Assembly (NCBI GenBank): GCA_045605445.1
Contig: JAZUPZ010000007.1
Span: forward strand, 2,924-66,923
Direction of reading: 5' to 3'
Length of the DNA: 64,000 nucleotides
Source of the DNA: Clostridia bacterium
GTDB taxonomy: Bacteria > Bacillota > Clostridia > RGIG6154
Positions 1 through 64,000 of the stretch are shown here, piece by piece. The notes below the pieces were generated by a model. It had not been told where the DNA came from and searched no databases. It worked only from the letters and a program-made list of their open reading frames with translations. Positions within the stretch are counted from its first letter, which is position 1, and every line of letters begins with the position of its first letter. The translations under genes were made by a program, and so were the position numbers.

Positions 1-614
1 TCGTTTAAAGGTGCATGAATTGTAATGTAATCAGCTTTTGCGAAAATGTCGTTTAAGTTGTTAACGTGAACAATTGAACGGGAAAGTCCCCAAGCGGCGT
101 CAACTGAAATATAAGGGTCGTAGCCGAGAACTTCCATACCAAGGCTCTTTGCAGCGTTTGCTACCATAACGCCGATAGCACCAAGACCGATAACGCCAAG
201 GGTTTTGCCTGCAATTTCAGGGCCTGTATAAGCGCTTTTGCCTTTTTCAACAAGCTTTGGAGCCGCATCGCCTTCGTCTTTTAAGGTTTCAGCCCATTTG
301 ATACCGCCGGTAATGTCTCTTGAAGCAAGGAAAAGAGCGCAGGTTGCAAGCTCTTTAACTGCATTTGCATTGGCACCGGGAGTATTGAAAACAACAATTC
401 CCTTTTCTGCAAATTTGTCAAGAGGAATATTGTTTGTGCCCGCGCCTGCTCTTGCAACTGCCTTAAGATTTGCGGGAACCTCCATATCGTGCATCGATGC
501 ACTTCTTACCAGAACACCGTCTGCTTCGTTAATATCTTCTGTAACAGCAAAATTGTCGCCAAGCTTTTCAAGACCGATATCGGCAATTTTGTTTAATGTT
601 GCAATTTTAAACAT
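1..614 (-). CDS. serA: D-3-phosphoglycerate dehydrogenase (2-hydroxyacid dehydrogenase family), partial. The N-terminus is in the window and the C-terminus runs off the window start.
   Basis: The minus-strand translation starts MFKIATLNKIADIGLEKLG and continues to GKTLGVIGLGAIGVMVANAAKSLGMEVLGYDPYISVDAAWG, a Rossmann GxGxxG NAD-binding motif. RBS AAGGAGA lies upstream of the ATG at 612-614. It is co-oriented and adjacent to serC. The listed + ORF at 238..630 is its shadow. Confidence 0.75.
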   Translation of the reverse strand, partial: MFKIATLNKIADIGLEKLGDNFAVTEDINEADGVLVRSASMHDMEVPANLKAVARAGAGTNNIPLDKFAEKGIVVFNTPGANANAVKELATCALFLASRDITGGIKWAETLKDEGDAAPKLVEKGKSAYTGPEIAGKTLGVIGLGAIGVMVANAAKSLGMEVLGYDPYISVDAAWGLSRSIVHVNNLNDIFAKADYITIHAPLN

Positions 615-630
615 TTATAAATCTCCTTAA

Positions 631-1710
631 TTATTTGTTTTCAGCTTCAAATTTTTTCATAAATTCAACAAGAGCCTTAACGCCGTCGATTGGCATAGCG
701 TTGTAAATGCTTGCTCTCATACCGCCGACAGATCTGTGACCCTTAAGGTTTTTAAAGCCTGCGGCATCTGCTTCCTTGCAGAATTTCTTGTCAAGCTCTT
801 CATCGCCTGTAACAAAGGTTACGTTCATAAGTGAACGGAATTCTTTGTCTGCACCGGGTTTGAAAAGCTCTGAAGAATCGAGATAATCGTAAAGGATTGC
901 AGCCTTTTCTTCGTTGATTTTCTTCATTGCTTCAAGTCCGCCAAGACCTAAAATCCATTTGTAAACCAGTCCTGCAACGTAAATTGCATAGCAGGGAGGA
1001 GTGTTGTACATAGAATCGTTATCAGCCATAACCTGATAGTTAAGCATTGTTGGTGTTTCCGGACGTGCATTTCCGAGAAGGTCTTCTCTTATAATTACGA
1101 TTGTAACACCAGCAGGAGCCATATTTTTCTGAGCGCCTGCATAAATAACGCCGAATTTTGTAACGTCAACAGGCTCTGAAATAATGCAGGATGACATATC
1201 TGCAACAAGAACCTTGTCGCCAACGTTTGGAACCTCAGGATATTTTGTTCCGAAAATGGTGTTGTTGTAGCAAACATGAACATAGTCAGCATCTTCACGA
1301 ACCATATCGGGAGTGATTGTAGGAATGTAAGCAAAGGTTCTGTCCTTTGAGCTTGCAATACATTTTGCATCGCCGTATTTTGCAGCTTCTTCGTAAGCTT
1401 TCTTTGAGAACTGACCTGAAACAACATAGTCAGCCTTGCCGTTTTTCATAAGGTTAAGAGGAACTGCCGCAAACTGGGTTGAAGCACCGCCCTGCATAAA
1501 GAGAACCTTGTAATTGTCCGGAATGTTCATAAGCTCACGGAGGTCTTTCTCAGCTTCCTTTATAATTGCATCGTAAACAGGAGAACGGTGACTCATTTCC
1601 ATTACAGACATTCCGCTTCCGTTATAATCTGTCATTTCCTTTGCACACTGTTCGAGTACCGGCATAGGTAACATAGAAGGACCTGCCGAAAAATTGTAAA
1701 CTCTACTCAT
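631..1710 (-). CDS. serC: Phosphoserine aminotransferase
   Basis: 359 aa PLP aminotransferase class V with typical SerC length and motifs (FSAGPSMLP, GGASTQFAAVPLNL). Forms a serC-serA operon. Confidence 0.9.
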   Translation of the reverse strand: MSRVYNFSAGPSMLPMPVLEQCAKEMTDYNGSGMSVMEMSHRSPVYDAIIKEAEKDLRELMNIPDNYKVLFMQGGASTQFAAVPLNLMKNGKADYVVSGQFSKKAYEEAAKYGDAKCIASSKDRTFAYIPTITPDMVREDADYVHVCYNNTIFGTKYPEVPNVGDKVLVADMSSCIISEPVDVTKFGVIYAGAQKNMAPAGVTIVIIREDLLGNARPETPTMLNYQVMADNDSMYNTPPCYAIYVAGLVYKWILGLGGLEAMKKINEEKAAILYDYLDSSELFKPGADKEFRSLMNVTFVTGDEELDKKFCKEADAAGFKNLKGHRSVGGMRASIYNAMPIDGVKALVEFMKKFEAENK

Positions 1711-1750
1711 TATATATACTTCCTTTCAAAATATGATTTACTGTTTAATT

Positions 1751-1794
1751 TCAACCAGCGGTTGATTTTTTAAAACCCATCAACAAGCGGTTGA
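1751..1794 (-). promoter_or_regulatory. Two near-identical palindromic operator-like sites upstream of the serC start: TCAACCAGCGGTTGA and TCAACAAGCGGTTGA, 29 bp centre to centre.
   Basis: Read directly from the sequence. 6 bp and 5 bp inverted arms around AGC or AAGCG spacers, each followed by a T-run. Confidence 0.3.
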
Positions 1795-1920
1795 TTTTTA
1801 CATTATATACCTAAAGTTTAAAAATGTCAATAACAAAAGTTGAAATAATTTAAAAATGTTTTAAATCTATTTACACAATTGAAAATTTGTGGTAAAATAT
1901 ATTCCGTATAACTGTATATA

Positions 1921-2545
1921 AATACAATGGCGCAGTATTCTAGTCAGAGTTGCTCATTTCCAGGACGGGCCTAAAAATCCGTTGAAGGGCATATCGATGA
2001 AGTTCCTGGTGCCGGCTTTCGATGCCCAATCGAGGGTTGGTGCTGGGAGTTAAGAATTAAGGGCGTACTGCAATGGCATGCAGAATACGTACCCTTTTTT
2101 CGTGGAGACCTGTGATTGTGGCGTATTTTCAGGATTGCTGTAAAGCAGACTAAAAAAAGCTACGACGCAGGGTTAAACCTGCTTGGCGGTAATTAAAAAG
2201 CTGTGGGCAGAGTAGCCTGCCTTGAGTGGCTATGGCGAATCAGGGATCAGACCCCGGGCGGTTAGGCCGATCGCCCCCGGTTATTGCTCTGTGAAACCAT
2301 ATCTGCAAAAGAGGCTAAGAATGAGTGAGTCTGCCAAGGAAATCTTCTAGACTGTTCTGACCAGGCGTATAAGGGATTGCAGTGCGGACTAAGTGGCAAT
2401 CAGGTAGCAAAGACCAGTAATGCTTTGAGGAGCGTTGTAAGCGGAAACCCCCGGGATTGGCGACGAGCCGGGAACGCTTCGGGAAAACCGACCGGACCTA
2501 AGCCGTAAAATTTACCTTGTACGCTGCCATTGTTTTATATATATG
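1921..2545 (+). ncRNA. ole: Putative OLE (ornate large extremophilic) RNA
   Basis: A ~620 nt GC-rich region with no ORF and many local stem-loops, immediately upstream of a small 4-TM protein and dxs-tlyA-nadK-argR-recN. This is the hallmark OLE/oapA gene neighbourhood known from Bacillus halodurans and Clostridia. A candidate promoter TTTACA-16-TAAAAT lies at about 1873-1905. Confidence 0.55.
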
Positions 2546-2563
2546 AATTAAAGGAGAAATTAC

Positions 2564-3130
2564 TTGGAACAAAAGAAAAGAAAAGTAAAATTCAAAACGA
2601 GTAAGAAAAAAATAAGCCTTAAGTATGTGTTTGGAATAACCTTTCTTACCTTTATAATAGCCCTTATTCTCCAGACGGTGTCAAAAATTCTTATGGAAAG
2701 CATTGCAATTTTCTATGCTTTCATTCTTCTTATCGTTGTAATAATGATAGGTATAGTGTTTGACATAATCGGTATGGCGGTTACCTCTGCCGACGATGCG
2801 GCGTTTTTCTCAATGGCGGCTGACAGGATAAGAGGCGCGAAGGAGGCCATTTCCCTTATAAAAAATGCGGAAAAGGTTTCAAATGTTGCAAACGACGTAA
2901 TTGGCGACGTTTGCGGAATCATAAGCGGAAGCATCGGCGCGGCGATAATTGCCTCCATTTCAGCGGGCAAAAGCGTAACCGAGGCGCTCTGGCTCTCCCT
3001 TCTTATAACGGGAAGCGTTTCAGCGCTTACCGTAGGGGGAAAGGCGGCAGGAAAATTTATAGCTATTTCATATAACAGCTATATAGTTTATGCGGCAGGA
3101 AAAATAATTGCTCTTTTTAAAAGAGGATAA
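2564..3130 (+). CDS. oapA: OLE-associated protein A-like small multi-pass membrane protein
   Basis: 188 aa, about 20 kDa, with four predicted TM helices. TTG start with RBS AAGGAGA. Sits between the putative OLE RNA and dxs, as oapA does. Confidence 0.5.
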   Translation: MEQKKRKVKFKTSKKKISLKYVFGITFLTFIIALILQTVSKILMESIAIFYAFILLIVVIMIGIVFDIIGMAVTSADDAAFFSMAADRIRGAKEAISLIKNAEKVSNVANDVIGDVCGIISGSIGAAIIASISAGKSVTEALWLSLLITGSVSALTVGGKAAGKFIAISYNSYIVYAAGKIIALFKRG

Positions 3131-3150
3131 TATAAAAAAGAGGAAATACT

Positions 3151-4968
3151 GTGAAAATACTTGATTCGGTTAATTATCCTAACGACCTGAAAAAACTGAA
3201 TAATTCGCAGCTTGAACAGCTTTCGGGAGAGATAAGGGAGCTTCTTGTTGAAACCGTTTCAAAAAACGGAGGACATCTTGCCTCAAACCTTGGTATTGTT
3301 GAACTCACCGTTTCTCTTCTTAAGGCTTTCAATCTTCCAAAGGATAAGATTGTTTACGACGTAGGTCATCAGAGCTATGTACATAAAATTCTTACGGGAA
3401 GAAAGGAAAGGTTTTCAACCCTAAGAACCTTTGGCGGACTTTCGGGCTTCCCGAAGACTTCCGAAAGCGAATACGACACCTTTGAAACAGGGCACAGCGG
3501 AACGGCAATTTCCGTTGCCTACGGAATTGCAGAGGCAAACAGGCTTGATAAAAATAATGATTTTGCCATTGCGGTTGTAGGCGATGCTTCTCTTTCAAAC
3601 GGGCTTTCAATGGAGGGAATGAACAACGCGGGACGTTCCTCCACAAGGCTCATTGTTATTTTGAACGACAATGAAATGTCAATTTCTCCAAACGTTGGTA
3701 ATTTAAGAACCTATCTTACAAAATTAAGAACTCAGCCGGGGTATAACAGCTTTAAGGCAGACGTGGAAAAGTTTCTTGAAAAAATTCCTCTTATCGGAGC
3801 ACCGGTAGGGAAATTTCTTAAAAAAACCAAATACGGAATTAAGCATATGCTTATTCCCGGAACCCTCTTTGAGGGCTTCGGCTTTAATTATATAGGACCT
3901 ATCGACGGTCACAACATCGGGCTTATGACAACAGTTTTCGAAAGAGCGAAAACAATGGAACAGCCTGTTTTTATTCACGTTGTTACAAAAAAGGGAAAGG
4001 GATATTCCTTTGCCGAGAAAACTCCCGGACTTTACCACGGAACGGGAAGCTTTAACAGCAAAAAGCCTATTGAATATAAGGTTAATGAAAACAGCTATTC
4101 GGAAATCGCAGGAAGAGAGCTTACCCGTCTTGGCAAGGAAAACGATAAAATTGTGGCGGTTTGCGCTGCAATGGAGGACGGAACGGGGCTTTACCGTTTC
4201 CACAGGGAAATTCCTGAAAGATTTTTCGATGTGGGCATCAGCGAGGAGCACGCGGTAACCTTCTGCGGAGGGCTTGCCTCGCAGGGGAAAATTCCCGTTT
4301 TTGCGGTTTATTCAACCTTTCTTCAAAGGTGCTATGATAATATAATCCACGATGTGGCTCTTTCAAAAAGGCACGTTGTTTTCCTTGTGGACAGAGGCGG
4401 AATTTCCGGTCCTGACGGCGAAACCCATCAGGGCATTTTCGACGTTCCTATGCTAATGAGCATTCCGGGGGTTAAAATTTACACTCCTTCTACAGACAAA
4501 GAGCTTGAAAAGGCAATAGAAACAGCGGTGCTTTATGACAACTGTCCCGTTTTTGTAAGATATCCCAAGGGAAATGCAAAAAAAGACAGCCGGGAGGTTG
4601 ACATAAGCAGGGCAAGAATTTTAAGGGAAGGCAAAAACGTAACCGTTGTAACAATGTCGAAAATGACAGAGGTAGTGTCAGAAACAGAATTTGACGGCGA
4701 CCATATTCATCTTAACTGCATAAAGCCGATTGATACAGAAACAATTTACAGCTCGGCTGTTAAAACCGGCAGGGTAATCACCTTTGAGGACAATATGGTT
4801 TCCTGCGGTATGGGACAGGCACTTTCAGACCTTTTGAGAGCAAAAGGCTTTGAAGGGAAAATTGAAAATGTGGGGCTTGACGGCTTTGTGGAGCACGGAA
4901 GCGTTGAAGAGCTTCTTGAAAAATACGGACTTAATGAAGAGGGTATTAAAAAGAGGATTTATAAATGA
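3151..4968 (+). CDS. dxs: 1-deoxy-D-xylulose-5-phosphate synthase
   Basis: 605 aa TPP-dependent transketolase-like protein with the DVGHQSY...GHSGTAIS motifs. GTG start. Confidence 0.9.
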   Translation: MKILDSVNYPNDLKKLNNSQLEQLSGEIRELLVETVSKNGGHLASNLGIVELTVSLLKAFNLPKDKIVYDVGHQSYVHKILTGRKERFSTLRTFGGLSGFPKTSESEYDTFETGHSGTAISVAYGIAEANRLDKNNDFAIAVVGDASLSNGLSMEGMNNAGRSSTRLIVILNDNEMSISPNVGNLRTYLTKLRTQPGYNSFKADVEKFLEKIPLIGAPVGKFLKKTKYGIKHMLIPGTLFEGFGFNYIGPIDGHNIGLMTTVFERAKTMEQPVFIHVVTKKGKGYSFAEKTPGLYHGTGSFNSKKPIEYKVNENSYSEIAGRELTRLGKENDKIVAVCAAMEDGTGLYRFHREIPERFFDVGISEEHAVTFCGGLASQGKIPVFAVYSTFLQRCYDNIIHDVALSKRHVVFLVDRGGISGPDGETHQGIFDVPMLMSIPGVKIYTPSTDKELEKAIETAVLYDNCPVFVRYPKGNAKKDSREVDISRARILREGKNVTVVTMSKMTEVVSETEFDGDHIHLNCIKPIDTETIYSSAVKTGRVITFEDNMVSCGMGQALSDLLRAKGFEGKIENVGLDGFVEHGSVEELLEKYGLNEEGIKKRIYK

Positions 4969-5753
4969 AGCAAAGACTTGATATATACCTGTTTGAAAAC
5001 GGACTTGCCGAAAGCAGGGAAAAAGCAAAAAGCATAATAATGAGCGGTAATGTTTACGTTAACGACCAGAAAACCGACAAGGCAGGCTTTGCCGTAAAGG
5101 AAGGGGACATGGTTGAGGTTCGCGGTAAAACAAACCCTTATGTAAGCCGCGGCGGTCTTAAGCTTGAAAAGGCTATAAACAACTTCGGCGTAAGCCTTGA
5201 GGGGAAGATTGCAATGGACATAGGCGCCTCTACCGGCGGATTTACCGACTGTATGCTGCAAAACGGCGCAGTAAAGGTTTTCTCGGTAGATGTTGGCTAC
5301 GGTCAGCTTGCCTGGAAGCTTCGCGAGGACAAAAGAGTTGTTAATATGGAAAGAACCAACATAAGAAACGTTACCCCTGAAGATATCGGGGACAAACTTG
5401 ATTTTGCTTCAATCGACGTTTCCTTTATTTCCCTTAAGCTGGTTCTTCCCGTTGCAAAGGAGCTTTTATCGGAAAACGGCGAAATCCTCTGCCTTATAAA
5501 GCCCCAGTTTGAGGCGGGCAGGGAAAACGTAGGCAAAAAAGGAGTTGTAAGGGACATTAAGGTTCATTACGAGGTTGTTAAAACAATTGCAGACTTTGCC
5601 CTTTCGATCGGGCTTTATCCTAAGGCGTTTGACTTTTCGCCCATAAGAGGCCCCGAAGGTAATATTGAATATTTAATGTATCTTGACAAAAAGGAAAATA
5701 ACATAGAAATAGATTATAAAAAAGTGGTAGACGAAAGTCACGCTTTATTGTAG
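4965..5753 (+). CDS. tlyA: TlyA-family rRNA 2'-O-methyltransferase (hemolysin A-like)
   Basis: 262 aa with an S4 RNA-binding N-terminus and an FtsJ-like methyltransferase domain (GASTGGFTD). Confidence 0.8.
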   Translation: MKQRLDIYLFENGLAESREKAKSIIMSGNVYVNDQKTDKAGFAVKEGDMVEVRGKTNPYVSRGGLKLEKAINNFGVSLEGKIAMDIGASTGGFTDCMLQNGAVKVFSVDVGYGQLAWKLREDKRVVNMERTNIRNVTPEDIGDKLDFASIDVSFISLKLVLPVAKELLSENGEILCLIKPQFEAGRENVGKKGVVRDIKVHYEVVKTIADFALSIGLYPKAFDFSPIRGPEGNIEYLMYLDKKENNIEIDYKKVVDESHALL

Positions 5754-5761
5754 GTGGTTTT

Positions 5762-6604
5762 ATGAAAATTGCTCTTGTTTCAAACCCAAGCCGTGATATC
5801 GGGCTTGCAGAGAGCAGAAAAACAGCGGAAAAGTTAATAGAAATGAACGTTCAGGTTGTTACCGAAAGCGAGGGCATAAAGGGAACAACGGTTGTAAAGG
5901 ATACTGATGCTCTGTTCAGAGAAGCCGACCTTGCTGTTGTTATCGGCGGAGACGGAACTCTTCTTTCAGCCGCTCAGTACGGAGCAAAATACAATGTTCC
6001 CCTTTTAGGGCTCAATGCAGGCAGGCTGGGCTTTCTTGTTGAACTTGAAAAGGGCGACGGTGCCCTTCTTGAAAAGGTTGTAAGGGGAGAGTATTCAACC
6101 GAAGAGAGAATGATGCTTTCCGCAAGGGTTGAAAGAAACGGCAAAGAGGTTTACCGCTGTGATGCTCTTAACGATATTGTTGTTTCCAAGGGCGTTCTTT
6201 CAAAAATGATAAATCTTCAGCTTAAAATCGACTCGGTTGGAGTTAACGATTATTATGCCGACGGGCTTATTCTTTCAACGCCTACGGGCTCAACGGCTTA
6301 TTCCCTTTCTGCGGGCGGTCCCGTTGTTGCTCCTGCCATAAATGCAATAGTGGTAACTCCCGTTTGTGCTCATACGATGACCTCAAGACCAATGGTAATT
6401 TCTGACAGTCAGACTGCCGAAATAACCGTTAAGTTTTATCATAACGAGGACGTTCGCCTAAGCCGTGACGGAGCAGACCATATTGCCCTTTGCGACGGCG
6501 ACGTAATAACCGTTACAAAGTCAGACAAAAAGGTTAAGCTTATAAGATGCAACAGCTTAAGCTTTTTCGACGTGCTTTACAGAAAGCTTTCAGAAAGGAA
6601 GTAA
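5762..6604 (+). CDS. nadK: NAD kinase
   Basis: 280 aa with the GGDGT motif (VVIGGDGTLL). Conserved position between tlyA and argR. Confidence 0.85.
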   Translation: MKIALVSNPSRDIGLAESRKTAEKLIEMNVQVVTESEGIKGTTVVKDTDALFREADLAVVIGGDGTLLSAAQYGAKYNVPLLGLNAGRLGFLVELEKGDGALLEKVVRGEYSTEERMMLSARVERNGKEVYRCDALNDIVVSKGVLSKMINLQLKIDSVGVNDYYADGLILSTPTGSTAYSLSAGGPVVAPAINAIVVTPVCAHTMTSRPMVISDSQTAEITVKFYHNEDVRLSRDGADHIALCDGDVITVTKSDKKVKLIRCNSLSFFDVLYRKLSERK

Positions 6605-6608
6605 AACA

Positions 6609-7064
6609 ATGTCCAAAAAATTAAGGCACAATGCCATAATTAAGCTTATAAATGAGCAGGTTATCGAAACTCAGGGACAGCTTACCCAGAAGCTGATTGA
6701 AATGGGCTATGATGTAACTCAGGCAACCGTTTCAAGAGACATAAAGGAATTAAGACTTGTTAAAATCGCAGACTATGCGGACAGATACAGATATGCAACT
6801 CCCGGCAGAAAAGACGAGGCAGACGTAAGAAGCCGTTACATTGGCGTTTTAAAACACGGGGCGGTTTCCATAAGAGTTGCAATGAATCTTGTGGTAGTAA
6901 AAACAATTGCAGGGTCTGCTCAGGGCTGTGCAATGGCAATAGAAACCTTAGGCTTTGAGGATATAATCGGGGTTATAGCGGGTGACGATACCCTGTTTAT
7001 CGCTCTCGGCTCCGAGGACGAGGCAAGAAGCCTTGTAGAAAAACTGGAAGAGGTAATAGGCTGA
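6609..7064 (+). CDS. argR: Arginine repressor
   Basis: 151 aa with an N-terminal winged HTH and a C-terminal arginine-binding oligomerisation domain (GDDTLF). Confidence 0.85.
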   Translation: MSKKLRHNAIIKLINEQVIETQGQLTQKLIEMGYDVTQATVSRDIKELRLVKIADYADRYRYATPGRKDEADVRSRYIGVLKHGAVSIRVAMNLVVVKTIAGSAQGCAMAIETLGFEDIIGVIAGDDTLFIALGSEDEARSLVEKLEEVIG

Positions 7065-8737
7065 TGCTTAGCAATCTGCATATAGAAAACATCGCAATTA
7101 TCGATAATGTGAATATAGATTTTACCGATGGCTTTCAGGTGCTCACAGGACAAACGGGCGCCGGAAAATCTATTATAATCGACTCTATAAATCTGCTTAC
7201 CGGGGAAAGAAGCTCCCGTGAGCTGGTTCGTACCGGAGCGGAAAAAGGTTTTGTTGAAGGCGCGGTATATACAACTGACAAAAAGGTTTATGAAATGCTC
7301 AACGAGGCGGGAATTTCATACTTTGAGGGAGACCCGCTTATTCTTTCAAGAGAAATAAGCAAAGACGGAAGAAGCGTTGTAAGAATCAATTCAAGAACTG
7401 CAACAACAGGGCTTTTAAAAAGCATTTGCGCAAGAATTATAAATATCCACGGTCAGCACGATAACCAGGCAATTCTTGACGTTTCCTGCCATGGGGAGAT
7501 TCTCGACAGCTACGCAAAAAACGAAGAGCTTCTTAAGGGTTACCGCAGGGAATATAACGAATATAAAAGAATAAAGAACGAGCTGGAATCCGAGGATGAA
7601 GACATTTCCTTAAAGGAACAGAAAAAGGAGTTTCTTGAATTCCAGATTGATGAAATTGAAAAGGCAAAGCTTAAGATTGGAGAAGATGAAGAGCTTTCGG
7701 ACATAAGAAAAAGATATTTAAACAGCGAAAAAATTCTTCTTAATCTTAATGCTTCCTACAGCGCTCTTATGGGCGACGAGGAAAGCCTTGGCGCAAATCA
7801 GCAGATTAAAGCCGCAATCAAGGGAATGCAGGATTTATCCGACCTGGTTGAGGACGCCGACGGGCTTTCAAAAAAGCTTGAGGAAATTTACTATCTTCTT
7901 GACGACGTTTCCGAAACCCTGAGGGATTTAAAGGATGGCGACAATTCTGAAGAGGTTGACATAAACTATATAGAAGAAAGAATCGACCTTATTAACCGTC
8001 TTAAAAAGAAATACGGTTCAACGGTTGAGGAAATTCTTGAAACAAAGGAAAAGCTTGAAGAGGAGCTTCTTGAAATTGAGAACTCCGATGAATATAAAAA
8101 GAAGCTTGAAAAAGAGCTGAAAATTCAGCTTAAAAAAACCTCAGCTCTTGCCGATGAGCTTTCAGAGAAAAGAAAAAAGGCGGGAGAGGAGCTGGCAAAG
8201 CAGGTTCTTGTTCAGCTTAAAGACCTGGAAATGCCAAACGTAACCTTTAAGGTTGAAATTGAAGATGCGCCCCTTTCTTCAAAAGGAAAGGATAAAATTG
8301 AATTTATGATTTCCGCAAATGCGGGCGAGGCGCTTAAGCCTTTAAGCAAGGTAGCCTCCGGCGGTGAGCTTTCAAGAATAATTCTTGCACTTAAAGTTAT
8401 ATTAAGTAAGAACGATTTTGTTTCAACTATGATTTTTGACGAGGTTGACACCGGCGTAAGCGGGAGTGCGGCTCAGAAAATTGCTGAAAAAATAAAGGCT
8501 GTTTCAAAGGAAAAACAGGTTTTTGTTATAACTCATCTGCCCCAGATGGCAGCTTTTGGCGACTCCCACTATCTTATAGAAAAGGAAGCAACGGGCGGCA
8601 AAACCTCATCAAAGGTAACTCTTCTTAATGAAGAGGGCAGAGTGGCCGAAATTGCAAGGCTTTTAAGCGGAAGCGTAATAACAGAAAATGCGCTTAACAA
8701 TGCAAGGGAGCTTATTTCTCTGGGAAAGGATTTTTAA
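7064..8737 (+). CDS. recN: DNA repair protein RecN
   Basis: 557 aa SMC-like protein with a Walker A motif (GQTGAGKS) and coiled-coil middle region. Confidence 0.9.
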   Translation: MLSNLHIENIAIIDNVNIDFTDGFQVLTGQTGAGKSIIIDSINLLTGERSSRELVRTGAEKGFVEGAVYTTDKKVYEMLNEAGISYFEGDPLILSREISKDGRSVVRINSRTATTGLLKSICARIINIHGQHDNQAILDVSCHGEILDSYAKNEELLKGYRREYNEYKRIKNELESEDEDISLKEQKKEFLEFQIDEIEKAKLKIGEDEELSDIRKRYLNSEKILLNLNASYSALMGDEESLGANQQIKAAIKGMQDLSDLVEDADGLSKKLEEIYYLLDDVSETLRDLKDGDNSEEVDINYIEERIDLINRLKKKYGSTVEEILETKEKLEEELLEIENSDEYKKKLEKELKIQLKKTSALADELSEKRKKAGEELAKQVLVQLKDLEMPNVTFKVEIEDAPLSSKGKDKIEFMISANAGEALKPLSKVASGGELSRIILALKVILSKNDFVSTMIFDEVDTGVSGSAAQKIAEKIKAVSKEKQVFVITHLPQMAAFGDSHYLIEKEATGGKTSSKVTLLNEEGRVAEIARLLSGSVITENALNNARELISLGKDF

Positions 8738-9148
8738 ATGGAAAAGGCAGAAGGAATCCTTGTGGAAAACAAGGGGGAACTTTCAAAGGTTAAAATAGTA
8801 AGAGGTTCAATGTGCGGAGAAAGCTGCGGAAGCTGCAATCTTTGCGGAAAAAGAGAAACCTTCGTTTTTGCCCGTAACAAAGCAGGCGCCGTAAAGGGCG
8901 ACAGAGTTGTTCTTGAAATGGACTCTGCTTCGGGACTTAAAGCGGCATTTCTTGTTTACGGCATGCCTCTTGTTATCCTTATTCTCGGAATTGTGCTTAT
9001 TGCTGTTTTTAATTCTGACCAGATAAAAGGGCTTTTGCTTGTGCTTTTTGCAATAGTTCTCTGGTTCTTTGTGGTTAAGCTTATTGATAAAAATATGAAA
9101 CCGGCGGCGGAAATAACTGAGGTGGTATGTAAAAATGATACCGAATAA
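8738..9148 (+). CDS. RseC/MucC-family protein (SoxR-reducing system component-like)
   Basis: 136 aa with an N-terminal CxxCxxC cysteine cluster and two C-terminal TM helices. Confidence 0.5.
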   Translation: MEKAEGILVENKGELSKVKIVRGSMCGESCGSCNLCGKRETFVFARNKAGAVKGDRVVLEMDSASGLKAAFLVYGMPLVILILGIVLIAVFNSDQIKGLLLVLFAIVLWFFVVKLIDKNMKPAAEITEVVCKNDTE

Positions 9149-10283
9149 TTCAAAAAACAACAAGGTTCAGAACAGAAATATAATACTTAAAATAATGGCT
9201 CAGAATGCGCCCGTTTCAAGAATTGAGCTTGCAAGGGTAACAGGGCTTTCAAAAATGTCGTTAACAAACATAATTGCCGAGTTCAACGAAAACAACTGGG
9301 TAAAGGAAATAGGCATAGACGTAACCGGCACAGGCAAAAGAAAACCCGTTCTTCTTGATTTTGTAGATAACTGCCTTTGCGCAATAGGAATAAATTTAAC
9401 AAGAGATTATGTTGAAGGATGTCTTGCAGACATCAAGGGAAGTGTGGTATACTCTAAAAGAATTGCCATTGAAGAAAACGATGATAACGAGGCAATAGAA
9501 AATCATATGACCGAGCTGGTAAACTCCCTTATGAATATGGGTAAGCATAATGTAATCGGCATAGGAGTAAGCACCTTCGGTCCCGTTGACCTTAAAAACG
9601 GAATTATTTACAAGCCTACAAATTTTCACAATATAGAAAATTTCAACATTGTGAAGGCTATTAAAAACAATTATTCTCTCCCTGTTTTCATTCAGAAAAA
9701 CAATAACTGCGCAATACTTGCCGAAAAATATTACGGCTTGTGTAAGGAGGATTCTAACTTTTCATATATTGGTGTTTCAGGAGGCGTTGGCGCATCCTCT
9801 GTTGCAAATGACACCCTTATAACCGGCGAGAGCGGCTATTGCTGCGAAATAGGTCATATAACCATTGACTACAAGGGCGAGCCCTGCTCTTGCGGAAACA
9901 GAGGCTGTCTGGAAAAATATGCAAATATAAATAAATGTATTGAATATGTAAAAGAAAAACGCCCCGACGTTAAAAATCTCGACTTCAACAAGGTTGTGAA
10001 TATGACAAGGGAAGGGGATAAGGCTTCAGGTGAAGCAGTTGACCAATTATGCGGATATATCGCAATAGGAATTATAAATCTTATAAAAATTTATGATCCC
10101 ACAAAAATTATAATAGGAAGCGACATCGCCGTTGGCGGTGATATAATACTTGACAAAATCAAAAAGAGAGTTGCTCAAACAGTTGATTTTGACAAGATAT
10201 ACATTTCCAGATTCTACGACAAGAGCCCGCTTATCGGAGCGGCAACTCTGGTGTTTGAAAATATGTTTTTCGGGAATGTATAA
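9135..10283 (+). CDS. ROK-family transcriptional regulator
   Basis: 382 aa with an N-terminal HTH and a C-terminal sugar-kinase-like domain carrying the zinc motif CSCGNRGCLE. Confidence 0.7.
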   Translation: MIPNNSKNNKVQNRNIILKIMAQNAPVSRIELARVTGLSKMSLTNIIAEFNENNWVKEIGIDVTGTGKRKPVLLDFVDNCLCAIGINLTRDYVEGCLADIKGSVVYSKRIAIEENDDNEAIENHMTELVNSLMNMGKHNVIGIGVSTFGPVDLKNGIIYKPTNFHNIENFNIVKAIKNNYSLPVFIQKNNNCAILAEKYYGLCKEDSNFSYIGVSGGVGASSVANDTLITGESGYCCEIGHITIDYKGEPCSCGNRGCLEKYANINKCIEYVKEKRPDVKNLDFNKVVNMTREGDKASGEAVDQLCGYIAIGIINLIKIYDPTKIIIGSDIAVGGDIILDKIKKRVAQTVDFDKIYISRFYDKSPLIGAATLVFENMFFGNV

Positions 10284-10308
10284 TGACAGAAAGTGAGGCA
10301 TTGAAAAA

Positions 10309-12564
10309 ATGTTGTGTTCAAGATGTAACCAAAACCCGGCGGTGGTTTTTGTAAACCGAATGGAAAAGGGGAAAACCGTAAACGAGGGGTATTGTCTTAA
10401 ATGTGCAAGAGAGTTGAAAATAGGACCTCTTGATGATATGATTCAGAAAATGGGAATCTCCCCTGAGGAAATGGACCAGATGCAGGAGCAGTTCGATTCT
10501 ATGATGGAAATGATGGAAAACGGCGAAATGCCCGAAGAACTGCAGGAAATGGGACTTGCGGGAATGTTTCCTTTTCAGATGCCCGGCGGGGAAAGCCCCT
10601 CGGAGCCTGAGGAAAAAGGCAAAAAATCCGACAAGGCCGACAAAAAACAGAATAAAAAGAAAAGACTTATCGACACCTTTGGGACTAACCTTAACAAAAA
10701 AGCCGAAAAGGGTGGAATTGACAGGGTAATCGGAAGAGATAAAGAGCTTTCAAGAGTTATTCAGATTTTAAACAGAAGGTCGAAAAACAATCCGGCGCTT
10801 ATCGGTGAACCGGGCGTTGGAAAAACGGCTATTGCCGAGGCTCTTGCCCTTCGTATTTACGAAAAGCAGGTTCCTGCAAAGCTTATTGAAAAACAGGTTT
10901 ATCTGGTTGACTTTACCGCGCTTATTGCCGGAACTCAGTTCAGAGGACAGTTTGAGCAAAGGGTAAAAACCATAATCGAAGAGGTTAAAAAAGACGGTAA
11001 CATAATTCTTGTTATCGATGAAATTCATAACATCGTAAGCGGTTCAAGCAACGACGGCGCAATGTCTGCCGCAAATATTTTAAAGCCTGCCCTTGCAAGA
11101 GGCGATGTTCAGGTAATCGGCGCAACAACCCTTGCGGAATACAGAAAGTATATCGAAAAGGATGCGGCTTTGGAGCGACGTTTCCAGCCGGTTCTGGTAG
11201 AAGAGCCCTCGGTTGAGGAAACCATTGAAATTTTAAAGGGCATTAAGGAATATTACGAAAAGCACCACAGCATTATTTTAAAGGATGAAATTATAAAGCA
11301 GGCGGTTGTTCTTTCAAAAAGATTCATTCACGGAAGATTCCTTCCCGACAAAGCGATTGACGTAATCGACGAGGCGGGCTCTGCGGCAAACCTTGACAAT
11401 GAAATTTTAACCCAGATAACAATTCTTGAAAAACAGCTTAAAGAGGTTAAGGCAGAAAGAGAAGCCGAAGAGGCAAACACGGAAAACGAAGGCAATTTTG
11501 AAAAAATAGCAGGTCTTAAGAGCAGGGAATGTGCTCTTGAAAACCAGCTTGAAGCTTTAAAACCTCAGTGTGTACCAACGGTAATTGAAGCCGATGATGT
11601 GGCAAGAGTAATAGAAATGTGGACCAATGTTCCCGTTAAAAAGCTTACTCAGGAGGATACGGAAAAACTTAAAGATCTTGAGGCTGCATTAAAGAGCAAA
11701 ATAATCGGCCAGGATAAAGCGGCAGAAACCGTTTCCAAAGCAATTATGAGAAAAAGAGCAGGGGTTGAAGGAAGACTTCGCCCGACATCATTTATCTTTG
11801 TCGGACCTACGGGAGTAGGTAAAACCGAATTTGTAAAGGTTCTTGCTCAGGAACTTTTCGGTTCTTCGGAAGACCTTATAAGGCTTGATATGACAGAATA
11901 TCAGGAACAGCACAGCGTTTCAAAAATGATAGGCTCGCCTCCCGGCTATGTGGGCTACGATGAAGCGGGACAGCTTACAGAAAAGGTCAGAAGAAGACCT
12001 TACAGTGTTGTTCTTTTCGATGAGATTGAAAAAGCGCATCCAAGCGTGTATAATATATTATTGCAGATTCTTGACGAGGGCAGACTTACAGACTCTCAGG
12101 GCAGAGTAGTAAGCTTTGAAAACACGGTAATAATTTTAACATCAAATGCAGGAATCGGCTTTGGAACAGATTCTCTCGGATTTGTTTCAGCAGAGGAAAC
12201 TCTTGATAATGTGGCAAATCAGAAATTAAAGCAAATCTTCAAGCCTGAGCTGTTGAACAGAATTGATGAAATAATTATTTTCAACAAGCTGAAAAAAGAG
12301 GATTTTGAAAAAATTTGTCGAATTATAACAGGAGAAACAGAAAATGCCCTTCTCGAAAAGGGAATAACTCTCGTGGTTACGGACAAGGCAATTTCCTGTC
12401 TTGCCGATAAAGGATACAGCGAAAAATACGGGGCAAGAGAGCTCCGCAGAACTGTTCAGAAAGAAATTGGCAATGTAATAGCAGAAAAAATTATTACCGG
12501 CGCCGCACCTTTTGGAACCGTTATAACCGTTGATGAAAACAACGGAGAAATACAAATAAACTGA
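10309..12564 (+). CDS. clpE: ClpE-like ATP-dependent Clp protease ATP-binding subunit
   Basis: 751 aa. N-terminal zinc ribbon (CSRC...CLKC) and two AAA+ modules with GEPGVGKT and GPTGVGKT Walker A motifs. Confidence 0.7.
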   Translation: MLCSRCNQNPAVVFVNRMEKGKTVNEGYCLKCARELKIGPLDDMIQKMGISPEEMDQMQEQFDSMMEMMENGEMPEELQEMGLAGMFPFQMPGGESPSEPEEKGKKSDKADKKQNKKKRLIDTFGTNLNKKAEKGGIDRVIGRDKELSRVIQILNRRSKNNPALIGEPGVGKTAIAEALALRIYEKQVPAKLIEKQVYLVDFTALIAGTQFRGQFEQRVKTIIEEVKKDGNIILVIDEIHNIVSGSSNDGAMSAANILKPALARGDVQVIGATTLAEYRKYIEKDAALERRFQPVLVEEPSVEETIEILKGIKEYYEKHHSIILKDEIIKQAVVLSKRFIHGRFLPDKAIDVIDEAGSAANLDNEILTQITILEKQLKEVKAEREAEEANTENEGNFEKIAGLKSRECALENQLEALKPQCVPTVIEADDVARVIEMWTNVPVKKLTQEDTEKLKDLEAALKSKIIGQDKAAETVSKAIMRKRAGVEGRLRPTSFIFVGPTGVGKTEFVKVLAQELFGSSEDLIRLDMTEYQEQHSVSKMIGSPPGYVGYDEAGQLTEKVRRRPYSVVLFDEIEKAHPSVYNILLQILDEGRLTDSQGRVVSFENTVIILTSNAGIGFGTDSLGFVSAEETLDNVANQKLKQIFKPELLNRIDEIIIFNKLKKEDFEKICRIITGETENALLEKGITLVVTDKAISCLADKGYSEKYGARELRRTVQKEIGNVIAEKIITGAAPFGTVITVDENNGEIQIN

Positions 12565-12584
12565 CAAAAAGAGGAGAAATATTT

Positions 12585-15539
12585 ATGAAAAAGTTAGTAG
12601 CATTTTTAGTGGTATGCATGATGCTGTTGTCAACAGTACCGGCACTTGCCGACCACGTGAATCCTAATGTTCTTCCCGAAGGTTCTATTGCAAAATATGA
12701 CCAGTACTATGAGGATCTGAACGTTACAAGATACACACCGTGGATCAGACTCTACCACATGGAAACACCTGAAAAGTATGCAAAAGGCGCATACGGCGGC
12801 GAAGGCGGTCAGGTTGTAATGAGCATTGCAGCTTCGCCACTTAACCCCGATTATGTAATTATGGGTACAGATACCTCCGGCGCATGGCTCAGCCACGACG
12901 GCGGTGAAAACTGGATTCTTCTTGATGACAACGTTAACACCTGGGCAGTTCCCGATGTCAAATGGCATCCTACAAAAGAAAACGTAGTTTATATGGTTCA
13001 GGGTAACAGAGGAGGATATTCTGTTAAAACCTATGCTTCAACAGTCGGCGGTCTTTATAAATCAGAAGACGCAGGCTTGTCATGGAAACAGATTTCAACC
13101 CTTGATACGGTTACTCCCGGTAACCAGGCAGAAAACCTTATTAACTTCGACCAGTATGGTAATATTTACTACCTTTCTTCATCAGGTCTTATGAAATCAA
13201 CCGACGATGGCGAAAGCTGGACTTGCCTTGGTAAGCTTGTTGCAGATACAAGCGTAGATGTTGAAGAAGATAATACCGATGCCGATGAAGGCGGATCAGA
13301 TACAGATACAGAAGCAGATGGTAGCGGATCTTCAGTTCCTACAGCAACCTACAGCTTTGTTCCGGGCGATAATGCAGATGAAACCCTTGTTCCCGATGTA
13401 AAAAGAGCTGTTTTCTCAACTTATGTTTCTCCTGACGGACAGACTCTCGTGGTTACACTTTACAGCGGTATGTATATTTCCCGTGACGGCGGTGCTACAT
13501 GGGTAAGAGGCGGCGGAGATACAACAGGTATCAACTGTTACTCAATCGCAGTTGACCCGACAAATGCAAACCACTGGGTTGCAATTTACGCAGGTAATAA
13601 GGCATATACAACAACTGATGCAGGTTACACCTGGCAGTCAATGAATATAGCAACTTATAACAATGGCAAATATTATGCTGCATATGCAAAATTCGGTGCT
13701 CCCAAAGCAGACGGAACTCCAACCTTGTTTGTTATCTTCGGAAATATGAACAAGCCTTTCACCTTTGCTCTTGACGGTACAAGAACCGACTTTAATGCAT
13801 ATCTTGCAGAAAGAGTAACAGGCGGAGACTGGAAGAGACCTACTTTCGTAAATTCTTCTGACAGATTCCTCTACGGTGCTAGCGGTTACACCTGTGAAGG
13901 CTTTGCAGTTTGCGAAAGCGATCCTAACATTCTTTACTTCTCCTTCGGTGACATTCTTTATAAGTCAACCGACGGCGGTCTTACCTTTGAAAAGAAAAAC
14001 TCAGGTTATTCAGGTAACTATGTAAGACAGTTCTATTTTGATAAAAACAACAAGCTCTGGCTTGCATTTACAGATAAGGGACTTGCAGAAACTTCAGAAG
14101 TTTACGACGGTGAAAATCTTCCTACAGGTAAAATGATTGACTACAACGGCACAGCTGCCAGCGTTGTAATCGACCCTAACAATCCTGACCATATCTTCAC
14201 AAACAGAGGCGGCTGGTCATCTCAGACTTTAGTTGAATCAACAGACGGCGGTGCAACATGGAGCACTGTTAAAGATGCTGACGGCAATTCGCTGTCCTGC
14301 AGCTGGTCAATACTTAAATACATCGGTGACAACACCATTATGTCAACCAACTATAAGAGCACAGATAACGGTGCAACCTGGGTAAGACATACAGATGCCG
14401 AAGGTAATAACTACAGTGTTCTTGCAATGAGCAATGTTGACAACAACATTCTTTATTCAACATCAGGTCTTTCTGGTTCTAATCAGTACAAACGTTCAAC
14501 AGACGGCGGTCAGACCTGGAGAACATATTCAATTTCGGGTCAGATAACAGAAGTTTATCCCGATGAATTCGATGCAAACACAGTATGGTTCGGAACATAT
14601 GCGGGACATATGGTTAAAACCACTTTCAGTACTATCACAGGAAATGCTACAAACAGAATAAGAAACTCTGATAACGGAATTCCGCTTATCGGTCAGTATG
14701 ACTATGTTTCTGTTTATGCAATCAAGCAGAATCCGAAAGATAAAAACCACTTTGTTGCAGGCGGTAAGGCAACTCACGCAGGTCTTAAATCCTACGGTAT
14801 TATCGAATCAAAAGACGGCGGTACAACCTGGTATCAGGTAAAAGGCTTCAAGGGCGTTATGAACGTTCAGACTCTTGAATTCTCTCCTGTTTCAACAGAA
14901 GTATTCATCGGAACCTGCTCAAACGGTACTCTCGTTTATGACTATTCAAAATATTCGCCAACAAACAACAGCGTAATTTTTGATATGGATGGGCTTGATG
15001 TTGAAGCTCCCGCGACACTTACAGGTAACTATGGCGATGTTGTAACTCTTCCGGGTGTTGAAGCCGATGCAACATTTAGATTCAACGGCTGGACACAGGA
15101 ATATACAACCTATGATTTCTATGGCAAGCCTACAAAGGTTGTAAAAGAATATGCTCCGGGAGACAGCTTTGTGGTTGAATACACAGATATAACTCTTAAA
15201 GCAAACTATAACTATGTAACAGAAACAGTATTTGAAGTTTCAGAAGACGGCGAAAGCTTTGAAGAAATGCCAAAGCTTAAGAGCGGAATAATCAAAGCAA
15301 CAGCTCCTGTTACAACAACAGGTTCAGCAGTTCCCGTTCTCGGTCTTTATGATATTAACGACCCTTCAAAGGTTATTAAATTCGTAATTGGAGCTCCGGT
15401 TAATGTTGACGGAACACAGCAGGTTGAAGCAACAATCGACCTTACAGGGGTTGACACAACAAATACAATTCTTAAGTATTTCGTTTGGAACAGCCTCGAT
15501 GCGGCAGCTCCGTTGAGAATCGTAGAAGCAATCAAATAA
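12585..15539 (+). CDS. Secreted BNR/Asp-box repeat protein (GH74/sortilin-like beta-propellers) with an acidic linker
   Basis: 984 aa. Signal peptide, then at least 8 SxDxGxTW repeats, a D/E/T-rich linker and a C-terminal beta-rich region. Confidence 0.55.
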   Translation: MKKLVAFLVVCMMLLSTVPALADHVNPNVLPEGSIAKYDQYYEDLNVTRYTPWIRLYHMETPEKYAKGAYGGEGGQVVMSIAASPLNPDYVIMGTDTSGAWLSHDGGENWILLDDNVNTWAVPDVKWHPTKENVVYMVQGNRGGYSVKTYASTVGGLYKSEDAGLSWKQISTLDTVTPGNQAENLINFDQYGNIYYLSSSGLMKSTDDGESWTCLGKLVADTSVDVEEDNTDADEGGSDTDTEADGSGSSVPTATYSFVPGDNADETLVPDVKRAVFSTYVSPDGQTLVVTLYSGMYISRDGGATWVRGGGDTTGINCYSIAVDPTNANHWVAIYAGNKAYTTTDAGYTWQSMNIATYNNGKYYAAYAKFGAPKADGTPTLFVIFGNMNKPFTFALDGTRTDFNAYLAERVTGGDWKRPTFVNSSDRFLYGASGYTCEGFAVCESDPNILYFSFGDILYKSTDGGLTFEKKNSGYSGNYVRQFYFDKNNKLWLAFTDKGLAETSEVYDGENLPTGKMIDYNGTAASVVIDPNNPDHIFTNRGGWSSQTLVESTDGGATWSTVKDADGNSLSCSWSILKYIGDNTIMSTNYKSTDNGATWVRHTDAEGNNYSVLAMSNVDNNILYSTSGLSGSNQYKRSTDGGQTWRTYSISGQITEVYPDEFDANTVWFGTYAGHMVKTTFSTITGNATNRIRNSDNGIPLIGQYDYVSVYAIKQNPKDKNHFVAGGKATHAGLKSYGIIESKDGGTTWYQVKGFKGVMNVQTLEFSPVSTEVFIGTCSNGTLVYDYSKYSPTNNSVIFDMDGLDVEAPATLTGNYGDVVTLPGVEADATFRFNGWTQEYTTYDFYGKPTKVVKEYAPGDSFVVEYTDITLKANYNYVTETVFEVSEDGESFEEMPKLKSGIIKATAPVTTTGSAVPVLGLYDINDPSKVIKFVIGAPVNVDGTQQVEATIDLTGVDTTNTILKYFVWNSLDAAAPLRIVEAIK

Positions 15540-15565
15540 TTTTTGGGATGTAAAAAATGCCCAAA

Positions 15566-15600
15566 TCGCAAAAAGAACCGTGATTTTCACGGTTCTTTTT
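15566..15600 (+). terminator. Rho-independent terminator
   Basis: Hairpin AAGAACCGTGA...TCACGGTTCTT followed by a T-run. Confidence 0.7.
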
Positions 15601-15602
15601 TA

Positions 15603-15715
15603 CTACGAACAAACTTCACCGCTCGACGTACCTTCGTACGCCTTCGGGTATCCCAAAACAAGAAAAATCTTGTTTTGGTTCAGTTTGTCCGTTTTGGTCT
15701 ATTTTTTCCTATCCC
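15603..15715 (+). repeat. Modular intergenic repeat, A-type copy
   Basis: Shares ACAAACTTCACC...CGTACGCCTTCGGG...GGTTCAGTTTGT...ATTTTTTCCTATCCC with the copies at 20077, 61892 and 62105. Its internal hairpin ACAAG/CTTGT is compensated relative to the 20077 copy. Confidence 0.6.
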
Positions 15716-15860
15716 AAAAAACATTGTTCATTCTACATTATTTTTTGCCGTTTTAAAATGACGGGGACCCGTGTGTATTCGGGGTTATTATGTTTCTCAT
15801 GCGGCAGAATGGTTTTTTCGACGGGCTGAAGGCTTTCACCGGAGAATCCGTCTGCCCTGA

Positions 15861-15889
15861 TTGACACAAATTTACAAATAATGTATAAT
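15861..15889 (+). promoter_or_regulatory. Sigma-A-like promoter TTGACA-17-TATAAT
   Basis: Consensus -35/-10 with a 17 bp spacer directly upstream of the 15920 start. The ORF-track ATG at 15881 lies inside the -10 box. Confidence 0.55.
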
Positions 15890-15919
15890 AAATTAAGTAA
15901 ATTTTTCGGAGGAACAAGG

Positions 15920-17239
15920 ATGAAAGGAAAAGTTTTTATAGGCTGGAGCGGTACAAATAAACTTGCATACAAGGTTAAAGCAAGCCTTGAAAAGGAAAAC
16001 TACGAGGGTGTGGTAGGTGGCCAGTCGGGGCAGGATGGCGGGCTTTATGTAGGTGCTGTTGTGCTGAATGAAATCGACGGTTGCAACCAGGCATTGTTTG
16101 TTGTGCAGAAAAAAGAAAATGAAAGAATCAGCAACAATCTTATGTTCGAGCTCGGTTATGCTCTTGCCAAATTCAATGCAAATAAAATTCATGTTGTTTA
16201 CGTTGATATTGATTCCGAGGACAAGGAAATTCCTTCAGACTTAAAAGGAATATGGGCAAGCCATTGCAGTACTGAGGGCGACGAAAAAATAGAAGATGAA
16301 ATTGTTGGCAAGTTCCTTGAAAACCAGAAAAATATAATTCCTGAAGAGAAAATGAGCGTAATCGGTTCTTATTATCATATGAAGGAGCAAATTAAAAAAT
16401 ATGCCTATGCGCCTCATTGCTCAGAGTATGAATTTGCTCAGTATATTCTCTTTTTCTCCCAGGCGGCTTATATGTACAGCAATGAAAAGGATGCTTTAAG
16501 AGCGCTTAAAGAGCTTATGAACCGTCTTCCCAATCCGGCACCGTCTCTTGACAGTGCTGTAAGATTCGCCGTTTGCTATCTTGAACTTTTCCTTTTTGTT
16601 AAAAAGGAGGAGGACCGTCTTTTTATTGACCGTCACGACTTCAGAACCCTTAAACGTAAGCTTAAGAGTATTGAAGAGAAAGTTGAGCCTATGGAAAAGG
16701 ATGATTTTACCAAGTGGTTCCTTGTTTTTATAAACGATACCATAAATTATTCTCATATTCTCTATTCGTACAATAGCGAGCATACCGAAGAAGAAAAAGA
16801 AGAAATTTTAAACAACAGTATTCCTTATGCAGAAAAATGTCTTAAATATTGTGAAGAACTTAAGGAAAACAAGGCAAATGCCCTTTGCTTAGAGCTTTAT
16901 ACGGCGTATATGTACAGAAACTTATCTACGGCATATAAGCAGCTTCCGGAGGGAACTGAAAAATCTCACACATATCTTAACAAATCCTTTGAAGCAAGGA
17001 AAAAGCTTGTGGAATATTATGAAATGCACGATATAAGTACAAAGCTTTTTGACAATTTCGAGCTTGAATACTATCTTGCTCTGAGCGAATGTCTTGAGTT
17101 TGTAACCGATGAGGACGATTTTCTTGATTACAAATACGATTGTGAGGAATACATAAAAAGGGTTAAGGAGCTTAACCGTGAGAAATCTTATTTCATAAAT
17201 AAAATTGAAAGACTTGTTAAACTTTGCCCGGAGGAATAA
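15920..17239 (+). CDS. Protein with an N-terminal nucleoside 2-deoxyribosyltransferase-like (TIR-like) domain and a C-terminal alpha-helical domain
   Basis: N-terminus KVFIGWSG...LMFELGYALA matches the NDT-family FE(L/I)GYA catalytic-Glu motif. RBS GGAGGAACAAGG. The ~330 aa C-terminus is helical with no recognisable domain. Confidence 0.45.
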   Translation: MKGKVFIGWSGTNKLAYKVKASLEKENYEGVVGGQSGQDGGLYVGAVVLNEIDGCNQALFVVQKKENERISNNLMFELGYALAKFNANKIHVVYVDIDSEDKEIPSDLKGIWASHCSTEGDEKIEDEIVGKFLENQKNIIPEEKMSVIGSYYHMKEQIKKYAYAPHCSEYEFAQYILFFSQAAYMYSNEKDALRALKELMNRLPNPAPSLDSAVRFAVCYLELFLFVKKEEDRLFIDRHDFRTLKRKLKSIEEKVEPMEKDDFTKWFLVFINDTINYSHILYSYNSEHTEEEKEEILNNSIPYAEKCLKYCEELKENKANALCLELYTAYMYRNLSTAYKQLPEGTEKSHTYLNKSFEARKKLVEYYEMHDISTKLFDNFELEYYLALSECLEFVTDEDDFLDYKYDCEEYIKRVKELNREKSYFINKIERLVKLCPEE

Positions 17240-17242
17240 TTT

Positions 17243-18034
17243 ATGGAAAAACTGATAATTTTTGCAGATTACGGACTTGACGATGCCGCCGCAACGGTAA
17301 GTATTTTAAAAAAAGCAGAGAAATTTGAAAAAATATATTTCGTTCCCATCGGCGGAAACGTTCCCGTTACAATGTCATATAAAAACTGTCTTCTGCTTCT
17401 TTCTCATATCGGATGTGATGCTCTTGAGAAAATTGTTATAGTTGATACAACAAAAATAAAACAGCCCTCGGAGTATCTGGCAGAAATTCACGGAAAGGAC
17501 GGAATGGGAGATTTCTTTGAAGAAATCGAATGTAACCTTAACGTACGATATACAGACTTTGAGGAGTTTAAAAACGAGCTTGACGGAAGTGAAACCGTTT
17601 TAAGTCTCGGGCCTATGACTTTGGTTAAGGAGATAATGGAAAAACATCCCCATAAGCTTATAATTATGGGAGGCTGTGTAAACGAGGAACCTAATTTTAA
17701 AGGCTATGAATTTAATCACTGTCTTGACAAAGAAGCTTTTTCTTATTGTGTGAAATTTCCTCACAAGGCAATAACTCTTGACACCTGCCGTACGGAAAAA
17801 CTCGATGTAAGAAGAGTTGAAATAAAGGGCGAGGATGTTCATTCAAGAATATTAAAAGCCGACCAGAGGCTCAGCATAACAAGGGGAGAGGCCGGTTGCT
17901 ATGTGTGGGACGATGTTGCGGCTTGTTGCCTTCTTTATCCTGAAAGGTTTGAGGTTAAAGAGGAAATTGACCCATACGGGAATAAAATTTCCAACACCGT
18001 ATATATTTCAGACAAGCTTTATTGGGAAGAATAA
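17243..18034 (+). CDS. Inosine-uridine-preferring nucleoside hydrolase family protein
   Basis: The N-terminal motif IIFADYGLDDAAAT fits the IUNH DxDxGxDDA signature. 4 bp from the upstream gene, so operonic. Confidence 0.5.
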   Translation: MEKLIIFADYGLDDAAATVSILKKAEKFEKIYFVPIGGNVPVTMSYKNCLLLLSHIGCDALEKIVIVDTTKIKQPSEYLAEIHGKDGMGDFFEEIECNLNVRYTDFEEFKNELDGSETVLSLGPMTLVKEIMEKHPHKLIIMGGCVNEEPNFKGYEFNHCLDKEAFSYCVKFPHKAITLDTCRTEKLDVRRVEIKGEDVHSRILKADQRLSITRGEAGCYVWDDVAACCLLYPERFEVKEEIDPYGNKISNTVYISDKLYWEE

Positions 18035-18106
18035 TTTTTAAATTACAACTTTCTGTGTTTTTCTTTATGATAAAAGTTGATAAATTATCAAAAAATTTTG
18101 TAACTA

Positions 18107-18135
18107 TTGAAATTTTGCAAAGGTTATTATATAAT
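18107..18135 (+). promoter_or_regulatory. Promoter TTGAAA-17-TATAAT. A perfect palindrome TTGATAAATTATCAA sits upstream at 18077-18091.
   Basis: Read directly from the sequence. Confidence 0.4.
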
Positions 18136-18205
18136 AGGCGAATAACAAGAAAAAAGTTGAAAAAAGTTTAAGCTTTGTTCTTGAAAAAAGAAAGGGGTTT
18201 GAGAT

Positions 18206-18862
18206 ATGTTCTCAAAAAAGAATAACAATCTGGTTCATACTCTTATTATGGAACAGATAAGTGACATTGAAAACTGCGTTATAAATTTTGACAGCTTTGT
18301 TCGTGCAAACTGTACTCCCGATACATCACCGGAAACTCTTAATGATCTTGCTCAGGCAATCGGAAAAGCAGAGGCTATTGCGGATAATTCTTTAAGAAGA
18401 ATGATTGACTCTTTAGAGGGCGGACTTTTCCTTCCTTCAACAAAAGAGGAAATAATTTCAATTGCAACAAGCTGCGACAGAATTGCAAACAAATGTGAAA
18501 GTATGGCAAAAACAGCCGTTTTCCAGAAATTCACTTTCCCGCAGGAGTTCGCAGGTGAGCTTCTTGAAATCATTGCAATTACCCACAAACAGTTTGAAAT
18601 TCTTGAAGAAAGTATAAGTGGGCTTTTCTCAAATTTTGGAAAAATGCTCAAGGACCACTCAATTCTTGATGAAATCCGTTCAGAGGAAACTAAGATCGAC
18701 GTAATTGAGGAAGGTCTTTACGGAAAAATTTTTGACCTTGATGTTGAGCTGGCAAAGCAAATGCAGATTGCAAACTTTGTTGAAATGATCTGTGATATTT
18801 CCGACATTATTGAAAACATAGCAGACAAAATTCAGATTATGCTCGTTACAAGAAAGGCGTAA
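18206..18862 (+). CDS. DUF47 (PhoU-like, YkaA-type) phosphate-transport regulator-like protein
   Basis: 218 aa all-helical protein adjacent to a PiT transporter, the classic ykaA-pit pairing. Confidence 0.6.
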   Translation: MFSKKNNNLVHTLIMEQISDIENCVINFDSFVRANCTPDTSPETLNDLAQAIGKAEAIADNSLRRMIDSLEGGLFLPSTKEEIISIATSCDRIANKCESMAKTAVFQKFTFPQEFAGELLEIIAITHKQFEILEESISGLFSNFGKMLKDHSILDEIRSEETKIDVIEEGLYGKIFDLDVELAKQMQIANFVEMICDISDIIENIADKIQIMLVTRKA

Positions 18863-18866
18863 AAAG

Positions 18867-19940
18867 ATGATATATTTATTACTTGTGGCAGGGGTTTTTA
18901 TGGGATGGTCCCTGGGCACAATGGACGCTGCCAGCGCTTTCGGCACGGCAGTTGCAACCCGAGTCGTAAGATACAGAACGGCAACGGTTATCATTTCCAT
19001 TTTTGTAATTATAGGTGCTTTTACAGCAGGACATAATAACATAGGCAAGCTTGCGGAGCTTGCAACAAGCAACGAGATAATTGCATCTGTTGAAGATGTG
19101 CAGATAGCTGCAGAAAACAATGAGGTTGATTTGCTTCGTCTGAAGTCAGCCCTTAAGGCGGCAATAATTTTTGCCTGCGCAGGATTTACCGTTTTTGTGA
19201 TGGGGCTTTTCAAGCTTCCCGTTTCCGCAAACCAGGCGATAACCGGCGCAATAATAGGCTGGGGACTTTGCTATGCCGATTATTCCAACCCTGCAATTGT
19301 AGCGGTAAATCTGCCGCAGATAGGGAAATTTGCTTCAACCTGGATTCTTAATCCCCTGGGGGCAGGAATAATTTCATTTATAATAGTAAGCCTGTTTAAC
19401 CGCTTTATAGGAAAACGACTTTCTACTCTGGCTTTTTACGATTCTATTATTAAATTCGGATATATTGCCGCGGGAATTTATGCTTCCTTCAGTATCGGAA
19501 TAAACAGCTCGGCAAACGTTACCGCTCTTTATTTTGATATGGTATACGACAAAACGGGCATTGTTTCAAACCTTATAATAAATCCGAGAATTGCGGCAAC
19601 AATCGGCGGTATTGCCATTGCCATCGGAGTTCTTACATATTCTAAAAAGGTTATGATGACGGTAGGCTCGGGAATTGCCGATATAAGTCAGATGGACGGT
19701 TTCCTTGTGGTTATTGCAATGGCAACAGCGGTGCTCCTTATGGGTAAGGTTATGGGAATTCCCGTATCAAACTCTCAGGCAATAGTAGGCGCCGTAATCG
19801 GAGCAGGACTTACAAGAGGCATAAAACACGTTAACTTCGGCGTATTCAAACGAATTGCCGTAGCCTGGGTAAGCTCGCCAACCGCAGCGGGACTTCTGAC
19901 CTATCTGATAGGGCTTTTAACAAAATTTTACTTTGCTTAA
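18867..19940 (+). CDS. pit: PiT-family inorganic phosphate transporter
   Basis: 357 aa multi-TM protein with a PiT-like motif region (GTMDAASAFGTAVATRVV). Confidence 0.65.
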   Translation: MIYLLLVAGVFMGWSLGTMDAASAFGTAVATRVVRYRTATVIISIFVIIGAFTAGHNNIGKLAELATSNEIIASVEDVQIAAENNEVDLLRLKSALKAAIIFACAGFTVFVMGLFKLPVSANQAITGAIIGWGLCYADYSNPAIVAVNLPQIGKFASTWILNPLGAGIISFIIVSLFNRFIGKRLSTLAFYDSIIKFGYIAAGIYASFSIGINSSANVTALYFDMVYDKTGIVSNLIINPRIAATIGGIAIAIGVLTYSKKVMMTVGSGIADISQMDGFLVVIAMATAVLLMGKVMGIPVSNSQAIVGAVIGAGLTRGIKHVNFGVFKRIAVAWVSSPTAAGLLTYLIGLLTKFYFA

Positions 19941-20003
19941 GGGGGATGTTAAAAAAGTCCGGAACGTCAAAAGGCTGTGTTTTCCCTATGAAAGACACAG
20001 TAA
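19941..20003 (+). repeat. C-type 60 bp repeat immediately after a stop codon. The second copy is inverted at 41756-41816.
   Basis: GGGGATGTTAAAAAAGTCCGGAACGTCAAAAGGCTGTGTTTTCCCTATGAAAGACAC matches the reverse complement at 41756-41816 at about 90% identity. Confidence 0.6.
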
Positions 20004-20029
20004 ATATAAAAAAATTTAACCAAATGTAG

Positions 20030-20068
20030 AAAAACCTCAATTTCTTGAGGTTTTTCCTTGTTTTTATG
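20030..20068 (+). terminator. Rho-independent terminator
   Basis: AACCTCAA...TTGAGGTT followed by a T-run. Confidence 0.65.
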
Positions 20069-20076
20069 CCTTTTGA

Positions 20077-20357
20077 CTACGAACAAACTTCACCTAACTC
20101 CGCGTAGCGTCGCAACCTTCGCTGTTAATTGAGCTTTTGCAAAGCACAAAGTTTACGCTCGGTTGCTCCTTTTCCCCATAAAGTCAATTGACTTTTTGGG
20201 GAAAAGGAAAAACAATGCAAAGAAGCGAAGTTTTGCATTTGTGCAAAACGTAGCAAGTCTGCTTTGTTTTGACGCGCGTTCGGGTTCCCACAAGCATAGC
20301 TTGTGGTTCAGTTTGTTCGTTCCAAACATTTTTTCCTATCCCCTTACGGGGTGAAGC
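20077..20357 (+). repeat. A-type modular repeat copy carrying a ~150 bp internal insertion rich in nested palindromes
   Basis: Same 5' module as 15603 (CTACGAACAAACTTCACCTAACTCCGCGTA) and same 3' module (GGTTCAGTTTGT...TTTTTTCCTATCCCCTTACGGGGTGAAG). The insert includes CCTTTTCCCC-ATAAAGTCAATTGACTTTTT-GGGGAAAAGG. Confidence 0.55.
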
Positions 20358-20476
20358 TGTTTAAAATTAAGTTTTTAAACAGCTTCTTTGTGTTTCTGTG
20401 CAAAAAATGGTACTTTGGTAAAATAGGGGATTGAAATTTATATCCCATGGTGTTAAACTTATACTACAACAGAAAA

Positions 20477-20676
20477 CACGGTTTTGCAGCAGTGCACATC
20501 CGTTTTTTAGAAAACACGGAGAGGGCAGCGAGTCGCTGCCTTGGGTTAGTTACCGGGGAACTTCGTTTCGCATCCGCGAAACGCCTCCCGGCATCGCTAC
20601 GACGAATAATAAATCATAATATGATTAACAAAATTCGCCTCCGCTCGCCGGGATAATATGTGCCGCAAAGCCGTGA
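20477..20676 (+). ncRNA. Putative retron non-coding RNA (msr-msd)
   Basis: a1 (CACGGTTTTGCAGCAGTGCAC, about 20477-20497) and a2 (GTGCCGCAAAGCCGTG, about 20660-20675) form a 13/15 bp inverted repeat bracketing ~160 nt. Inside is a long interrupted hairpin (CCGGGGAACTTCGTTTCGC-ATCC-GCGAAACGCCTCCCGG) plus the GGCAGCGA/TCGCTGCC and ATCATAATATGAT hairpins, directly upstream of the RT. Confidence 0.5.
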
Positions 20677-21773
20677 ACTGTAAAAAAGCAAAGGAGGGGG
20701 AACTGTTGAAAATTATAGGCGGAGCTGTAATTTTTGAGGAATGTGATTCTCATTTTGTTGAAAAGTTTACATTCCCAAAGGCAATGGAAATAGTTCATAA
20801 TTTTATCAGTACAAATTCCCATCCTTTTATTTTTGATACCTATCAGCTTTCTGATTTTATAAACGTAAGCAGAAAAAGGCTTTTTGTGCTTTCCCGCTTC
20901 AGGGAGGAGCACTATAAGGTTTTAAAAGTAATAAAGAAAAACGGGAAATACAGAACCCTTAAAATTCCCGATGAGGAGCTTAAAGATGTTCAGAAAAAAA
21001 TCTTAAGGCAGATTTTGCTTTATTATGATGTTTCTGAATATGCAACGGCGTATGAGAGGGGCTCAACTCTTTATAAAAATGCCGTGGTTCACAAGGGCAA
21101 AAAATATCTTCTGAAAATGGATATTTCCGATTTTTTTGACAGTATAACCTCCGATATGGTTCACGACAAGGTGTTCAACACAAAATATTTCCCAAAGCAT
21201 ATCGGCTCCCTGCTTACTCAGCTTTGCTGTAACGAGGGTTGTCTTCCTCAGGGAGCGCCTTCCTCACCGAAGCTTTCAAACATAGTTATGGCAGACTTTG
21301 ACGGAGCCATAGGAAGATGGTGTTCAAAAAAAGGGGTTTCCTATACAAGATATTGCGACGATTTAACCTTTTCTTCTGATGAGCCTCTTTACAACGTTTA
21401 TGTAAGAGTAAAATCAATGCTTGAGGAAATGGGCTTTGAGGTTAACGAAAATAAAACCGGATTTTTTACCAATGCCTGCCGCCAGAGCGTAACGGGACTT
21501 ACCGTTAACGAAAAGGTGAGGGTTTCAAGGGAGTATAAAAGAAAGCTCCGTCAGGAAATTTACTACACTTTAAAATACGGTCCTTCTGATGTTATCACAA
21601 AAGAGGATAAGAAGGAATTTGTGTTTTTCGGAGAACCGGAGATACAGACTTATATGGACTCACTTATAGGAAGAACGGCTTATGTTCTTCAGATAGAACC
21701 GGCGAATAAAAGCTTTGACGACTTTCTTAAAAAGCTTATAAAGCTGAAAAAAGAACTGAACAGGGAACAATAA
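20658..21773 (+). CDS. Retron-type reverse transcriptase
   Basis: QGAPSSPKLSNIVMADFD and YTRYCDDLTFS (the YxDD box) plus NENKTGFF...VTGLTVNEKVRVSRE align to retron Ec86-type RT motifs. The true start is probably the TTG near 20706, behind the RBS AAGGAGGGGG. Confidence 0.75.
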   Translation: MCRKAVNCKKAKEGELLKIIGGAVIFEECDSHFVEKFTFPKAMEIVHNFISTNSHPFIFDTYQLSDFINVSRKRLFVLSRFREEHYKVLKVIKKNGKYRTLKIPDEELKDVQKKILRQILLYYDVSEYATAYERGSTLYKNAVVHKGKKYLLKMDISDFFDSITSDMVHDKVFNTKYFPKHIGSLLTQLCCNEGCLPQGAPSSPKLSNIVMADFDGAIGRWCSKKGVSYTRYCDDLTFSSDEPLYNVYVRVKSMLEEMGFEVNENKTGFFTNACRQSVTGLTVNEKVRVSREYKRKLRQEIYYTLKYGPSDVITKEDKKEFVFFGEPEIQTYMDSLIGRTAYVLQIEPANKSFDDFLKKLIKLKKELNREQ

Positions 21774-21868
21774 AGCAACAGGCAACGGTAAATTTTATAA
21801 TAAACGGGAATATTGCGTAAAATTCACCCGAAATGTAATAAAATCTACAGAATTTTGACGTTAAAAGG

Positions 21869-21897
21869 TTGACAAATACGCTGTAAAGTGATATTAT
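21869..21897 (+). promoter_or_regulatory. Promoter TTGACA-17-TATTAT
   Basis: Read directly from the sequence, upstream of the small TM ORF. Confidence 0.45.
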
Positions 21898-21928
21898 AAA
21901 GTATATTATTTTCGGAGGTACGGAAAAG

Positions 21929-22168
21929 ATGACAGTTGTAAAATCAAATTTCAACACTTCATCTGAAGATGCAAAAACTTTTGCACCTTGTTCTTGTGCT
22001 GCTGAAACAATGAATAATAGCGTTTTTTCAGGCATTGCTCTTGCAATGTCTGTTTTATTATGCCTTTGCCTTGTTAATGTCCTTAGCATTTATGGCATAA
22101 TTACAGGCATTATTATACTAAACATAATTACAGGAAACAAATATGAAAAGGCAAAGAGTTTAAGTTAA
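21929..22168 (+). CDS. Small 2-TM membrane protein, candidate retron effector
   Basis: 79 aa with two hydrophobic helices (VFSGIALAMSVLLCLCLVNVL and IYGIITGIIILNIITG). 155 bp downstream of the RT. Confidence 0.35.
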   Translation: MTVVKSNFNTSSEDAKTFAPCSCAAETMNNSVFSGIALAMSVLLCLCLVNVLSIYGIITGIIILNIITGNKYEKAKSLS

Positions 22169-22179
22169 TTTTGCAGAGT

Positions 22180-22218
22180 TATGATTTTGACGGTTTTGCC
22201 TTTTCAGGGTAAAACCGT
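22180..22218 (+). terminator. Putative terminator
   Basis: ACGGTTTT...AAAACCGT stem followed by TTTTT. Confidence 0.4.
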
Positions 22219-22238
22219 TTTTGATTGAAGGAGACAAA

Positions 22239-23033
22239 ATGGAAATAATTGATTTTCATGCACATATATATCCCGAAAAAATAGCAGAAAAGGCAGTTTC
22301 AAGCGTTGGCGAGTTTTATAATATTAAAATGGACGGCAGAGGAACGGCAAAAACTCTTATTGAAGAAAACAAAGAGGTTTCTGCTTTTGTGGTTCACTCG
22401 GTTGCGGTTGCGCCGAAAACCGTTGTGGCAATTAACGATTTTATTTCATCAGAATGCGAAAAACACAGCAATTTTTACGGGTTTGGAACAATGCATGCCG
22501 ATTTTGAAAACAAAATAGAAGAAACAAAAAGAATGGTTGAGCTGGGGCTTAAAGGCGTTAAAATTCATCCCGACACTCAGATGTTCAATATGGATGATAA
22601 AAAAATGTTTGAGCTTTACGATTTTCTCAGAGAGGAAAAAATCCCCCTGCTTATTCATTGCGGCGATTACCGTTACGATTATTCTCATCCGAGACGACTT
22701 AAAAAAATTCTCAGACTTTTCCCGGGGCTTGTTGCCATAGGGGCGCACTTCGGCGGATGGTCTATGCACGACCTTGCTCTTGAATACCTGAAAGACGAAA
22801 ATTGCTATCTCGACACATCGAGCTCCTTTTTCGTAATGGGAATGCAAAGGGCTAAGGAGCTTATAAGAATTTACGGCGCCGAAAGAATGGTTTATGGAAC
22901 CGACTTCCCCATGTGGGACGGAAAAACCGAGCTGGAAAGATTTATGAGTATGAATCTTACCGACGAGGAAAATGAATTGATTTTAAGCAGAAATGCTAAA
23001 AAAATATTAAACATTAAGGAGTGTAAAAAATGA
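22239..23033 (+). CDS. Amidohydrolase-2 family metal-dependent TIM-barrel hydrolase
   Basis: MEIIDFHAHIYPE N-terminal HxH motif. RBS AAGGAGA precedes the ATG at 22239. Confidence 0.6.
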   Translation: MEIIDFHAHIYPEKIAEKAVSSVGEFYNIKMDGRGTAKTLIEENKEVSAFVVHSVAVAPKTVVAINDFISSECEKHSNFYGFGTMHADFENKIEETKRMVELGLKGVKIHPDTQMFNMDDKKMFELYDFLREEKIPLLIHCGDYRYDYSHPRRLKKILRLFPGLVAIGAHFGGWSMHDLALEYLKDENCYLDTSSSFFVMGMQRAKELIRIYGAERMVYGTDFPMWDGKTELERFMSMNLTDEENELILSRNAKKILNIKECKK

Positions 23034-24418
23034 AAAAAATCAAAATCACAGACATTACTCTTAAGAAGCTTTCACAGGAACGTGAGACCTCTCTACTTTT
23101 CCGTGAAAAGACAGCTGTTGCCGCTTGTGCAGATGCGTTGGGAGTTGATGCTGTTGAAATAGCTCCTGTAAAAAATGTAAGAGAAGATACCATTATTTAT
23201 AAAACAATTTCCCAGAAGGTTAAAAATGCAGCGGTTGCAATTCCCGTTGGTTTTACAACAGAAGAGGTTGCAGTTGCCTGGGAATGTGTTAAAGAGGCTG
23301 CAAAGCCCCGCCTTCAGGTAGAGGTTCCCGTTTCAACGGTTCAGATGGAATATACATATCATATCAAGGCTGAAAAAATGCTTCTTAAAATTGCAGAGCT
23401 TGTAAAGGCTGCAAAGGAGCTTTGCGACGATGTGGAATTCTGTGCACTCGATGCAACAAGAGCCGATGAGGCTTTCCTTATCGCTGCGGCAAAAGAGGCA
23501 GAAGCACAGGGGGCAGGAATTGTTACAGTGTGCGACGATGCGGGAGCATTTCTTCCCGAAACTGTTGCAGAGCTTGTTTCAAAAGTTAAAGAGGCTGTAA
23601 GCGTTCCTGTTTATGCTCAGGTTTCCGATAAAATCAGCATGGGAGTTGCCTCCTCTGTTGCGGCAATCAGAAAGGGCGTTGACGGACTTAAATGTGCCAT
23701 GGCGGGCAAAGACGTTGTTTCAACAGGCAGACTTTCAGATGCTATGACCGCCTGCACCGCTGAAATTGGCGCAGAAACAAATCTTAACAATACGAAAATT
23801 CATGCAAGCACAGCTGATTTGCTGGCAAGCATTAACCATCAGGATTATGAAACCGACCCCACTGTAAGCGAAAAGAAGAAAATTCTTCTTGATTCAGAAA
23901 GCACTCTGGCTCAGGTAGCTCAGGCGGCTCAGGTTTTAGGCTACGACCTTTCCGATTCCGACTGCGGAAATGTTCACAAAGCCCTTCTTAACATTTGTGA
24001 AAAGAAGGATGCCGTTGGTGCAAAGGAGCTGGAGGCTTTAATTGCAAGCTCCGCTATGCAGGCTCCTTCAACCTACCATCTTGAAAGCTACACAACAAAC
24101 AGCAGTAACCTTTCAAGCTCAATGTCTCAGGTTACCTTAAAGAACGGCGATGAAATCATCTGCGGTGTAAGCACAGGAGACGGCCCTATCGATTCAGCTT
24201 TCAGAGCAATAGAACAGTGTATCGGTCACCACTACGAGCTTGACGATTTCCAGGTTCAGTCGGTTACCGAAGGAAAAGAAGCTCTTGGCTCTGCGGTTGT
24301 AAAGCTCCGCAACAACGGAAAGCTTTACTCGGGCAACGGAATTTCAACCGACATTGTTGCCGCAAGCATAAGAGCATATATAAACGCTCTTAACAAAATA
24401 GTGTTTGAGGAGGCATAA
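23030..24418 (+). CDS. LeuA/homocitrate-synthase-family homolog that has lost the catalytic residues but keeps the C-terminal LeuA allosteric domain
   Basis: The C-terminus (YELDDFQVQSVTEGKEALGSAVVKL...ISTDIVAASIRAYINALNKI) matches the LeuA dimer/regulatory domain. The N-terminal barrel lacks RDGxQ (it has TLKKLSQERE) and lacks HxHND (it has VSDKISMG). Confidence 0.5.
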   Translation: MKKIKITDITLKKLSQERETSLLFREKTAVAACADALGVDAVEIAPVKNVREDTIIYKTISQKVKNAAVAIPVGFTTEEVAVAWECVKEAAKPRLQVEVPVSTVQMEYTYHIKAEKMLLKIAELVKAAKELCDDVEFCALDATRADEAFLIAAAKEAEAQGAGIVTVCDDAGAFLPETVAELVSKVKEAVSVPVYAQVSDKISMGVASSVAAIRKGVDGLKCAMAGKDVVSTGRLSDAMTACTAEIGAETNLNNTKIHASTADLLASINHQDYETDPTVSEKKKILLDSESTLAQVAQAAQVLGYDLSDSDCGNVHKALLNICEKKDAVGAKELEALIASSAMQAPSTYHLESYTTNSSNLSSSMSQVTLKNGDEIICGVSTGDGPIDSAFRAIEQCIGHHYELDDFQVQSVTEGKEALGSAVVKLRNNGKLYSGNGISTDIVAASIRAYINALNKIVFEEA

Positions 24419-24426
24419 TGTAAAAA

Positions 24427-26886
24427 ATGAAAATTGTATTTTCGACAAAAAATGTAAACTGTGCATCTTTCATTAACCTGTGCCGCTATGCTTATGATTA
24501 CGGATTTTCCGGATTTGAAATATATGATGCTGTTAAAGAACGTAATCAGCATCACGACAGTATATTGCGACGCGAGCGCACAGCTGATGCAAAAAGAAAG
24601 CTTATTAACAGAAATCTTTCCGTTTCGGCGCTTCGTATGCCATATCCTGTTGAAAGTGCAGATACAACTTCGGAAACGGTTTTAAAATATGTTGAAATGG
24701 CGGCATCCTCCGGCGTTTCATATGTAATAGTAAGAGTTGAAGAGGAAACTCCTTTTGAGGCTTTAAAGGAAAAGCTCTCAGCCGCAATTGCCCGTGCAGA
24801 GAAAAGCGACGTTGGAATTTTGTTTGAAACGGTAGGCTTTCTGGCAGATACGGAAAACGTAATTAAAATAATCAATTATTTTTCTTCTGCGGCAATCGGC
24901 GCTTCCTGGAACGTAAGAGGAACTTACTTCGGAGCGGGAGAAACTGCAGAGGCTACAATTAAAACTCTCGGCGCATATATAAAATATGTCCGTCTGGGAG
25001 ATATGAAGGATTCAAAAACAGTTTTAATCGGCGAGGGAACTCTTCCCGTTGAAAATTTAATCAATGCTCTTTCCTCTCTTAACTTTGACGGATTCATCTG
25101 CGCCGCATGGAATGAAGATATTAACGATGCAGACATTGTTCTTACTCATTTTACAAACTATATCTCTTCCTTAAGCAGAGAAAAGAAGAGCTTTGAACAC
25201 GCTTATTATAACAGAGCAAAAACAGGCACCTTTGTCTGGAAAAAATACGACGTTATCGATGCAACCTTCTCAGAGGTTTTAGATACAATGGCGGAAAAAT
25301 ATCCCGACCAGTATGCCTTTAAATATCCGACTCTTGATTATACAAGAACCTATGCTCAGTTCCGCCGCGATGTTGACGAATGTGCCGCAGCCCTTATATC
25401 CCTTGGGGTAAAGGCGGGCGACCACGTTGCAATCTGGGCAACAAACGTTCCCCAGTGGTATGTAACCTTCTGGGCAACAACAAAAATCGGTGCCGTTTTA
25501 GTTACGGTAAATACCGCATATAAAATTCACGAAATTGAATATCTTTTAAAGCAGTCTGATACTCATACTCTGGTTATGATTGAATACTGCAAGGATATAA
25601 ACTATAAGGAAATCATAAAAGAGCTTTGCCCCGAGCTTGAAAATCTTAATCCGGGCGATCCTCTTTACTCGAAGAATCTTCCATTCTTAAGAAACGTAGT
25701 AACGGTAGATTTTTCAATGGAAGGCTGTCTTACCTGGGAGCAGATGCTTTCCCGCTCAGCCCTTGTTCCGAGGGAAGAGGTGAGAAGAAGAGCCTCTCTT
25801 GTAAAGCCCGACGATGTCTGCAATATGCAGTACACCTCGGGAACCACGGGCTTCCCCAAAGGGGTTATGCTTACTCACAGAAACATTGTTAACAACGGTA
25901 AAACAATAGGCGACAGAATGGACCTTTCAACGGCAGACAGAATGATGATTCAGGTGCCGATGTTCCATTGCTTCGGAATGGTTCTTTCAATGACTTCAAT
26001 GATGACTCACGGCGGAACCCTTTGTCCTATTCCGTACTTTTCGCCGAAATCCTCTCTTGCCTGCGTAAACGACGAGAGAATAACCTGCTTCAACGGCGTT
26101 CCTACAATGTTTATTGCAATGTTTAATCATCCTGATTTTGCCAAAACCGATTTTTCTTATATGAGAACGGGTATTATGGCAGGTGCCAACTGCCCTGCAG
26201 ACTTAATGCGCCGCGCGGCAGATGAAATGAATATGAAGGAAATTATTTCCGTATACGGTCAGACAGAGGCTTCTCCCGGTTGTACCATGGGCGAGGTTAA
26301 TGAAGATATTGACCACCGTGTTGAAACAGTCGGAAGTCCCTTCCCGGGAGTTGAATGTAAGGTAATCGACCCGGAAACAGGCGAAGAAGTTCCCGACGGT
26401 GAAAACGGCGAATTCGTTGCAAGAGGCTTTAACATAATGAAGGGCTATTACAAAATGCCCGAGGCAACCGCTCAGGCAATCGACTCTGAAGGCTGGCTTC
26501 ATTCGGGAGATATCTGCTGCAGAACTCCCGACGGCTACTACAAGGTAACCGGCAGACTTAAAGATATGATTATACGAGGCGGCGAGAATCTTTACCCCCG
26601 TGAAATTGAAGAATTTTATCTTACTCATCCGAAAATAAGAGACGTTCAGGTTGTGGGCGTTCCCGATGAGAAATACGGCGAAGAATGCTGTGCCTGGGTA
26701 ATTCTTCACAAGGGTGAAAGTGCCGACGAAAACGAAATGAAGGAATTCGGAAACGAGTTTATTGCCCGTCATAAGGTTCCAAGATACTTTGTTTTTGTTG
26801 ATGCCTTCCCAATGAACGCGGCAGGAAAAATTCTTAAATATAAAATGCGCGAAGAAGCAATTAAAATGTTAAAATTAAACGGTTAA
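24427..26886 (+). CDS. Fusion of a xylose-isomerase-like TIM-barrel domain and an AMP-dependent acyl-CoA synthetase/ligase
   Basis: 819 aa. Residues ~1-260 look like a sugar-phosphate isomerase/epimerase TIM barrel. The C-terminal ~560 aa is an AMP-binding enzyme (YTSGTTGFPKGVMLTHRN, with a GYYK-containing C-terminal domain). Confidence 0.6.
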   Translation: MKIVFSTKNVNCASFINLCRYAYDYGFSGFEIYDAVKERNQHHDSILRRERTADAKRKLINRNLSVSALRMPYPVESADTTSETVLKYVEMAASSGVSYVIVRVEEETPFEALKEKLSAAIARAEKSDVGILFETVGFLADTENVIKIINYFSSAAIGASWNVRGTYFGAGETAEATIKTLGAYIKYVRLGDMKDSKTVLIGEGTLPVENLINALSSLNFDGFICAAWNEDINDADIVLTHFTNYISSLSREKKSFEHAYYNRAKTGTFVWKKYDVIDATFSEVLDTMAEKYPDQYAFKYPTLDYTRTYAQFRRDVDECAAALISLGVKAGDHVAIWATNVPQWYVTFWATTKIGAVLVTVNTAYKIHEIEYLLKQSDTHTLVMIEYCKDINYKEIIKELCPELENLNPGDPLYSKNLPFLRNVVTVDFSMEGCLTWEQMLSRSALVPREEVRRRASLVKPDDVCNMQYTSGTTGFPKGVMLTHRNIVNNGKTIGDRMDLSTADRMMIQVPMFHCFGMVLSMTSMMTHGGTLCPIPYFSPKSSLACVNDERITCFNGVPTMFIAMFNHPDFAKTDFSYMRTGIMAGANCPADLMRRAADEMNMKEIISVYGQTEASPGCTMGEVNEDIDHRVETVGSPFPGVECKVIDPETGEEVPDGENGEFVARGFNIMKGYYKMPEATAQAIDSEGWLHSGDICCRTPDGYYKVTGRLKDMIIRGGENLYPREIEEFYLTHPKIRDVQVVGVPDEKYGEECCAWVILHKGESADENEMKEFGNEFIARHKVPRYFVFVDAFPMNAAGKILKYKMREEAIKMLKLNG

Positions 26887-26904
26887 TATAAAGGAGAGAA
26901 AAAA

Positions 26905-27963
26905 ATGGATATTAAAATTACAAAAACAACTAATCCAAAAGCAAAACCAACAGGAAAATTAGGCTTCGGTAAAGTGTTTACTGACCATATGTTCGTAATG
27001 AACTACACCGAAGGTAAAGGCTGGCACGATGCAAGAGTGGTACCTTATGAAAAGCTTACTCTTGACCCGTCAGCAATGGTTTTCCATTACGGTCAGGAAA
27101 TGTTTGAAGGTCTTAAGGCTTATAAGGGCGCAGACGGAAAGGTAAGACTTTTCAGACCTGATATGAATGCAAAAAGAACTAACGATACTAACAAACGTCT
27201 TTGCATTCCTCAGCTTCCCGAAGAAGATTTCGTAGAAGCAGTTAAGGCAGTAGTTAAGGTTGACGAAGACTGGGTTCCCACAGAAGACGGAACATCGCTT
27301 TATATCAGACCTTTCATTATTGCAACAGACGAATTTTTAGGAGTTGCTCCTTCAAAAACATATCTCTTTATTATAATTCTTTCACCAAGCGGAGCTTACT
27401 ATGAAAGCGGTCTTGCTCCCGTTGGTATCTGGATTGAAGACGACTATGTAAGAGCAGTAAGAGGCGGAATGGGCTTTGCAAAAACAGGCGGAAACTATGC
27501 AGCAAGCCTTGCAGCTCAGGTTAAGGCTCACGACGACGGTTATTCTCAGGTTCTCTGGCTCGACGGCGTTGAAAGAAAATATATCGAAGAGGTTGGCGCA
27601 ATGAACATCTTCTTCAAAATTGACGGAAAAATCGTTACACCAATGCTCAACGGAAGTATTCTTCCCGGTATTACAAGAAACTCTGTAATTCAGCTCTGCA
27701 AAAACTGGGGATTTGAAGTTGAAGAAAGAAAGGTAAGCGTTGATGAGCTTATCGAAGCTCAGAAGAGCGGAAAGCTTGAAGAATGCTTCGGAACAGGTAC
27801 AGCGGCAGTTATTTCTCCTGTAGGAAAGCTCCGTTATAAAGACGATGTTATGCTTATCAACAACAATGAAATCGGCGAAATCAGCCAGAAGCTCTATAAT
27901 ACCATTACCGGTATTCAGTGGGGCAAAATTGAGGATGAAAACAAATGGACGGTAGAAGTTTAA
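26905..27963 (+). CDS. ilvE: Branched-chain amino acid aminotransferase
   Basis: 352 aa PLP fold-type IV enzyme. FGKVFTDHM is the BCAT N-terminal signature. Confidence 0.85.
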   Translation: MDIKITKTTNPKAKPTGKLGFGKVFTDHMFVMNYTEGKGWHDARVVPYEKLTLDPSAMVFHYGQEMFEGLKAYKGADGKVRLFRPDMNAKRTNDTNKRLCIPQLPEEDFVEAVKAVVKVDEDWVPTEDGTSLYIRPFIIATDEFLGVAPSKTYLFIIILSPSGAYYESGLAPVGIWIEDDYVRAVRGGMGFAKTGGNYAASLAAQVKAHDDGYSQVLWLDGVERKYIEEVGAMNIFFKIDGKIVTPMLNGSILPGITRNSVIQLCKNWGFEVEERKVSVDELIEAQKSGKLEECFGTGTAAVISPVGKLRYKDDVMLINNNEIGEISQKLYNTITGIQWGKIEDENKWTVEV

Positions 27964-28637
27964 AAAGAATATCTGTCTTTGCAGGTCACTACGGAAGCGG
28001 GAAAACAAATATTGCGGTAAATTACGCAATAATGCTTAAGGCTGAAGGCAAGGAGGTTTCAATAACCGACCTTGACATTGTAAATCCCTATTTCAGAACA
28101 AAGGACTCTCAGGAGGTTCTTGAGGAAAAGGGAATAAGGCTTATTTCTTCTCCTTATGCAAATACCAATGTAGATACTCCTGCCCTCCCCGGCGATGCTT
28201 ATACTGCTTTTGAAAACAGGGAAATGTATGCGGTTGTTGACGTGGGCGGCGACGACAGAGGCGCTCTTGCCCTGGGAAGATATGTTCCCCAAATGGTGGA
28301 AGAGAACAACTACGAAATGTTTTTCGTCATAAATAAACACAGATTTTTAACCTCCGATGCAAAATCAACGGTTGAAGTAATGAGAGAAATCGAAGAGGCG
28401 GCAGGGGTTAAGTTTACAGCAATAGTAAATAATTCAAACATCGGTGAGGAAACAACCAAAAAAACGGTTCTCGATTCCGTTGCCTATGCAAACGAGGTTG
28501 CAGAGCTTACCGGTTTAGATGTGAAAATGACAACAGTCGACCGAAGACTTTTCGGGGAACTGGAGTCGCAAATTAAAAATTTACAACCAATCGATTTGTA
28601 TGTAAGACAATCCTGGTTGAGAAAAGAGGTAAAATAA
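27945..28637 (+). CDS. P-loop ATPase (MinD/ParA/CooC-like)
   Basis: GHYGSGKTN Walker A motif. 230 aa, operonic with the VOR subunits. Confidence 0.5.
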   Translation: MDGRSLKRISVFAGHYGSGKTNIAVNYAIMLKAEGKEVSITDLDIVNPYFRTKDSQEVLEEKGIRLISSPYANTNVDTPALPGDAYTAFENREMYAVVDVGGDDRGALALGRYVPQMVEENNYEMFFVINKHRFLTSDAKSTVEVMREIEEAAGVKFTAIVNNSNIGEETTKKTVLDSVAYANEVAELTGLDVKMTTVDRRLFGELESQIKNLQPIDLYVRQSWLRKEVK

Positions 28638-28840
28638 TGGCAAAAGTTTCATTTAATGAAAATCTTTGTAAAGGCTGCGGACTTTGCGTAACAGCCTGCC
28701 CGAAGAAAATTGTGGAATTAAAAGATACTCTTAATGCAAAGGGTTACCGTGTTGCAGGCGTTGAAAAACAGAGCGAATGCATTGGCTGTGCATTCTGCGC
28801 AACTATGTGTCCCGACTGCGTAATTACGGTTGAAAAGTAA
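28637..28840 (+). CDS. vorD: 2-oxoacid:ferredoxin oxidoreductase delta subunit (2x[4Fe-4S] ferredoxin)
   Basis: 67 aa with two CxxCxxCxxxCP motifs. Confidence 0.8.
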   Translation: MAKVSFNENLCKGCGLCVTACPKKIVELKDTLNAKGYRVAGVEKQSECIGCAFCATMCPDCVITVEK

Positions 28841-28853
28841 GGAGGAAAAACAA

Positions 28854-29924
28854 ATGTCAGAAAAAGTATTGATGAAGGGCAACGAGGCTATGGCTGAAGC
28901 TGCTATTATGGCAGGCTGCAGACATTACTTCGGATACCCCATTACCCCGCAAACAGAGGTTGCGGCATATATGTCAAAAAGAATGCCTAAAATTGAAGGC
29001 GGCGTATTCCTGCAGGCTGAAAGTGAAATTGCGGCAATAAATATGGTTATCGGTGTAGCTTCAACAGGTAAGAGAGTAATGACCTCTTCCTCAAGCCCCG
29101 GAATTTCCCTTAAGAGTGAAGGTCTTTCATATCTTGCAGGCTGCGACCTTCCTGCTCTTATTGTTAACGTTCAGAGAGGCGGCCCCGGACTTGGTGGAAT
29201 TCAGCCTTCTCAGTCAGACTATTTCCAGGCTACAAAGGGCGGCGGACACGGCGATTTCCATATGCTGGTTCTCGCTCCTGCTTCAATTCAGGAAATGGTT
29301 GACCTTACCTTCAAGGGCTTCGACCTTGCAGAAAAATACAGAATGCCCGCAATGCTCCTTGCCGACGGAACAATGGGCCAGATGATGGAACCTGTTTCTC
29401 TCGATTCAGGCGTTGTAAATGAATACGACAAATCCTGGGCACTTACAGGAACAAAGGGCGAAAGAAAACGCAACATTGTAAACTCTCTCTTTATCAAACC
29501 CGAAGAGCTTGAGGTTCTTAATATTGAAAGATATAAGAGATATGAAATTATCGAAAAAACCGAAGCAATGTACGACGAATATCTTATGGAAGATGCAGAA
29601 TACTGCGTAGTAGCATTTGGTATTGCGGCAAGAGTTGCTCAGAATGCAATTGACGAAGCAAGAAAGAAGGGCATTAAAATCGGTATGATTAGACCAATTA
29701 CCCTCTGGCCGTTCCCGAAGGATGTTCTTAACAAAGCTGCTGACAAGGTTAAAGCATTTATTTCAGTTGAGCTCAATATGGGACAAATGCTTGAAGACGT
29801 TGAGCTTGCAATTCGTTGCAAGAAGCCCGTTCACCTTTGCTGCAGAACAGGCGGTATGATTCCTACAACCCAGAACGTTCTGGATAAAATTGAGGAAGTA
29901 GTAAAAATGGGAGGTGCTGAATAA
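28854..29924 (+). CDS. vorA: 2-oxoacid (2-ketoisovalerate):ferredoxin oxidoreductase alpha subunit
   Basis: KorA/VorA-family pyruvate-flavodoxin domain. RBS GGAGGA. Confidence 0.8.
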   Translation: MSEKVLMKGNEAMAEAAIMAGCRHYFGYPITPQTEVAAYMSKRMPKIEGGVFLQAESEIAAINMVIGVASTGKRVMTSSSSPGISLKSEGLSYLAGCDLPALIVNVQRGGPGLGGIQPSQSDYFQATKGGGHGDFHMLVLAPASIQEMVDLTFKGFDLAEKYRMPAMLLADGTMGQMMEPVSLDSGVVNEYDKSWALTGTKGERKRNIVNSLFIKPEELEVLNIERYKRYEIIEKTEAMYDEYLMEDAEYCVVAFGIAARVAQNAIDEARKKGIKIGMIRPITLWPFPKDVLNKAADKVKAFISVELNMGQMLEDVELAIRCKKPVHLCCRTGGMIPTTQNVLDKIEEVVKMGGAE

Positions 29925-30655
29925 TGACAGTATTTGAAAAACCGAAGGCTCTTACAGATGCAGTTCTTCACTATTGCCCCGGTTGTACCCACGGTATTAT
30001 TCACAGGCTTGTTGCTGAAGCAATTGACGAGCTTGGAATTGCCGGCAGAACAATTGGTGTTGCATCGGTAGGATGCTCAGTATTTACATACAATTATTTT
30101 GATGTTGATATGGTTCAGGCGGCTCACGGTAGAGCTCCGGCTGTAGCAACAGGCGTTAAACGTTCCGATCCGAACAATATCGTTTTCACCTATCAGGGCG
30201 ACGGCGACCTTGCGGCTATCGGAACAGCTGAAACAGTTCACAGCGCTGCAAGAGGCGAAAATATTACAGTTATTTTCGTAAACAACGCAATTTACGGTAT
30301 GACAGGCGGTCAGATGGCTCCGACAACTCTCCCCGGTCAGGTAACTCAGACCTCTCCCTACGGAAGAGATGTTGAAAAGGTTGGTTATCCTATAAAGGTT
30401 TGCGAAATGCTTTCTCAGGTTGACGGCGCAACATACTTAGAAAGAGTTGCAGTTAACAACGTTAAAAATGTAAAAGCTGCAAAAGCGGCAATTAAAAAAG
30501 CATTCCAGAACCAGATTGAAGGAAAAGGCTTCTCTTTGGTTGAAGTTCTTTCAACCTGTCCTACAAACTGGGGTATGGCTCCCGACAAGGCTATTAACTG
30601 GCTGGAGGAAAATATGTTACCGTATTATCCTTTGGGTGTCTATAAAGATAAATAA
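29924..30655 (+). CDS. vorB: 2-oxoacid:ferredoxin oxidoreductase beta subunit (TPP-binding)
   Basis: 243 aa with the TPP motif GDGDLAAIG. Confidence 0.8.
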   Translation: MTVFEKPKALTDAVLHYCPGCTHGIIHRLVAEAIDELGIAGRTIGVASVGCSVFTYNYFDVDMVQAAHGRAPAVATGVKRSDPNNIVFTYQGDGDLAAIGTAETVHSAARGENITVIFVNNAIYGMTGGQMAPTTLPGQVTQTSPYGRDVEKVGYPIKVCEMLSQVDGATYLERVAVNNVKNVKAAKAAIKKAFQNQIEGKGFSLVEVLSTCPTNWGMAPDKAINWLEENMLPYYPLGVYKDK

Positions 30656-30661
30656 TGTCGG

Positions 30662-30752
30662 CTAAATTTGTCCATATTGCACCTTTGCCTGCCCCCTCGA
30701 GTACACAAAGTACACTTTGGGCAGACAAATGCACAATCTGAATCAAATTTAT
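30662..30752 (+). repeat. B-type modular repeat copy inserted between vorB and vorC
   Basis: AAATTTGTCCATATTGCAC-CTTTGCCTGCCCC-CTCGAGTACACAAAGTACAC-TTTGGGCAGACAAATG-CACAATCTGAATCAAATTT. Confidence 0.6.
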
Positions 30753-30917
30753 TTCGACTTAAACAGTCAGTTTTCTTTGAAAGCTGAAGCGAATAGATAA
30801 TAGTTCGGGCAGAATTTCTTTGAGATAAAAGCAAATCCGAAGGTTTTGCACGTCAACTATTAACTATTCGTTATTCACTATTAACTATTCGTTAATTTTC
30901 GGAAAGGAATAATAACA

Positions 30918-31454
30918 ATGAATAAACAAATTTTAATCGCCGGCTTCGGCGGACAGGGAATTTTGTTCTCAGGAAAATTCCTTGCATATGAAGGCCTTAT
31001 CGACGGTAAAGAGGTTTCCTGGCTTCCTTCTTATGGTCCTGAAATGAGAGGCGGTACCGCAAACTGCAGCATTATTTTAAGCGATGCTAAAATCGGCTCA
31101 CCAATCGTTGACCAGCCCGACATTTTAATTGCAATGAATGCACCTTCTTTTGATAAATATATTAACGATGTTAAGCCCGGCGGACAGGTATTTATCGACA
31201 GCTCCCTTATCGACCAGAAATGCGAAAGAAACGATATTGAGGCTTATTATATCCCCGCAACAAAAATTGCATCGGATGAAGGACTTACAGGTCTTGCAAA
31301 TATGATTATGATTGGTCTTCTTATTAAAAAGGCAGACATTATGCCTTATGAAAATATTGAAAAGGCAATGAAAAAAGTTGTTCCTGCCAAAAAGCAGAAT
31401 TTGTTCGACCTTAATATGAAGGCAATAGAAATTGGTTATAACTACGAAGCGTAA
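30918..31454 (+). CDS. vorC: 2-oxoacid:ferredoxin oxidoreductase gamma subunit
   Basis: 178 aa with the gamma-subunit family N-terminus ILIAGFGGQG. Confidence 0.8.
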   Translation: MNKQILIAGFGGQGILFSGKFLAYEGLIDGKEVSWLPSYGPEMRGGTANCSIILSDAKIGSPIVDQPDILIAMNAPSFDKYINDVKPGGQVFIDSSLIDQKCERNDIEAYYIPATKIASDEGLTGLANMIMIGLLIKKADIMPYENIEKAMKKVVPAKKQNLFDLNMKAIEIGYNYEA

Positions 31455-31468
31455 AGGGGTTTATAGTT

Positions 31469-32020
31469 ATGAATAATCAGATTAAAGATATAGGTATGCG
31501 TCTTGCTTTTCTTCGTGAGGAGGCTGAATTTTCAGAAAAGGAAATGGCTGAAAAATTAGGCGTTGACGAGGAAACCTACAAAGCCTACGAAAACGGGGAA
31601 AAAGACTTTTCCTTCAGTGTTATTTACAATGCGGCTGAAATTTTAGGCGTTGACGTTCTCGACCTTATCAGCGGAAGCGCGCCAACCCTTTCAATGTGCT
31701 GTATGGTGAAAAAGGGCAAGGGCTACTCCGTTAAAAGAGAAGACGAATACGACTATAAGCATCTGGCGTACACCTTCCGCAACAAAAAAGCGGAGCCCTT
31801 CCTTGTAACAATAACTCCCGACGATAAGCCTCCTGTTATGCACGGGCACGAGGGTCAGGAATTCAACTATGTAATTTCGGGAAAAATGATGCTTTATATA
31901 GGCGACATTTCATACGAGCTTTCAAAAGGCGACAGTGTTTATTTTGATTCAAGCGTACCTCATGCAGAGGTAGCCCTCGGCGATAAGGAAGCTCAGTTTA
32001 TCGCCGTAGTTATTAAATAA
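31469..32020 (+). CDS. XRE-family HTH regulator with a C-terminal cupin domain
   Basis: N-terminal Cro/C1 HTH plus a cupin with HGHEGQE...H motifs. Confidence 0.65.
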   Translation: MNNQIKDIGMRLAFLREEAEFSEKEMAEKLGVDEETYKAYENGEKDFSFSVIYNAAEILGVDVLDLISGSAPTLSMCCMVKKGKGYSVKREDEYDYKHLAYTFRNKKAEPFLVTITPDDKPPVMHGHEGQEFNYVISGKMMLYIGDISYELSKGDSVYFDSSVPHAEVALGDKEAQFIAVVIK

Positions 32021-32044
32021 AACACTTAAGCGGAGGAGATTCCA

Positions 32045-33745
32045 ATGGCTATATATGAAAAATATGTGGGCGCTTCAAGAGACGAGTTTTTGTCTCTTAA
32101 AGATGCTCAGAAAAACTTTAAACTTGCATATCCCGACGATTTCAACTTTGCCTACGATGTAGTTGACGAGCTGGCAAAAACAAAGCCCGACAAGCTTGCA
32201 ATGCTCTGGGTATCTAAAAACGGAGAAGAAAAACGCTTTACCTTTAAAGACCTTATGGTTTATTCAAACAAAGCGGCAAACTACTTTAATTATATGGGAA
32301 TTAAAAAGGGAGATGCGGTTCTTCTTGTTCTCAAAAGAAGCTACTTCTTCTGGTTCTGTATGCTGGGGCTTCATAAAATCGGAGCCGTTGCGGTTCAGGC
32401 AACCAATATGCTTAAGGCAAAGGACTACGTTTACCGTTGCAATGCGGCAAAAATAAAGGCCGTTGTTTTAACGGGCGATTCCGACGAAACAGAAGAGTTC
32501 GACAAAATGCAGGACTCTTACGAAACTGTTGAAAAGAAGTTTGTTATAGGTCACAAAAAGGCGGAAGGCTGGATTGACTTTGAAGAGGGAATAGAGCTTG
32601 CAAATGCCGACTGGGTAAGACCCAAAGGCAAGCAGGGCACAACTGCCGAAGATACAATGCTTATGTCCTTCTCTTCGGGAACCTCGGGCTATCCTAAAAT
32701 TATTACTCATAATTTCAAATATCCTTTAGGTCATATAATGACAGGTGTTTTCTGGCACAGAGTTGTAGATGGCGGAATTCACTTTACCATTTCCGATACC
32801 GGCTGGCTTAAATCCCTCTGGGGTAAATTTTACGGTCAGTGGTTCGGAGAATCGGCAGTTTTTGTTTACGACTTTGAAAAGTTCGACGGTGCCGACATTC
32901 TTTCAAAAATGGAAAAATATAATATAACAACCTTCTGCGCGCCTCCTACAATGTACCGTATGATGCTGCAGAATGAAGTTAAAAATTACAATCTTTCTTC
33001 TCTTGTTCACTGCTGTACGGCAGGAGAGGCGCTTAATCCGGAAATCTTCAACAGATGGAAGGAGGCAACGGGGCTTAAAATTTATGAGGGCTTCGGTCAG
33101 ACCGAAACAACCCTTTGTATTGCAACAATTTATCCCTGGTCAGAGCCTGTTCCCGGCGCAATCGGCTATGCCGTTCCCGGCTATGATGTTCACATTCTTG
33201 ATGAAAACGACGAGTCTTGCCCAAGAGGTGCAACGGGAGAAATAAGCATAAGAGTTTTAAGCAAATCAAGAAAAACCTGCGGTCTTCTTGATACTTATAA
33301 TATGAGTGCAGAGGACACCGCCGTTTCCCTTCACGACGGCTTTTATCATACCGGCGACACAGCTTACCGTGATGAAACCGGAATGTTCCGTTATGTTGGC
33401 AGAAATGACGACGTTATAAAATCCTCAGGTTACCGTATAGGGCCCTTTGAAATTGAAAGCGTTCTTGTGGAGCATCCTGCCGTTGTTGAGGTTGCCGTAA
33501 CCGGCGTTCCCGACAAGGTGAGAGGCTTTGCGGTAAAGGCAACAATTGTTCTTGCCAAAGGCTACGAGCCTTCCGAAGAGCTTACAAAAGAGCTTCAGAA
33601 ATATGTTAAAGACAATACGGCTCCTTATAAATATCCAAGAGTGGTTGAATATGTTCAGGCACTTCCAAAAACCTTTAACGGTAAAATCCGCCGTCGTGAA
33701 ATAAGAGATAACGATGCGGAAAATTACAAAGCAGCGGAGAAATAA
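32045..33745 (+). CDS. AMP-forming acyl-CoA synthetase (medium/short-chain type)
   Basis: 566 aa AMP-binding enzyme with SSGTSGYPK and a C-terminal ANL domain. Confidence 0.7.
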   Translation: MAIYEKYVGASRDEFLSLKDAQKNFKLAYPDDFNFAYDVVDELAKTKPDKLAMLWVSKNGEEKRFTFKDLMVYSNKAANYFNYMGIKKGDAVLLVLKRSYFFWFCMLGLHKIGAVAVQATNMLKAKDYVYRCNAAKIKAVVLTGDSDETEEFDKMQDSYETVEKKFVIGHKKAEGWIDFEEGIELANADWVRPKGKQGTTAEDTMLMSFSSGTSGYPKIITHNFKYPLGHIMTGVFWHRVVDGGIHFTISDTGWLKSLWGKFYGQWFGESAVFVYDFEKFDGADILSKMEKYNITTFCAPPTMYRMMLQNEVKNYNLSSLVHCCTAGEALNPEIFNRWKEATGLKIYEGFGQTETTLCIATIYPWSEPVPGAIGYAVPGYDVHILDENDESCPRGATGEISIRVLSKSRKTCGLLDTYNMSAEDTAVSLHDGFYHTGDTAYRDETGMFRYVGRNDDVIKSSGYRIGPFEIESVLVEHPAVVEVAVTGVPDKVRGFAVKATIVLAKGYEPSEELTKELQKYVKDNTAPYKYPRVVEYVQALPKTFNGKIRRREIRDNDAENYKAAEK

Positions 33746-33748
33746 AAA

Positions 33749-34450
33749 ATGATTAACCGTGAAAATTTATATTCAGATTTTTCAAACTGTATGTTTGATG
33801 CGGTCGTAAAGCTTGACCCTTACAGCGGAATTCTTTATGTGGCGCACTTTAAAAGCACTCCCGCTTTTAAGGGGAATGAATATACCTTTGAGCAGGCAAT
33901 AAAATATCTTGAAAAAAGGCTGGTTATTGATACAAACAACGTTTGCCTTATAACCTTAGACGAGCTTAAAAGACTGGTTGAGAAAAACTCGGGAAGAACG
34001 AGATACCGCTTTTCTGCCCTGACAAGACCAAACATTGCCAAAAAATACGATTTGCTTCTTGCTCCCGACAGCGAAAATAAGGTTGTTTACTGCGCCGTTA
34101 AAGCGTGCACAGTGTATGAAAATACAATAACCTTTATGACAAAAAAAACTGCCGCAAACTTTAATATATGCGACATAGTTTACGTTGGTTACGGTAACCA
34201 CTGCGTTGAAATTCATACAGAAAATGAACAAAGCAATATGTTCAATATTTCCTTTAACGATGCGGCGGAAATTCTTTTAGAGCACGACTGCTTCGTAAGA
34301 AGCTATAAAAACTGTCTTGTTAATATGGACAATGTGGTTAAAATTGAAGACGATACCTTTTTTATGAATAACGGCGCTTATCTTACCATTCCCAAAAGAA
34401 GGCTGAAGGAAATTACAAATATTTATAACGAATATAAAATTTTAAAATAA
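33749..34450 (+). CDS. LytTR-family DNA-binding protein
   Basis: C-terminal LytTR domain (ICDIVYVGYGNHCVEIHT...FVRSYKNCLVNMDNV). Confidence 0.55.
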   Translation: MINRENLYSDFSNCMFDAVVKLDPYSGILYVAHFKSTPAFKGNEYTFEQAIKYLEKRLVIDTNNVCLITLDELKRLVEKNSGRTRYRFSALTRPNIAKKYDLLLAPDSENKVVYCAVKACTVYENTITFMTKKTAANFNICDIVYVGYGNHCVEIHTENEQSNMFNISFNDAAEILLEHDCFVRSYKNCLVNMDNVVKIEDDTFFMNNGAYLTIPKRRLKEITNIYNEYKILK

Positions 34451-34451
34451 G

Positions 34452-34488
34452 ACTGTAAAAGCAGTCTTGTTTTTTTGCCGTTATTATT
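34452..34488 (+). terminator. Rho-independent terminator
   Basis: AGACTGTAAAAGCAGTCT hairpin followed by T7. Confidence 0.7.
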
Positions 34489-34583
34489 ATAAAATAATAT
34501 ATGAATAAGATAAACACAGTTACAGGGAAAAGCTTTTCTTTCCGTTGTGTTTACAGCAACTTTAAGTATAAGGAGGATGCTTT

Positions 34584-36167
34584 ATGAAAAAAACAATAAT
34601 ATTTATTCTTGTGCTTTGTATGCTTTTTTCCGTTCAACCGGTAACTGCAACAGAGGAGACGGGTGAAGTAAAGGATATAACCGTTGTTGTTGGCGGAGAG
34701 AAGATTAAGTGCGACGTTGCCCCATTTATGGTGAACGACAGAACAATGCTTCCCGTAAGAGCTGTTTTTGAGGCAATCGGAGCTGAGGTTTCATGGGATG
34801 AGTCAGCTCAGAAGGTTACTGCAAAAAAAGAAAACACAACGGTTGAAATTGTAATAGGAAGCAATATAATTAAAATAAACGGCGAAGAAAAAATAATCGA
34901 TGTTCCCGCAATGGAAAAGAACGGCAGAACCTTTGTTCCCGTAAGAGCCTGCGCCGAAGCCTTTGGTTTTAAGGTTAACTGGTACGAGGGTGCAAATATG
35001 ATAAAGCTTGTAGAGGAAGCCTGGGTAATAAGCAGAGAGGAAAACTATTACGGCTTTACGGAATATAAATATAATCCCAACGGAACCCGGTCATGTATTT
35101 ATTCCGAAAAGAAAACAGGCGAGTGGGAAAAAGAAGAATACAATCTTGCAGGAAAGCTTATATTGGTAGACAACTCCGACGGAGAATGGATAAAATATTA
35201 TTATGACCACGAAGGTAACTGTATTTTTGTACTCAGCTATGAAGGAAGCTGGATGAATTATGCTTATGATGCCAACGGAAATATGACCTATGAAAATGAA
35301 GACGGAATGGGTTGGATGAGAAAAACTTATGACGAGCAGGGAAGATTGAAAACTATGGAGCTCCCGGGACAAAAAACGGAATATGTTTACACCGATGATG
35401 GATATACAACATATTTTGAAAATAAATGGGGAGAGGAATGGGTAAATAAATACGACAAAAACGACAATTTGCTCTCAGCCGATCTTGTATCAGATGTAGC
35501 CGATTATCGTACCAAGGATAAATACGGTAACATTCTTATCGTAAGTCACAGCGCAGGAAAGTATGAAATAAAAAAATACAGCAGAGACGGAGCTCCGCTT
35601 GGAACCTACAGCACAGAAGGACCTTACATAGTCAGAAAGTATAATGAAAACGGCAAAATAATAAAAGAGGAAACCGCCTTTGGTCTGGTTGAGGTTTACG
35701 AATACGACGAAAAGGGTAACCTACTTTCTGTGACCTCTTCCGATAACAACGGTGAAAAATATATCTATGACGAGGCAGGAAATAAAATACATTTTGAAAA
35801 AGAAAACGGATATTTCGAAAAATATGAATATGACAAAATGGGGAATATTATTTATTTCGATACCTCCGATAAGCCATGGGAAAAGTATGAATACGACGAG
35901 GCGGGCAATAAAACATATTTTGAAAATGAAAACGGATATTTTGAGAAATATGAATATGATGAAAAGGGCAACCTTCTGAGTTATTCAGATTATTATAAAA
36001 AGACAAAAAACTATACCTATGACGAACGTGGAAATCTGATATATTATGAAGATTCCGACGGATACTGGACAAAGTATGAGTATGACGAAAACAACAATTT
36101 GATATACAAAAAAACTCAGCGTTTTGACGAAGAATTCAAATATGAATATATAAAAATAGAAAGATAA
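34584..36167 (+). CDS. Secreted YD-repeat protein with two N-terminal copper-amine-oxidase-N-like (cell-surface) domains
   Basis: Signal peptide, two CuAO-N-type domains (DRTMLPVRAVFEAIGAEV, GRTFVPVRACAEAFG), then at least 9 YDxxGN repeats. Confidence 0.55.
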   Translation: MKKTIIFILVLCMLFSVQPVTATEETGEVKDITVVVGGEKIKCDVAPFMVNDRTMLPVRAVFEAIGAEVSWDESAQKVTAKKENTTVEIVIGSNIIKINGEEKIIDVPAMEKNGRTFVPVRACAEAFGFKVNWYEGANMIKLVEEAWVISREENYYGFTEYKYNPNGTRSCIYSEKKTGEWEKEEYNLAGKLILVDNSDGEWIKYYYDHEGNCIFVLSYEGSWMNYAYDANGNMTYENEDGMGWMRKTYDEQGRLKTMELPGQKTEYVYTDDGYTTYFENKWGEEWVNKYDKNDNLLSADLVSDVADYRTKDKYGNILIVSHSAGKYEIKKYSRDGAPLGTYSTEGPYIVRKYNENGKIIKEETAFGLVEVYEYDEKGNLLSVTSSDNNGEKYIYDEAGNKIHFEKENGYFEKYEYDKMGNIIYFDTSDKPWEKYEYDEAGNKTYFENENGYFEKYEYDEKGNLLSYSDYYKKTKNYTYDERGNLIYYEDSDGYWTKYEYDENNNLIYKKTQRFDEEFKYEYIKIER

Positions 36168-36215
36168 AACAAACCCTCTCAGGTGTGCTGCAATAAGCAT
36201 CTGAGAGGGTTTTTG
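36168..36215. terminator. Bidirectional terminator between convergent genes
   Basis: CCCTCTCAG...CTGAGAGGG hairpin with T-run. Confidence 0.65.
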
Positions 36216-36226
36216 TTCTATTCTTT

Positions 36227-37471
36227 TTATTCTATTACAACATTTTCAACGTCGTCAATGTTTCTTTCAACGTCTGCGGTTATGTTTACGTTTTTAATTG
36301 TAACGTTTTTAACGGGGCGTTCTTTAAGACCCAGAATTTCAATGCCAACGGGAGCGCTTTCGCAGGTAACGTTTTCAATGTAAACGTTTTCAAGGTGAGA
36401 AATTTTCTGTTCACATTCGGGAACCGGGTAGCAATCGTTATATCTTAAGGTAAGCTGAATTGCCTGCTGGTTCATTTTCTTAAGGGTAATGTTGCGGCAC
36501 TCAATGTTTCTTATATATCCGCCACGTACTCTGTTTGCCTTAAGGCGTATTCCGCCGTTGGTATCGTCTAAGGAGCAGTTTTCAAAAAGAACGTTTTCAA
36601 CCCCTGCGCTCATTTCCGAGCCTACCGAAAGACCGCCTCGGCTCATGGTTACATCGCAGTTTCTTACAATAACGTTTTTAAGGGGAATGTTAACCTCCCA
36701 GGCGTCCTCATTTCTTCCCGCCTTTAATGCAAAGGCATCGTCGCCCGTATGAATTCTGCAGTTTTCAATAAGAACGTTTTCGCAGGAGTCGGGGTCAATT
36801 CCGTCGGAATTTTTGGCTTCAACGGGGCTGTTTAAAGTAATGCCCGAAACAATAATATTTTTGCAGTAAACGGGGTGAATCGTCCAGGAGGGGCTGTTAA
36901 TAAAGGTAACCCCCTCAATAAGAATATTTTCGCTGTTTAAAAACTGAAGAAATGGCGGACGAATTCCGTATTCAATTTTGTCAAAAACCCTTTCATCAAG
37001 AGGTGTTCCTGTTCTGCACATTTCTGCAAGCATATCCATCCCCGGCTGATTAAGCTGCATAGGCCACCAGAAATGACCGTTGCCGTTTAAAGTACCTTTG
37101 CCCGTTACCGCAATGTTCTTAACCTTATAAGAATACAAAAGGGGAGAAACTGCAAAGCATCTTACTCCGCCCCTTTGCATATACCTTGGGGGCATATAGT
37201 CGTTAAAGTCGGTTGAAAAAAGAACCTCTGCGCCCTCTTCAAGGTGAACTTCAATATTGTCTTTAAAAACAATAGGTCCGGTAAGATATTTCCCCTTTGG
37301 AAAAACAAGCCTTCCGCCGCCCGCCTCTGAAAGCTTGCAGATAGCCTTTTCAATAATTTCCGTGTTTTTAAAAATGCCGTCATTTTTTCCGCCCAAGTCA
37401 ATAATATTTATTTCCCTGTGGGGAATTTCCGGCTTCTCCGGAATTGGGAATTCCCTGAAAATTTTATACAC
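36227..37471 (-). CDS. Glycoside hydrolase family 28 (polygalacturonase-like)
   Basis: Parallel beta-helix protein with GH28 motifs (NSPSWTIHP, DGIDPDS, GDDAFALKAG, RIK-like). Confidence 0.7.
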   Translation of the reverse strand: MYKIFREFPIPEKPEIPHREINIIDLGGKNDGIFKNTEIIEKAICKLSEAGGGRLVFPKGKYLTGPIVFKDNIEVHLEEGAEVLFSTDFNDYMPPRYMQRGGVRCFAVSPLLYSYKVKNIAVTGKGTLNGNGHFWWPMQLNQPGMDMLAEMCRTGTPLDERVFDKIEYGIRPPFLQFLNSENILIEGVTFINSPSWTIHPVYCKNIIVSGITLNSPVEAKNSDGIDPDSCENVLIENCRIHTGDDAFALKAGRNEDAWEVNIPLKNVIVRNCDVTMSRGGLSVGSEMSAGVENVLFENCSLDDTNGGIRLKANRVRGGYIRNIECRNITLKKMNQQAIQLTLRYNDCYPVPECEQKISHLENVYIENVTCESAPVGIEILGLKERPVKNVTIKNVNITADVERNIDDVENVVIE

Positions 37472-38150
37472 GTTTAATAAACTCCTTTACGATGTTAATA
37501 GAATTTTCCGCCGCTTTTTTTACAAAGGTAGGGTAATCAATATCAGAGGAATCATCGGCGCTGTCTGAGATAGCCCTGATAATAACAAAGTCGGTATTGT
37601 TAACATAGCAAACATGGCCTATACTGCCTCCTTCCATTTCACAGCAGATTCCGCCGAATTCATTAACAAGAAATTCCTTCTTTTCTCTGCTGTTTATAAA
37701 CTGGTCCCCGGTTGCAATAGTGCCCCTGTAAGAGTTTATTCCAAGGGAGGAAAGAATTTCCATAACCAGCTCTGAATATTTTTCGCTTGCGGGAATTTTA
37801 ACAATGTTTATTCCCGAAAGAAGCCCCTTGGGGTCGCCCAGCGGACTTGTATCCATATCGTGCTGAACAACGTTTTCGCTTACCGCAACGTCGCAAACAG
37901 AAAGCTTGTCTGTAAGAGTTCCGCCAACGCCGGTGTTAATAATAACATCGGGGTTGTATTTTAAAATCATAGCCTCTGTGCATATTGCGGCAAAAACCTT
38001 GCCTATTCCGCAGCAGGCAATAACAACATCCTTGCCGAAAATCTGCCCCGAAACAAATTCAACTCCCGAAACTGTTTCTCTTTTTGCATTTTCCGTTATT
38101 TTCTGCAGGGCATTAACCTCAACCTGCATAGCACCAATAATGCCTACCAT
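37464..38150 (-). CDS. mtnN: 5'-methylthioadenosine/S-adenosylhomocysteine nucleosidase
   Basis: 228 aa PNP/UDP phosphorylase fold with a typical MTAN N-terminus (IGIIGAM). Confidence 0.8.
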   Translation of the reverse strand: MVGIIGAMQVEVNALQKITENAKRETVSGVEFVSGQIFGKDVVIACCGIGKVFAAICTEAMILKYNPDVIINTGVGGTLTDKLSVCDVAVSENVVQHDMDTSPLGDPKGLLSGINIVKIPASEKYSELVMEILSSLGINSYRGTIATGDQFINSREKKEFLVNEFGGICCEMEGGSIGHVCYVNNTDFVIIRAISDSADDSSDIDYPTFVKKAAENSINIVKEFIKRV

Positions 38151-38182
38151 AACTTCTCATTCCTCATTTCTAATTTCTAATT

Positions 38183-38638
38183 TTAATACTTAAAATCGTT
38201 TTCTTTGTTCTCTAAAATTTCAAGATAATTTTTTGCAATTTCAACTGCCTTTTCAAGCTTTAAGGTTTTGTAGTTTCCGCATTCAATTTCGCTGCAGCCG
38301 AAAACCTCGCCCTTGTGGTTTATAATAAGCTTTAAAACCTCAATAACCACAGAAAGAACCCTTTCGTTGTCGGCATTTCTTATTAAAAGATAAAAACCCG
38401 TCTGACAGCCCATAGGTCCGAAATAAATAACGTTGTCGGAAAGGGCACTGTTTCTTATATAGGTTGCAAAAAGATGCTCAAAGGTGTGCATCTGCTGATT
38501 GTCAAGGTAAATATTTTCCTTGTTGTTGGGATGCATAAATCTTAAATCGTAGGTAGTAATGTCCCCGTCAATTCTTGAAACGTAAATTCCCGGGTTTAAG
38601 GTGGTATGGTCAATTTTAAAGCTTTCTATTTTGTTCAT
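38183..38638 (-). CDS. luxS: S-ribosylhomocysteine lyase
   Basis: 151 aa with the HTFEHL metal-binding motif. Confidence 0.85.
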   Translation of the reverse strand: MNKIESFKIDHTTLNPGIYVSRIDGDITTYDLRFMHPNNKENIYLDNQQMHTFEHLFATYIRNSALSDNVIYFGPMGCQTGFYLLIRNADNERVLSVVIEVLKLIINHKGEVFGCSEIECGNYKTLKLEKAVEIAKNYLEILENKENDFKY

Positions 38639-39579
38639 TGTTTTTTCTCCTTTTTAATTATTTCGTTTCGTGCCCTTTTGCCGTCAGCCTTGGGGGAAAT
38701 GCCAAAATGCTTTTTGTAGGCTCTGTAAAAGGACGAATAGTCGGCAAAGCCAAACTGCTGACTTGCCTTTATAATGGGAACTCCCGAATGAATAAGGTTT
38801 CTTGCGCCCATAAGCCTTTTAATTACAACGTATTCCCAGAGCGATGTTCCCGTCATATCCTTGAAAATTCTGTTCAGCTGAGATTTGCTTAAAAAGAAAT
38901 GGTCGCTTAAAATGTCAAGGGAAAGGTTGTCGCTTATATGCCTGTTAATAAAATAAACAAGCTCGGAGAAAACCTCGTTTTTTCTTTTGCCGGGAGAGTG
39001 TTTTTTTGCAGTATGGGAAAGAGTGCTCAGCTTGCGCAGAATGGGAATAAGGTTAGCGGTAACCGCAAGCTGTTTTTCAACGGCAGTACCCTCTGTTTTC
39101 ATTTCCTCAAAAAGACGCTTAATGTCAAACTTTCCGAATTCCTCGGGAGCATAAAAATTTCCTTCGCCCATCGGGCGGTCGTCAAAAACTCCGGTGAGAA
39201 TTCCCTCACTGTCAATTCCCGAGAGAATTTCCTTTTTGAAATGAACAACCATTCTTTCATAAGGCTCGTCGCAGGAAACGGAAATTTTGTGAAACTCTGC
39301 GGGACGCATAAGAATAAGACAGTCTTTTGTAAGGTTGTAGGTGCTGCCCTCAATGGTAAAGGTTCCGCTTCCGCTGACAAAATATAAAAGCTCGTACTGG
39401 TCGTGAACGTGCATACGAAAATTTTTCTCAACGGGTTTTTTGTCAATGCTGTGATGAAAACCAAGCATATTGTCGTTATACTCGTAAATAATGCTCATAT
39501 TTACCTCGTTTTTATTATAATTAAACAAAAGACAATGTTGAATAGTAAAAACAACTTTTTCTTTGTTATTTTCAATCAA
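38635..39579 (-). CDS. AraC-family transcriptional regulator (cupin plus HTH)
   Basis: C-terminal AraC HTH signature. Confidence 0.7.
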   Translation of the reverse strand: MIENNKEKVVFTIQHCLLFNYNKNEVNMSIIYEYNDNMLGFHHSIDKKPVEKNFRMHVHDQYELLYFVSGSGTFTIEGSTYNLTKDCLILMRPAEFHKISVSCDEPYERMVVHFKKEILSGIDSEGILTGVFDDRPMGEGNFYAPEEFGKFDIKRLFEEMKTEGTAVEKQLAVTANLIPILRKLSTLSHTAKKHSPGKRKNEVFSELVYFINRHISDNLSLDILSDHFFLSKSQLNRIFKDMTGTSLWEYVVIKRLMGARNLIHSGVPIIKASQQFGFADYSSFYRAYKKHFGISPKADGKRARNEIIKKEKKQ

Positions 39580-39709
39580 AAGGTCTTTTCAAGGTGATTT
39601 TAACATAAAATGCGCCTTTTTGCAATATAAAATGCCTTAAAATGCAATAGAATTGCAATTGAAAATATTGTATAATAAAGTCAACAATGTGTTTAAAGGA
39701 GTAGTTAAA

Positions 39710-40753
39710 ATGAAATTAACCTTCAGATGGTATGGCGAAAGCGAGCCCGTTACTCTTGACCATATTCGTCAGATTCCGTCAATGACGGGTATCGTTTCCG
39801 CTGTTTACGACGTTCCCGCAGGGGGCGTTTGGAGCAACGAGAGCATTGCCGGATTAAAAAGAAAAGCAAATGAAAAAGGACTTGCCTTCGAGGTGGTAGA
39901 ATCGGTTCCCGTTCCCGAAGACATAAAGCTTGGAAACGAGAAAGCGCCTCAGCTTATTGAAAATTATTGTGAAAACATAAGAAGGCTTGGCAAGGCGGGG
40001 GTTAAGGTTATCTGCTATAACTTTATGCCTGTTTTCGACTGGCTTCGTTCAGAGCTTGAAAGACCGTCGGAAGACGGCTCAAATTCCCTTGCCTACGATG
40101 AAAAAAACGTTCTTGAAATGAATCCTTTAACCTCAGAGCTTTCTCTTCCCGGCTGGGACGAAAGCTATACAAAGGAACAGCTTAAGGATCTTCTTAATCA
40201 GTACAGTAAAATTGATGAGGAACAGCTCTTTAAAAATCTTGAAACCTTTTTAAAGGCAATAATTCCCGTTGCAGAGGAAAACGATATCAAAATGGCAATT
40301 CATCCCGACGATCCGCCCTGGGGACTTTTCGGTCTGCCGAGAATTATAACAACGGAAAAGAATTTAGACCGCTTCTTAAAGCTGGTTGACTCGCCCAATA
40401 ACGGTCTTACCTTCTGCACAGGCTCCCTCGGCGCAGGTCAGGAAAACGACCTGGTTAAAATGGCGGCAAAATATGCCGACAGAATTCATTTTCTCCATCT
40501 GAGAAATATTAAATTTACAGGGGATAAGTGCTTCCACGAGGTTGGACATCCCACAGAGTGCGGCTCAATTGATATGTACGGCATAGCAAAAGCCCTTGTT
40601 GAAAACGGCTTTAACGGATATGTTCGTCCCGACCACGGCAGAATGATATGGGGAGAAAAGGGCAGATACGGCTACGGTCTTTTCGACAGAGCCCTCGGCG
40701 CTACATATATCGCAGGACTTTTTGAAGCCCTTGAAAAGGAGATAAGAAAATAA
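39710..40753 (+). CDS. uxuA: Mannonate dehydratase
   Basis: MKLTFRWYG N-terminus and xylose-isomerase-like TIM barrel. RBS AGGAG. The ORF-track start at 39653 is probably too early. Confidence 0.75.
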   Translation: MKLTFRWYGESEPVTLDHIRQIPSMTGIVSAVYDVPAGGVWSNESIAGLKRKANEKGLAFEVVESVPVPEDIKLGNEKAPQLIENYCENIRRLGKAGVKVICYNFMPVFDWLRSELERPSEDGSNSLAYDEKNVLEMNPLTSELSLPGWDESYTKEQLKDLLNQYSKIDEEQLFKNLETFLKAIIPVAEENDIKMAIHPDDPPWGLFGLPRIITTEKNLDRFLKLVDSPNNGLTFCTGSLGAGQENDLVKMAAKYADRIHFLHLRNIKFTGDKCFHEVGHPTECGSIDMYGIAKALVENGFNGYVRPDHGRMIWGEKGRYGYGLFDRALGATYIAGLFEALEKEIRK

Positions 40754-41577
40754 TGAGAAAAGTAGTTGTAATAACAGGCGCAGGCGGAATTTTGTGTTCC
40801 TCCTTTGCAAAGGAAATGGCAAAGCAGGGGCATAAGGTTGCAGTTTTAGACCTTAACCTTGAGGCGGCGCAGGCTGTTGCCGAAGAAATTGTAAAAGAAG
40901 GTGGAATCGCAAAGGCTTATAAAACCAATGTTCTTGATAAGGAAAATCTTATTGCGGTTCACGATGAAATTGTAAAAGACCTGGGCAAATGCGAAATTTT
41001 AATAAACGGGGCAGGGGGAAACAGCCCAAAATGCACCACCTTTAACGAAACCTATCAGCCCGGCGACGAAGAAAGAGAGGATATTTCCACCTTCTTTAAT
41101 CTTGACAAAGCAGGCTTCAACTTTGTTTTCGACCTTAACATAATGGGAACAATTCTTCCAACTCAGGTTTTTGTTAAGGATATGCTGGGCGTTAAAGGAT
41201 GTTCCGTTTTAAATATTTCTTCAATGAACGCCTACAAACCGCTCACAAAAATTCCTGCCTACTCTTCTGCAAAGGCAGGGGTTCAGAATTTAACCCAGTG
41301 GCTCGCAGTTCATTTTGCAGAGCAGGGGATAAGAGTAAACGCAATGGCTCCCGGCTTTTTTGTAACCAATCAGAATAAAGCCCTTCTGTTTAATGAAGAC
41401 AAAACACCAACAGCAAGAACCGGCAAAATCTTAAACGCAACACCAATGAAAAGATTCGGCGAACCAGAAGAGCTCTTAGGCACACTTCTGTTTTTAACCG
41501 ATTCTGAAAAATCAGGCTTTATAACGGGAGTAACGATACCGGTAGACGGCGGCTTCTCCGCCTACTCAGGAGTCTAA
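40753..41577 (+). CDS. SDR-family oxidoreductase (D-mannonate/fructuronate reductase-like)
   Basis: TGAGGILC Rossmann motif. Operonic with uxuA. Confidence 0.65.
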   Translation: MRKVVVITGAGGILCSSFAKEMAKQGHKVAVLDLNLEAAQAVAEEIVKEGGIAKAYKTNVLDKENLIAVHDEIVKDLGKCEILINGAGGNSPKCTTFNETYQPGDEEREDISTFFNLDKAGFNFVFDLNIMGTILPTQVFVKDMLGVKGCSVLNISSMNAYKPLTKIPAYSSAKAGVQNLTQWLAVHFAEQGIRVNAMAPGFFVTNQNKALLFNEDKTPTARTGKILNATPMKRFGEPEELLGTLLFLTDSEKSGFITGVTIPVDGGFSAYSGV

Positions 41578-41585
41578 TGGAATGC

Positions 41586-41672
41586 TAAAATTGCCCATAT
41601 TGCACCTTTGCCCTCACTGAAGTACACAAAGTACTGCCCGTTCGGGCAAATGCACAATCTGAACAATTTTTC
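41586..41672 (+). repeat. B-type modular repeat copy
   Basis: TAAAATTGCCCATATTGCAC-CTTTGCCC...GTACACAAAGTAC...GGGCAAATG-CACAATCTGAACAATTTTTCC. The inner stem TTTGCCC/GGGCAAA is compensated relative to other copies. Confidence 0.6.
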
Positions 41673-41725
41673 CGATTCCATTGAAATGAATAGTTAAAAG
41701 TCAATAGTTAATAAAAAATGAAGGA

Positions 41726-41760
41726 ACTCGGGTATACCGAGTTCCCACAATTTTTATGTT
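41726..41760 (+). terminator. Rho-independent terminator
   Basis: GGAACTCGG-GTATA-CCGAGTTCC followed by a T-run. Confidence 0.65.
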
Positions 41761-41816
41761 TATCGTGTCTTTCATAGGAGAAAAACAGTCTTTTGACGTT
41801 CCGGACTTTTTTAACA
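41756..41816 (-). repeat. C-type repeat, inverted copy, immediately 3' of the AraC gene stop
   Basis: Its reverse complement matches 19941-20003. Confidence 0.6.
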
Positions 41817-41823
41817 TCCCCTC

Positions 41824-42672
41824 TTACTGTTTATTCTGCATTTTCTTGCGGTACTCCAGCGGCGGGATGCCCAGATATTTTTTAAAGGTTTTGCAAAAAT
41901 ACATCGTTGAGTTAAAGCCCGACTCAAAGCCTACATCGGTTATGTTTTTGTTGCTGTTTGCAAGAAGCTCGCAGGCGTTCTGAACCTTAACGTTGTTAAG
42001 ATAAGAAATAACCGACATATTAAGGGTTTTCTTGAAAATTCTGCAAAGGTGACCCTTGGTAATGAAAAAATGACTGCATATGTCGTCGAGAGACTTTATT
42101 TCAAGGTAGTTTAAGTTTATAAATTTAACAATTTCCGCCGCCTGCTTTTCGTTGGTTGAAATAATTTTTTTGTCGGTTGTGCAGGATTTTGAAGCGTTTT
42201 TAAGAAGAACAAGAAGCTCGGAAACGAAAACAAATCTGTCCTCCTCGGGAGTTGAAATAAGCTTCTGGGAAACTGAGCGGAGCTTTGAATAAAGGTTGGC
42301 ATTAAGAGAAATAACCCTGTGGTTAAAGGGCTCAAGAAGGTGAGAAATAACCTCTTCGGAAAAGTGCTTTTTAAGATATCCCGGGCGAATGCTTATAAGA
42401 GTTCTTTTAAAGGGTCCGCCCGTGGTTTTGTGAAGCACATAAGGGTTAATAAGGGCAACATCCATTTCCGAAATTTCAAAAAGCTCATCGTCAATAATAT
42501 AGGTTCTGTTTCCGCTTTCCAAAATATAAATCTCATAGGAGTTATGGTGGTGGGCAAAGGGCATATCGTAAGGCCGTTCCTGACCTTCAACGAGAATTAA
42601 AAGGTCAACAGTTTGCTCGTTGTATACTGAATTTGTCCGCATTTTATCACCTCCTGTGTTAAAATAATACAA
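41824..42672 (-). CDS. AraC-family transcriptional regulator (cupin plus HTH)
   Basis: 282 aa with a C-terminal AraC HTH. Confidence 0.7.
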   Translation of the reverse strand: MYYFNTGGDKMRTNSVYNEQTVDLLILVEGQERPYDMPFAHHHNSYEIYILESGNRTYIIDDELFEISEMDVALINPYVLHKTTGGPFKRTLISIRPGYLKKHFSEEVISHLLEPFNHRVISLNANLYSKLRSVSQKLISTPEEDRFVFVSELLVLLKNASKSCTTDKKIISTNEKQAAEIVKFINLNYLEIKSLDDICSHFFITKGHLCRIFKKTLNMSVISYLNNVKVQNACELLANSNKNITDVGFESGFNSTMYFCKTFKKYLGIPPLEYRKKMQNKQ

Positions 42673-42763
42673 TAAATCTTTAAATAAGTCAATATCGTGA
42701 TAGAAATTTGTAATATTTTACCTTATGATATGTTTGTAAATTGATTAAAAGGGGATATAAGAA

Positions 42764-44164
42764 ATGGTAAAATATGTTGAAAACAGAGCGGAAAATGTTA
42801 AAATTGCTTACATCGGCGGCGGCTCAAGAGGCTGGGCATGGGGACTTATGTCAGACCTTGCAGAGGAAAAGGAGTTAAGCGGCGAGGTTTGCCTTTATGA
42901 TATAGACAAAAAGGCTGCAAAGGATAACGAAATAATCGGAAACAAAATAAAAGACTATAAAAAAGGTGCCGACAACTTTGTATATAAAGCTGTTGATACC
43001 TATAAAGAAGCTCTTACCGGCGCCGACTTTGTTATAATTTCAATTCTTCCCGGAACCTTCGACGAAATGGCGTCAGACGTTCACACTCCCGAAAAATACG
43101 GAATTTATCAGTCGGTTGGTGACACGGTTGGCCTTGGCGGAATTGTAAGAGCATTAAGAACTCTTCCAATGTTTGAAGAATTTGCTCTTGAAATTAAAAA
43201 ATATTGCCCCAATGCCTGGGTTATTAACTATACAAACCCAATGACAATGTGCATCAAAGCTCTTTACAAGGCTTTCCCCGAAATAAAGGCTTTCGGATGC
43301 TGTCACGAGGTTTTCGGAACTCAGAAGTTCTTAGGTCAGGTAATGGCAAGATATCTTGGCTTTGAAAAAGACATAGAAAGAACAGAAATAAAAACAAACG
43401 TTGTTGGTATTAACCACTTCACCTGGATTACAGAAGCTAAATATAAAAATATCGATATTTTCCCGGTTTATAAAGAATTCTGCGAAGCACATAAAGATAC
43501 AGGCTTCGTTCCCGAAAAAAAGGACGACCACTGGATGAACGGCGGCTTCAATACAAACGAAAAGGTTAAAATGGACCTGTTTTTAAGATATGGTGTAATT
43601 GCCGCTGCCGGCGACAGACATCTTGCAGAGTTCTGCCCGAACAAATGGTACTTAGGTTCTCCCGAAAACGTTGCAGAGTGGGGCTTTGGCTTAACTACTG
43701 TTGACTGGAGAAAGAACGACCTTAAGGAAAGACTTGAAAAGAGCGCAAAGCTCGTGTCGGGCGAAAAAGAATTTGAATTCAAGCCAACCGGCGAAGAGGG
43801 AGTAAGACAAATTAAAGCCCTTCTGGGACTTGACGATTTTGTTACAAATGTAAATGTGCCCAATATAGGTCAGATTCCTAATCTGCCCTTCGGTTCGGTA
43901 GTTGAATCAAACGCAAGATTCTGTGCAGATACGGTAATTCCCGTAATGGCAGGCAACGTGCCCACAGCGGTTCACGGCCTTCTTTCAACAATAGTTGACA
44001 ATCAGGATATGGTAGTAGATGCGGCAGCTGCAAGAGATTTGGAGCTTGCCTTCAAAGCCTTCTGTAAAGATCCGCAGAATACACTTTCTCTTGAAGAATC
44101 AAGAAAGTTGTTCAACGAGATGCTTGAAAATACCAAGAAGTATCTTAAAGATTACCAAATATAA
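42764..44164 (+). CDS. Glycoside hydrolase family 4 (NAD/Mn-dependent; alpha-galacturonidase/alpha-glucuronidase-like)
   Basis: N-terminal KIAYIGGGS Rossmann motif. 466 aa. Confidence 0.7.
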   Translation: MVKYVENRAENVKIAYIGGGSRGWAWGLMSDLAEEKELSGEVCLYDIDKKAAKDNEIIGNKIKDYKKGADNFVYKAVDTYKEALTGADFVIISILPGTFDEMASDVHTPEKYGIYQSVGDTVGLGGIVRALRTLPMFEEFALEIKKYCPNAWVINYTNPMTMCIKALYKAFPEIKAFGCCHEVFGTQKFLGQVMARYLGFEKDIERTEIKTNVVGINHFTWITEAKYKNIDIFPVYKEFCEAHKDTGFVPEKKDDHWMNGGFNTNEKVKMDLFLRYGVIAAAGDRHLAEFCPNKWYLGSPENVAEWGFGLTTVDWRKNDLKERLEKSAKLVSGEKEFEFKPTGEEGVRQIKALLGLDDFVTNVNVPNIGQIPNLPFGSVVESNARFCADTVIPVMAGNVPTAVHGLLSTIVDNQDMVVDAAAARDLELAFKAFCKDPQNTLSLEESRKLFNEMLENTKKYLKDYQI

Positions 44165-44169
44165 GAACG

Positions 44170-44410
44170 GTTAAATTTGTTCATATTGCACCTTTGCCTG
44201 CCCCCTCGAGTACACAAAGTACACTTCGGGCAGACAAATTCACAATCTGAAGCAAATTTTCCACGTTCTTGACAGGTTAAATATTTGTTCATATTGCACC
44301 TTTGCCTGCCCACTCGAGTACACAAAGTACACTTCAGGCAGTCAAATTCACAATCTGAAGCAAATTTCCCACGTTCTTGACAGGTTAAATTTGTTCATAT
44401 TGCACCTTGT
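44170..44410 (+). repeat. Tandem array (2.3 units of ~108 bp) of the B-type modular repeat
   Basis: Unit: GGTTAAATTTGTTCATATTGCAC-CTTTGCCTGCCC-CTCGAGTACACAAAGTACAC-TTCGGGCAGACAAATT-CACAATCTGAAGCAAATTTTCCACGTTCTTGACA. Confidence 0.65.
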
Positions 44411-44515
44411 TTTCACAAACACACGGCGTACGGGAATTAACAATGTGAGGCAGGTTTTAAACAGCTGAAAAAGTCGTCTTTCAGGCGGCTTTTTTCAAAA
44501 AAGGGGAGAAAAACT

Positions 44516-45724
44516 ATGGCAGATTTTAAAAATAAATTCGGAATGTTTATTCACTGGGGAATTTATGCCCTTACCGGTCTCCAGGAGCAGGCTTTTGTAA
44601 GATATAATATGAAAAGGGAAGAATATGAGGCTCTTGCAAAAGAGTTTAACCCTGTTGACTACAATCCCAAAGAGTGGGTTAAGCTTGCAAAGGAAGCGGG
44701 AATGAAGTATATCTGCATAACAACAAAGCATCACGACGGCTTTTGTATGTGGAATACAAAATATACCGACTATAATATTATGAACACGCCCTACGGAAAG
44801 GACGTAATAAAAATGCTTGCCGAAGAGTGTAGGGCGCAGGGAATGAAGCTTTCCTTTTACTACTCCTGCCCCGATTGGCACTATGAATACGGCTACAATA
44901 AAAAATCAACCCACCAGTGGAAGTCTGTAAATAAAAATCACGGAGATTTCAGCAAATATATAGAATATGTTAAAAATCAGATAACCGAGCTTTTAACAAA
45001 TTACGGCGAAATTTACACTCTGTTCTGGGATATTCCTCCCTGCATTGAGGATAAAAGCGTAAACGAGCTTGTAAGAAAGCTTCAGCCGGATATTCTGATA
45101 AACAACAGAGGCTTTGATAAAGGCGATTTTTCAACGCCCGAGAGAGAATATGAAACCATTGAAGGCTCCTTTAGATTTGAAAGTATGACAGAAGCCTGCA
45201 ATTCTGTTGGCGAGCAAAGCTGGGGCTTCAGAAAAAATGAAGACTATCACTCTTTAAGATATCTTACTTATTCAATTGACAAAATTATGGCAATGGGCGG
45301 AAGCTATCTTCTGAATGTGGGGCCCGACGAAAAGGGAGTTATTCCCGAAAGATCAAGGGAAATAATTAAAAAGGTGGGCGACTGGTACAACAGAATGGGC
45401 GGCTGCCTCGAGGAAACAAAAGAGGATAAAAATGAATACAAGGTGTTTAAATATAACTATATTGTAAACACAAAAAATGGCAAATCATATTTCCATTTTA
45501 AAGACGGTATTGCTTCAAGTTCGGTATCTTTTGAAAAATATCCGTCTGTTCCCAAAAGTGTAAGTCTTGTTAATTTTAATATGCCTCTGCCCTTTGAAAT
45601 AACCCTTCTTCCCGAATATTTCGATATGGAAACGGGAAAGGGGCAGGACAAATTGCTGCGAATTTATTCAATTCCCGTAGAGGAGCTTGAAAAAGAACCT
45701 GTAGTTCTTGAAATAGAGTGGTAA
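44516..45724 (+). CDS. Alpha-L-fucosidase (GH29)
   Basis: FGMFIHWG...HHDGF N-terminal GH29 signature. Confidence 0.75.
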   Translation: MADFKNKFGMFIHWGIYALTGLQEQAFVRYNMKREEYEALAKEFNPVDYNPKEWVKLAKEAGMKYICITTKHHDGFCMWNTKYTDYNIMNTPYGKDVIKMLAEECRAQGMKLSFYYSCPDWHYEYGYNKKSTHQWKSVNKNHGDFSKYIEYVKNQITELLTNYGEIYTLFWDIPPCIEDKSVNELVRKLQPDILINNRGFDKGDFSTPEREYETIEGSFRFESMTEACNSVGEQSWGFRKNEDYHSLRYLTYSIDKIMAMGGSYLLNVGPDEKGVIPERSREIIKKVGDWYNRMGGCLEETKEDKNEYKVFKYNYIVNTKNGKSYFHFKDGIASSSVSFEKYPSVPKSVSLVNFNMPLPFEITLLPEYFDMETGKGQDKLLRIYSIPVEELEKEPVVLEIEW

Positions 45725-45802
45725 GAAAAGAGCTGTAAGTTTTTACAGCTCTTTTCTTGACGGTTAAAGTATTTAACTGTATAATAAAAAAGAGGTGAAA
45801 AT

Positions 45803-46933
45803 ATGATTTACAGAGATTTTCAGGGTAAAAAAATATCAATGCTCGGAATGGGCACAATGCGCTTTCCTTTGGTTGAAGGAAACGATTCTCAGATAGACGA
45901 AGTTAAAACGGCAGAAATGTTTGACATGGCAATAGAAAACGGAGTTAATTATTTTGACACCGCCTGGGGTTATCACAACGGAAACTCCGAGCCGGTGGTG
46001 GGAAAGCTTCTCAAAAAATATCCCAGAGAAAGCTTTTTTCTCGCTTCGAAATTTCCCGGCTACGACCTTAAAAATATTGACAAGGTTGAGGAAATTTTTG
46101 AAAAACAGCTTGAAAGATGCGGCGTTGATTATTTCGATTTTTACCTGTTCCACAACGTTTGCGAAATGAACGTTAATGAATATCTTGACGAAAAATACGG
46201 AATTCTTGAATACCTTCTTAAGCAGAAGGAAAAGGGCAGAATAAAGCATCTTGGCTTTTCTGCTCACGGAAATATGCAGACAATGACAAAGTTCTTAGAG
46301 GCTTACGGAAAGCATATGGAATTTTGTCAGCTTCAGATAAACTGGCTCGACTGGTTCTTCCAGGGAGCAAAGTCCAAGGTTGAGCTTGTTAAAAAGTACA
46401 ACATTCCCGTGTGGATAATGGAGCCGGTAAGGGGCGGAAAGCTTGCAAAGCTTGAAGAAGCTTACGAAAAAACCCTTAAGGAATTAAGACCTGATGAGAG
46501 CATTCCCGCCTGGGCGTTCAGATTTTGCCAGAGTGTTCCGGAAACGGTTGTTATTCTTTCGGGAATGAGCAATATGGAGCAGGTTAAGGAGAATATAAAA
46601 ACCTTTTCAGAGGAAAAGCCTCTTGAAAATAACGAGCTTTCGGCGCTTTATGAAATTGCAGGCAAAATGCTCGACAGAAAAATTCTGCCCTGCACCGCCT
46701 GCCGCTACTGTACCTCTCATTGCCCTAAAGAGCTGGATATCCCAACTCTTATTGACCTTTATAATGAACACAGCTTTTCTGAAGGCGGCTTTATTGCCCC
46801 TATGGCGCTTGAAGCTTTCGAAAGCGAAAAGCTTCCCTCGGCGTGTATCGGTTGCAGAAGCTGCGAGGCGGTATGCCCTCAGAACATAAAAATTGCCGAT
46901 GCAATGGCAGACTTTGTAGCAAGACTGGGGTAG
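45803..46933 (+). CDS. Aldo/keto reductase with a C-terminal 4Fe-4S ferredoxin domain
   Basis: AKR N-terminus and two C-terminal CxxCxxCxxxCP-like motifs. Confidence 0.7.
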   Translation: MIYRDFQGKKISMLGMGTMRFPLVEGNDSQIDEVKTAEMFDMAIENGVNYFDTAWGYHNGNSEPVVGKLLKKYPRESFFLASKFPGYDLKNIDKVEEIFEKQLERCGVDYFDFYLFHNVCEMNVNEYLDEKYGILEYLLKQKEKGRIKHLGFSAHGNMQTMTKFLEAYGKHMEFCQLQINWLDWFFQGAKSKVELVKKYNIPVWIMEPVRGGKLAKLEEAYEKTLKELRPDESIPAWAFRFCQSVPETVVILSGMSNMEQVKENIKTFSEEKPLENNELSALYEIAGKMLDRKILPCTACRYCTSHCPKELDIPTLIDLYNEHSFSEGGFIAPMALEAFESEKLPSACIGCRSCEAVCPQNIKIADAMADFVARLG

Positions 46934-46936
46934 AAA

Positions 46937-48247
46937 ATGATGAAAGGATTTTTAAAGCATCTGGGAGTGTTTTTGCTTACGCTGTTTATCCTGTGGGGAT
47001 TTCTCTATGCTTCGGCGTGCATTCCCAATGAAATGATTTATGAAAATATGATGGAAAGCGCTTTAAGCTACGAGCCCAAGGAGGCTTTTCATCATATAAA
47101 CGGCAGGCTGTGTAATACTCAGGATAATTATGCCGATGTTATTCTTCTTGACGTGTCCTGGGGAATGGGCAGAAATCCGAAGGTTACCCATCTTGACACC
47201 TGGTATCACGAGGACCAGAACAACGGCTTTGAATACGGCTTTGTGCGTTCGCTTACCGAGCCCGACCTGGAGCTTAATACCGATTATTCCCGTTACTGGC
47301 ACGGGAGCGGAGCCTTTGTAAGAATTTTACATCTTTTTACAAATGTAAACGGCATAAAGCTTATTGCTCTGTTTTTTATACTTATGCTTGCCCTTGTAAC
47401 AATAATGATTTTAGTTGATATGAAGCAAAAAATGCTTGCGCTTTTGTTTGGAGCATCCCTTGTTCTTGTTCAGGTATGGAATTTAAGGCTTTCAATGGAA
47501 TATCAGTCAACCTTTATAATTGGCTTTATAATGTGCATCCTCTTTCTTTTTCTTGAAAGAAAGGGGGACAAATGCCTTTCTCTTGCCTCGGTTGCCTGCG
47601 GCGTTACAACCGCCTTTTTCGACTTTCTTACAACCGAAAGCGTAACCTTTATTCTTCCGCTTATTTTAGTTGTGGCGGTAAGATACAAAGAGGACAGGCT
47701 TAAAAGCTTTAAGGAAGAATTTATAAATATAGTAAAATGTGTTTTCGGCTGGGGCTTTGCCTATGTGGGAATGTTTTTGTCAAAATGGACCCTTGCAAGC
47801 CTGGTTACCGGGGAAAACAAATTTACCGAAGCAATACTTTCCGCCTCTGTAAGAGTTGCGGGGGGAAATGACTTTATTGTAAAGGATTTTACTGTGGCAA
47901 GAAGGCTTGTAAACGGGGTTCTTGCAAATGTCTGCGCAGTTTTCGGCGGTGGGGACCGTAGCCTGTGGCTGTTTGCAGTGGTAATGATGCTTGTAATAGC
48001 TCTTCTTGCAACTGCATATTTTTGCATTTTCAAAAGAAATAAAGACAAAACTCCCTTTGCACTTCTTGCAATTCTCGGCGGAGCGGTAATAGTAAGATAT
48101 CTTCTGCTGAGTAATCATTCTTATATTCACTGCTTTTTTACATACAGAGCGCTGGTTTCCTGCTGGTTTGCTCTTTTTGTGAGTATGTATTTTGCAGTTC
48201 TGCCGGGAAAAAACAAAAAGGAGAAAAACTATGACACAAAATCCTGA
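46937..48247 (+). CDS. Multi-pass membrane protein of unknown function (possible GT-C-like glycosyltransferase partner)
   Basis: 436 aa with at least 10 predicted TM helices. Overlaps the downstream GT2 gene. Confidence 0.35.
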   Translation: MMKGFLKHLGVFLLTLFILWGFLYASACIPNEMIYENMMESALSYEPKEAFHHINGRLCNTQDNYADVILLDVSWGMGRNPKVTHLDTWYHEDQNNGFEYGFVRSLTEPDLELNTDYSRYWHGSGAFVRILHLFTNVNGIKLIALFFILMLALVTIMILVDMKQKMLALLFGASLVLVQVWNLRLSMEYQSTFIIGFIMCILFLFLERKGDKCLSLASVACGVTTAFFDFLTTESVTFILPLILVVAVRYKEDRLKSFKEEFINIVKCVFGWGFAYVGMFLSKWTLASLVTGENKFTEAILSASVRVAGGNDFIVKDFTVARRLVNGVLANVCAVFGGGDRSLWLFAVVMMLVIALLATAYFCIFKRNKDKTPFALLAILGGAVIVRYLLLSNHSYIHCFFTYRALVSCWFALFVSMYFAVLPGKNKKEKNYDTKS

Positions 48248-48929
48248 GCTTACGGTTTTAATGCCCTGCCTTAACGAAAAGGAATCTCTTGCCTTTTGTA
48301 TAAGGGAGGCTCTTGAATGTATAAAAGAAAACAACCTTTCTGCTGAGGTTTTAATTGCCGATAACGGAAGCACCGACGGGTCTGTTGAAATAGCAGAAAA
48401 AGAGGGCGCAAGAGTTGCCCATATAGAGAAAAAGGGCTACGGAAACGCTCTTATCGGCGGAATAAAGGAAGCAAGGGGAAAATATATAATAATGGGCGAC
48501 TGCGACGGAAGCTATAACTTTTCCCATTTAATGCGCTTTGTTGAAAAGCTCCGCATGGGGTATACTCTTGTTATGGGGAACCGCTTTAAGGGCGGAATTG
48601 AAAAGGATGCAATGCCCTTTTCCCATAAATATATCGGCGTGCCCGCTCTGTCCTTTATCGGCAGAGTGAGATACAGAACGAAAATCGGAGATTTTCATTG
48701 CGGTTTAAGAGGCTTTGACAGAGAAAAGGCGCTTTCTTTTAATCTTGAATGCGGCGGAATGGAATTTGCAACGGAAATAATAGGCAAATTCGCTCTTGCA
48801 AAGGAAAAAATCTGCGAGGTGCCCACCAATTTAAGAAAAGACTTGAGAGGCAGAAAGCCTCATTTAAGAAGCATCCCCGACGGACTGAGACATCTGAATT
48901 TAATTCTCTTCAACAAAAAAGGAAAATAA
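48230..48929 (+). CDS. Family 2 glycosyltransferase (polyprenyl-phosphate sugar transferase-like)
   Basis: PCLNE...ADNGSTDGS GT2 motifs. RBS AAGGAGA precedes the ATG near 48230. Confidence 0.7.
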
Positions 48930-49049
48930 AACCCTTTGCCGGGCGTAGCGAAAAACGCCCGGCAAAATTGTATCTTGGTATGAAATATCCCTCTTGGTAA
49001 GAAAAATTTTTTGTGTGGTACAATAAAGAAAAAATATAAGGAGAATAAT

Positions 49050-51224
49050 ATGGCAACATTCAAAGTAAAAGTTAAAAATGAAAACGAAGTGGAGAAAAAA
49101 CCAAGGGTGTACTTTACCTGTCATCCGGAGGATTTTGAAAAGTACTTTGATAAAATCTGCAACGATATTTTTAAAACTCACGATTGCGCCATTTACTATA
49201 AAGAGGATATGACCGAAAGAATTAAAGAGGAGGAAAAAGAGGCAGACCTTGGTCGAAACAACCTTTTTGTTGTTCCCGTTACATACAGGCTTTTGTCTGA
49301 GCCGAACCCTGCAATGGACGAGGAAATTCCCTATGCCGTAAAGGAGCATATTCCCGTCCTTCCCGTTATGATGGAGCCGAGGCTTGATGCAGTTTATTCA
49401 AAGCCCGATAAATTCGGCGAGCTTCAGTATCTTAACCCCTTCAGTACAGACTTAACGGAAATTTCCTACGGGGAAAAGCTTAAAAAATACTTAGAGTCTG
49501 TTTTAATAAGCAATGAAATGGCAGAGCGAATCCGCAAAGCCTTTGATGCCTACATTTTTTTAAGCTACCGTAAAAAGGACAGAAAATATGCCAACGAGCT
49601 TATGAGGCTTATTCACAGCAATCCCGAATGCCGAGACATTGCCATATGGTTTGACGAGTTTTTAACTCCCGGGGAAAGCTTTAAAAAGACAATAGAAAAA
49701 ATGCTTGACGACTGCAAGCTGTTTACCCTTCTTGTAACTCCTCAGCTTCTTGAAAAGGTTGTTGATGAAAAAGGAGAGGAGAGAGACAATTATGTTGTTT
49801 CAACCGAGCTTCCTCTGGCAAGGGAAAAGAAAAAGGAAAATGGAACAGATATTTTTGCCGTTGAAATGGAGGAAACCAACAGAGAAGAACTTTCTTTGAT
49901 AGATATAAAAGAATGTGTAAATTCAAAGGATGAGGAATTCAGAAACCGCCTGATTGAAGCAATCTCAAAAATTGCAACAAAGGAGAATAACACTCCCGAG
50001 CACAACTTTTTAATAGGACTTGCTTACCTTGATGGTATCGACGTTGAGGTTGACAGAGAAAAAGGCATTGAGCTTGTAACTTCCTCCGCAGAAGAAGGCC
50101 TTCTCGAGGCAATGGAAAGGCTCTGCTCAATTTATTCTGAAGGTATAGGTACAAATGTTGATTACAAAAAAGCAGTATACTGGGCGGAAAAAATCGTGGA
50201 GTATAACAAAAAATGCCACGGCGATGAGCATCCCGATACTTTAGATGCGCTTCACAAGCTTGCATATACATACAACATTTGCGGAGATTACAGAAAATCA
50301 ATAGAGCTGAATGAAAATGTATACAATTTAATGTGCCGTGTGTTGGGTGAGGAACATCCTGACACGTTGTCGGCCTTAAATAATATGGCAACGGGATACA
50401 TCTTTCTTGGAAAATATGAAAAAGCTCTTACGTTAGAAAAAAAGGTGTATAAAATAATCCGCAGAATATCGGGAGAAAAAAGTTCGGATGCACTTAAAAT
50501 TCTGGGTAATCTGGGATATATTTATACTAAACTCAACAAGCATAACAAAGCATTGGAAATACAGAAAAATGCGTATGAGCTGAGCTGCAGAATACACGGA
50601 GAAAATGACGGGGAAACATTGATATATCTTCATAACCTTGGTTTAGCATACGGAAATCTTAATGAACACGAAAAAGCCCTGGAGCTTAAACAGAAGGCAT
50701 ATGATATGAACTGCGAAATTTCGGGGGCTGAGCACCCGAAAACATTGGCAGCAATGAATAATCTGGCGCACACCTTAGGCAGTCTTAAAAAATATGAAAA
50801 AGCTATAGAGCTTAAAGAAAAGGCATGCGATATCGGCAAAAGGGTGTTGGGAGAAGAGCATCCCGATGTGCTGATATATATGAACAGTCTTGGAATTACA
50901 TACAGCGATAATAAAGAATATTTCAAAGCCCTTAAAATTTATAAAAGGGTGTACGAACTGAGAACTAAGGTGTTGGGAGAAAATGCGCCCGATACAATTG
51001 ACAGCTTGTATAATATAGCTTTTAATACTTATGCTTCAGGGGATGGCAAGCAGGCATTTTTGTTACTTAAAAAGGCTTACGAAAAACACTGCGAGGTGTT
51101 TGGCGAAAACGACCCGGAAACTGTTGGAATCCTGAAAGAGCTGGTGCAAATTGCCGGTTTAACAGGTAACCTGCCGGCGGAAATGATTTACAAAAACAAG
51201 CTGAAAAGCCTGAAAAAGAGCTGA
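49050..51224 (+). CDS. Tandem-TIR-domain protein with C-terminal kinesin-light-chain-type TPR repeats
   Basis: Second TIR: YIFLSYRKKD...IAIWFDEFLTPGESFKKTIEKMLDDCKLFTLLVTPQLL...VVSTELPLA. First TIR-like: RVYFTCHPEDF...VVPVTYRLLSE. At least 8 HPDTL-type TPRs. RBS AAGGAGA. Confidence 0.55.
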   Translation: MATFKVKVKNENEVEKKPRVYFTCHPEDFEKYFDKICNDIFKTHDCAIYYKEDMTERIKEEEKEADLGRNNLFVVPVTYRLLSEPNPAMDEEIPYAVKEHIPVLPVMMEPRLDAVYSKPDKFGELQYLNPFSTDLTEISYGEKLKKYLESVLISNEMAERIRKAFDAYIFLSYRKKDRKYANELMRLIHSNPECRDIAIWFDEFLTPGESFKKTIEKMLDDCKLFTLLVTPQLLEKVVDEKGEERDNYVVSTELPLAREKKKENGTDIFAVEMEETNREELSLIDIKECVNSKDEEFRNRLIEAISKIATKENNTPEHNFLIGLAYLDGIDVEVDREKGIELVTSSAEEGLLEAMERLCSIYSEGIGTNVDYKKAVYWAEKIVEYNKKCHGDEHPDTLDALHKLAYTYNICGDYRKSIELNENVYNLMCRVLGEEHPDTLSALNNMATGYIFLGKYEKALTLEKKVYKIIRRISGEKSSDALKILGNLGYIYTKLNKHNKALEIQKNAYELSCRIHGENDGETLIYLHNLGLAYGNLNEHEKALELKQKAYDMNCEISGAEHPKTLAAMNNLAHTLGSLKKYEKAIELKEKACDIGKRVLGEEHPDVLIYMNSLGITYSDNKEYFKALKIYKRVYELRTKVLGENAPDTIDSLYNIAFNTYASGDGKQAFLLLKKAYEKHCEVFGENDPETVGILKELVQIAGLTGNLPAEMIYKNKLKSLKKS

Positions 51225-51326
51225 GAGAGCAAAGAGTTTATCCGTTTTTTGTTGCATATTATGAGCATTTGTGGTAAAATTGAGAATGCTTTTGTTATGA
51301 AACTTTAAAGAAACGGAGATTTTGAA

Positions 51327-52244
51327 ATGCTTGAAAATGCACTGACAGTAGGAAGTAACGTTTTAATTTTGTTTATACTTATAGCGGTGGGATACATCTG
51401 CAATAAAACAAAGCTTTTGTCCGCAAAAGGCATTAAGGATATGACAAGCTTTGTTTTGTATATTGTAACCCCCTGCGTTATCGTAAATTCTTATCAGAGA
51501 GAATTTGACAAGGAAATGCTTATAGGCCTGGGACTTACTCTTCTCACCTCTTTTTTGTCTTTCGTTGCAAATATTTTACTTGCACATCTTTGTGTTAAAG
51601 ACAGCGATAAAAGAAGAGAAAAAACCTTAAGATTCGGAGCGGTGTTCTCTAACTGCGGATTTATGTCTCTGCCCCTTCAGAAGGCAATGCTGGGGGATAT
51701 CGGCGTATTTTACGGCGCAACCTATATCGCAGTTTTCCAGATTTTAATCTGGACCTACGGCGTTATTCTTATGAGCGGTAATTCAAAAAACTTTTCAATA
51801 AAAAAAATCATACTTAATCCCGGCGTAATAGGAACAACAATAGGAATAGTTCTTTTTGTATGCTCAGTTTCCCTGCCAACGGTAATACTTGAGCCCTTAA
51901 AGCATTTTGCGTCTTTGAACACTCCTGTTCCTATGGTTATAGTGGGATATCATCTTGCAAATTCAAGCTTTAAGGTTAAAGGACTGTCGGCATATGTTTC
52001 GGGAATATTAAGACTTGTTGTTTCTCCCATAATTATGGTGCTCATTTTATGGCTCTTTAAAATCAGCGGAGATATTATGGTTGCCTGCACAATTGCGGCA
52101 GCAGCACCAATTGCGGCAAACACAACTATGTTTTCCGAAAAATTCGGCGGTGATACAGCAGTATCTGCCTCGCTTGTTTCAATAACAACCCTTTTGTCAA
52201 TAATAACAATGCCCCTTATCGTAGGATTTTCCGCAACGCTGTAA
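51327..52244 (+). CDS. AEC-family (auxin efflux carrier/MleP-like) transporter
   Basis: 305 aa with 8-10 TM helices and a typical AEC N-terminus. Confidence 0.65.
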   Translation: MLENALTVGSNVLILFILIAVGYICNKTKLLSAKGIKDMTSFVLYIVTPCVIVNSYQREFDKEMLIGLGLTLLTSFLSFVANILLAHLCVKDSDKRREKTLRFGAVFSNCGFMSLPLQKAMLGDIGVFYGATYIAVFQILIWTYGVILMSGNSKNFSIKKIILNPGVIGTTIGIVLFVCSVSLPTVILEPLKHFASLNTPVPMVIVGYHLANSSFKVKGLSAYVSGILRLVVSPIIMVLILWLFKISGDIMVACTIAAAAPIAANTTMFSEKFGGDTAVSASLVSITTLLSIITMPLIVGFSATL

Positions 52245-52256
52245 TAAGGTGATGTT

Positions 52257-52508
52257 ATGAATATGAGGAAAAAGAAAAATATATTTACAGTCTGCATAGT
52301 TGCAATTCTTTTAATTGCATTTTCTGTTTATCTTGTACCCGATGCCATAAAGCCTTTTTTTATGGCGGTATCCATAATTTCAGTTACAATTTTTATGATA
52401 GTGTTTTTTGCAATGTGGCGATGCCCGCACTGCGGCAGAAGTCTTGGCAGGCTCGATAACGCAACTCATTGTAAATATTGTGGCAAAAAACTCTACGAAA
52501 ATGAATAA
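52257..52508 (+). CDS. Small membrane protein with a C-terminal zinc ribbon
   Basis: 83 aa with two TM helices and CPHCG...CKYCG. Confidence 0.4.
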   Translation: MNMRKKKNIFTVCIVAILLIAFSVYLVPDAIKPFFMAVSIISVTIFMIVFFAMWRCPHCGRSLGRLDNATHCKYCGKKLYENE

Positions 52509-52586
52509 AATCAAACAAAGTCAGGCGATTTGCCTGACTTTTTACATCAACTATTCACTAAAAAAGAGCCTTTCGGCTCTTTTTAT
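52507..52586. repeat. D-type repeat carrying two terminator hairpins (copy 1)
   Basis: AAAATCAAACAAAGTCAGGCGATTTGCCTGACTTTTTACATCAACTATTCACT...AAAAAGAGCCTTTCGGCTCTTTTT. The second copy is at 53897-53997. Confidence 0.65.
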
Positions 52587-52789
52587 TTGTTCATTTTCGG
52601 ATTGTCGGTTCTTCCGAGAAGGTAATCAATCGAAACATCGAAGTAATCTGCAAACATAATAAGAGTGGCATAATCAGCTTCCCTTGCTCCGCTTTCGTAT
52701 CTGCTTATGCTGTTCTGATTCATATTCAAATCCATTGCAAGCTTTAACTGTGAAATTCCTTTTTCTTTTCGAAGAGCCTTAAGCCTCAT
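52583..52789 (-). CDS. XRE-family (Cro/C1-type) HTH regulator
   Basis: 68 aa with SQLKLAMDLNMNQNSISRYESG. Confidence 0.7.
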   Translation of the reverse strand: MRLKALRKEKGISQLKLAMDLNMNQNSISRYESGAREADYATLIMFADYFDVSIDYLLGRTDNPKMNK

Positions 52790-52790
52790 T

Positions 52791-52819
52791 GAATCACCTC
52801 TTGACTTTATTATCCCACT
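52791..52819 (+). promoter_or_regulatory. Promoter TTGACT-17-TATAAT
   Basis: Read directly from the sequence, in the divergent region between the XRE gene and the secreted-protein gene. Confidence 0.45.
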
Positions 52820-52875
52820 TTGGTATAATAAAAATATCCCAAAACGGGATATTTATTCAACAAAGGAGAATGAAC

Positions 52876-53883
52876 ATGAAAAAACTTATTACAATGGTAT
52901 TGGTTTTAAGTATGCTTATCAGCTGCTTTGCCGCTCTTCCTGCCCAGGCAAGAGTAGGAGATGTTGTAGGAACAGCATGGCACACAGATATTGTTACATA
53001 CATAAACCACTATGCGGTTCCGACTTATGTTGTTAACGACAGAGTTGTTGTTATTGCGGAAGATTTAAGAAACTTCGGCTTTAGTGTTATCTGGGACGGA
53101 ACCCAGAGAACTCTTACGATCTACAGAGACACCTATATCAACGTCGTAAAAATGATGAACGTAACCAAGGCCGGACAGCCTTCTACAAAATACAGAGATG
53201 TTCTTGAAACAGATATCAGAGTTTATGCAGGCGGAAGACAAATTACTTCTTATAACATCAACGGAATGACAATGATTCCTCTTGAAGAGCTCACAATGTT
53301 TGGCAGCTTTGTATGGCTGGATGAACAGAGAGTTCTCAAAATGTGGGTAGAAGACGGACTTTCAATGAACTCAACAATGCAGTATGTTGCGCCTTACGGT
53401 CAGGCTCCCGCACCAACACCAACTCCGACACCTTCTTATCCTTCTTACAATTCCTATTCTTCATCGTTTAATAATTTGAAAAATACAATACGCACAAAAG
53501 GAAGATATGTTACCGAAGGAGCTTATGCTTTAAGTCGTTCTTACAGCAACGGCTCTGAAATATCTTTAATGTATCTTCCTTCATCAGGTACAGCAGGAAA
53601 CTTTATAACTCTTTCGTTTTACCCTTATAAGGGCGATCGTGACAGCAGAGTAACCTTTTTTATAGAGGAAGATAAAACAATCCTCCTTCCGTGGGTTCTT
53701 ATTAAAATAGACGATGTAACTGCCTTTCAGGCAGAATTTAATAACGGAATAATGGAAGTTGAAAAAGGTCAATATACCTCCTCTACGTCCGGTTTGCTTA
53801 AATCTTGTATTTCACTTTTTGAAGAAGAATTATCCGACTGGGGATGTAATATAAAATTGAGCGACTTTGGTATTACTTATTGA
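52876..53883 (+). CDS. Secreted protein with a CuAO-N-like cell-surface domain, PT linker and unknown C-terminal domain
   Basis: Signal peptide MKKLITMVLVLSMLISCFAALPAQA, a PAPTPTPTPS linker, and RBS AAGGAGA. Confidence 0.5.
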   Translation: MKKLITMVLVLSMLISCFAALPAQARVGDVVGTAWHTDIVTYINHYAVPTYVVNDRVVVIAEDLRNFGFSVIWDGTQRTLTIYRDTYINVVKMMNVTKAGQPSTKYRDVLETDIRVYAGGRQITSYNINGMTMIPLEELTMFGSFVWLDEQRVLKMWVEDGLSMNSTMQYVAPYGQAPAPTPTPTPSYPSYNSYSSSFNNLKNTIRTKGRYVTEGAYALSRSYSNGSEISLMYLPSSGTAGNFITLSFYPYKGDRDSRVTFFIEEDKTILLPWVLIKIDDVTAFQAEFNNGIMEVEKGQYTSSTSGLLKSCISLFEEELSDWGCNIKLSDFGITY

Positions 53884-53896
53884 TATAACTGAAAAA

Positions 53897-53997
53897 TAAA
53901 ATCAAACAAAGTCAGGCGATTTGCCTGACTTTTTACATCAACTATTCACTATTCATTATTCACTATTAACTAAAAAAGAGCCTTTCGGCTCTTTTTT
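53897..53997. repeat. D-type repeat copy 2, with expanded ACTATTCA heptad repeats
   Basis: Same two hairpins as copy 1. Confidence 0.65.
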
Positions 53998-54449
53998 TAT
54001 ACAAACAATTCCTCCGAATCAAGGGGGATGGTGAAGGGTCCGTCGTTTAAGAGGGAAACCTTCATATCTGCGCCGAAAATTCCGTGCTCAACCTTTTTGA
54101 AGCATTGAGAGAATTTTGTAAGGCAGTATTCGTAAAGGGCATTTGCGTGGTCGGGCTTTGCACCGCCGTTAAAAGAGGGGCGGTTGCCCTTTCTGCAGTT
54201 AGCATAAAGGGTGAACTGGGAAACAACGAGAATTTCCGCTCCCACATCATCTGCCGCAAGATTTGTTTTTCCGTTTTCGTCTTCAAAAATTCTTAGCTTG
54301 TGAATTTTTTCAACCATTTTGTCGCAAATTTCCTCGGTGTCGGTTTCTGCAACGCCAAGGAGGGCAAGGTAGCCGTGGCCTATTTTACCAACGGTTTCCC
54401 CTTCAACCTCAACAGAGGCTTCTCTTACTCTCTGAAGTATTACTTTCAT
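53997..54449 (-). CDS. dtd: D-aminoacyl-tRNA deacylase
   Basis: 150 aa with the SQFTLYA motif. Confidence 0.85.
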
Positions 54450-55522
54450 ATATATTTCCTTTCAACGGCGCTGTCGGTTAAAATAGGGTTTGCATCGGCA
54501 ATAACAATGTCTCCGGCTTTAACGTTAAGTCCCGTTACGTCGGCAATAATGTTAAACATTCCAATTCGTCCCAGAATCTGAGCCCTTTTGCCGTTTATTT
54601 CAACGAAGTATTTTTTTGGTTTAAGGTCATTGTAAATATATCTTAAAATATCGAAAAATCTGAAGGCGTCGTTTTTCTTTTCAACCATAAAGCCGTCGGC
54701 ATAGCCAATTGGAATTATAGCCGTTTGAGTGTCCCTTTTAACCTTAAAGGTGTTGGCATAGCCAATGTTTTCGCCCTTTTTAAGAGCGTTTGTTTCAATT
54801 ACCTTCGATTTTAAATAGCCAACTTTTTTAAGACCAAATGCCTTTGCGCCCTCAATTCTTCCAAGAAGCGCCGAGCCGGCTCTTACCATATCAAAATGAG
54901 TATTTTCATATTTTAAGAAGGCAGAGGAATTCGCCGCGTGAAGAACTCCCGTTTCAAAGCCCTTTTCGTTAAGGTATTCAACCGCTTTTTCAAACTTTTC
55001 TCTTTGTTTTTCAACAAAATCAGGCTTTTTGGCAAAGCTGAAGGAAAAGTGGGTAAAGGTTCCGCAAAAGCTTATTTCAAGCTCCCTTAAGGAAAGAATT
55101 TCCTCAAGACGGTCAACGTCAAAGCCGCATCTGCCCATACCCGTGTTTATCTCAAGGTGGGCAAGAGGTTTTTTGCTAAGCTCTTTTCCTGCTTTATCTA
55201 AAGCAAAAGCGCTCTCAACCGAGCCTACTGTTGCAACAATATTGTTTTCAACAATTTTAAGGGCATCCTCTTTATCTGCATAAGAGGTTAAAAGAAGAAT
55301 GTCCGCCTCAATGCCGTTTTTTCTTAAAAGTAACGATTCTTCAAGGGTTGAGGTTCCCAGCAAATCAACTCCGTTTTCAAGAAGAAGCTTTGCATAGGGA
55401 ACAAGGTCCATTCCGTAACCGTTACACTTAACTATTCCGCAAAGGGGAACGCCCTTTGCCTTTTCCTTTAAAACCTTTATATTATGCTTTAAAAGCTCTT
55501 TTTCAATAATATATTCTTTCAT
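54446..55522 (-). CDS. Alanine racemase family (PLP fold-type III) protein
   Basis: VKCNGYGMD aligns with the VKANAYGHG PLP-lysine region. Alanine racemase N- and C-domain architecture. Confidence 0.6.
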
Positions 55523-56578
55523 TTATTTGCGAAGCATAACCTTTCTTCTCAAGTTTCTGTAAATTGGTTCGCCCTTTTCAACCAAAAGCTTCATAAGGGG
55601 CTTGAAGGTTAAATCGATATCGCCGATAAACTCGGTAAATTCTCCGTTAAAGCCTTTTTTGAATCTGTAAAGGCCGTAAAGAGGATTTGAAGGGTCAAGG
55701 TCACCGGAAACACCTCTGAAGTCGTACACTCTGCATTTTTCCTCAATTGCCCATTTTATCATTTCCCACTGGAGCAGATAGTTCGGCATAACGTTTCTGT
55801 ATTCGTTTGAGCTTGCGCCGTAAAGATACCATACCTTGTCGCCGTATTTAATTGCAATTGTACCTGCAACAATTTTGTCCTCATAGTGAGCAAGGTAAAG
55901 TCTTAAGCTGTCGCTTGGCGCCATAACGTCGTACATTTTTTCAAAATATTCAAGAGTTCTTACAACAAATTCGTCTCTTGCGCCGGTTTCAACCATAATT
56001 TCGTGAAATCTTTTAAGGTCGTCACGTCCGCCCATTGTAACGGTAACGCCTTTTTTAACCGCAACACGAACGTTGTATCTTGTTTTATTGTGGAAGGAGG
56101 CAAAAACCTCGTCCTCCGTTTTGCCTTCAACGTCCATTCTGAAAACGAATCGGGGCTGAATTCCCTCAAAGTTCTTGGAAGCCTTTTTAACGGAAAAGCC
56201 GTAGTCCTTAACAAGCTTTTTAAACTCTTCATCGTCAATTTTAATATCCGGGTCAAGCTTTAAAACGTAGGCATTGTGTTTTTTTGCAAGCTCCTTTGCG
56301 CCGTCGAAAAGAGTTTTTAAAATTTCCTTGTCGTGACAGTCGCAAACAGGGCCTCTGGGGGCATACATAAGGGTTGAATTAAACATGGGCACCTTTCTTA
56401 TTAAAATGCTCAGCGCACCGTTTATTCTGCCGTTTTCGTCACGGCTTATAACAACCTCGTTTTTCCAGTTGTCCTTTATTTTTGCCCACATTTCGCTCTG
56501 GCAGAAATGCCCTTTGGGGCAGCTTTTTAAAAATTCTTCCAGCTCTCTTACTGATTTTTCATCCTTTGAAAGTATCAT
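55523..56578 (-). CDS. FemAB-family peptidoglycan interpeptide-bridge aminoacyltransferase
   Basis: 351 aa GNAT-like tandem domains with FemX-like length. Confidence 0.7.
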   Translation of the reverse strand: MILSKDEKSVRELEEFLKSCPKGHFCQSEMWAKIKDNWKNEVVISRDENGRINGALSILIRKVPMFNSTLMYAPRGPVCDCHDKEILKTLFDGAKELAKKHNAYVLKLDPDIKIDDEEFKKLVKDYGFSVKKASKNFEGIQPRFVFRMDVEGKTEDEVFASFHNKTRYNVRVAVKKGVTVTMGGRDDLKRFHEIMVETGARDEFVVRTLEYFEKMYDVMAPSDSLRLYLAHYEDKIVAGTIAIKYGDKVWYLYGASSNEYRNVMPNYLLQWEMIKWAIEEKCRVYDFRGVSGDLDPSNPLYGLYRFKKGFNGEFTEFIGDIDLTFKPLMKLLVEKGEPIYRNLRRKVMLRK

Positions 56579-56627
56579 AAATGTCTCCTTTGGTATTGTT
56601 AATATATATTTAAGAAATAAGTTTACG

Positions 56628-56675
56628 TGTTGATTTCAATTCGTGCCGTAAGGCAATTCATTGATTTCATCTTCG
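56628..56675. repeat. 42 bp direct repeat (copy 1) containing the perfect palindrome GATTTCATC-TTC-GATGAAATC
   Basis: CGTAAGGCAATTCATTGATTTCATCTTCGATGAAATCATTAT versus CGTAAGGAATTTATATCGCTGATTTCATCTTCGATGAAATCATTAT at 57286-57335. Confidence 0.6.
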
Positions 56676-56684
56676 ATGAAATCA

Positions 56685-57032
56685 TTATTTTGGTTTTTTC
56701 TTTGCGGTTGTAATTGACGCTATAAGCTTCCTTCGAATTGTTCCGCATTTGTTATTCAAATTACTATATGTTATTTTGTCTATTGCATTCACTTTGAACA
56801 AAATTTCCAACCAATATTCTGTTTCAAAGCACTCTTTGAGAGCAATTTCAAGCTTGTGTATAAAATCTGCTCTGCTCTGGGCATATTTTGCTTCGTGTGA
56901 ATTTGCACCAATTGATGAGCAAGAACGCAAAAGTTGATTTGTAAATACTGCTCTGCCCTTTAATTCATCACAGATCATAGTTGTTTCAACAATCAACTCT
57001 ACCGCTAATTCCTTGATAGTTTTATTGTTCAT
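56685..57032 (-). CDS. Four-helix-bundle protein (23S rRNA intervening-sequence protein family, Avd-like fold)
   Basis: The 115 aa core MNNKTIKELAVELIV...SCSSIGANSHEAKYAQSRADFIHKLEIALKECFETEYWLEIL fits PF05635-type proteins. RBS AGAGG upstream. The ORF-track N-terminal extension is probably not translated. Confidence 0.6.
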   Translation of the reverse strand: MNNKTIKELAVELIVETTMICDELKGRAVFTNQLLRSCSSIGANSHEAKYAQSRADFIHKLEIALKECFETEYWLEILFKVNAIDKITYSNLNNKCGTIRRKLIASITTAKKKPK

Positions 57033-57048
57033 AATATAAGCCTCTTTC

Positions 57049-57300
57049 TGCGATATACTCACTTTGCTCGTGCGATATATTTTCGCTTTGTTCAAATGCG
57101 ATATAACTTCGCTTTGCTTAGTTGCGATATGATATAAGAACCTCACGAAATATGACAAAATCAAAGATTTCTATATTTCGGAGAACCTTAATACTCGCAG
57201 GCTCGTATTAAATTCCTTTGTCATTTTTGCAATCTCATTACGAAGTAATATATCGCATCGAAGATATATCGCGTACAAAGTGCATATCGCAAATGACGTA
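57049..57300. promoter_or_regulatory. Iteron-like array: 4x TGCGATAT (57049-57135) and 3x ATATCGC (57245-57290), in inverted orientation around a central region
   Basis: Read directly from the sequence. Lies upstream of the four-helix-bundle gene. Confidence 0.4.
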
Positions 57301-57335
57301 AGGAATTTATATCGCTGATTTCATCTTCGATGAAA
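57286..57335. repeat. 42 bp direct repeat, copy 2
   Basis: See copy 1. Confidence 0.6.
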
Positions 57336-57392
57336 TCATTATACAATATATTTTCCCTTTTTTCAACATACATTTAACTGAGGTGATAATGT

Positions 57393-57473
57393 TGAAAAAA
57401 CTTGGTTATGCTTTTGTGGCAGCTTTGTTGCTGCTTGCGATTTTAACTATATCAAGGAATCTTTTTTAGTCCA
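57393..57473 (+). CDS. Possible 26 aa hydrophobic peptide (MLKKLGYAFVAALLLLAILTISRNLF)
   Basis: RBS-like GAGGTGA 7 nt upstream of the ATG. Single TM helix. Unverified. Confidence 0.2.
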
Positions 57474-58716
57474 TATTCTTTTTAATCTGCTCTCTTTTTT
57501 TTCGGCGCTCCTCTTTCTTCTTTGCGGCGTTGTACCTTAAAAGAATTAAAACAAGAATAGCAACGACAACGAAGAAAAGCAGCTTTGTGTTTAATTTGCC
57601 CAGAATGGGGGAAACAAGTCCAAAGCTTACGTTTTCGCTGGCAACAACTGGAACCTGAGCAATTTCTGAACCCTCGTAGTAGTAAATTGCCTTGCCTAAA
57701 ACCTCGCCCTTTTTAACGGGGGCGGTAACCTTTTCATCGGTAACAACCTCGTAGCTTAAAAGGCTTTCATTGTAGCTTATGGGGGTATATGCCGTGCAGT
57801 TTTCCGCAGCCTCCAGGGTAACCGAATCCTCGGCGCCCGAGGAAACCTCAACCTGTCCTAAAATAGTGTTTTCCCTGCAAACTGTTCTTACGGTGAAGTT
57901 GTTGAAGCCGTGTTCAAAAAGGTTAATTGAATCAAGAAAGTGCCTTCCAAGGTCAGACTTAGGACTTCCGATTACAATGGCAAGAAGACTTGCTGAGCCT
58001 CTTGAGGCGGTAGCAACAAGGTCGCAGGAATCCTTTCTCTGACAAACCATCATACCCGTTGCCGCAGAGTATGTAAAATCAGAATAGGTATATTTGCTTA
58101 AAAGGTGATTTCTGCTGGTGTGCCTTTTGCCGTTTAATTCAAATTCAACGGTGGAAAAAATGTCTGCAAGAAAGTCGTTTTCATATGCCGTTTTTGCAAG
58201 AGCGGCAAGGTCTTTTACGGAAATTTTCGACTTCCCCGAAGGGTCGCTTCCCGAAGGAGAGGTGAAAAAGGTGTTTTTAAGTCCAAGCTTTTCTGCACGC
58301 TTGTTCATTTCTTCCGTAAACTTTTCACAGCTTCCCGAAATTTGCCTTGCAACAGCGTTTGCGCTGGCATCGGAGTATAAAAGAAGCATATTGTATAAAT
58401 GCTCCTTAAAGGTAAGGGAATCTCCCGCTTTAAGGGGCGCAATGCTTCCGTAGGAGTTGGTAAAAACCATATCCTCCTTTTTAAATTCAATAACATCCTT
58501 TTCCTTAAGCTTCTCCGAAGCAATAAGGGCGGTCATTATTTTTGAAAAATCCCCCGGGGTTAAAGCTGCCGAGCAGTTTTCCTCAACAAGAACAGCTCCC
58601 GTGTCAAGGGTTGCAAGATAGTAGGAGGGAGCCTGAACGTGGGCAACTCTTGCGGCGCTTACCGGAAGAGAGGATATTAAAATTAAAACAACAAGAAATA
58701 AAGCGGTTTTTCTCAT
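57466..58716 (-). CDS. dacB: D-alanyl-D-alanine carboxypeptidase (peptidase S11, PBP5 family) with a C-terminal membrane anchor
   Basis: Signal peptide, SxxK motif (FSKIM) and a C-terminal TM helix plus KKKEERRKKRE tail. Start at MRKTALF behind an AGGAGA RBS. Confidence 0.7.
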   Translation of the reverse strand: MRKTALFLVVLILISSLPVSAARVAHVQAPSYYLATLDTGAVLVEENCSAALTPGDFSKIMTALIASEKLKEKDVIEFKKEDMVFTNSYGSIAPLKAGDSLTFKEHLYNMLLLYSDASANAVARQISGSCEKFTEEMNKRAEKLGLKNTFFTSPSGSDPSGKSKISVKDLAALAKTAYENDFLADIFSTVEFELNGKRHTSRNHLLSKYTYSDFTYSAATGMMVCQRKDSCDLVATASRGSASLLAIVIGSPKSDLGRHFLDSINLFEHGFNNFTVRTVCRENTILGQVEVSSGAEDSVTLEAAENCTAYTPISYNESLLSYEVVTDEKVTAPVKKGEVLGKAIYYYEGSEIAQVPVVASENVSFGLVSPILGKLNTKLLFFVVVAILVLILLRYNAAKKKEERRKKREQIKKNMD

Positions 58717-58869
58717 TTTGTTCTCCTGTAATATATAATCAAGGGTAATATATATAATTAGTCTACCATAAAACGACAATCTTTACAACAAACAAATTTA
58801 AAAAAATATTGCAAAAACAAGGGTTTTGTTTTAAAATATAATAAGATAACAATTTTTCGGAGGAAAAAA

Positions 58870-59547
58870 ATGAAATTACTGATTGTTGACGATGAAAGAC
58901 TCCTTGTAAAAGGACTTAAATTTAACTTTGAACAGGACGGCTACGAGGTTGAAACCGCCTCCGACGGGGTTGAGGCGGTCCGCCTTGCCAAAAACAGAAA
59001 TATCGATCTTATAATTTTAGACCTTATGCTTCCTAAAATGGACGGTCTTCAGGTTTGCCAGAAGGTAAGGGAAACTTCCAATGTTCCTATTATTATGCTT
59101 ACCGCAAAAAGTGACGATATGGACAAAATAATGGGCCTTGACTACGGCGCAGACGATTATATGACCAAGCCCTTCAATATTTTAGAGCTTAAAGCAAGGG
59201 TAAAGGCAATTTTAAGAAGAAAGCAAAACGGCGGAAAAGCTCAGGAAAGCGAAAAGTCGAAAAACGTAAGACTTGATTTCAGAACAAGACAGGTAACCGT
59301 TGACGGAAGGGTTATAAGCCTTACCGTAAAGGAATATGACATTATGGACCTGTTCATTTCGAATCCGGGCAGAGTTTATTCAAGAGAAGACCTTTTAGAC
59401 CTTATCTGGGGCAATACGAAAACGGGCGATGCAAGAACTGTTGACGTTCATATGAGAAGACTGAGAGAAAAAATTGAGCCCGATCCGGCACAGCCGAAAT
59501 ATATAATGACAAAATGGGGTGTTGGCTATTTCTTCAAAGAAGCTTAA
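58870..59547 (+). CDS. OmpR-family response regulator
   Basis: REC domain (D-D-K pattern) plus a winged-helix trans_reg_C domain. Confidence 0.85.
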   Translation: MKLLIVDDERLLVKGLKFNFEQDGYEVETASDGVEAVRLAKNRNIDLIILDLMLPKMDGLQVCQKVRETSNVPIIMLTAKSDDMDKIMGLDYGADDYMTKPFNILELKARVKAILRRKQNGGKAQESEKSKNVRLDFRTRQVTVDGRVISLTVKEYDIMDLFISNPGRVYSREDLLDLIWGNTKTGDARTVDVHMRRLREKIEPDPAQPKYIMTKWGVGYFFKEA

Positions 59548-60955
59548 GAAAAAATTCGGAAAAACAAGAAAAAGACTGGTTGTTACCTATCTGGGAATAA
59601 TAGTACTTACCCTGCTTTTCATTGCATCTTATATTCTTGCCTCAATCAGCCGCTATCTTTATAATCAGAACAAAATAGAGGTTGTTACCAATGCAAACGT
59701 TATTGCAAATATGGTGGGAAGCTATGTTGAAAACGATGTAAGCAATATTCCCCTTGTGGTGAATCAGCTTAATCTTAACGATAATACCCGTGTTGTTGTA
59801 ACCAACGACAAGGCAGAGGTAGTTTACGACTCTGCTTTAAACAGTAATATTATGGGAAAAATCCTTGTAAAAGAGGAAATAATTTCCGCAATTAAGGGAA
59901 CCGACGTTGCCAATACCTATACAGAAGAAGACGTGGGCACTGTGGTTCAGGGAGCGGTTTCAATTATTTCAAATTCCCGCACCATCGGCGTGGTTTACGT
60001 TTCAACGGTAGCAAAAGCAACCGACGATTTTATTGCCGACATAAAATGGATTTTAATAGTTATTTCCCTTATCGTGTGCGTTCTTATCGGAATTTTAAGC
60101 TCTGTTATGGCAGACGTTATAATAGGCCCCGTTGAAAAGCTCACAAAGGTTATAAAGGGAATGCAGGACGACGGACGTCTCGACGAAAAGGTTGAGGTTA
60201 CGGGTAACGATGAAATTTCCCAGCTGGGCGAGGCTTTCAATACTTTAATTGATAAGCTCAACGAGTTTGAAGAGGACCGACGTGCCTTTGTTTCAAACGC
60301 TTCCCACGAGCTGAAAACGCCCTTAAGCTCCATAAAGCTCCTTTCCGACTCAATTCTTTCAATGGGCGAAAATGTTGACGGGGAAATGGTTCTTGAATTT
60401 ATGGAGGACATAAACGGCGAAATTGACCGTCTCAATAAAATTATTTCAAGACTTCTCGACCTTACAAAGCTCGACGTTAAACACGATGCTCTCGACTTAA
60501 AGGTTACCGATATAAACGAAATGGCGCAGAGGGTTGTAAAAAGCCTCAGCCCCGTTGCAAAGGACAAGGAAATTTCAATTTCAATTTTAACCACCAACGA
60601 GGTTCTTGCCATGGTAGACAGGGAAAAATTCTGGCAGGCGGTTTATAATATTACCGATAATGCCATTAAATATACCCCGTCGGGAGGAATGGTTCAGCTT
60701 CTTGTTTATAACGAGGGAGAAAGATGCCGTATAGAAATTTCCGACAACGGAATCGGAATCCCCAAAGAGGATGCAGAAAAAATATTCGACAGATTTTACA
60801 GGGTAGATAAAGCCCGCGCAAGAGAAAGCGGCGGAACCGGCCTCGGGCTTGCCATTGTTAAAAGCGTTGTAGAGTCCCATGGCGGAACCATAAGCGTTGA
60901 AAGCGATGTGGGTGAAGGGACAAGATTTATTATCTCAATCCCAAAACGACTTTAA
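59519..60955 (+). CDS. Sensor histidine kinase (two TM helices, HAMP, HisKA, HATPase_c)
   Basis: SHELKTPLSSI H-box and N/G1/G2 boxes (DNGIGIP, GGTGLGLAI). Confidence 0.85.
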   Translation: MLAISSKKLKKKFGKTRKRLVVTYLGIIVLTLLFIASYILASISRYLYNQNKIEVVTNANVIANMVGSYVENDVSNIPLVVNQLNLNDNTRVVVTNDKAEVVYDSALNSNIMGKILVKEEIISAIKGTDVANTYTEEDVGTVVQGAVSIISNSRTIGVVYVSTVAKATDDFIADIKWILIVISLIVCVLIGILSSVMADVIIGPVEKLTKVIKGMQDDGRLDEKVEVTGNDEISQLGEAFNTLIDKLNEFEEDRRAFVSNASHELKTPLSSIKLLSDSILSMGENVDGEMVLEFMEDINGEIDRLNKIISRLLDLTKLDVKHDALDLKVTDINEMAQRVVKSLSPVAKDKEISISILTTNEVLAMVDREKFWQAVYNITDNAIKYTPSGGMVQLLVYNEGERCRIEISDNGIGIPKEDAEKIFDRFYRVDKARARESGGTGLGLAIVKSVVESHGGTISVESDVGEGTRFIISIPKRL

Positions 60956-60972
60956 TGAAAGGACGTGAATTT

Positions 60973-61881
60973 ATGAAAAAAATTCTTGCTTTGTGCCTTG
61001 TGCTTATTCTTTCTGTCAGCCTTTTCGGCTGTGAAAACGAAAAGGATGCCGAAACCTATGAAGCAACTCTTTATTTCGTGAACGCTGCAAAAACAGACCT
61101 GGTTCCCGAAACAAGAAAAATTAAATATACCGTTGAAGAAAAGCTTGAACAAAAGGTTGTTGAAGAGCTCCTTAAAGGACCTCTGGACAAAACAAATCTG
61201 CCGGTAATTCCAAAGGATACCGAGCTTCTTTCCGTTAAGATTAAAGACAATTATGTTGAGGTTAATTTCACGGCGGGAATTTACAGCGGCATAGAAACAG
61301 ATAATATTTTAATAAGAACCTCTCTTCTTAAAACTCTTACCTCCATTCCCGGAGTAGAGGGAGTAAAAATTCTTGTAAACTCCGGAGCATATATCGACAA
61401 TAACGGAATGGAGGTTGGCACAATTTTTGCCAACGATATTGTTTACGATACCGAGCTTGAAGACGAACAGCACAGGTATGTAAGGCTCTATTTTGCCGAT
61501 AAGGATGCAGGAAAGCTGGTAGCCGAGGCAAGAAAGGTTGAGCTTTCGCCAAAAGAGTCAATAGAAATGAGAATTCTCAAGGAGCTTATAAAAGGCCCCG
61601 AAAAGAATTTCCTTTCAAAAACAATCCCCGAGGAAACAAGAATCCTCTCGGTAGAAACCAAAGAGGGCGTTTGCTTTGTAAATCTCTCCCAGGAATTCAT
61701 AACAAAGCATATCGGCGGTTCAAGCAGCGAAATGATAACCGTTTACTCAATCGTAAACTCTCTTACCCAGCTTGAAAACGTTGATAAGGTTCAGTTCTTA
61801 ATCGAAGGACAGAAAACGGAAGTATACATTCAAATGATTTTCAACGAGCCGTTTACACAGAACGATTCAATAATAGGCTAA
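60973..61881 (+). CDS. GerMN-domain lipoprotein (tandem GerMN)
   Basis: Lipobox LFGC and two GerMN-like repeats. Confidence 0.6.
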   Translation: MKKILALCLVLILSVSLFGCENEKDAETYEATLYFVNAAKTDLVPETRKIKYTVEEKLEQKVVEELLKGPLDKTNLPVIPKDTELLSVKIKDNYVEVNFTAGIYSGIETDNILIRTSLLKTLTSIPGVEGVKILVNSGAYIDNNGMEVGTIFANDIVYDTELEDEQHRYVRLYFADKDAGKLVAEARKVELSPKESIEMRILKELIKGPEKNFLSKTIPEETRILSVETKEGVCFVNLSQEFITKHIGGSSSEMITVYSIVNSLTQLENVDKVQFLIEGQKTEVYIQMIFNEPFTQNDSIIG

Positions 61882-61891
61882 AATCAGGAGT

Positions 61892-62350
61892 GTTAAAATT
61901 GCCCGGATATGCACAAACTTCACCTAACTCCGCGTACCTTTGTACGCGTTCGGGTTCAGTTTGTACATCCCGGACAATTTTTCCTACTCCTTTACGGGCG
62001 TTAAAATTGCCCATATTGCACGACTAAGCTCCCTTGTGTACACAAAGTACACGACGGTCGCTTATTCGCACAATCTGAACAATTTTTCTTACTCCTTTGC
62101 GGGTGTTAAAATTGCCTGGATATGCACAAACTTCACCTAACTCCGCGTACCTTTGTACGCGTTCGGGTTCAGTTTGTACATCCCGGACAATTTTTCCTAC
62201 TCCTTTACGGGCGTTAAAATTGCCTGTATTACACGGCTAAGTCCCTTGTGTACACAAAGTACACGACGGTCGCTTATTCGCACAATCTGAACAATTTTTC
62301 TTACTCCTTTACGGAGTGTTAAAGTTATCTGAATACGTACAAACTTGGTA
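61892..62350 (+). repeat. Tandem array of about 4.3 modular repeat units alternating A-type and B-type cores
   Basis: All units share GTTAAAATTGCC(C/T)(G/A)(G/T)ATATGCAC at the 5' end and CAATTTTTC(C/T)TACTCCTTT(A/G)CGGG at the 3' end. Cores alternate between AAACTTCACCTAACTCCGCGTACCTTTGTACGCGTTCGGGTTCAGTTTGTACATCCCGGA and GACTAAGCTCCCTTGTGTACACAAAGTACACGACGGTCGCTTATTCGCACAATCTGAA. Confidence 0.7.
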
Positions 62351-62482
62351 TATACAGAACGATGCAATAGTTGAACAAAATGAGGCTTCGGGAACTCCCG
62401 AGGCCTGATTTTATAAAAAAGAGTTCTGAAAGTGTATTGATGTATAGCGGTTTAAGTGATAAAATTAAAGAAGGTGATTAAA

Positions 62483-64000
62483 ATGAGTAAATTAACAGTT
62501 AAAAACATTTCCTCTCTTGAAAAGGTGTTGCCGGCGGCAGAATGTGATTTTACAGAGGTAAACAGCGGCAGTGCCCTTTTAAATGAAGAGTTTTCCTATC
62601 AGGTGGCATATAAAGGGGAAAATGAGGAAATAATCCGTCAGATTAACACCGTTGAGGTTGAATCGGATATATCAGAATATATTAAGTTATATGTGGCAAA
62701 GGGGGTTCCCGTAACCTTCAGGGATACGCCAAAAACAGACAAGGCTTTTGAAAATGTGTCTTCTGCGGTTATTCCCGATGTGCTTGAGCCTTATAACAAG
62801 TGCCTTTCCGTTTCTCTTATATCTTTCAGAACCCTCTGGGTAAGTGTAAAGGCTGACAAAAAGGTAAAACCCGGTAAGCACAGAATAAAAATAATTTTCA
62901 AATCCAACGGCGAAGAAACGGGAATAAGCGAATTTGAGCTTTCTGTTATCGGCGCAGAGCTTCCTGAACTTGATATTCCCAATACAAACTGGATTCATGC
63001 CGATTGTATTGCAGATATACATAACTGCAAAATTTTTTCAGCCCGTCATTGGAAGCTTATTGATAAGTATATAAAAATGGCATCAGACCACGGTGTTAAT
63101 ATGATGTATACCCCGGTAGTCACTCCTGCTCTTGACACGCAGATTGGTATAGAGAGACCGACCGTTCAGCTTGTGGATATAGCGCTTGATAAAGGCAAAT
63201 ATACATTTGGGTTTGAAAAGCTTGAAAAATGGCTTAAGCTTTGCAGAAAAAACAAGATTAAATATATAGAGGTTGCTCATTTGTTTTCCCAGTGGGGCGG
63301 AAAGAAAACTCCAAAGGTTGTTGTAAAGGAAAATGGCAGAGAATATGCAAAATTCGGCTGGCATACAGATGCCCTTACAAAGGAATATAAAGAATTTCTT
63401 AAGCAGTTTGTTCCCGCTCTTGCAGGCTTTTTTGAAGAAAAATGGGACAGGGAAAAGGTTTATTTCCATCTTACCGACGAGCCTGAAACAGAGCACCTCG
63501 ACCATTACGGAGAGCTTTATAAGCTTGTAAAGCCTCTGCTTGGCAATTTTAAGCAAATGGACGCTCTTTCCGACTATGTTTTCTATGAAAAGGGAATTAT
63601 GGATACTCCCGTGGTTATTACCCCAAAGATTATGAATTATGTAAACAACGGCGTTGAAAATATGTGGGCATACACCTGCAGCTGGCCTTATGACGAAAAA
63701 TACGGTAACCGTTTTATCGAAATGCCCTCCTGCAGAAGCAGAATAACAGGGCTTCAGCTTTATAAGTATAACATAAAGGGTTTTCTTCACTGGGGATTTA
63801 ATTTCTATTACAGCCGTCTTTCGGTTCAGCTTATAAATCCTTATATAAATAACGATGCAGAGGGCGGATTCCCGGCAGGGGACGGCTTCAGCGTATATCC
63901 CGTTTTTGAGGGAGTAATTCCTTCAATAAGATTAAAGGTGTTTAACCAGGGAATGCAGGATTTTATGGCGGCAAAGCTTCTTGAAAGACTTGCAGGAAGG
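62483..64000 (+). CDS. DUF4091/GH123-like putative glycoside hydrolase, partial. Continues past the window end.
   Basis: Open frame from the ATG at about 62483 to the window end (>500 aa). RBS AAGGTGA. The listed - strand ORFs at 62687..63022 and 63083..63790 are shadows. Confidence 0.45.
   Translation, partial: MSKLTVKNISSLEKVLPAAECDFTEVNSGSALLNEEFSYQVAYKGENEEIIRQINTVEVESDISEYIKLYVAKGVPVTFRDTPKTDKAFENVSSAVIPDVLEPYNKCLSVSLISFRTLWVSVKADKKVKPGKHRIKIIFKSNGEETGISEFELSVIGAELPELDIPNTNWIHADCIADIHNCKIFSARHWKLIDKYIKMASDHGVNMMYTPVVTPALDTQIGIERPTVQLVDIALDKGKYTFGFEKLEKWLKLCRKNKIKYIEVAHLFSQWGGKKTPKVVVKENGREYAKFGWHTDALTKEYKEFLKQFVPALAGFFEEKWDREKVYFHLTDEPETEHLDHYGELYKLVKPLLGNFKQMDALSDYVFYEKGIMDTPVVITPKIMNYVNNGVENMWAYTCSWPYDEKYGNRFIEMPSCRSRITGLQLYKYNIKGFLHWGFNFYYSRLSVQLINPYINNDAEGGFPAGDGFSVYPVFEGVIPSIRLKVFNQGMQDFMAAKLLERLAGR

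Follow-up and report, generated by a model that had tools for sequence, protein, structure and literature searches.

Few bacterial noncoding RNAs are as large or as well conserved as OLE (ornate, large, extremophilic), a membrane-associated RNA with a still mysterious biochemical function. Recent work suggests that, as a dimer and jointly with the protein OapA, it spans the membrane. The OapA-binding palindromes were reportedly mapped by Block et al. in 2011 (we address them only through the general conservation of the RNA). To our knowledge, no biochemical activity of the RNA itself has been established in the field.

OLE RNAs have been described as abundant and processed; they localise to the membrane and have protein partners of their own (PMC12265935). 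The hosts expected for the family are anaerobic or extremophilic Bacillota. In the alkaliphilic Bacillus Halalkalibacterium halodurans, ole lies inside a polycistronic transcript with upstream genes including ispA; oapA (BH2780) follows directly downstream, and dxs, tlyA, nadK, argR and recN belong to the same cluster. The OLE RNA of Clostridium acetobutylicum (577 nt) has been resolved by cryo-EM as a homodimer (PMC12286853). Two variants of the family occur in gut or uncultured Bacillota: variant 1 (TANB77), with P7-P9 shortened and the OapB site often missing, and variant 2 (RF39), without P7 and P8 (Fernando and Breaker 2024, PMC11332333).

The locus studied here lies in a 64-kb stretch of DNA (the window) from a metagenome-assembled genome (MAG) of an uncultured Clostridia-type bacterium, whose genes, pyruvate:ferredoxin oxidoreductase among them, would fit an anaerobe. 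Its best-matching relatives, among the matches listed, are uncultured Clostridia, Oscillospiraceae, Agathobaculum and Butyricicoccus MAGs. We consider it very probable that positions 1911-2546 are a functional full-length OLE RNA gene and 2564-3130 its partner gene oapA; nothing in our analysis contradicts this identification, and the two should be annotated as ole and oapA. The locus shares with that of H. halodurans a full-length RNA with P4a, the flanks of the P5 k-turn, P6-P9, a P13 GNRA loop and a P14.1 GCGA loop, an oapA gene directly downstream followed by the same cluster, and an OapA protein with a DxxxD motif and four helices. With C. acetobutylicum it shares the Clostridia class, the domain organisation of the RNA and all the residues conserved family-wide, although the window RNA is longer (~610-636 nt).

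The OLE RNA and its conservation

The Rfam model of OLE (RF01071, gathering score 50 bits) matches 636 nt of the plus strand, 1911-2546, with 467.2 bits (E 5.8e-134) over model positions 1-616 of 616. A preliminary description of this DNA had proposed an OLE RNA in this interval on the basis of its lack of open reading frames (ORFs), its GC richness, its apparent structure and its gene neighbourhood. The interval stood, but not the 5' boundary given there (1921): the Rfam match starts at 1911, and pairing sets in at nucleotide 1924. The compositional observations were borne out: no ORF of at least 50 aa occurs on either strand from the serC start (1710) to 2564, and the G+C content of 1911-2546 is 48.9%, compared with 40.8% for the whole window and 22.5% for the spacer 1711-1910.

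An OLE RNA is expected to be ~600 nt long and to have ~25% of its nucleotides >97% conserved. The conserved core proved to be entirely present: 62 other OLE RNAs have 163 positions with a conservation of at least 97%, and the window agrees with the consensus base at every one of them, in an alignment whose nhmmer profile had the window sequence as its seed. The RNAs of two relatives (77-88% OapA identity) score similarly with the Rfam model (474-487 bits).

An RNA of this size and structure might in principle belong to another class (RNase P RNA, tmRNA or a group II intron), although nothing beyond these two general properties speaks for it. RF01071 is the only Rfam family that reaches its gathering threshold in the whole 64-kb window, and a permissive scan (E<=1) of 1500-3300 detected none of these classes and no other competitor, the sole additional hit being a chance 19.7-bit snoRNA match within oapA. 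The probability that we assign to such an identity is vanishingly small, and we retain OLE.

Fold, covariation and candidate protein-binding elements

The region was also correctly described as highly structured, with a minimum free energy of -231.5 kcal/mol (z = -5.4 versus shuffled sequences) and a corresponding fold that recovers the main stems, including 1924-1931/2526-2533 and 1953-1959/2319-2325. The following elements were identified, from P4a onwards by the Rfam alignment and, in the 3' domain, also by the pair table.

1924-1931 with 2526-2533, plus strand: closing long-range helix (P1-like); changes on both sides in 7 of 8 pairs, 87.7% of cells paired; present in the minimum-free-energy fold
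1932-1936 with 2351-2355, plus strand: long-range helix; 4 of 5 pairs with at least two pair types
1953-1959 with 2319-2325, plus strand: long-range helix; 7 of 7 pairs with at least two pair types; present in the minimum-free-energy fold
1964-1983, plus strand: P4a hairpin (GACGGGCCUAAAAAUCCGUU)
1984-2055, plus strand: J4a/5 (…AUCGAUGAAG), long P5/P5.1 hairpin (2003-2049) and J5/6 (UUAAGA)
2054-2101, plus strand: P6, 48 nt (panel median 47)
2109-2171, plus strand: P7, 63 nt (panel median 61)
2179-2210, plus strand: P8, 32 nt (panel median 36.5)
2219-2315, plus strand: P9 arch, 97 nt (panel median 97)
2364-2525, plus strand: 3' domain (P12-P15 region)
2407-2428, plus strand: P13 hairpin with a GUAA (GNRA) loop at 2417-2420
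2459-2462, plus strand: GCGA loop of P14.1

This structure is strongly marked by covariation. In the consensus structure of 56 diverse OLE sequences, 86.6% of the cells are paired, versus 39-45% with slid partners, and 125 of the 165 pairs of this alignment exhibit compensatory changes; none of 500 shuffles reached any of the observed measures. The Python covariation scan found 92-99% of cells paired in the helices 1932-1936/2351-2355 and 1953-1959/2319-2325, which join the 5' region to the segment that follows P9 and which, with stem names taken from PMC12265935, most likely correspond to the P2/P3 region of current OLE models. The closing helix 1924-1931/2526-2533 is absent from the Rfam model.

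Several of these elements correspond to reported sites of protein contact. P4a is one of two OLE regions reported to contact OapA (PMC12265935, PMC12054373), and its loop, CCUAAAAAU, is invariant across the 56 sequences. In a published model, the flanks of P5 refold into a k-turn bound by OapC or bS21 (PMC9723947); the k-turn positions of the window, AUC-GAU-GAAG (1993-2002) and UUAAGA (2050-2055), are identical to the consensus, and by their sequence these flanks could form such a k-turn. The OapB site needs a GNRA loop and a bulge (PMC7936274). Both are present in P13, making it a candidate OapB site, with a bulge two pairs under the loop that apparently comprises 2 nt (A2413, C2414) whereas that of H. 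halodurans has 1 nt. The lengths of P7, P8 and P9, all near the panel medians, and the P13 GNRA loop therefore identify the window RNA as the full-length type and not as variant 1 or 2, although these belong to the same family and occur in the same kind of host. Compared with the Rfam consensus, the P7 loop appears to carry 19 extra nucleotides; we discounted this as a novelty, because P7 lengths in the panel span 19 to 109 nt and the window (63 nt) lies at the median (61).

The locus could also be a decaying, non-functional OLE remnant. Of the Rfam model, 139 of the 157 pairs are standard in the window and 18 are not, and defective ole genes have been described in rare genomes without oapA (PMC11332333). 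However, the non-standard pairs are confined to stems that vary across the panel (inner part of P6, P7, tips of P8 and P9), whereas the highly conserved positions are all intact. Moreover, oapA is intact and encodes all 18 family-invariant residues, and the two relatives mentioned above keep the same RNA. Decay is thus highly improbable, and a functional OLE RNA remains our reading.

OapA and its likeness to CNNM-type transporters

The gene that follows the RNA has the expected features of oapA.

2552-2556, plus strand: ribosome-binding site AGGAG, 7 nt before the start codon
2564-3130, plus strand: oapA, 188 aa, TTG start, 17 nt beyond the OLE match

The ribosome-binding site and the TTG start are kept in four relatives (loci L082, L083, L084 and L002). 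The product had been described as a four-transmembrane protein of ~20 kDa, in agreement with its mass of 19.97 kDa and with an AlphaFold2 model (mean pLDDT 85) containing four long helices (residues 19-46, 49-75, 102-132 and 138-169), three of which pass the Kyte-Doolittle threshold of 1.6. This fits the ~21 kDa and four predicted transmembrane helices expected of OapA. The N-terminus is strongly basic (9 K/R among the first 17 residues), a composition compatible with RNA binding.

Pfam and NCBIfam gave no hit for this protein, either at default thresholds or at E<=10. Since no curated OapA model exists, its membership was established by other routes. It matches a published OapA (listed in Supplementary Table 4 of PMC12286853, machine-read from the PDF and therefore possibly with small errors) with a BLASTP E value of 1e-24 (32% identity over 166 aa) and a hhalign probability of 100% (E 5.8e-40). 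A sequence search retrieved 5720 homologues of ~190 aa, and the best match in the genome scan, among the matches listed, was 55% identical. The motifs GIVFD (63-67), NDVIGD (110-115) and TVGGKAAGK (156-164) correspond to GIxFD, NDVIGD and TVGGKxxGK, which are invariant in the aligned homologues. NDVIGD holds the DxxxD signature (D111-V-I-G-D115), found in 71 of 71 aligned homologues and described as specific to OapA and absent from CNNM domains (PMC11332333). The 188-aa protein is thus a member of the OapA family.

The best Foldseek matches of the model in the PDB were MtCorB (7M1T, 7M1U) and CorC (7CFF, 7CFG), with probability 1.00 and TM scores of 0.54-0.57 over ~140 residues for CorB but weak E values (0.025-0.2), and some homologues are annotated as CorB by JGI. 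This would be in line with a small CNNM/CorB-type Mg2+ transporter adjoining OLE only incidentally. Nevertheless, 7M1U is also the top structural hit of the H. halodurans OapA (PMC11332333), and the window protein has neither the CBS pair nor the CorC/HlyC domain of MpfA, CorB and CorC (7M1T, 7M1U, 7CFF), with which it shares a similar membrane-domain fold and which have been proposed as its functional analogue. It also differs from them in having four long helices instead of three, the OapA-specific DxxxD and no proline at all, so that the conserved CNNM proline is missing. In the CNNM family of Pfam (PF01595), its relatives reach 24-25 bits, below the cut-off of 28.4, and the window protein obtains no score. 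Lacking any Pfam or NCBIfam hit and ending at residue 188, it was not filed as MpfA/CorB. PDB searches with the single sequence and with a 71-sequence profile returned no meaningful hit; no OapA structure is deposited there. Added to this are the direct homology to the named OapA and the constant pairing with OLE: in each of 80 genomic loci with an OapA relative, OLE lies upstream on the same strand, and Rfam confirmed this in all 11 loci to which it was applied, 8 from this set and 3 from close relatives. There is therefore very little probability that the protein is an unrelated transporter rather than OapA.

The window OapA deviates from the rest of its family in one detail. The PFH motif, which lies in the short interfacial helix after TM2 of OapA, has its histidine in 67 of 71 sequences; this residue is missing in the window protein and its three closest relatives, as is the preceding proline, and the window reads AFF where H. 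halodurans has PFH. Some detail of OapA function may consequently differ in this clade.

Gene order, predicted promoters and a proposed model of the particle

The genes downstream of oapA, confirmed by Pfam/NCBIfam, are those that had been recognised from the sequence alone as dxs, tlyA, nadK, argR and recN, followed by two more.

3151-4968, plus strand: dxs
4965-5753, plus strand: tlyA
5762-6604, plus strand: nadK
6609-7064, plus strand: argR
7064-8737, plus strand: recN
8738-9148, plus strand: rseC-like gene
9135-10283, plus strand: ROK-family gene

The order OLE-oapA-dxs-tlyA-nadK-argR-recN prevails among 80 related loci, in agreement with its earlier designation as the synteny signature of the system. 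The genes of 3151-10283 are tightly packed, with gaps of 0-20 nt or overlaps, and are probably co-transcribed; no convincing terminator was found between OLE and dxs. In a search of the window for MpfA, OapB and OapC, which covered annotated ORFs of 120 aa or more as far as position 58,779, no protein combining CNNM, CBS and CorC domains (MpfA) was detected.

Upstream of OLE, the arrangement is different from that of H. halodurans and of most relatives.

1-614, minus strand: truncated serA-type gene, its translation resembling 2-hydroxyacid dehydrogenases; divergent from OLE
631-1710, minus strand: serC (NCBIfam serC, 555 bits); divergent from OLE
1751-1765 and 1780-1794: two 15-nt palindromes TCAAC-N5-GTTGA, downstream of the serC promoter
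1830-1802, minus strand: predicted serC promoter, perfect TTGACA-17-TATAAT (consensus scan); a neighbour of OLE and not part of it
1870-1898, plus strand: predicted sigma-70-type promoter of OLE, with -35 TTTACA (1870-1875), a 17-nt spacer and an extended -10 TGgTAAAAT (1890-1898)

As noted in the preliminary description, ispA is absent here and serC-serA runs divergently: this pair replaces the usual neighbours xseA-ispA, and ispA is the commonest nearest upstream ORF elsewhere (22 of 60 loci). One relative (L083) has the same pair, with 2-Hacid_dh domains. The 200-nt spacer is indeed shared by the ole promoter, the serC promoter and the palindromes. In the two closest relatives (L082 and L083) both palindromes are unchanged while the spacer between them varies; a role of the palindromes in regulating serC is plausible. 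The OLE promoter matches the consensus at 10 of 12 positions plus the TG, and both TTTACA and TGnTAnAAT are kept in L082 and L083; from its position we infer a transcription start at ~1904-1907. With this predicted, conserved promoter just 5' of the RNA, OLE would head its own operon in the window, in contrast with its place within the H. halodurans transcript.

An RNA placed directly between a promoter and the oapA ribosome-binding site, which begins 6 nt past the Rfam match, and not followed by a terminator, could be read as a long 5' leader of oapA-dxs, riboswitch- or attenuator-like and acting only in cis, instead of a trans-acting ribonucleoprotein RNA. Against this, no expression platform (terminator or anti-terminator) is visible in the sequence. 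Furthermore, 51 of the 60 related loci have their nearest upstream ORF on the strand of OLE, often ispA at a distance of ~50 nt, which places OLE within an operon in most species rather than in a leader position. Together with the processing, abundance, membrane localisation and own protein partners known for the family (PMC12265935), these observations make a purely cis-acting leader very improbable, and we favour a trans-acting OLE RNA.

The published work on H. halodurans and on the C. acetobutylicum RNA (PMC12286853) allows us to propose, by analogy, how such a particle might work in this organism. Transcription would start from the conserved sigma-70-type promoter ~5-10 nt before the Rfam match, OLE being the 5'-most element of a long putative operon OLE-oapA-dxs-tlyA-nadK-argR-recN-rseC-ROK, from which it would presumably be excised as a stable ~610-nt RNA. 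This RNA would adopt a two-domain structure closed by the long-range helices and dimerise. Dimers of OapA, with their CNNM-like four-helix membrane domain and DxxxD, would hold it at the membrane by contacting it near P2 and P4a. OLE would recruit further proteins, namely OapB via the GNRA loop of P13 and either OapC or bS21 via the k-turn around P5. The OLE of the window would thus be part of a membrane-anchored stress-response ribonucleoprotein, expected to help the cell withstand alcohol, cold, an excess of Mg2+ and growth on poor carbon sources. Its means may be a modulation of divalent-cation transport via OapA that stands in for the CBS and CorC domains of the all-protein MpfA/CorB transporters.

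The window contains a clear but ordinary new example of the known OLE/OapA system. More than 2,800 OLE representatives have been catalogued (PMC11332333), so this one does not change the general picture. It provides an identity for 2564-3130, at present without Pfam or NCBIfam name, and its comparative value, although modest, lies in an OLE that appears to head its own operon from a conserved predicted promoter beside a divergent serC-serA pair, and in the clade-specific replacement of the near-invariant OapA histidine. Tentatively, the small clade formed by the window and its relatives (77-88% OapA identity) might have evolved an autonomous OLE-oapA transcription unit apart from xseA-ispA together with the loss of the PFH histidine and proline, a combined scenario that we regard as unlikely. 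If the PFH histidine handles ions or RNA, the clade would offer a naturally occurring OapA variant whose regulation or activity has changed, and would be useful for dissecting how the RNA affects the transporter-like OapA.

The OLE RNA upstream of oapA

No ORF of at least 50 aa occurs on either strand from the serC start (1710, minus strand) up to an ORF that begins at 2564. G+C content is 48.9% in 1911-2546, against 40.8% for the window mean and 22.5% for the preceding spacer (1711-1910), and 1911-2546 folded alone reaches -231.5 kcal/mol (z = -5.4 relative to dinucleotide shuffles). A search of the whole 64-kb window with Rfam 15 matched this segment (plus strand) to the OLE model RF01071 with 467.2 bits (gathering score 50; E 5.8e-134), across model positions 1-616 of 616 and without truncation, as the sole match above gathering score. 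Since a permissive scan (E<=1, 1500-3300) added to OLE just one chance snoRNA match (19.7 bits, inside the ORF), RNase P RNA, tmRNA and group II introns, the classes that might have competed for this interval, are excluded. Projected onto the window, 139 of the 157 consensus base pairs are standard pairs.

For comparison we used 80 loci from GTDB species genomes, taken from the matches listed for an alignment of homologues of the downstream protein and mostly from uncultured Clostridia, Oscillospiraceae, Agathobaculum, Butyricicoccus and Faecousia; the three closest loci were added by exact protein look-up. With the window's RNA as seed, iterative nhmmer recovered an OLE-like sequence on the strand of the protein gene and upstream of it in every one of these 80 listed loci, incomplete only at contig ends. 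Rfam confirmed OLE in 11 out of 11 loci tested: ten matched over the full length at 390-508 bits, and the eleventh, interrupted by a contig end, scored 160 bits. Conservation reaches at least 97% in 163 alignment columns across 62 full-length relatives, close to the quarter of the molecule described as highly conserved (PMC12265935), and the window carries the consensus base at all 163.

Covariation was evaluated on a 56-sequence MAFFT alignment using the structure of the Rfam model with one helix added. Paired cells amounted to 86.6%, compared with 39-45% after partners were shifted by 1-3 columns; changes on both sides were seen in 125 of 165 pairs, and none of 500 column shuffles reached any observed measure. 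The added helix (1924-1931/2526-2533), absent from the Rfam model, covaries in 7 of its 8 pairs and has its counterpart in the helix that closes the molecule in current OLE models. A scan for covarying helices among unpaired columns found two more, 1953-1959/2319-2325 (7/7 pairs covarying) and 1932-1936/2351-2355. With these long-range helices, whose exact P-numbers we infer, the molecule takes on the two-domain layout of the literature, one domain being built from the 5' and 3' ends and the other from the central part (PMC12265935).

Three OLE types have been described: full-length, variant 1 (short P7-P9, often without the OapB site) and variant 2 (without P7 or P8) (PMC11332333). In the window, P7, P8 and P9 measure 63, 32 and 97 nt (panel medians 61, 36.5 and 97); P13 is capped by a GUAA tetraloop and bulged two pairs beneath it, and P14.1 has GCGA, features of the kind required by the OLE-binding protein OapB (PMC7936274), with the small uncertainty that the P13 bulge seems to be 2 nt instead of 1. 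The P5 flanks, AUC-GAU-GAAG and UUAAGA, are identical to the consensus segments from which the OapC k-turn is built (PMC9723947). The window RNA is therefore a full-length OLE, and every sequence and predicted structural element needed for the published interactions is present. The P7 loop exceeds the Rfam consensus by 19 nt, which we do not regard as a peculiarity because P7 length normally varies between 19 and 109 nt.

In three other OLEs, from MAGs or isolates of Pelethomonas, Neopoerus and Sporobacter (L043:7204-7872, L036:7299-7965 and L080:7275-7946), a further hairpin of ~20 nt is inserted after P5 (alignment A3, columns 84-93 and 146-166). Their junction between P4a and P5 is altered, CUGUGAAA instead of the usual CGAUGAAG, at exactly the k-turn region.

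Identity of the downstream protein

The ORF at 2564-3130 encodes 188 aa (19.97 kDa), with a TTG start, AGGAG 7 nt upstream and a lysine-rich N-terminus. No model in Pfam or NCBIfam recognised it and a comparison with PDB sequences found nothing, but it has 5720 homologues of ~190 aa each, with the invariant motifs GIxFD, NDVIGD and TVGGKxxGK. It aligns with the OapA of Supplementary Table 4 of PMC12286853 (E 1e-24, 32% identity over 166 residues), and that literature OapA matches the family profile with 100% probability. OapA is set apart from CNNM domains by a DxxxD motif and lacks their conserved proline (PMC11332333); in the window protein the motif reads D111-x-x-x-D115, and proline is absent from the entire sequence.

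Its AlphaFold2 model (pLDDT 85, pTM 0.75) shows four long helices, and among PDB folds it best matches those of the archaeal CNNM transporter MtCorB (7M1T, 7M1U; TM 0.54-0.57) and the CorC membrane domain; 7M1U is also the published top match for H. halodurans OapA. Relatives score slightly below the Pfam CNNM cut-off, as published. The Mg2+ transporters MpfA and CorB, suggested by this fold, were rejected as identities since the CBS and CorC domains are absent from the window protein, which is therefore OapA.

Residues 80-82 (2801-2809) read AFF, in a PFH/xFH motif whose third position is His in 67 of 71 homologues and in the literature OapA. Of the 71 sequences, the only ones without this near-invariant His are the window's OapA and the three nearest to it (P0002, P0004 and P0006). 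The replacement of His (and Pro) is clade-specific and of minor interest.

Promoters and gene neighbourhood

Features flanking the OLE-oapA locus
1751-1765 and 1780-1794: two 15-nt palindromes TCAAC-N5-GTTGA, 29 nt spacing, after the serC promoter
1830..1802, other strand: serC promoter, perfect sigma-70 consensus TTGACA-17-TATAAT
1870-1898, pointing at OLE: sigma-70-type promoter TTTACA, 17 nt, TGgTAAAAT, in the 200-nt spacer
Upstream of OLE, opposite strand: serC and the start of a serA-type dehydrogenase
Downstream of oapA, plus strand: dxs, tlyA, nadK, argR, recN (Pfam, NCBIfam)
After recN, plus strand: RseC-like protein, then ROK-family protein

The promoter aimed at OLE is conserved in both close relatives, and no terminator was found between OLE and oapA; OLE would therefore be the first element of its transcription unit, whereas in H. 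halodurans it is internal to a longer transcript. This autonomous promoter is of minor interest. From OLE to the ROK-family gene (1911-10283), nine genes follow with gaps of at most 20 nt or overlaps, and in the stretch onward to 12564 a ClpC-like AAA+ gene comes next after 25 nt, so that transcripts from the OLE promoter may exceed 10 kb. On the serC side, the palindromes are invariant in the two relatives while the spacer drifts, making them a plausible candidate operator pair for serC-serA.

Most of the 80 listed loci have the order OLE-oapA-dxs-tlyA-nadK-argR-recN, so the downstream synteny of the window is canonical. Upstream of OLE, the gene seen most often in the panel encodes the polyprenyl synthase IspA on the same strand, ~50 nt away and with XseA before it; in 22 of 60 loci among the matches listed, the nearest upstream ORF is IspA. 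The window belongs to the minority (9/60 of these listed loci) with a divergent nearest ORF. Divergent serA-serC is shared with its two closest relatives (OapA 88% and 77% identical); a 58%-identical OapA relative has secD-secF upstream instead.

In a few genomes the ole-oapA gap, usually <100 nt, is 560-830 nt (L008, OLE 6465-7183, oapA 8001; L064, OLE 3572-4166, oapA 4858; L078, OLE 6793-7443, oapA 8001), which suggests an inserted gene or element.

Elsewhere in the window, a 371-aa retron-type reverse transcriptase (20658-21773, plus strand; PADLOC RT_Ec107-like, 376 bits, E 3e-113; RT_III-A, 306 bits) follows ~718 nt of ORF-poor sequence that could hold an msr/msd RNA; the gene and its flanks (19941-20657, 21774-22220) had no Rfam group II intron match. 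A CAP12/Pycsar-effector-type TIR protein (15881-17239, plus strand) precedes a nucleoside-hydrolase-like gene (17243-18034, plus strand), and a second, 737-aa TIR+TPR protein lies at 49011-51224 (plus strand). These two are possible defence genes, with weak PADLOC matches.

Significance for the OLE family

The preliminary description was correct in all these respects: an ORF-free, GC-rich, structured interval holding OLE, a ~20 kDa OapA, the dxs-to-recN order and a divergent serC-serA. The locus is a standard member of a family already catalogued in >2,800 genomes (PMC11332333). The best-supported account of its mechanism is borrowed from H. halodurans genetics and recent cryo-EM (PMC12265935, PMC12286853, PMC10898510). 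By analogy, the RNA would dimerise and bind OapB, and OapC or bS21, while OapA dimers would hold it at, possibly across, the membrane via its P2 and P4a regions. Cells would require it when stressed by alcohol, cold, Mg2+ or carbon source, and it may take the place of the protein regulatory domains of MpfA/CorB transporters.

What the first reader, a model, noticed from the sequence alone, without database searches (positions are those of the whole stretch)
20477..22168. Retron: ncRNA with a1/a2 inverted repeats, YCDD reverse transcriptase and a candidate 2-TM effector
The RT has retron-type motifs (QGAPSSPKLSN and RYCDDLTFS) and the short length of a domesticated retron RT. Immediately upstream, the sequences CACGGTTTTGCAGCAGTGCAC and GTGCCGCAAAGCCGTG form a 13/15 bp a1/a2 pair bracketing about 160 nt that contains a long interrupted msd-like hairpin. 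An independently promoted 79 aa two-TM protein follows the RT, an architecture reminiscent of Ec48-type retrons with a 2-TM effector. The upstream NDT-like/IUNH pair could alternatively be the effector module, separated by the DUF47-PiT genes. Retrons are little explored in Clostridia, and this one is embedded among repeat elements of the modular A and C families.
Basis: partly seen in the sequence, partly recalled or inferred. Interest (0 to 1): 0.7.

Follow-up and report, generated by a model that had tools for sequence, protein, structure and literature searches.

The report
Stand-alone Ec107-like retron, no effector
This is a genuine retron (a structured non-coding RNA plus its reverse transcriptase) of the already described Ec107-like lineage common in gut Clostridia, but the small membrane protein proposed as its toxin is an ordinary neighbouring chromosomal gene.

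Summary
The sequence features are real. Window 20477-21773 holds a retron: an msr-msd RNA gene (a1 20477-20491, invariant G20492, a2 20661-20675), then a 355-aa reverse transcriptase (RT) with NAxxH, VTG and YCDD motifs. The RT scores best against PADLOC RT_Ec107-like (2.9e-113). It matches solved retron RTs far better than group II intron, DGR or Abi RTs.

The RNA structure is supported by covariation in 47 relatives: 46 of 55 pairs show compensatory changes. A covariance model built only from Clostridial relatives finds the msr-msd of E. coli retron Ec107.

The effector idea fails. The 79-aa two-TM gene has no homolog beside any of 80 related RTs. In two related genomes it sits in the same operon context with no RT. 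Window 19941-21863 is a strain-specific insert carrying only the RNA and RT. The TIR-like/IUNH pair is a separate two-gene module found elsewhere without an RT.

No neighbour is conserved across the family. This matches published descriptions of clade 2 Ec107-like retrons as stand-alone cassettes, mostly in gut Bacillota. Verdict: a new member of a known kind, of modest interest. What it does without an effector is unknown.

The parts
19941..21863 (+). Strain-specific segment that carries the retron: about 530 nt of hairpin/repeat-rich non-coding DNA, then the ncRNA and the RT. It lies between backbone genes PiT (ends 19940) and the 79-aa gene promoter.
   Evidence: blastn: window 18065-19940 matches L081 3044-4922 at 84%, and window 21864-24248 matches L081 5936-8330 at 83%. 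The segment between is unrelated; L081 has an AP_endonuc_2 gene there.
20431..20459 (+). Promoter-like site (TTGAAA, 17 nt spacer, TG-TAAACT) that would start the msr-msd-RT transcript about 10-15 nt before a1. It is preceded by a terminator-like hairpin at 20353-20386.
   Evidence: Consensus scan only. Function is inferred.
20477..20491 (+). a1, the 5' arm of the terminal stem of the ncRNA.
   Evidence: Pairs with 20661-20675 in the MFE fold. In the family, 14 of 15 pairs of this helix show compensatory changes and 92.5% of cells are paired.
20492..20492 (+). Candidate branching (priming) guanosine, directly 3' of a1 in the motif A-G-Y-G.
   Evidence: A20491 and G20492 are invariant in 47 sequences. 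The covariance model aligns this G with G1869 of the E. coli Ec107 locus. Its priming role is inferred, not shown.
20498..20542 (+). msr region with two hairpins: 20498-20520, and 20522-20542 with the invariant core GCGAGTCGC.
   Evidence: Helices 2 and 3 are 85% and 95.5% paired with compensatory changes. The same GGCGAGTCGC hairpin is present in Ec107 and in the Pragia locus.
20551..20660 (+). Predicted msd (template for msDNA, copied from 20660 leftwards). It has a variable hairpin at 20564-20583 and a long interrupted hairpin at 20586-20653 with a conserved tip AATCAY...RTGATT. Predicted msDNA is roughly 105-110 nt.
   Evidence: Fold. Helices 5-8 are 81-99.6% paired with compensatory changes. 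The left boundary is inferred by analogy with Ec107 geometry and is approximate.
20661..20675 (+). a2, the 3' arm of the terminal stem.
20706..21773 (+). Retron reverse transcriptase, 355 aa from TTG 20706 (RBS 20691-20700). Motifs are NAVVH, the DISDFF catalytic Asp, YCDD and VTG. The first ~45 residues are an N-terminal extension conserved in the Oscillospirales subfamily.
   Evidence: Pfam RVT_1 7.6e-25. PADLOC RT_Ec107-like 2.9e-113. PDB Ec86 RT 1.9e-38 against group II RT 1.4e-8. Foldseek top 18 hits are all retron RTs. 38% identity to Ec107 RT, E 7e-73. Alignment.

Best explanation
Window 20431-21773 is a two-component ('stand-alone') retron of the Ec107-like branch of retron RT clade 2.

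Inferred mechanism, from established retron biochemistry:
1. A promoter-like site at 20431-20459 drives one transcript carrying msr, msd and the RT gene.
2. The RNA folds so that a1 (20477-20491) pairs with a2 (20661-20675).
3. The RT binds the msr hairpins, including the invariant GCGAGUCGC stem-loop.
4. It uses the 2'-OH of G20492 as primer and copies the msd leftwards from G20660.
5. The product is a branched RNA-DNA molecule with a roughly 105-110 nt msDNA carrying two hairpins.

Shown here:
- The RT is a retron RT of the Ec107-like kind.
- The RNA has the retron architecture and is under selection for that structure.
- The cassette is a 1.9-kb strain-specific insert with no third gene.
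- Neither the 79-aa 2-TM gene nor the TIR-like/IUNH pair belongs to it.

Inferred, not shown:
- msDNA is actually made.
- The cassette serves as a phage or mobile-element sensor whose output depends on a partner that is not encoded next to it. Its patchy presence among close relatives and its occasional WYL-regulator neighbours in related loci point towards an accessory, defence-like role.
For: RT identity:
- PADLOC best hit RT_Ec107-like 2.9e-113, then RT_III-A.
- Solved retron RTs score 1e-38 to 1e-27, against 1e-8 for a group II RT. The best 18 Foldseek matches are all retron RTs.
- NAxxH, VTG and YCDD are conserved. YCDD is the Ec107 variant of the catalytic box (PMC6868368).
- 38% identity to Ec107 RT.

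RNA:
- Fold z = -4.6.
- RNAalifold finds 33 of 40 pairs with compensatory change.
- On a sequence-only MAFFT alignment, 85.7% of cells are paired against 38-44% when partners are slid, and 0 of 500 shuffles reach the observed values.
- Model R1, trained on Clostridial sequences only, matches the E. coli Ec107 pyrE-RT spacer full length (44.9 bits, E about 1e-9). It also matches 78 of 80 related loci on the RT strand (76 directly upstream of the RT) and none of five control loci.

No effector:
- No neighbour cluster is shared by more than 13 of 80 loci.
- The next gene downstream is on the opposite strand in 33 of 74 loci.
- Domains of the 41 co-oriented downstream genes are heterogeneous, and no retron effector HMM matches them.
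- The insert boundaries exclude the 79-aa gene.

Literature: stand-alone (msr-msd)-RT cassettes in a branch of clade 2 (PMC7736814). clade2_Ec107like is 93% Bacillota, host-associated, and lacks accessory modules (10.64898/2026.05.14.725207).
Against: - No msDNA or expression data exist.
- The promoter is only a 9/12 consensus match.
- a1/a2 has one A/C mismatch.
- The variable hairpin (helix 4) could not be evaluated on the MAFFT alignment (39.9% paired).
- A biological role for an effector-less retron has not been demonstrated for any member, so the 'sensor with an unlinked partner' step is conjecture.
- No terminator-like site separates the RT stop from the 79-aa gene, so read-through co-transcription cannot be excluded.
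Confidence: 0.87

Rival explanations
1. Tripartite type IV-like retron: the 79-aa two-TM protein (21929-22168) is the membrane-disrupting effector held in check by RT-msDNA, as in Retron-Eco6 (Ec48).
For: It is adjacent, on the same strand, and has two hydrophobic helices. No terminator-like site lies between the RT and this gene.
Against: - No homolog in 80 related RT loci.
- Small TM ORFs downstream are not recurrent: 12 of 75 loci, mostly implausible ORFs.
- Orthologs in L081 and L082 occupy the same position upstream of Amidohydro_2 with no RT.
- The backbone homology and the gene's promoter resume at 21864.
- The RT is Ec107-like/III-A-like; no type IV RT model appears among the 25 best PADLOC matches shown.
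Confidence: 0.03
2. Split retron system whose effector is the upstream TIR-like (15881-17239) plus nucleoside hydrolase (17243-18034) pair, acting across the DUF47-PiT genes. This would be analogous to the NDT-type effectors of type II retrons.
For: The TIR-like PF10137 domain (2.2e-11) and IU_nuc_hydro (3e-19) are nucleotide-directed enzymes. Both the pair and the retron are absent from the syntenic region of L081.
Against: - No homolog of either gene within 6 kb of 80 related RTs.
- The pair is conserved as an adjacent two-gene unit in five unrelated contexts with no RT within 7 kb, and R1 finds no ncRNA there.
- The pair is separated from the retron by 1.9 kb of conserved backbone.
Confidence: 0.04
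3. Decaying or silent retron remnant with no current activity.
For: There is no effector. There is one mismatch in a1/a2. The cassette is embedded among intergenic repeats.
Against: - The RT ORF is intact and has every invariant residue of the family alignment.
- The AlphaFold model is confident, mean pLDDT 87.
- The ncRNA scores 144.6 bits against the family model, within the range of other members.
- An RBS and a promoter-like site are present.
Confidence: 0.05
4. The RT belongs to another class (group II intron, DGR, Abi/DRT) and the upstream inverted repeats are coincidental.
For: None beyond generic RVT_1 membership.
Against: - Sequence and fold searches rank retron RTs 10 or more orders of magnitude above group II, DGR, Abi and DRT RTs.
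- The retron-specific NAxxH and VTG motifs are present.
- The upstream RNA covaries as msr-msd and is homologous to that of Ec107.
Confidence: 0.01

Closest known systems
Retron-Eco5 (Ec107) of E. coli, located between pyrE and slmA/ttk (L083)
   Same: - The RT is the best-matching HMM family, 38% identical, with the same YCDD box, NAxxH and VTG.
- The ncRNA has the same layout: a1, then A-G-Y-G, a hairpin, the GGCGAGTCGC hairpin, the msd hairpins and a2. It is detected by a model trained without it.
- There is no dedicated effector (PMC7736814).
- It sits as a clean replacement of intergenic DNA with no mobility genes (compare).
   Different: - The window RT has about 31 extra N-terminal residues relative to Ec107. 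These form a beta-hairpin plus a long helix, with high pLDDT, conserved only in the Oscillospirales subfamily.
- The host phylum differs.
- The msd sequence is unrelated apart from its architecture.
clade2_Ec107like retrons of gut Bacillota (Mestre et al. 2020, clade 2 orphan branch; 2026 SPIRE survey)
   Same: Same RT lineage, same ncRNA model type (Ec107_like), Bacillota and host-associated, and no recurrent accessory gene. My 80-locus analysis reproduces this independently.
   Different: Nothing substantive. The window locus is another member, at most 57% identical to any other RT in the databases searched.
Type III-A retrons (PRTase-like effector, e.g. Retron-Eco11)
   Same: Sister RT lineage: RT_III-A models are the second-best hits, 5e-92.
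   Different: No PRTase-like or winged-helix partner lies next to the RT or among the 54 window proteins scanned with PADLOC.
Type IV retron, Retron-Eco6 (Ec48), with a 2-TM effector
   Same: Only the superficial gene order: RT followed by a small two-TM ORF.
   Different: The RT lineage is different. The TM gene is not conserved with the RT and belongs to the chromosomal backbone.

Membership tests
Retron (general) | RT with the YxDD catalytic box plus the retron-specific NAxxH (region X) and VTG (RT7) motifs | tested here: met
   NAVVH, YCDD and SVTGLTVN are present and conserved in 26 homologs. The motif definitions come from PMC7736814 and PMC6868368.
Retron (general) | RT more closely related to retron RTs than to group II intron, DGR or Abi/DRT RTs | tested here: met
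   phmmer against PDB: Ec86 1.9e-38, GsI-IIC 1.4e-8, Drt2 2.6e-7. Foldseek ranks 1-18 are retron RTs. PADLOC gives 71 retron RT models, the best at 2.9e-113. No full phylogeny was built.
Retron (general) | ncRNA next to the RT whose ends (a1/a2) pair and enclose msr hairpins and a long msd hairpin | tested here: met
   Fold; RNAalifold; pair counts with controls; model R1 gives a single window hit at 20470-20685, 144.6 bits.
Retron (general) | Conserved guanosine at the 3' end of a1 that primes DNA synthesis | tested here: inconclusive
   G20492 is invariant in 47 sequences and aligns with G1869 of Ec107. Its branching role cannot be shown computationally.
Retron (general) | Production of msDNA (branched RNA-DNA) | not testable with these tools
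   Needs nucleic-acid preparations from the host or from heterologous expression.
Clade 2 Ec107-like stand-alone retron | RT scores best against the Ec107-like profile | tested here: met
   RT_Ec107-like 376 bits against 306 bits for the next model, RT_III-A. 38% identity to Ec107 RT over 283 aa.
Clade 2 Ec107-like stand-alone retron | ncRNA homologous to the Ec107 msr-msd | tested here: met
   R1, trained on 47 Clostridial sequences only, hits L083 1847-2053 in the pyrE-RT spacer, full length, 44.9 bits. The GGCGAGTCGC hairpin and the AGYG motif are shared. The published Ec107_like covariance model itself was not available to me.
Clade 2 Ec107-like stand-alone retron | No dedicated accessory/effector gene linked to the RT | tested here: met
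   The insert 19941-21863 holds only the ncRNA and the RT. There is no conserved neighbour in 80 loci.
Type IV retron (Ec48-like) | A two-TM protein encoded just downstream of, or overlapping, the RT and conserved together with it | tested here: not met
   A 2-TM ORF is present 155 nt downstream, but it has no homolog next to any related RT. Its orthologs occur without an RT.
Type IV retron (Ec48-like) | RT of clade 3 / type IV lineage | tested here: not met
   No type IV RT model is among the best 25 PADLOC matches shown; the top matches are Ec107-like, III-A and II-A.
Type II retron (NDT effector) | NDT-like protein with a C-terminal DNA-binding domain adjacent to the RT | tested here: not met
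   The only NDT/TIR-fold gene is 3.4 kb upstream behind backbone genes. It is not linked to related RTs and occurs independently.
Type III-A retron (PRTase effector) | PRTase-like protein, with or without a winged-helix partner, adjacent to the RT | tested here: not met
   No such gene is in the insert. There are no PRTase_III-A hits among the 54 window proteins at E<=1e-5.

The most novel reading that the evidence does not exclude
The cassette may be a fully autonomous two-component system. In this reading the RT-msDNA complex itself, or together with an unlinked housekeeping factor, produces the phenotype. It could do so by sequestering or releasing a host protein through the sequence-conserved msd hairpin tip (AATCAY...RTGATT), or through the lineage-specific N-terminal extension of the RT. 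That would be a mode of retron action without any toxin partner.

A related possibility comes from L037, where the ncRNA is followed by a MoxR-like AAA ATPase, a DUF2201 metallopeptidase/VWA protein and then the RT. Some members of this lineage may therefore use a so far undescribed effector pair, which this locus has lost or never had.
Probability: 0.15. Interest if true: 0.7.

Novelty: new member of a known kind. Interest (0 to 1): 0.25.

Why it matters
The locus adds one more well-delimited example of an effector-less retron. It has unusually clean evidence that nothing else came with it: a 1.9-kb insert, absent from a relative whose flanking DNA is 83-84% identical.

Stand-alone Ec107-like retrons are reported as one of the most frequently detected retron groups in gut Bacillota, yet nobody knows what they do. 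A compact, precisely bounded cassette like this one is a convenient construct for testing msDNA synthesis and phage defence. It could also serve as a small retron for genome editing in Gram-positive hosts. On its own it does not change what is known about retrons.

Tried and rejected
- An Rfam scan of 15000-24000 found no retron RNA family, only a chance mir-129 hit at E 0.038.
- The repeat finder did not report a1/a2 because the arms share no exact 6-mer. Support comes from folding and covariation instead.
- A 56-nt R1 hit in L081 (4942-4997, E 0.011), at the position syntenic to the insert, looked like a possible a1/a2 scar. On reading it is a plain terminator hairpin.
- The variable hairpin (helix 4) could not be assessed on the MAFFT alignment because it is out of register (39.9% paired). 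I dropped it from the model.
The host is inferred only as an Oscillospirales-like Clostridium from its relatives.
- A PADLOC scan of 54 window proteins gave only generic ATPase, PNP and HTH hits, with no retron effector model.
- The DUF47-PiT operon next to the retron is tempting because Ec107 is induced by phosphate starvation. But only one other locus of 80 has a PiT gene nearby, on the opposite strand, and terminator-like hairpins intervene. I treat it as coincidence.
- Searches of phage and plasmid collections found one close relative, on a 4.7-kb virome fragment, and none on plasmids.
Full report
**Observation.** The reported features are in the sequence.
- The ORF 20658-21773 contains LPQGAPSSPKLSN and YTRYCDDLTFSS.
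- CACGGTTTTGCAGCA (20477-20491) is complementary to TGCCGCAAAGCCGTG (20661-20675). There are 13 Watson-Crick pairs, one G-U and one A/C mismatch.
- The minimum-energy fold of 20470-20685 closes on this stem. It contains two 5' hairpins, a short hairpin at 20564-20583 and a long interrupted hairpin at 20586-20653. Energy is -77.1 kcal/mol, z = -4.6, and no shuffle of 200 folds as well.
- A terminator-like hairpin (20353-20386) and a promoter-like site (20431-20459) precede a1. A near-consensus promoter (21869-21897) precedes the 79-aa ORF.
- The RT most likely starts at TTG 20706, behind AAGGAGGGGG. All homologs begin in register there, and ATG 20658 would overlap a2.

**The RT is a retron RT of the Ec107-like kind.**
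- Pfam gives RVT_1.
- Against PADLOC models the best hit is RT_Ec107-like (2.9e-113, 376 bits). RT_III-A (5e-92) and other retron types follow.
- Among solved structures, retron RTs (Ec86 1.9e-38, Ec83, Ec67, Ec78, Kva2) score far above a group II intron RT (1.4e-8) and Drt2 (2.6e-7).
- An AlphaFold model (pLDDT 87.4) matches retron RTs in Foldseek ranks 1-18. Group II, Abi-P2, DRT and DGR RTs come after.
- The retron-specific NAxxH and VTG motifs and the YCDD box are conserved. YCDD is the known Ec107 variant of the box (PMC6868368).
- I recovered the reference Ec107 locus from an E. coli genome: pyrE, a 297-nt spacer, a 319-aa RT, then slmA. The window RT is 38% identical to it, E 7e-73.
- The window RT has about 31 more N-terminal residues than Ec107. 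They are predicted as a beta-hairpin plus a long helix and are conserved only among the Oscillospirales relatives.

**The RNA is a conserved msr-msd.**
- The RT has 887 homologs at E<1e-20, and none is above 57% identity.
- Eighty genomic loci were fetched, mostly Oscillospiraceae, Acutalibacteraceae and Ruminococcaceae MAGs, plus Lachnospiraceae and one Pragia.
- A sequence-only MAFFT alignment of the upstream regions of 47 loci gives an RNAalifold consensus in which 33 of 40 pairs keep pairing through changes on both sides.
- I then named a fuller structure of 55 pairs. On it, 85.7% of cells pair against 38-44% when partners are slid by 1-3 columns. 46 pairs show double changes, and no shuffle of 500 reaches any observed measure.
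- The a1/a2 helix covaries at 14 of 15 pairs.
- A20491 and G20492, directly 3' of a1, are invariant, as is the core GCGAGTCGC of the second msr hairpin.
- Covariance model R1 was built from these Clostridial sequences only. It finds one site in the window (20470-20685, 144.6 bits). It finds a full-length match on the RT strand in 78 of 80 loci and none in five control loci. Of the 78 matches, 76 lie directly upstream of the RT; in L037 the match lies 2.5 kb upstream and in L070 about 300 nt upstream. The model also finds the pyrE-RT spacer of E. coli Ec107 (L083 1847-2053, 44.9 bits, E about 1e-9 to 5e-11 depending on search size).
- In that alignment the window's G20492 falls on Ec107 G1869, in the shared motif AAUAGCG / GCAGUG. 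From memory of Herzer et al. 1992, which I did not re-read, the Ec107 branch point is the 18th residue of the msr. That fits G1869 if the RNA starts at C1852.
- By the same geometry the window msDNA would run from 20660 to about 20551, roughly 105-110 nt. This is inference.

**The 79-aa two-TM gene is not part of the retron.**
- It has six homologs at 68-82% identity, but none in any of the 80 RT loci.
- Small hydrophobic ORFs are not a recurrent feature downstream of related RTs.
- In two related genomes its orthologs lie directly upstream of the same Amidohydro_2 / HMGL-like / AMP-binding / aminotransferase genes as in the window, with no RT nearby.
- blastn shows window 18065-19940 and 21864-24248 collinear with L081 at 83-84%. 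Window 19941-21863 is replaced in L081 by an unrelated AP_endonuc_2 gene.
- The backbone therefore resumes five bases before the -35 box of the 79-aa gene. The strain-specific insert holds only about 530 nt of hairpin/repeat DNA, the ncRNA and the RT.

**The TIR-like/IUNH pair is also independent.**
- The 452-aa protein has an N-terminal PF10137 TIR-like domain, and the next gene is an IU_nuc_hydro.
- Neither has a homolog within 6 kb of any related RT.
- In five other places the two genes are adjacent in varied contexts with no RT within 7 kb and no R1 hit. One homolog is a fusion of the two domains.
- The pair is a module in its own right.

**No effector is conserved in the family.**
- All-against-all clustering of ORFs within 4 kb of the 80 RTs gives no cluster in more than 13 loci.
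- The next gene of at least 90 aa downstream is on the opposite strand in 33 of 74 loci.
- The 41 co-oriented downstream genes carry 59 different Pfam families, mostly housekeeping. The only recurrent ones are WYL (4) and Sel1 (3), and no retron effector model matches.
- The window's other 54 proteins give only generic PADLOC hits.
- This agrees with the literature. Mestre et al. 2020 describe stand-alone (msr-msd)-RT cassettes in the Ec107 branch of clade 2. A 2026 survey finds clade2_Ec107like mostly in Bacillota (178 of 192) and host-associated. It scores the lineage 'absent' for recurrent accessory architecture, and the Ec107_like RNA model is among its most frequently detected.

**Mechanism and limits.** The msDNA-synthesis steps are inferred from established retron biochemistry. 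What an effector-less retron does is not known for any member. The patchy presence among close relatives and the WYL regulators next to 13 of 80 relatives lean towards an accessory, defence-like role with an unlinked partner. This is conjecture.

**Verdict.** The Ec48-like and NDT/IUNH effector readings are rejected. The locus is a new member of a known, already surveyed lineage.

Noticed in passing
L037 3286-7065 (also L003, L010, L020, L025, L032, L034): In L037 the family ncRNA (R1, 105.5 bits, 3286-3525) is followed on the same strand by a MoxR-like AAA ATPase (3514-4659), then a DUF2201 metallopeptidase/VWA protein (4613-5983), and only then the RT (6001-7065). The same AAA plus DUF2201 pair lies just upstream of ncRNA-RT in six other loci, on several RT branches. 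This may be an undescribed accessory module for part of the Ec107-like lineage. It is absent from the window.
   Followed up: partly
window 15881-18034: A TIR-like (PF10137) 452-aa protein and an inosine-uridine nucleoside hydrolase-like 263-aa protein form a conserved adjacent two-gene module. It is found in five other genomic contexts, one of them next to prophage genes, and once as a fusion. It gives only weak PADLOC hits. It is a candidate nucleotide-targeting defence or salvage module, independent of the retron.
   Followed up: partly
L034 682-837 and 2023-2195: One RT gene has two ncRNA matches: one upstream (76.9 bits) and a stronger one downstream of the RT (100.6 bits). Several loci (L025, L026, L027, L032, L068, L070) carry a shorter ncRNA variant of about 160 nt with a truncated msd.
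   Followed up: no
related loci L001, L003, L012, L017, L026, L033, L041, L065, L068, L070 and others: A WYL/WCX-domain regulator lies within 4 kb of the RT in 13 of 80 loci, and directly downstream on the same strand in about five of them. Recurrent small genes (Sel1 repeat, Cys_rich_CPCC, PAD_porph-like, MPG-like) also cluster around some RTs. This suggests variable islands.
   Followed up: partly
window 19941-20476, with copies at 41751-41821, 15597-15620, 61913-61936 and 62126-62149: The non-coding DNA on the left side of the retron insert contains short repeat elements that recur elsewhere in the window. The 71-nt stretch 19942-20012 is inverted at 41821-41751 (90%). There is also a 42-nt perfect-ish palindrome at 20167-20208 and several terminator-like hairpins. 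Their relation to the insertion is unknown.
   Followed up: no
window 18206-19940 next to 20431-21773: The retron lies immediately downstream of a DUF47(PhoU_div)-PiT phosphate transporter pair. E. coli Ec107 is reported to be induced by phosphate starvation. Only one other related locus has a PiT gene nearby, so this is probably a coincidence.
   Followed up: partly
window 20586-20653 and alignment A2 columns 192-208: The tip of the msd hairpin is conserved in sequence across the family (AATCAY-loop-RTGATT), beyond what pairing alone needs. It could be a protein-recognition site on the msDNA.
   Followed up: no
MT838960.1 (phage collection hit H9): One family member (50.7% identity over 95% of the RT, including the N-terminal extension) lies on a 4.7-kb 'Bacteriophage sp.' contig from a human faecal virome. 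No close relative was found on plasmids.
   Followed up: no

Follow-up and report, generated by a model that had tools for sequence, protein, structure and literature searches.

Introduction

For many anaerobes of the rumen and gut, branched short-chain fatty acids act as growth factors, and the same acids are given as feed additives. Work by Allison, Bryant and co-workers in the 1960s–80s, using biochemistry and labelling in cultured Prevotella, Bacteroides, Ruminococcus and Megasphaera, reportedly established that rumen and gut anaerobes turn these acids into valine, isoleucine and leucine by reductive carboxylation. A gene-level or gene-cluster description of this reductive route did not emerge from our literature search. 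Among characterized proteins, MbcS of Staphylococcus aureus is a proven isobutyrate/2-methylbutyrate-CoA synthetase that handles isovalerate poorly and supplies fatty-acid synthesis alongside Bkd (PMC10026030), and the LeuA_dimer domain of isopropylmalate synthase binds leucine for feedback control (PMC9860122).

Here we describe a gene cluster of a Clostridia bacterium (RGIG6154; assembly GCA_045605445.1, contig JAZUPZ010000007.1, forward strand 2,924–66,923). This stretch of 64,000 nt is referred to below as the window, and all positions are counted within it. The cluster (22239–34450, + strand) encodes an amidohydrolase, a LeuA-like protein (pseudo-LeuA), a TIM-barrel::AMP-ligase fusion (TIM::ligase), IlvE, a P-loop NTPase, a four-subunit VOR-type oxidoreductase, an XRE-cupin regulator, a second ligase (Lig2) and a LytTR protein. 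The predicted steps are those of the classical route: the acid is activated to its CoA ester, carboxylated in a ferredoxin-dependent reaction and transaminated. To these the cluster adds a fixed pseudo-LeuA, a TIM domain and a P-loop NTPase, plus the amidohydrolase, and it belongs to uncultured Clostridia. We propose that region 21869–34450 is one modular operon for making valine, leucine and isoleucine from scavenged external branched short-chain fatty acids (isobutyrate, 2-methylbutyrate and isovalerate), with pseudo-LeuA as an amino-acid sensor acting on one of the ligases. Taken as a whole, we hold this proposal to be slightly better than an even bet.

Organization of the cluster

Pfam and NCBIfam matches recovered every gene that a first-pass annotation of this DNA had named, on the + strand and where it had placed them (Table 1), including the second acyl-CoA synthetase with its XRE-cupin and LytTR neighbours at 31469–34450. 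The tight packing it had described also holds, with overlaps of 4, 19 and 1 nt and gaps of 8 and 18 nt at the gene junctions through the beta subunit.

Table 1. Features of the cluster and its upstream region (positions in the window).
Feature	Positions	Strand	Basis or remark
Sigma-70-like promoter, TTGACA-17-TATTAT with TG	21869–21897	+	11/12 match; best of region
Small ORF (leader gene), 79 aa; DAKxFAPCSCA motif, then hydrophobic segment	21929–22168	+	Protein-level conservation in L082 and L083
14-bp hairpin plus U-run, terminator/attenuator-like	22189–22229	+	−19.8 kcal/mol, z = −2.7
Amidohydro_2 metal hydrolase/decarboxylase-like protein	22239–23033	+	PF04909, 100 bits
Pseudo-LeuA, HMGL-like barrel plus LeuA_dimer	23030–24418	+	Pfam domains
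TIM::ligase, AP_endonuc_2 TIM barrel fused to AMP-binding/AMP-binding_C	24427–26886	+	Pfam
N-terminal xylose-isomerase-like TIM domain; remodelled pocket E134, N162, R164, R189, D192	24427–25161	+	PF01261, 47.6 bits versus threshold 31.1
AMP-forming acyl-CoA ligase domain	25264–26886	+	Nearest PRK12583, 677 bits, cut-off 832
Branched-chain amino acid aminotransferase IlvE, class IV, type II	26905–27963	+	NCBIfam equivalogs
Cysteine-free SIMIBI-class P-loop NTPase, 230 aa	27945–28637	+	Walker A, fold
VOR delta subunit, 2x[4Fe-4S] ferredoxin-like	28637–28840	+	Two CxxCxxCxxxCP motifs
VOR alpha subunit, POR_N plus PFOR_II, VorB family	28830–29924	+	PF01855, PF17147, NF005507
VOR beta subunit, TPP-binding	29924–30655	+	PF02775; GDG...NN motif plus four Cys
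Beta–gamma spacer, ~263 nt	30656–30917		Dispersed intergenic repeat plus duplicated 17-nt motif
VOR gamma subunit, POR domain	30918–31454	+	PF01558
XRE-HTH plus cupin regulator	31469–32020	+	Pfam; paired with Lig2
Lig2, second AMP-forming short-chain acyl-CoA synthetase	32045–33745	+	Best model NF047394 MbcS
LytTR DNA-binding protein	33749–34450	+	Same position in L082

The cluster transcript likely starts at the promoter upstream of the small ORF. A related locus, L082, carries a comparable TTGACA...TATCAT promoter 5′ of a homologous small ORF, and in both L082 and a second related locus, L083, the small-ORF homologues sit 5′ of the amidohydrolase gene; Pfam and PADLOC searches with the small ORF returned no match. 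The hairpin that follows it stops ~10 nt short of the first enzyme gene's ribosome-binding site, and a transcript entering the operon would have to cross this terminator/attenuator-like element. L082 has the same layout with a different hairpin sequence. Within the beta–gamma spacer, the 17-nt motif occurs at 30857–30873 and 30878–30894, 21 nt apart. The spacer is an insertion rather than a conserved part of the cluster, because it is missing from the otherwise identical L082, where beta and gamma lie 14 nt apart.

Recurrence and fixed gene pairs

The gene set recurs, in several arrangements, in the 80 species-level genomes that we examined of at least 591 matches, and its arrangement is therefore not due to chance. 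The carriers are metagenome-assembled genomes of uncultured Clostridia from ruminant and other animal guts, and not the known Ruminococcus that require branched-chain volatile fatty acids, to which the first-pass annotation had pointed. Its description of some genes as unusual partners needs qualification: they are present, but they are not incidental. Pseudo-LeuA lies directly 5′ of TIM::ligase in 74 of 75 loci, and the P-loop gene lies directly 5′ of vorD in 30/30 loci and in L082–L084. XRE-cupin is likewise found directly 5′ of Lig2 in all 53 cases, and in L081 and L082 the two are fused.

TIM::ligase neighbourhoods show at least four gene orders and orientations. At the 39 loci with 8 kb or more of sequence on either side of TIM::ligase ('well-flanked'), VOR (22/39), Lig2 (28/39) and IlvE (14/39) occur within reach (~10 kb), whereas ten loci have none of the three, so that the pseudo-LeuA/TIM::ligase pair evidently can work apart. 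Conversely, locus L083 has the order Amido-IlvE-Ploop-VOR-XREcupin-Lig2 and lacks TIM::ligase. Because of L083 and these ten loci, the ligase that generally accompanies VOR and IlvE is the XRE-cupin-linked Lig2, and not TIM::ligase; the ligase–VOR–aminotransferase core proposed earlier is real, intact and conserved.

Beyond the cluster families, no family of genes is shared by more than 8 of the 80 loci. Phosphotransacylase, kinase, CoA-transferase and ADP-forming synthetase genes were not recurrent across these loci, and genes of fatty-acid synthesis (fabH, acp and others) neither recur near the cluster in the 80 loci nor occur in the 64-kb window. AMP-forming ligases, up to three per locus, are the only recurrent acyl-CoA-handling enzymes.

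Two TIM-barrel proteins without catalytic metal sites

Pseudo-LeuA shares with LeuA and citramalate synthase the domain order of HMGL-like barrel, linker and LeuA_dimer, and its fold is nearest to isopropylmalate synthase structures. In contrast to those enzymes, it is paired with an acyl-CoA ligase and lacks their metal site (the Asp of RDGxQ and the two His of HxH). Alignment to the isopropylmalate synthases 3EWB, 3EEG and 3RMJ showed that RDGEQ is replaced by KKLSQ and HxH(D/N)D by QVSDK; in 79/79 orthologs the three ligand positions (one Asp and two His) hold non-ligand residues, and the old site is variable. The protein falls below the cut-off of all 24 NCBIfam LeuA/CimA/NifV models (best score 240 versus 532 bits), which bears out its earlier description as degenerate LeuA-like; NCBI names these proteins 'hypothetical'. 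The LeuA_dimer domain is nevertheless recognizable over positions 4–130 of 131 (PF08502, 112.6 bits) and strongly conserved, with a mean pairwise identity among orthologs of 76% versus 56% for the barrel, although the AlphaFold model is poor in this regulatory domain (pLDDT < 50). We propose that pseudo-LeuA descends from an isopropylmalate synthase, having lost catalysis and kept its end-product-binding domain as a putative amino-acid sensor.

The fused ligase has intact adenylation motifs (YTSGTTGFPKG ... GRLKDMIIRGGEN ... AAGK), with the Ser/Thr/Gly-rich P-loop-like motif, hinge motif and C-terminal catalytic Lys expected of an ANL ligase, and its ligase domain shows 88% mean pairwise identity (n = 81 orthologs). 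A characterized close relative of the fusion was not among the matches. Comparison of its TIM domain with canonical fusions and PDB relatives shows that the xylose-isomerase-like metal-ligand set (Glu / Asp(-x-His) / His / Glu, strands 4–8) is incomplete: the first Glu is kept, and the others are changed (Asp to Asn162, His to Arg164, His to Arg189 and Glu to Ala227), a His-to-Arg change also being seen in the alignment with 4kw2. N162, R164 and R189 are near-invariant at these former ligand positions in the pseudo-LeuA-associated clade. The canonical TIM::AMP-ligase fusions, themselves uncharacterized and present in at least 505 metagenome loci, have the same two-domain architecture and 50–56% full-length identity, but their E / D-x-H-H / H-x-x-D / E metal site is retained and no conserved gene context surrounds them; a LeuA-like neighbour was found in none of the 80 canonical loci examined for context. 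Together, these comparisons suggest that pseudo-LeuA and the TIM domain of the ligase are former enzymes without catalytic metal sites that now probably act as regulators.

Lig2, the core enzymes and the accessory proteins

Lig2 matches the Pfam AMP-binding and AMP-binding_C families, and its adenylation motifs are intact (SSGTSGYPK ... GRNDDVIKSSGYR ... NGK), which marks it as an ANL ligase. The MbcS equivalog NF047394 is its best-scoring model, yet at 424 bits against a cut-off of 850 Lig2 is not an MbcS ortholog by the NCBI criterion. Both are AMP-forming, and MbcS scavenges isobutyrate and 2-methylbutyrate; MbcS differs in feeding fatty-acid synthesis and in having no link to an oxidoreductase, aminotransferase or XRE-cupin (PMC10026030). 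The substrates of both cluster ligases would, by inference, be branched short-chain acids. No receiver domain was detected in the N-terminal domain of the LytTR protein.

IlvE passes the equivalog cut-offs of NF009897 (517 versus 307 bits) and TIGR01123 (427 versus 250 bits). The delta, alpha, beta and gamma subunits all carry the domains and cofactor motifs expected of VOR-type four-subunit oxidoreductases. The genes previously labelled vorA and vorB are genuine and are more correctly named alpha, which carries POR_N, and beta, which binds TPP, but a VOR-named cut-off is reached by alpha alone (VorB subfamily NF005507, 538 versus 399 bits), the beta, gamma and delta subunits scoring below every curated NCBIfam cut-off. 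Alignment to NF005507 begins at residue 10 of alpha, and translation probably begins at the ATG at 28854. Conserved linkage to IlvE gives indirect support to a putative activity of the oxidoreductase on branched-chain 2-oxoacids or acyl-CoAs.

The locus differs from other VOR-type systems in the cysteine-free SIMIBI NTPase gene 5′ of delta; to our knowledge, described VOR operons lack such a gene. Its assignment to the SIMIBI class follows from an invariant Walker A motif (GHYGSGKT) and from the fold, the best Foldseek matches being SRP54/FtsY and ATPase-type HypB (probability 1.0, TM ~0.5; model pLDDT 84). An Mrp/ApbC/NBP35 Fe-S carrier or a NifH-like ATPase was considered and rejected, as the protein has 0 cysteines to provide cluster ligands; ApbC/Mrp models match it in the P-loop region alone. 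The NTPase presumably helps to assemble the oxidoreductase or acts as another dedicated accessory to it. The amidohydrolase, in which HxH, H, H and D motifs are readable, has as its closest solved relative the uncharacterized protein 3IRS. It occurs in 17/39 well-flanked loci, at variable positions and as two paralog types, and may be an optional helper of the cluster.

Discussion

From the gene identities, intact or lost motifs and fixed pairings described above, we infer substrates, a flux direction, a mode of regulation, an interaction between pseudo-LeuA and the ligase and a role for the NTPase. In the proposed route, the two AMP-forming ligases would spend ATP to form branched acyl-CoA esters, the sole irreversible step. 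The VOR-type oxidoreductase would then carry out ferredoxin-dependent reductive carboxylation to 2-oxoisovalerate, 2-oxo-3-methylvalerate and 2-oxoisocaproate, and IlvE would transaminate these to valine, isoleucine and leucine. Lig2, under XRE-cupin control, would be the general entry point, and TIM::ligase a second one, perhaps for isovalerate, a poor substrate of MbcS. Pseudo-LeuA would gate TIM::ligase by acting on or through its remodelled, metal-free TIM domain, and the NTPase would serve the oxidoreductase as its dedicated assembly or accessory factor. A more specific version, which we regard as possible but doubtful, is a feedback switch built from two TIM-barrel former enzymes, in which pseudo-LeuA binds leucine or another branched-chain amino acid by its allosteric domain and shuts the branched-acid (isovalerate?) ligase via the TIM domain, the NTPase being a new factor that is obligatory for the production or operation of the carboxylating oxidoreductase.

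By sequence, flux could run towards amino-acid assimilation, branched-lipid primer supply or catabolism. VOR and IlvE reactions are reversible, and the cluster could instead be a primer-supply hub in which IlvE and VOR run oxidatively, taking under anaerobic conditions the place of an aminotransferase and a branched-chain ketoacid dehydrogenase, and the ligases scavenge external branched acids. Both arms would then yield branched acyl-CoA for FabH and iso-/anteiso-fatty acids, with amino acids as source and not product. Consistent with this, two ligases and a 2-oxoacid oxidoreductase converge on one acyl-CoA pool, and MbcS, the best match of Lig2, has this role beside Bkd in S. aureus (PMC10026030). 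We nevertheless consider such a hub rather unlikely, since no fabH, acp or other fatty-acid synthesis gene recurs nearby or lies in the window, and a sensor derived from a leucine-biosynthesis enzyme suits biosynthetic feedback better. Primer supply is also compatible with assimilation, because one acyl-CoA pool can serve both ends.

A catabolic role, of the kind shown for other gut anaerobes, seems very improbable for the cluster. Transamination and oxidative decarboxylation would then convert branched-chain amino acids to acyl-CoAs for fermentation to branched short-chain fatty acids, with the ligases reversed or otherwise used. In the papers found by our search, gut bacteria do run 2-oxoacid:ferredoxin oxidoreductases catabolically (for example, 10.1101/401489 and PMC11984666). 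The exits that catabolism would use (phosphotransacylase/kinase, ADP-forming synthetase or CoA-transferase) recur in none of the 80 loci, however, which instead carry up to three AMP-forming ligases. Such ligases normally run towards the thioester. As AMP-forming ligases recur and phosphotransacylase, kinase and CoA-transferase do not, the gene content favours acid activation over acid production. Together with the match of Lig2 to MbcS, this lends partial support to the branched-acid assimilation suggested at first pass. It is also quite unlikely that the pseudo-LeuA/TIM::ligase pair is unrelated to branched-chain metabolism and only loosely co-located, for example activating another carboxylate held in the TIM pocket. 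The solitary canonical fusions in varied contexts, the ten well-flanked loci with the pair but without VOR, IlvE or Lig2, and the missing characterized relative would fit this idea; against it, VOR lies within ~10 kb in 22/39 loci in several independent arrangements, far above the expectation for unlinked genes, and the partner protein descends from a branched-chain pathway enzyme whose end-product-binding domain is kept.

On the assimilation reading, the cluster is a complete, testable candidate gene set for the reductive route in very abundant uncultured animal-gut Clostridia, and it names the likely entry ligases. It also brings forward two accessory functions that have not been studied, that of an NTPase linked to a ferredoxin oxidoreductase and that of a pseudoenzyme pair with a possible part in amino-acid feedback. 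If the feedback switch holds, end-product control would have been transferred from de novo synthesis to salvage. If confirmed, the cluster would allow consumers of branched fatty acids among gut bacteria to be predicted from metagenomic surveys, and would add a clear case of a biosynthetic enzyme turned regulator.

Gene content and leader region of the cluster

The first-pass annotation had described overlapping or abutting genes from an amidohydrolase through vorB of a 2-oxoacid:ferredoxin oxidoreductase (VOR), followed at 31469-34450 by an XRE-cupin gene, a second AMP-forming ligase (Lig2) and a LytTR gene. The gene run was borne out, with a 263-nt spacer ahead of the gamma subunit as its sole interruption, and the three following genes are all present on the plus strand. 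This spacer is missing in L082, a comparison locus that is otherwise identical, and is therefore a recent insertion within the operon. It holds an intergenic repeat, roughly 90 nt long, with copies elsewhere in the window at 92-95% identity, and a 17-nt motif, CTATTAACTATTCGTTA, that occurs twice, 21 nt apart.

Features of the cluster and of the surrounding DNA (window positions)
Feature	Position	Strand	Remarks
Full-length OLE (ornate large extremophilic) RNA	1911-2546	+	467 bits against Rfam RF01071
188-aa ORF	2564-3130		3′ of OLE RNA
dxs	3151-4968		
TIR-domain protein (CAP12/Pycsar-type TIR), then nucleoside hydrolase	15881-18034	+	PADLOC match weak
Inverted repeats	20079-20094, 20305-20320		
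Long hairpins	20162-20213, 20209-20270		flanked by the inverted repeats
Retron-type reverse transcriptase	20658-21773	+	NCBIfam retron St85 family, 237 vs 235 bits; PADLOC RT_Ec107-like, 376 bits
Best promoter match of the region	21869-21897		
Small ORF, 79 aa	21929-22168		DAKxFAPCSCA motif and hydrophobic tail
14-bp hairpin with U-run	22189-22229		stops just short of amidohydrolase ribosome-binding site
Amidohydrolase_2 protein	22239-23033	+	
HMGL-like + LeuA_dimer protein (pseudo-LeuA)	23030-24418	+	
Xylose-isomerase-like TIM barrel::AMP-forming acyl-CoA ligase (fusion ligase)	24427-26886	+	819 aa
Class IV aminotransferase (IlvE)	26905-27963	+	above NCBIfam branched-chain aminotransferase equivalog cut-offs
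P-loop NTPase	27945-28637	+	230 aa
Oxidoreductase delta subunit	28637-28840	+	two CxxCxxCxxxCP motifs
Oxidoreductase alpha subunit	28830-29924	+	above curated VorB family cut-off, 538 vs 399 bits
Oxidoreductase beta subunit	29924-30655	+	TPP motif and four cysteines
Beta-gamma spacer	30656-30917		
Oxidoreductase gamma subunit	30918-31454	+	
XRE-HTH/cupin protein	31469-32020	+	
Second AMP-forming ligase (Lig2)	32045-33745	+	
LytTR protein	33749-34450	+	
Spacer-repeat copies	41584-41612, 44172-44259, 44283-44367, 53938-53972		
TIR + TPR protein	49011-51224	+	PADLOC match weak

Ahead of the amidohydrolase gene, the layout of promoter, small ORF and hairpin is repeated in L082 with a homologous ORF, and the small ORF also occurs in a second comparison locus, L083. 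Every transcript entering the operon must cross the hairpin, which suggests attenuation-type control. Rfam searches at the gathering threshold returned only the unrelated OLE RNA and, at E ≤ 1, nothing credible in 19900-22300, and hence no T-box or known leader upstream of the cluster.

Genes for a phosphate transporter and for the retron reverse transcriptase precede the cluster; a surface protein gene and genes for pectin and sugar acids follow it. Inverted repeats and hairpins 5′ of the reverse transcriptase gene have the arrangement expected of an msr/msd RNA, and no effector gene is recognisable adjoining the retron (20079-21773 region). The small ORF of the leader was considered as a retron effector and rejected, because its homologues precede the amidohydrolase gene in L082 and L083, both of which are without a retron. 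Elsewhere in the window, the OLE RNA, the 188-aa ORF and dxs are followed by genes for an FtsJ/TlyA-like methyltransferase, NAD kinase, ArgR and RecN, and the two TIR proteins are possible defence genes.

Conservation of the gene set in gut Clostridia

No record matched the window's own fusion ligase exactly; thousands of close relatives exist in public data, every one from uncultured Clostridia. A scan with one genome per species yielded at least 591 relatives, of which the best 80 were analysed by mapping the window proteins onto their loci to score neighbours. These 80 MAGs were recovered from gut samples (yak, sheep, goat, deer, buffalo, human and others) and bear the labels Oscillospiraceae, Acutalibacteraceae, Christensenellaceae, Ructibacterium or Candidatus Egerieisoma. 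On this point the first-pass annotation, which had looked to rumen and gut cellulolytic Clostridia, is amended: the carriers are uncultured gut Clostridia. Two contigs binned as Spirochaetales (L068 and L074) also carry the pseudo-LeuA/fusion-ligase pair, 69-70% identical to that of the window; horizontal transfer and mis-binning are both possible explanations.

Among the 80 best loci, the LeuA-like gene lies immediately 5′ of the fusion ligase in 74 of the 75 with enough sequence, the P-loop gene immediately 5′ of delta in 30/30, and the XRE-cupin gene immediately 5′ of all 53 Lig2 copies. IlvE stands either ahead of the P-loop gene or behind gamma, and the amidohydrolase, of which there are two paralog types, shifts position between loci. 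In the 39 loci whose fusion ligase is flanked by 8 kb or more on each side, Lig2 is within reach in 28 (often in two copies), the oxidoreductase in 22, the amidohydrolase in 17 and IlvE in 14; VOR, Lig2 and IlvE are all absent within reach in 10. Gene order in L082 is that of the window, gene by gene, LytTR included, and L083 carries amidohydrolase, IlvE, P-loop, VOR, XRE-cupin and Lig2 without the LeuA-like/fusion-ligase pair. The modules show at least four different orders and orientations, which argues that proximity is selected and that no single layout was inherited. Clustering of neighbouring ORFs in the 80 best loci revealed no further recurrent partner (the next family occurs in 8 loci), so the gene set of the window is the entire conserved set. 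The partners regarded as unusual at first pass are indeed present; they are not incidental, being fixed parts of the system (74/75 and 30/30).

The P-loop NTPase has thousands of homologs, none of them named, and an invariant Walker A motif, GHYGSGKT. Its confidently predicted structure (pLDDT 84) most resembles SRP/FtsY GTPases and ATPase-type HypB, with TM about 0.5, and the fold search returned the generic SIMIBI class only; the protein is a divergent member of this class of NTPases, in which assembly of metal centres is a common task. A role as Fe-S carrier or NifH-like reductase is ruled out, as the 230-aa protein has no cysteine. Its strict placement ahead of delta points to a part in making or operating the oxidoreductase.

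Direction of the pathway

IlvE and VOR-type enzymes are both reversible, and the ligases are the sole cluster enzymes with a preferred direction. Adenylation motifs are complete in both the fusion ligase and Lig2. The best curated match of Lig2, at 424 bits and under the 850-bit equivalog cut-off, is the methylbutyryl-CoA synthetase MbcS, which in S. aureus activates external 2-methylbutyrate and isobutyrate, and isovalerate poorly (PMC10026030). No phosphotransacylase, acyl kinase, ADP-forming synthetase or CoA-transferase is recurrent near the cluster in the 80 best loci. Ligases as the only acyl-CoA partners, together with the MbcS match, fit a pattern in which external branched acids would join the acyl-CoA pool via the ligases, the VOR-type oxidoreductase would carboxylate the branched acyl-CoA reductively, and the 2-oxoacids would then be transaminated. 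We infer a direction toward amino acids. The same enzymes could also make branched acyl-CoA primers for lipid synthesis, the role that MbcS and Bkd play in S. aureus; this supply is compatible with the amino-acid route. Neither fatty-acid nor ilv/leu biosynthesis genes were found within the 64-kb window.

The assimilation of branched-chain volatile fatty acids (BCVFA) proposed at first pass is thus partly supported: the assignment of its ligase-VOR-IlvE core stands, with the main ligase partner corrected to Lig2 (L083). Acid activation, reductive carboxylation and transamination have been known in rumen bacteria since the classical labelling studies, and the cluster is a variation on this already known pathway type; a gene-level account of BCVFA reductive carboxylation was sought in the literature, and nothing relevant came up. 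In L081 (14225-16531, minus strand) and L082 (1-1480, minus strand), an XRE-HTH/cupin regulator and an MbcS-like ligase are fused into a single chain of some 760 aa, an architecture that recalls ligase/repressor proteins of the BirA kind.

A proposed pair of recycled enzymes

The LeuA-like protein had been called degenerate, and alignments to three solved isopropylmalate synthases agree: RDGEQ is replaced by KKLSQ and HxH(D/N)D by QVSDK, so that all three metal ligands are lost. By these motifs the protein is a pseudoenzyme. Its scores lie far under the cut-offs of all LeuA, citramalate and homocitrate synthase models, NCBI names proteins of this type hypothetical, and the former ligand positions hold non-ligand, partly variable residues across 79 orthologs. 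Mean pairwise identity is 56% in the barrel and 76% in the C-terminal LeuA_dimer domain, which contains long invariant stretches such as GDGPIDSAFRAIE. LeuA_dimer is the allosteric domain through which isopropylmalate synthase binds leucine (PMC9860122). The AlphaFold model (mean pLDDT 61) has a confident barrel, nearest to isopropylmalate synthase structures, and a regulatory domain below 50 with a low-confidence beta-beta-beta-alpha repeat pattern; this domain by itself gave no useful match to PDB sequences. The literature searched likewise yielded no relevant report of a pseudoenzyme derived from LeuA.

The TIM domain of the fusion ligase is remodelled. Among 1.8 billion cluster representatives searched, a small family of 460 matches emerged. 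It includes distant TIM::ligase fusions, and Pfam gives their TIM domains far higher scores. In alignment, these canonical fusions keep Glu, Trp-Asp-x-His-His, Val-His-x-Lys-Asp and Leu-Glu-Trp, whereas the window protein has Glu134, Trp-Asn162-Val-Arg164-Gly, Val-Arg189-Leu-Gly-Asp192 and Ala-Ala227-Trp at these positions. The His-to-Arg change is also apparent against PDB 4kw2; the domain by itself gave one marginal match to PDB sequences. Within the clade the replacements are near-invariant (N162 79/81, R164 80/81, R189 79/81), indicating a pocket rebuilt rather than left decaying. Sequence change is faster in the TIM domain than in the ligase part (62% versus 88% identity).

Canonical fusions, a widespread and uncharacterised bifunctional family of digesters, bioreactors and guts, were found at no fewer than 505 metagenome loci, 80 of which (L085-L164) were fetched for context. 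None of the 80 has a LeuA-like neighbour, so a lost TIM metal site and an acquired pseudo-LeuA partner go together; nor do they share a conserved neighbour of any kind that might point to the ancestral chemistry. The nearest solved relatives, with weak scores, are Art22, MJ1311 and AsbF. In another distant relative, P0355 (776 aa), the TIM metal site looks lost in alignment, as does the Ser/Thr/Gly-rich adenylation motif (PTYRFDGDVCAV replaces YTSGTTGFPKGV); it may be a wholly inactive version.

The fusion ligase may be the entry point for isovalerate, poorly served by an MbcS-like enzyme. Only tentatively, and with more doubt than confidence, do we propose that pseudo-LeuA senses a branched-chain amino acid and controls the fusion ligase via its TIM domain. 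The most novel element of the system is this recycled pair of dead enzymes, which may carry feedback control.
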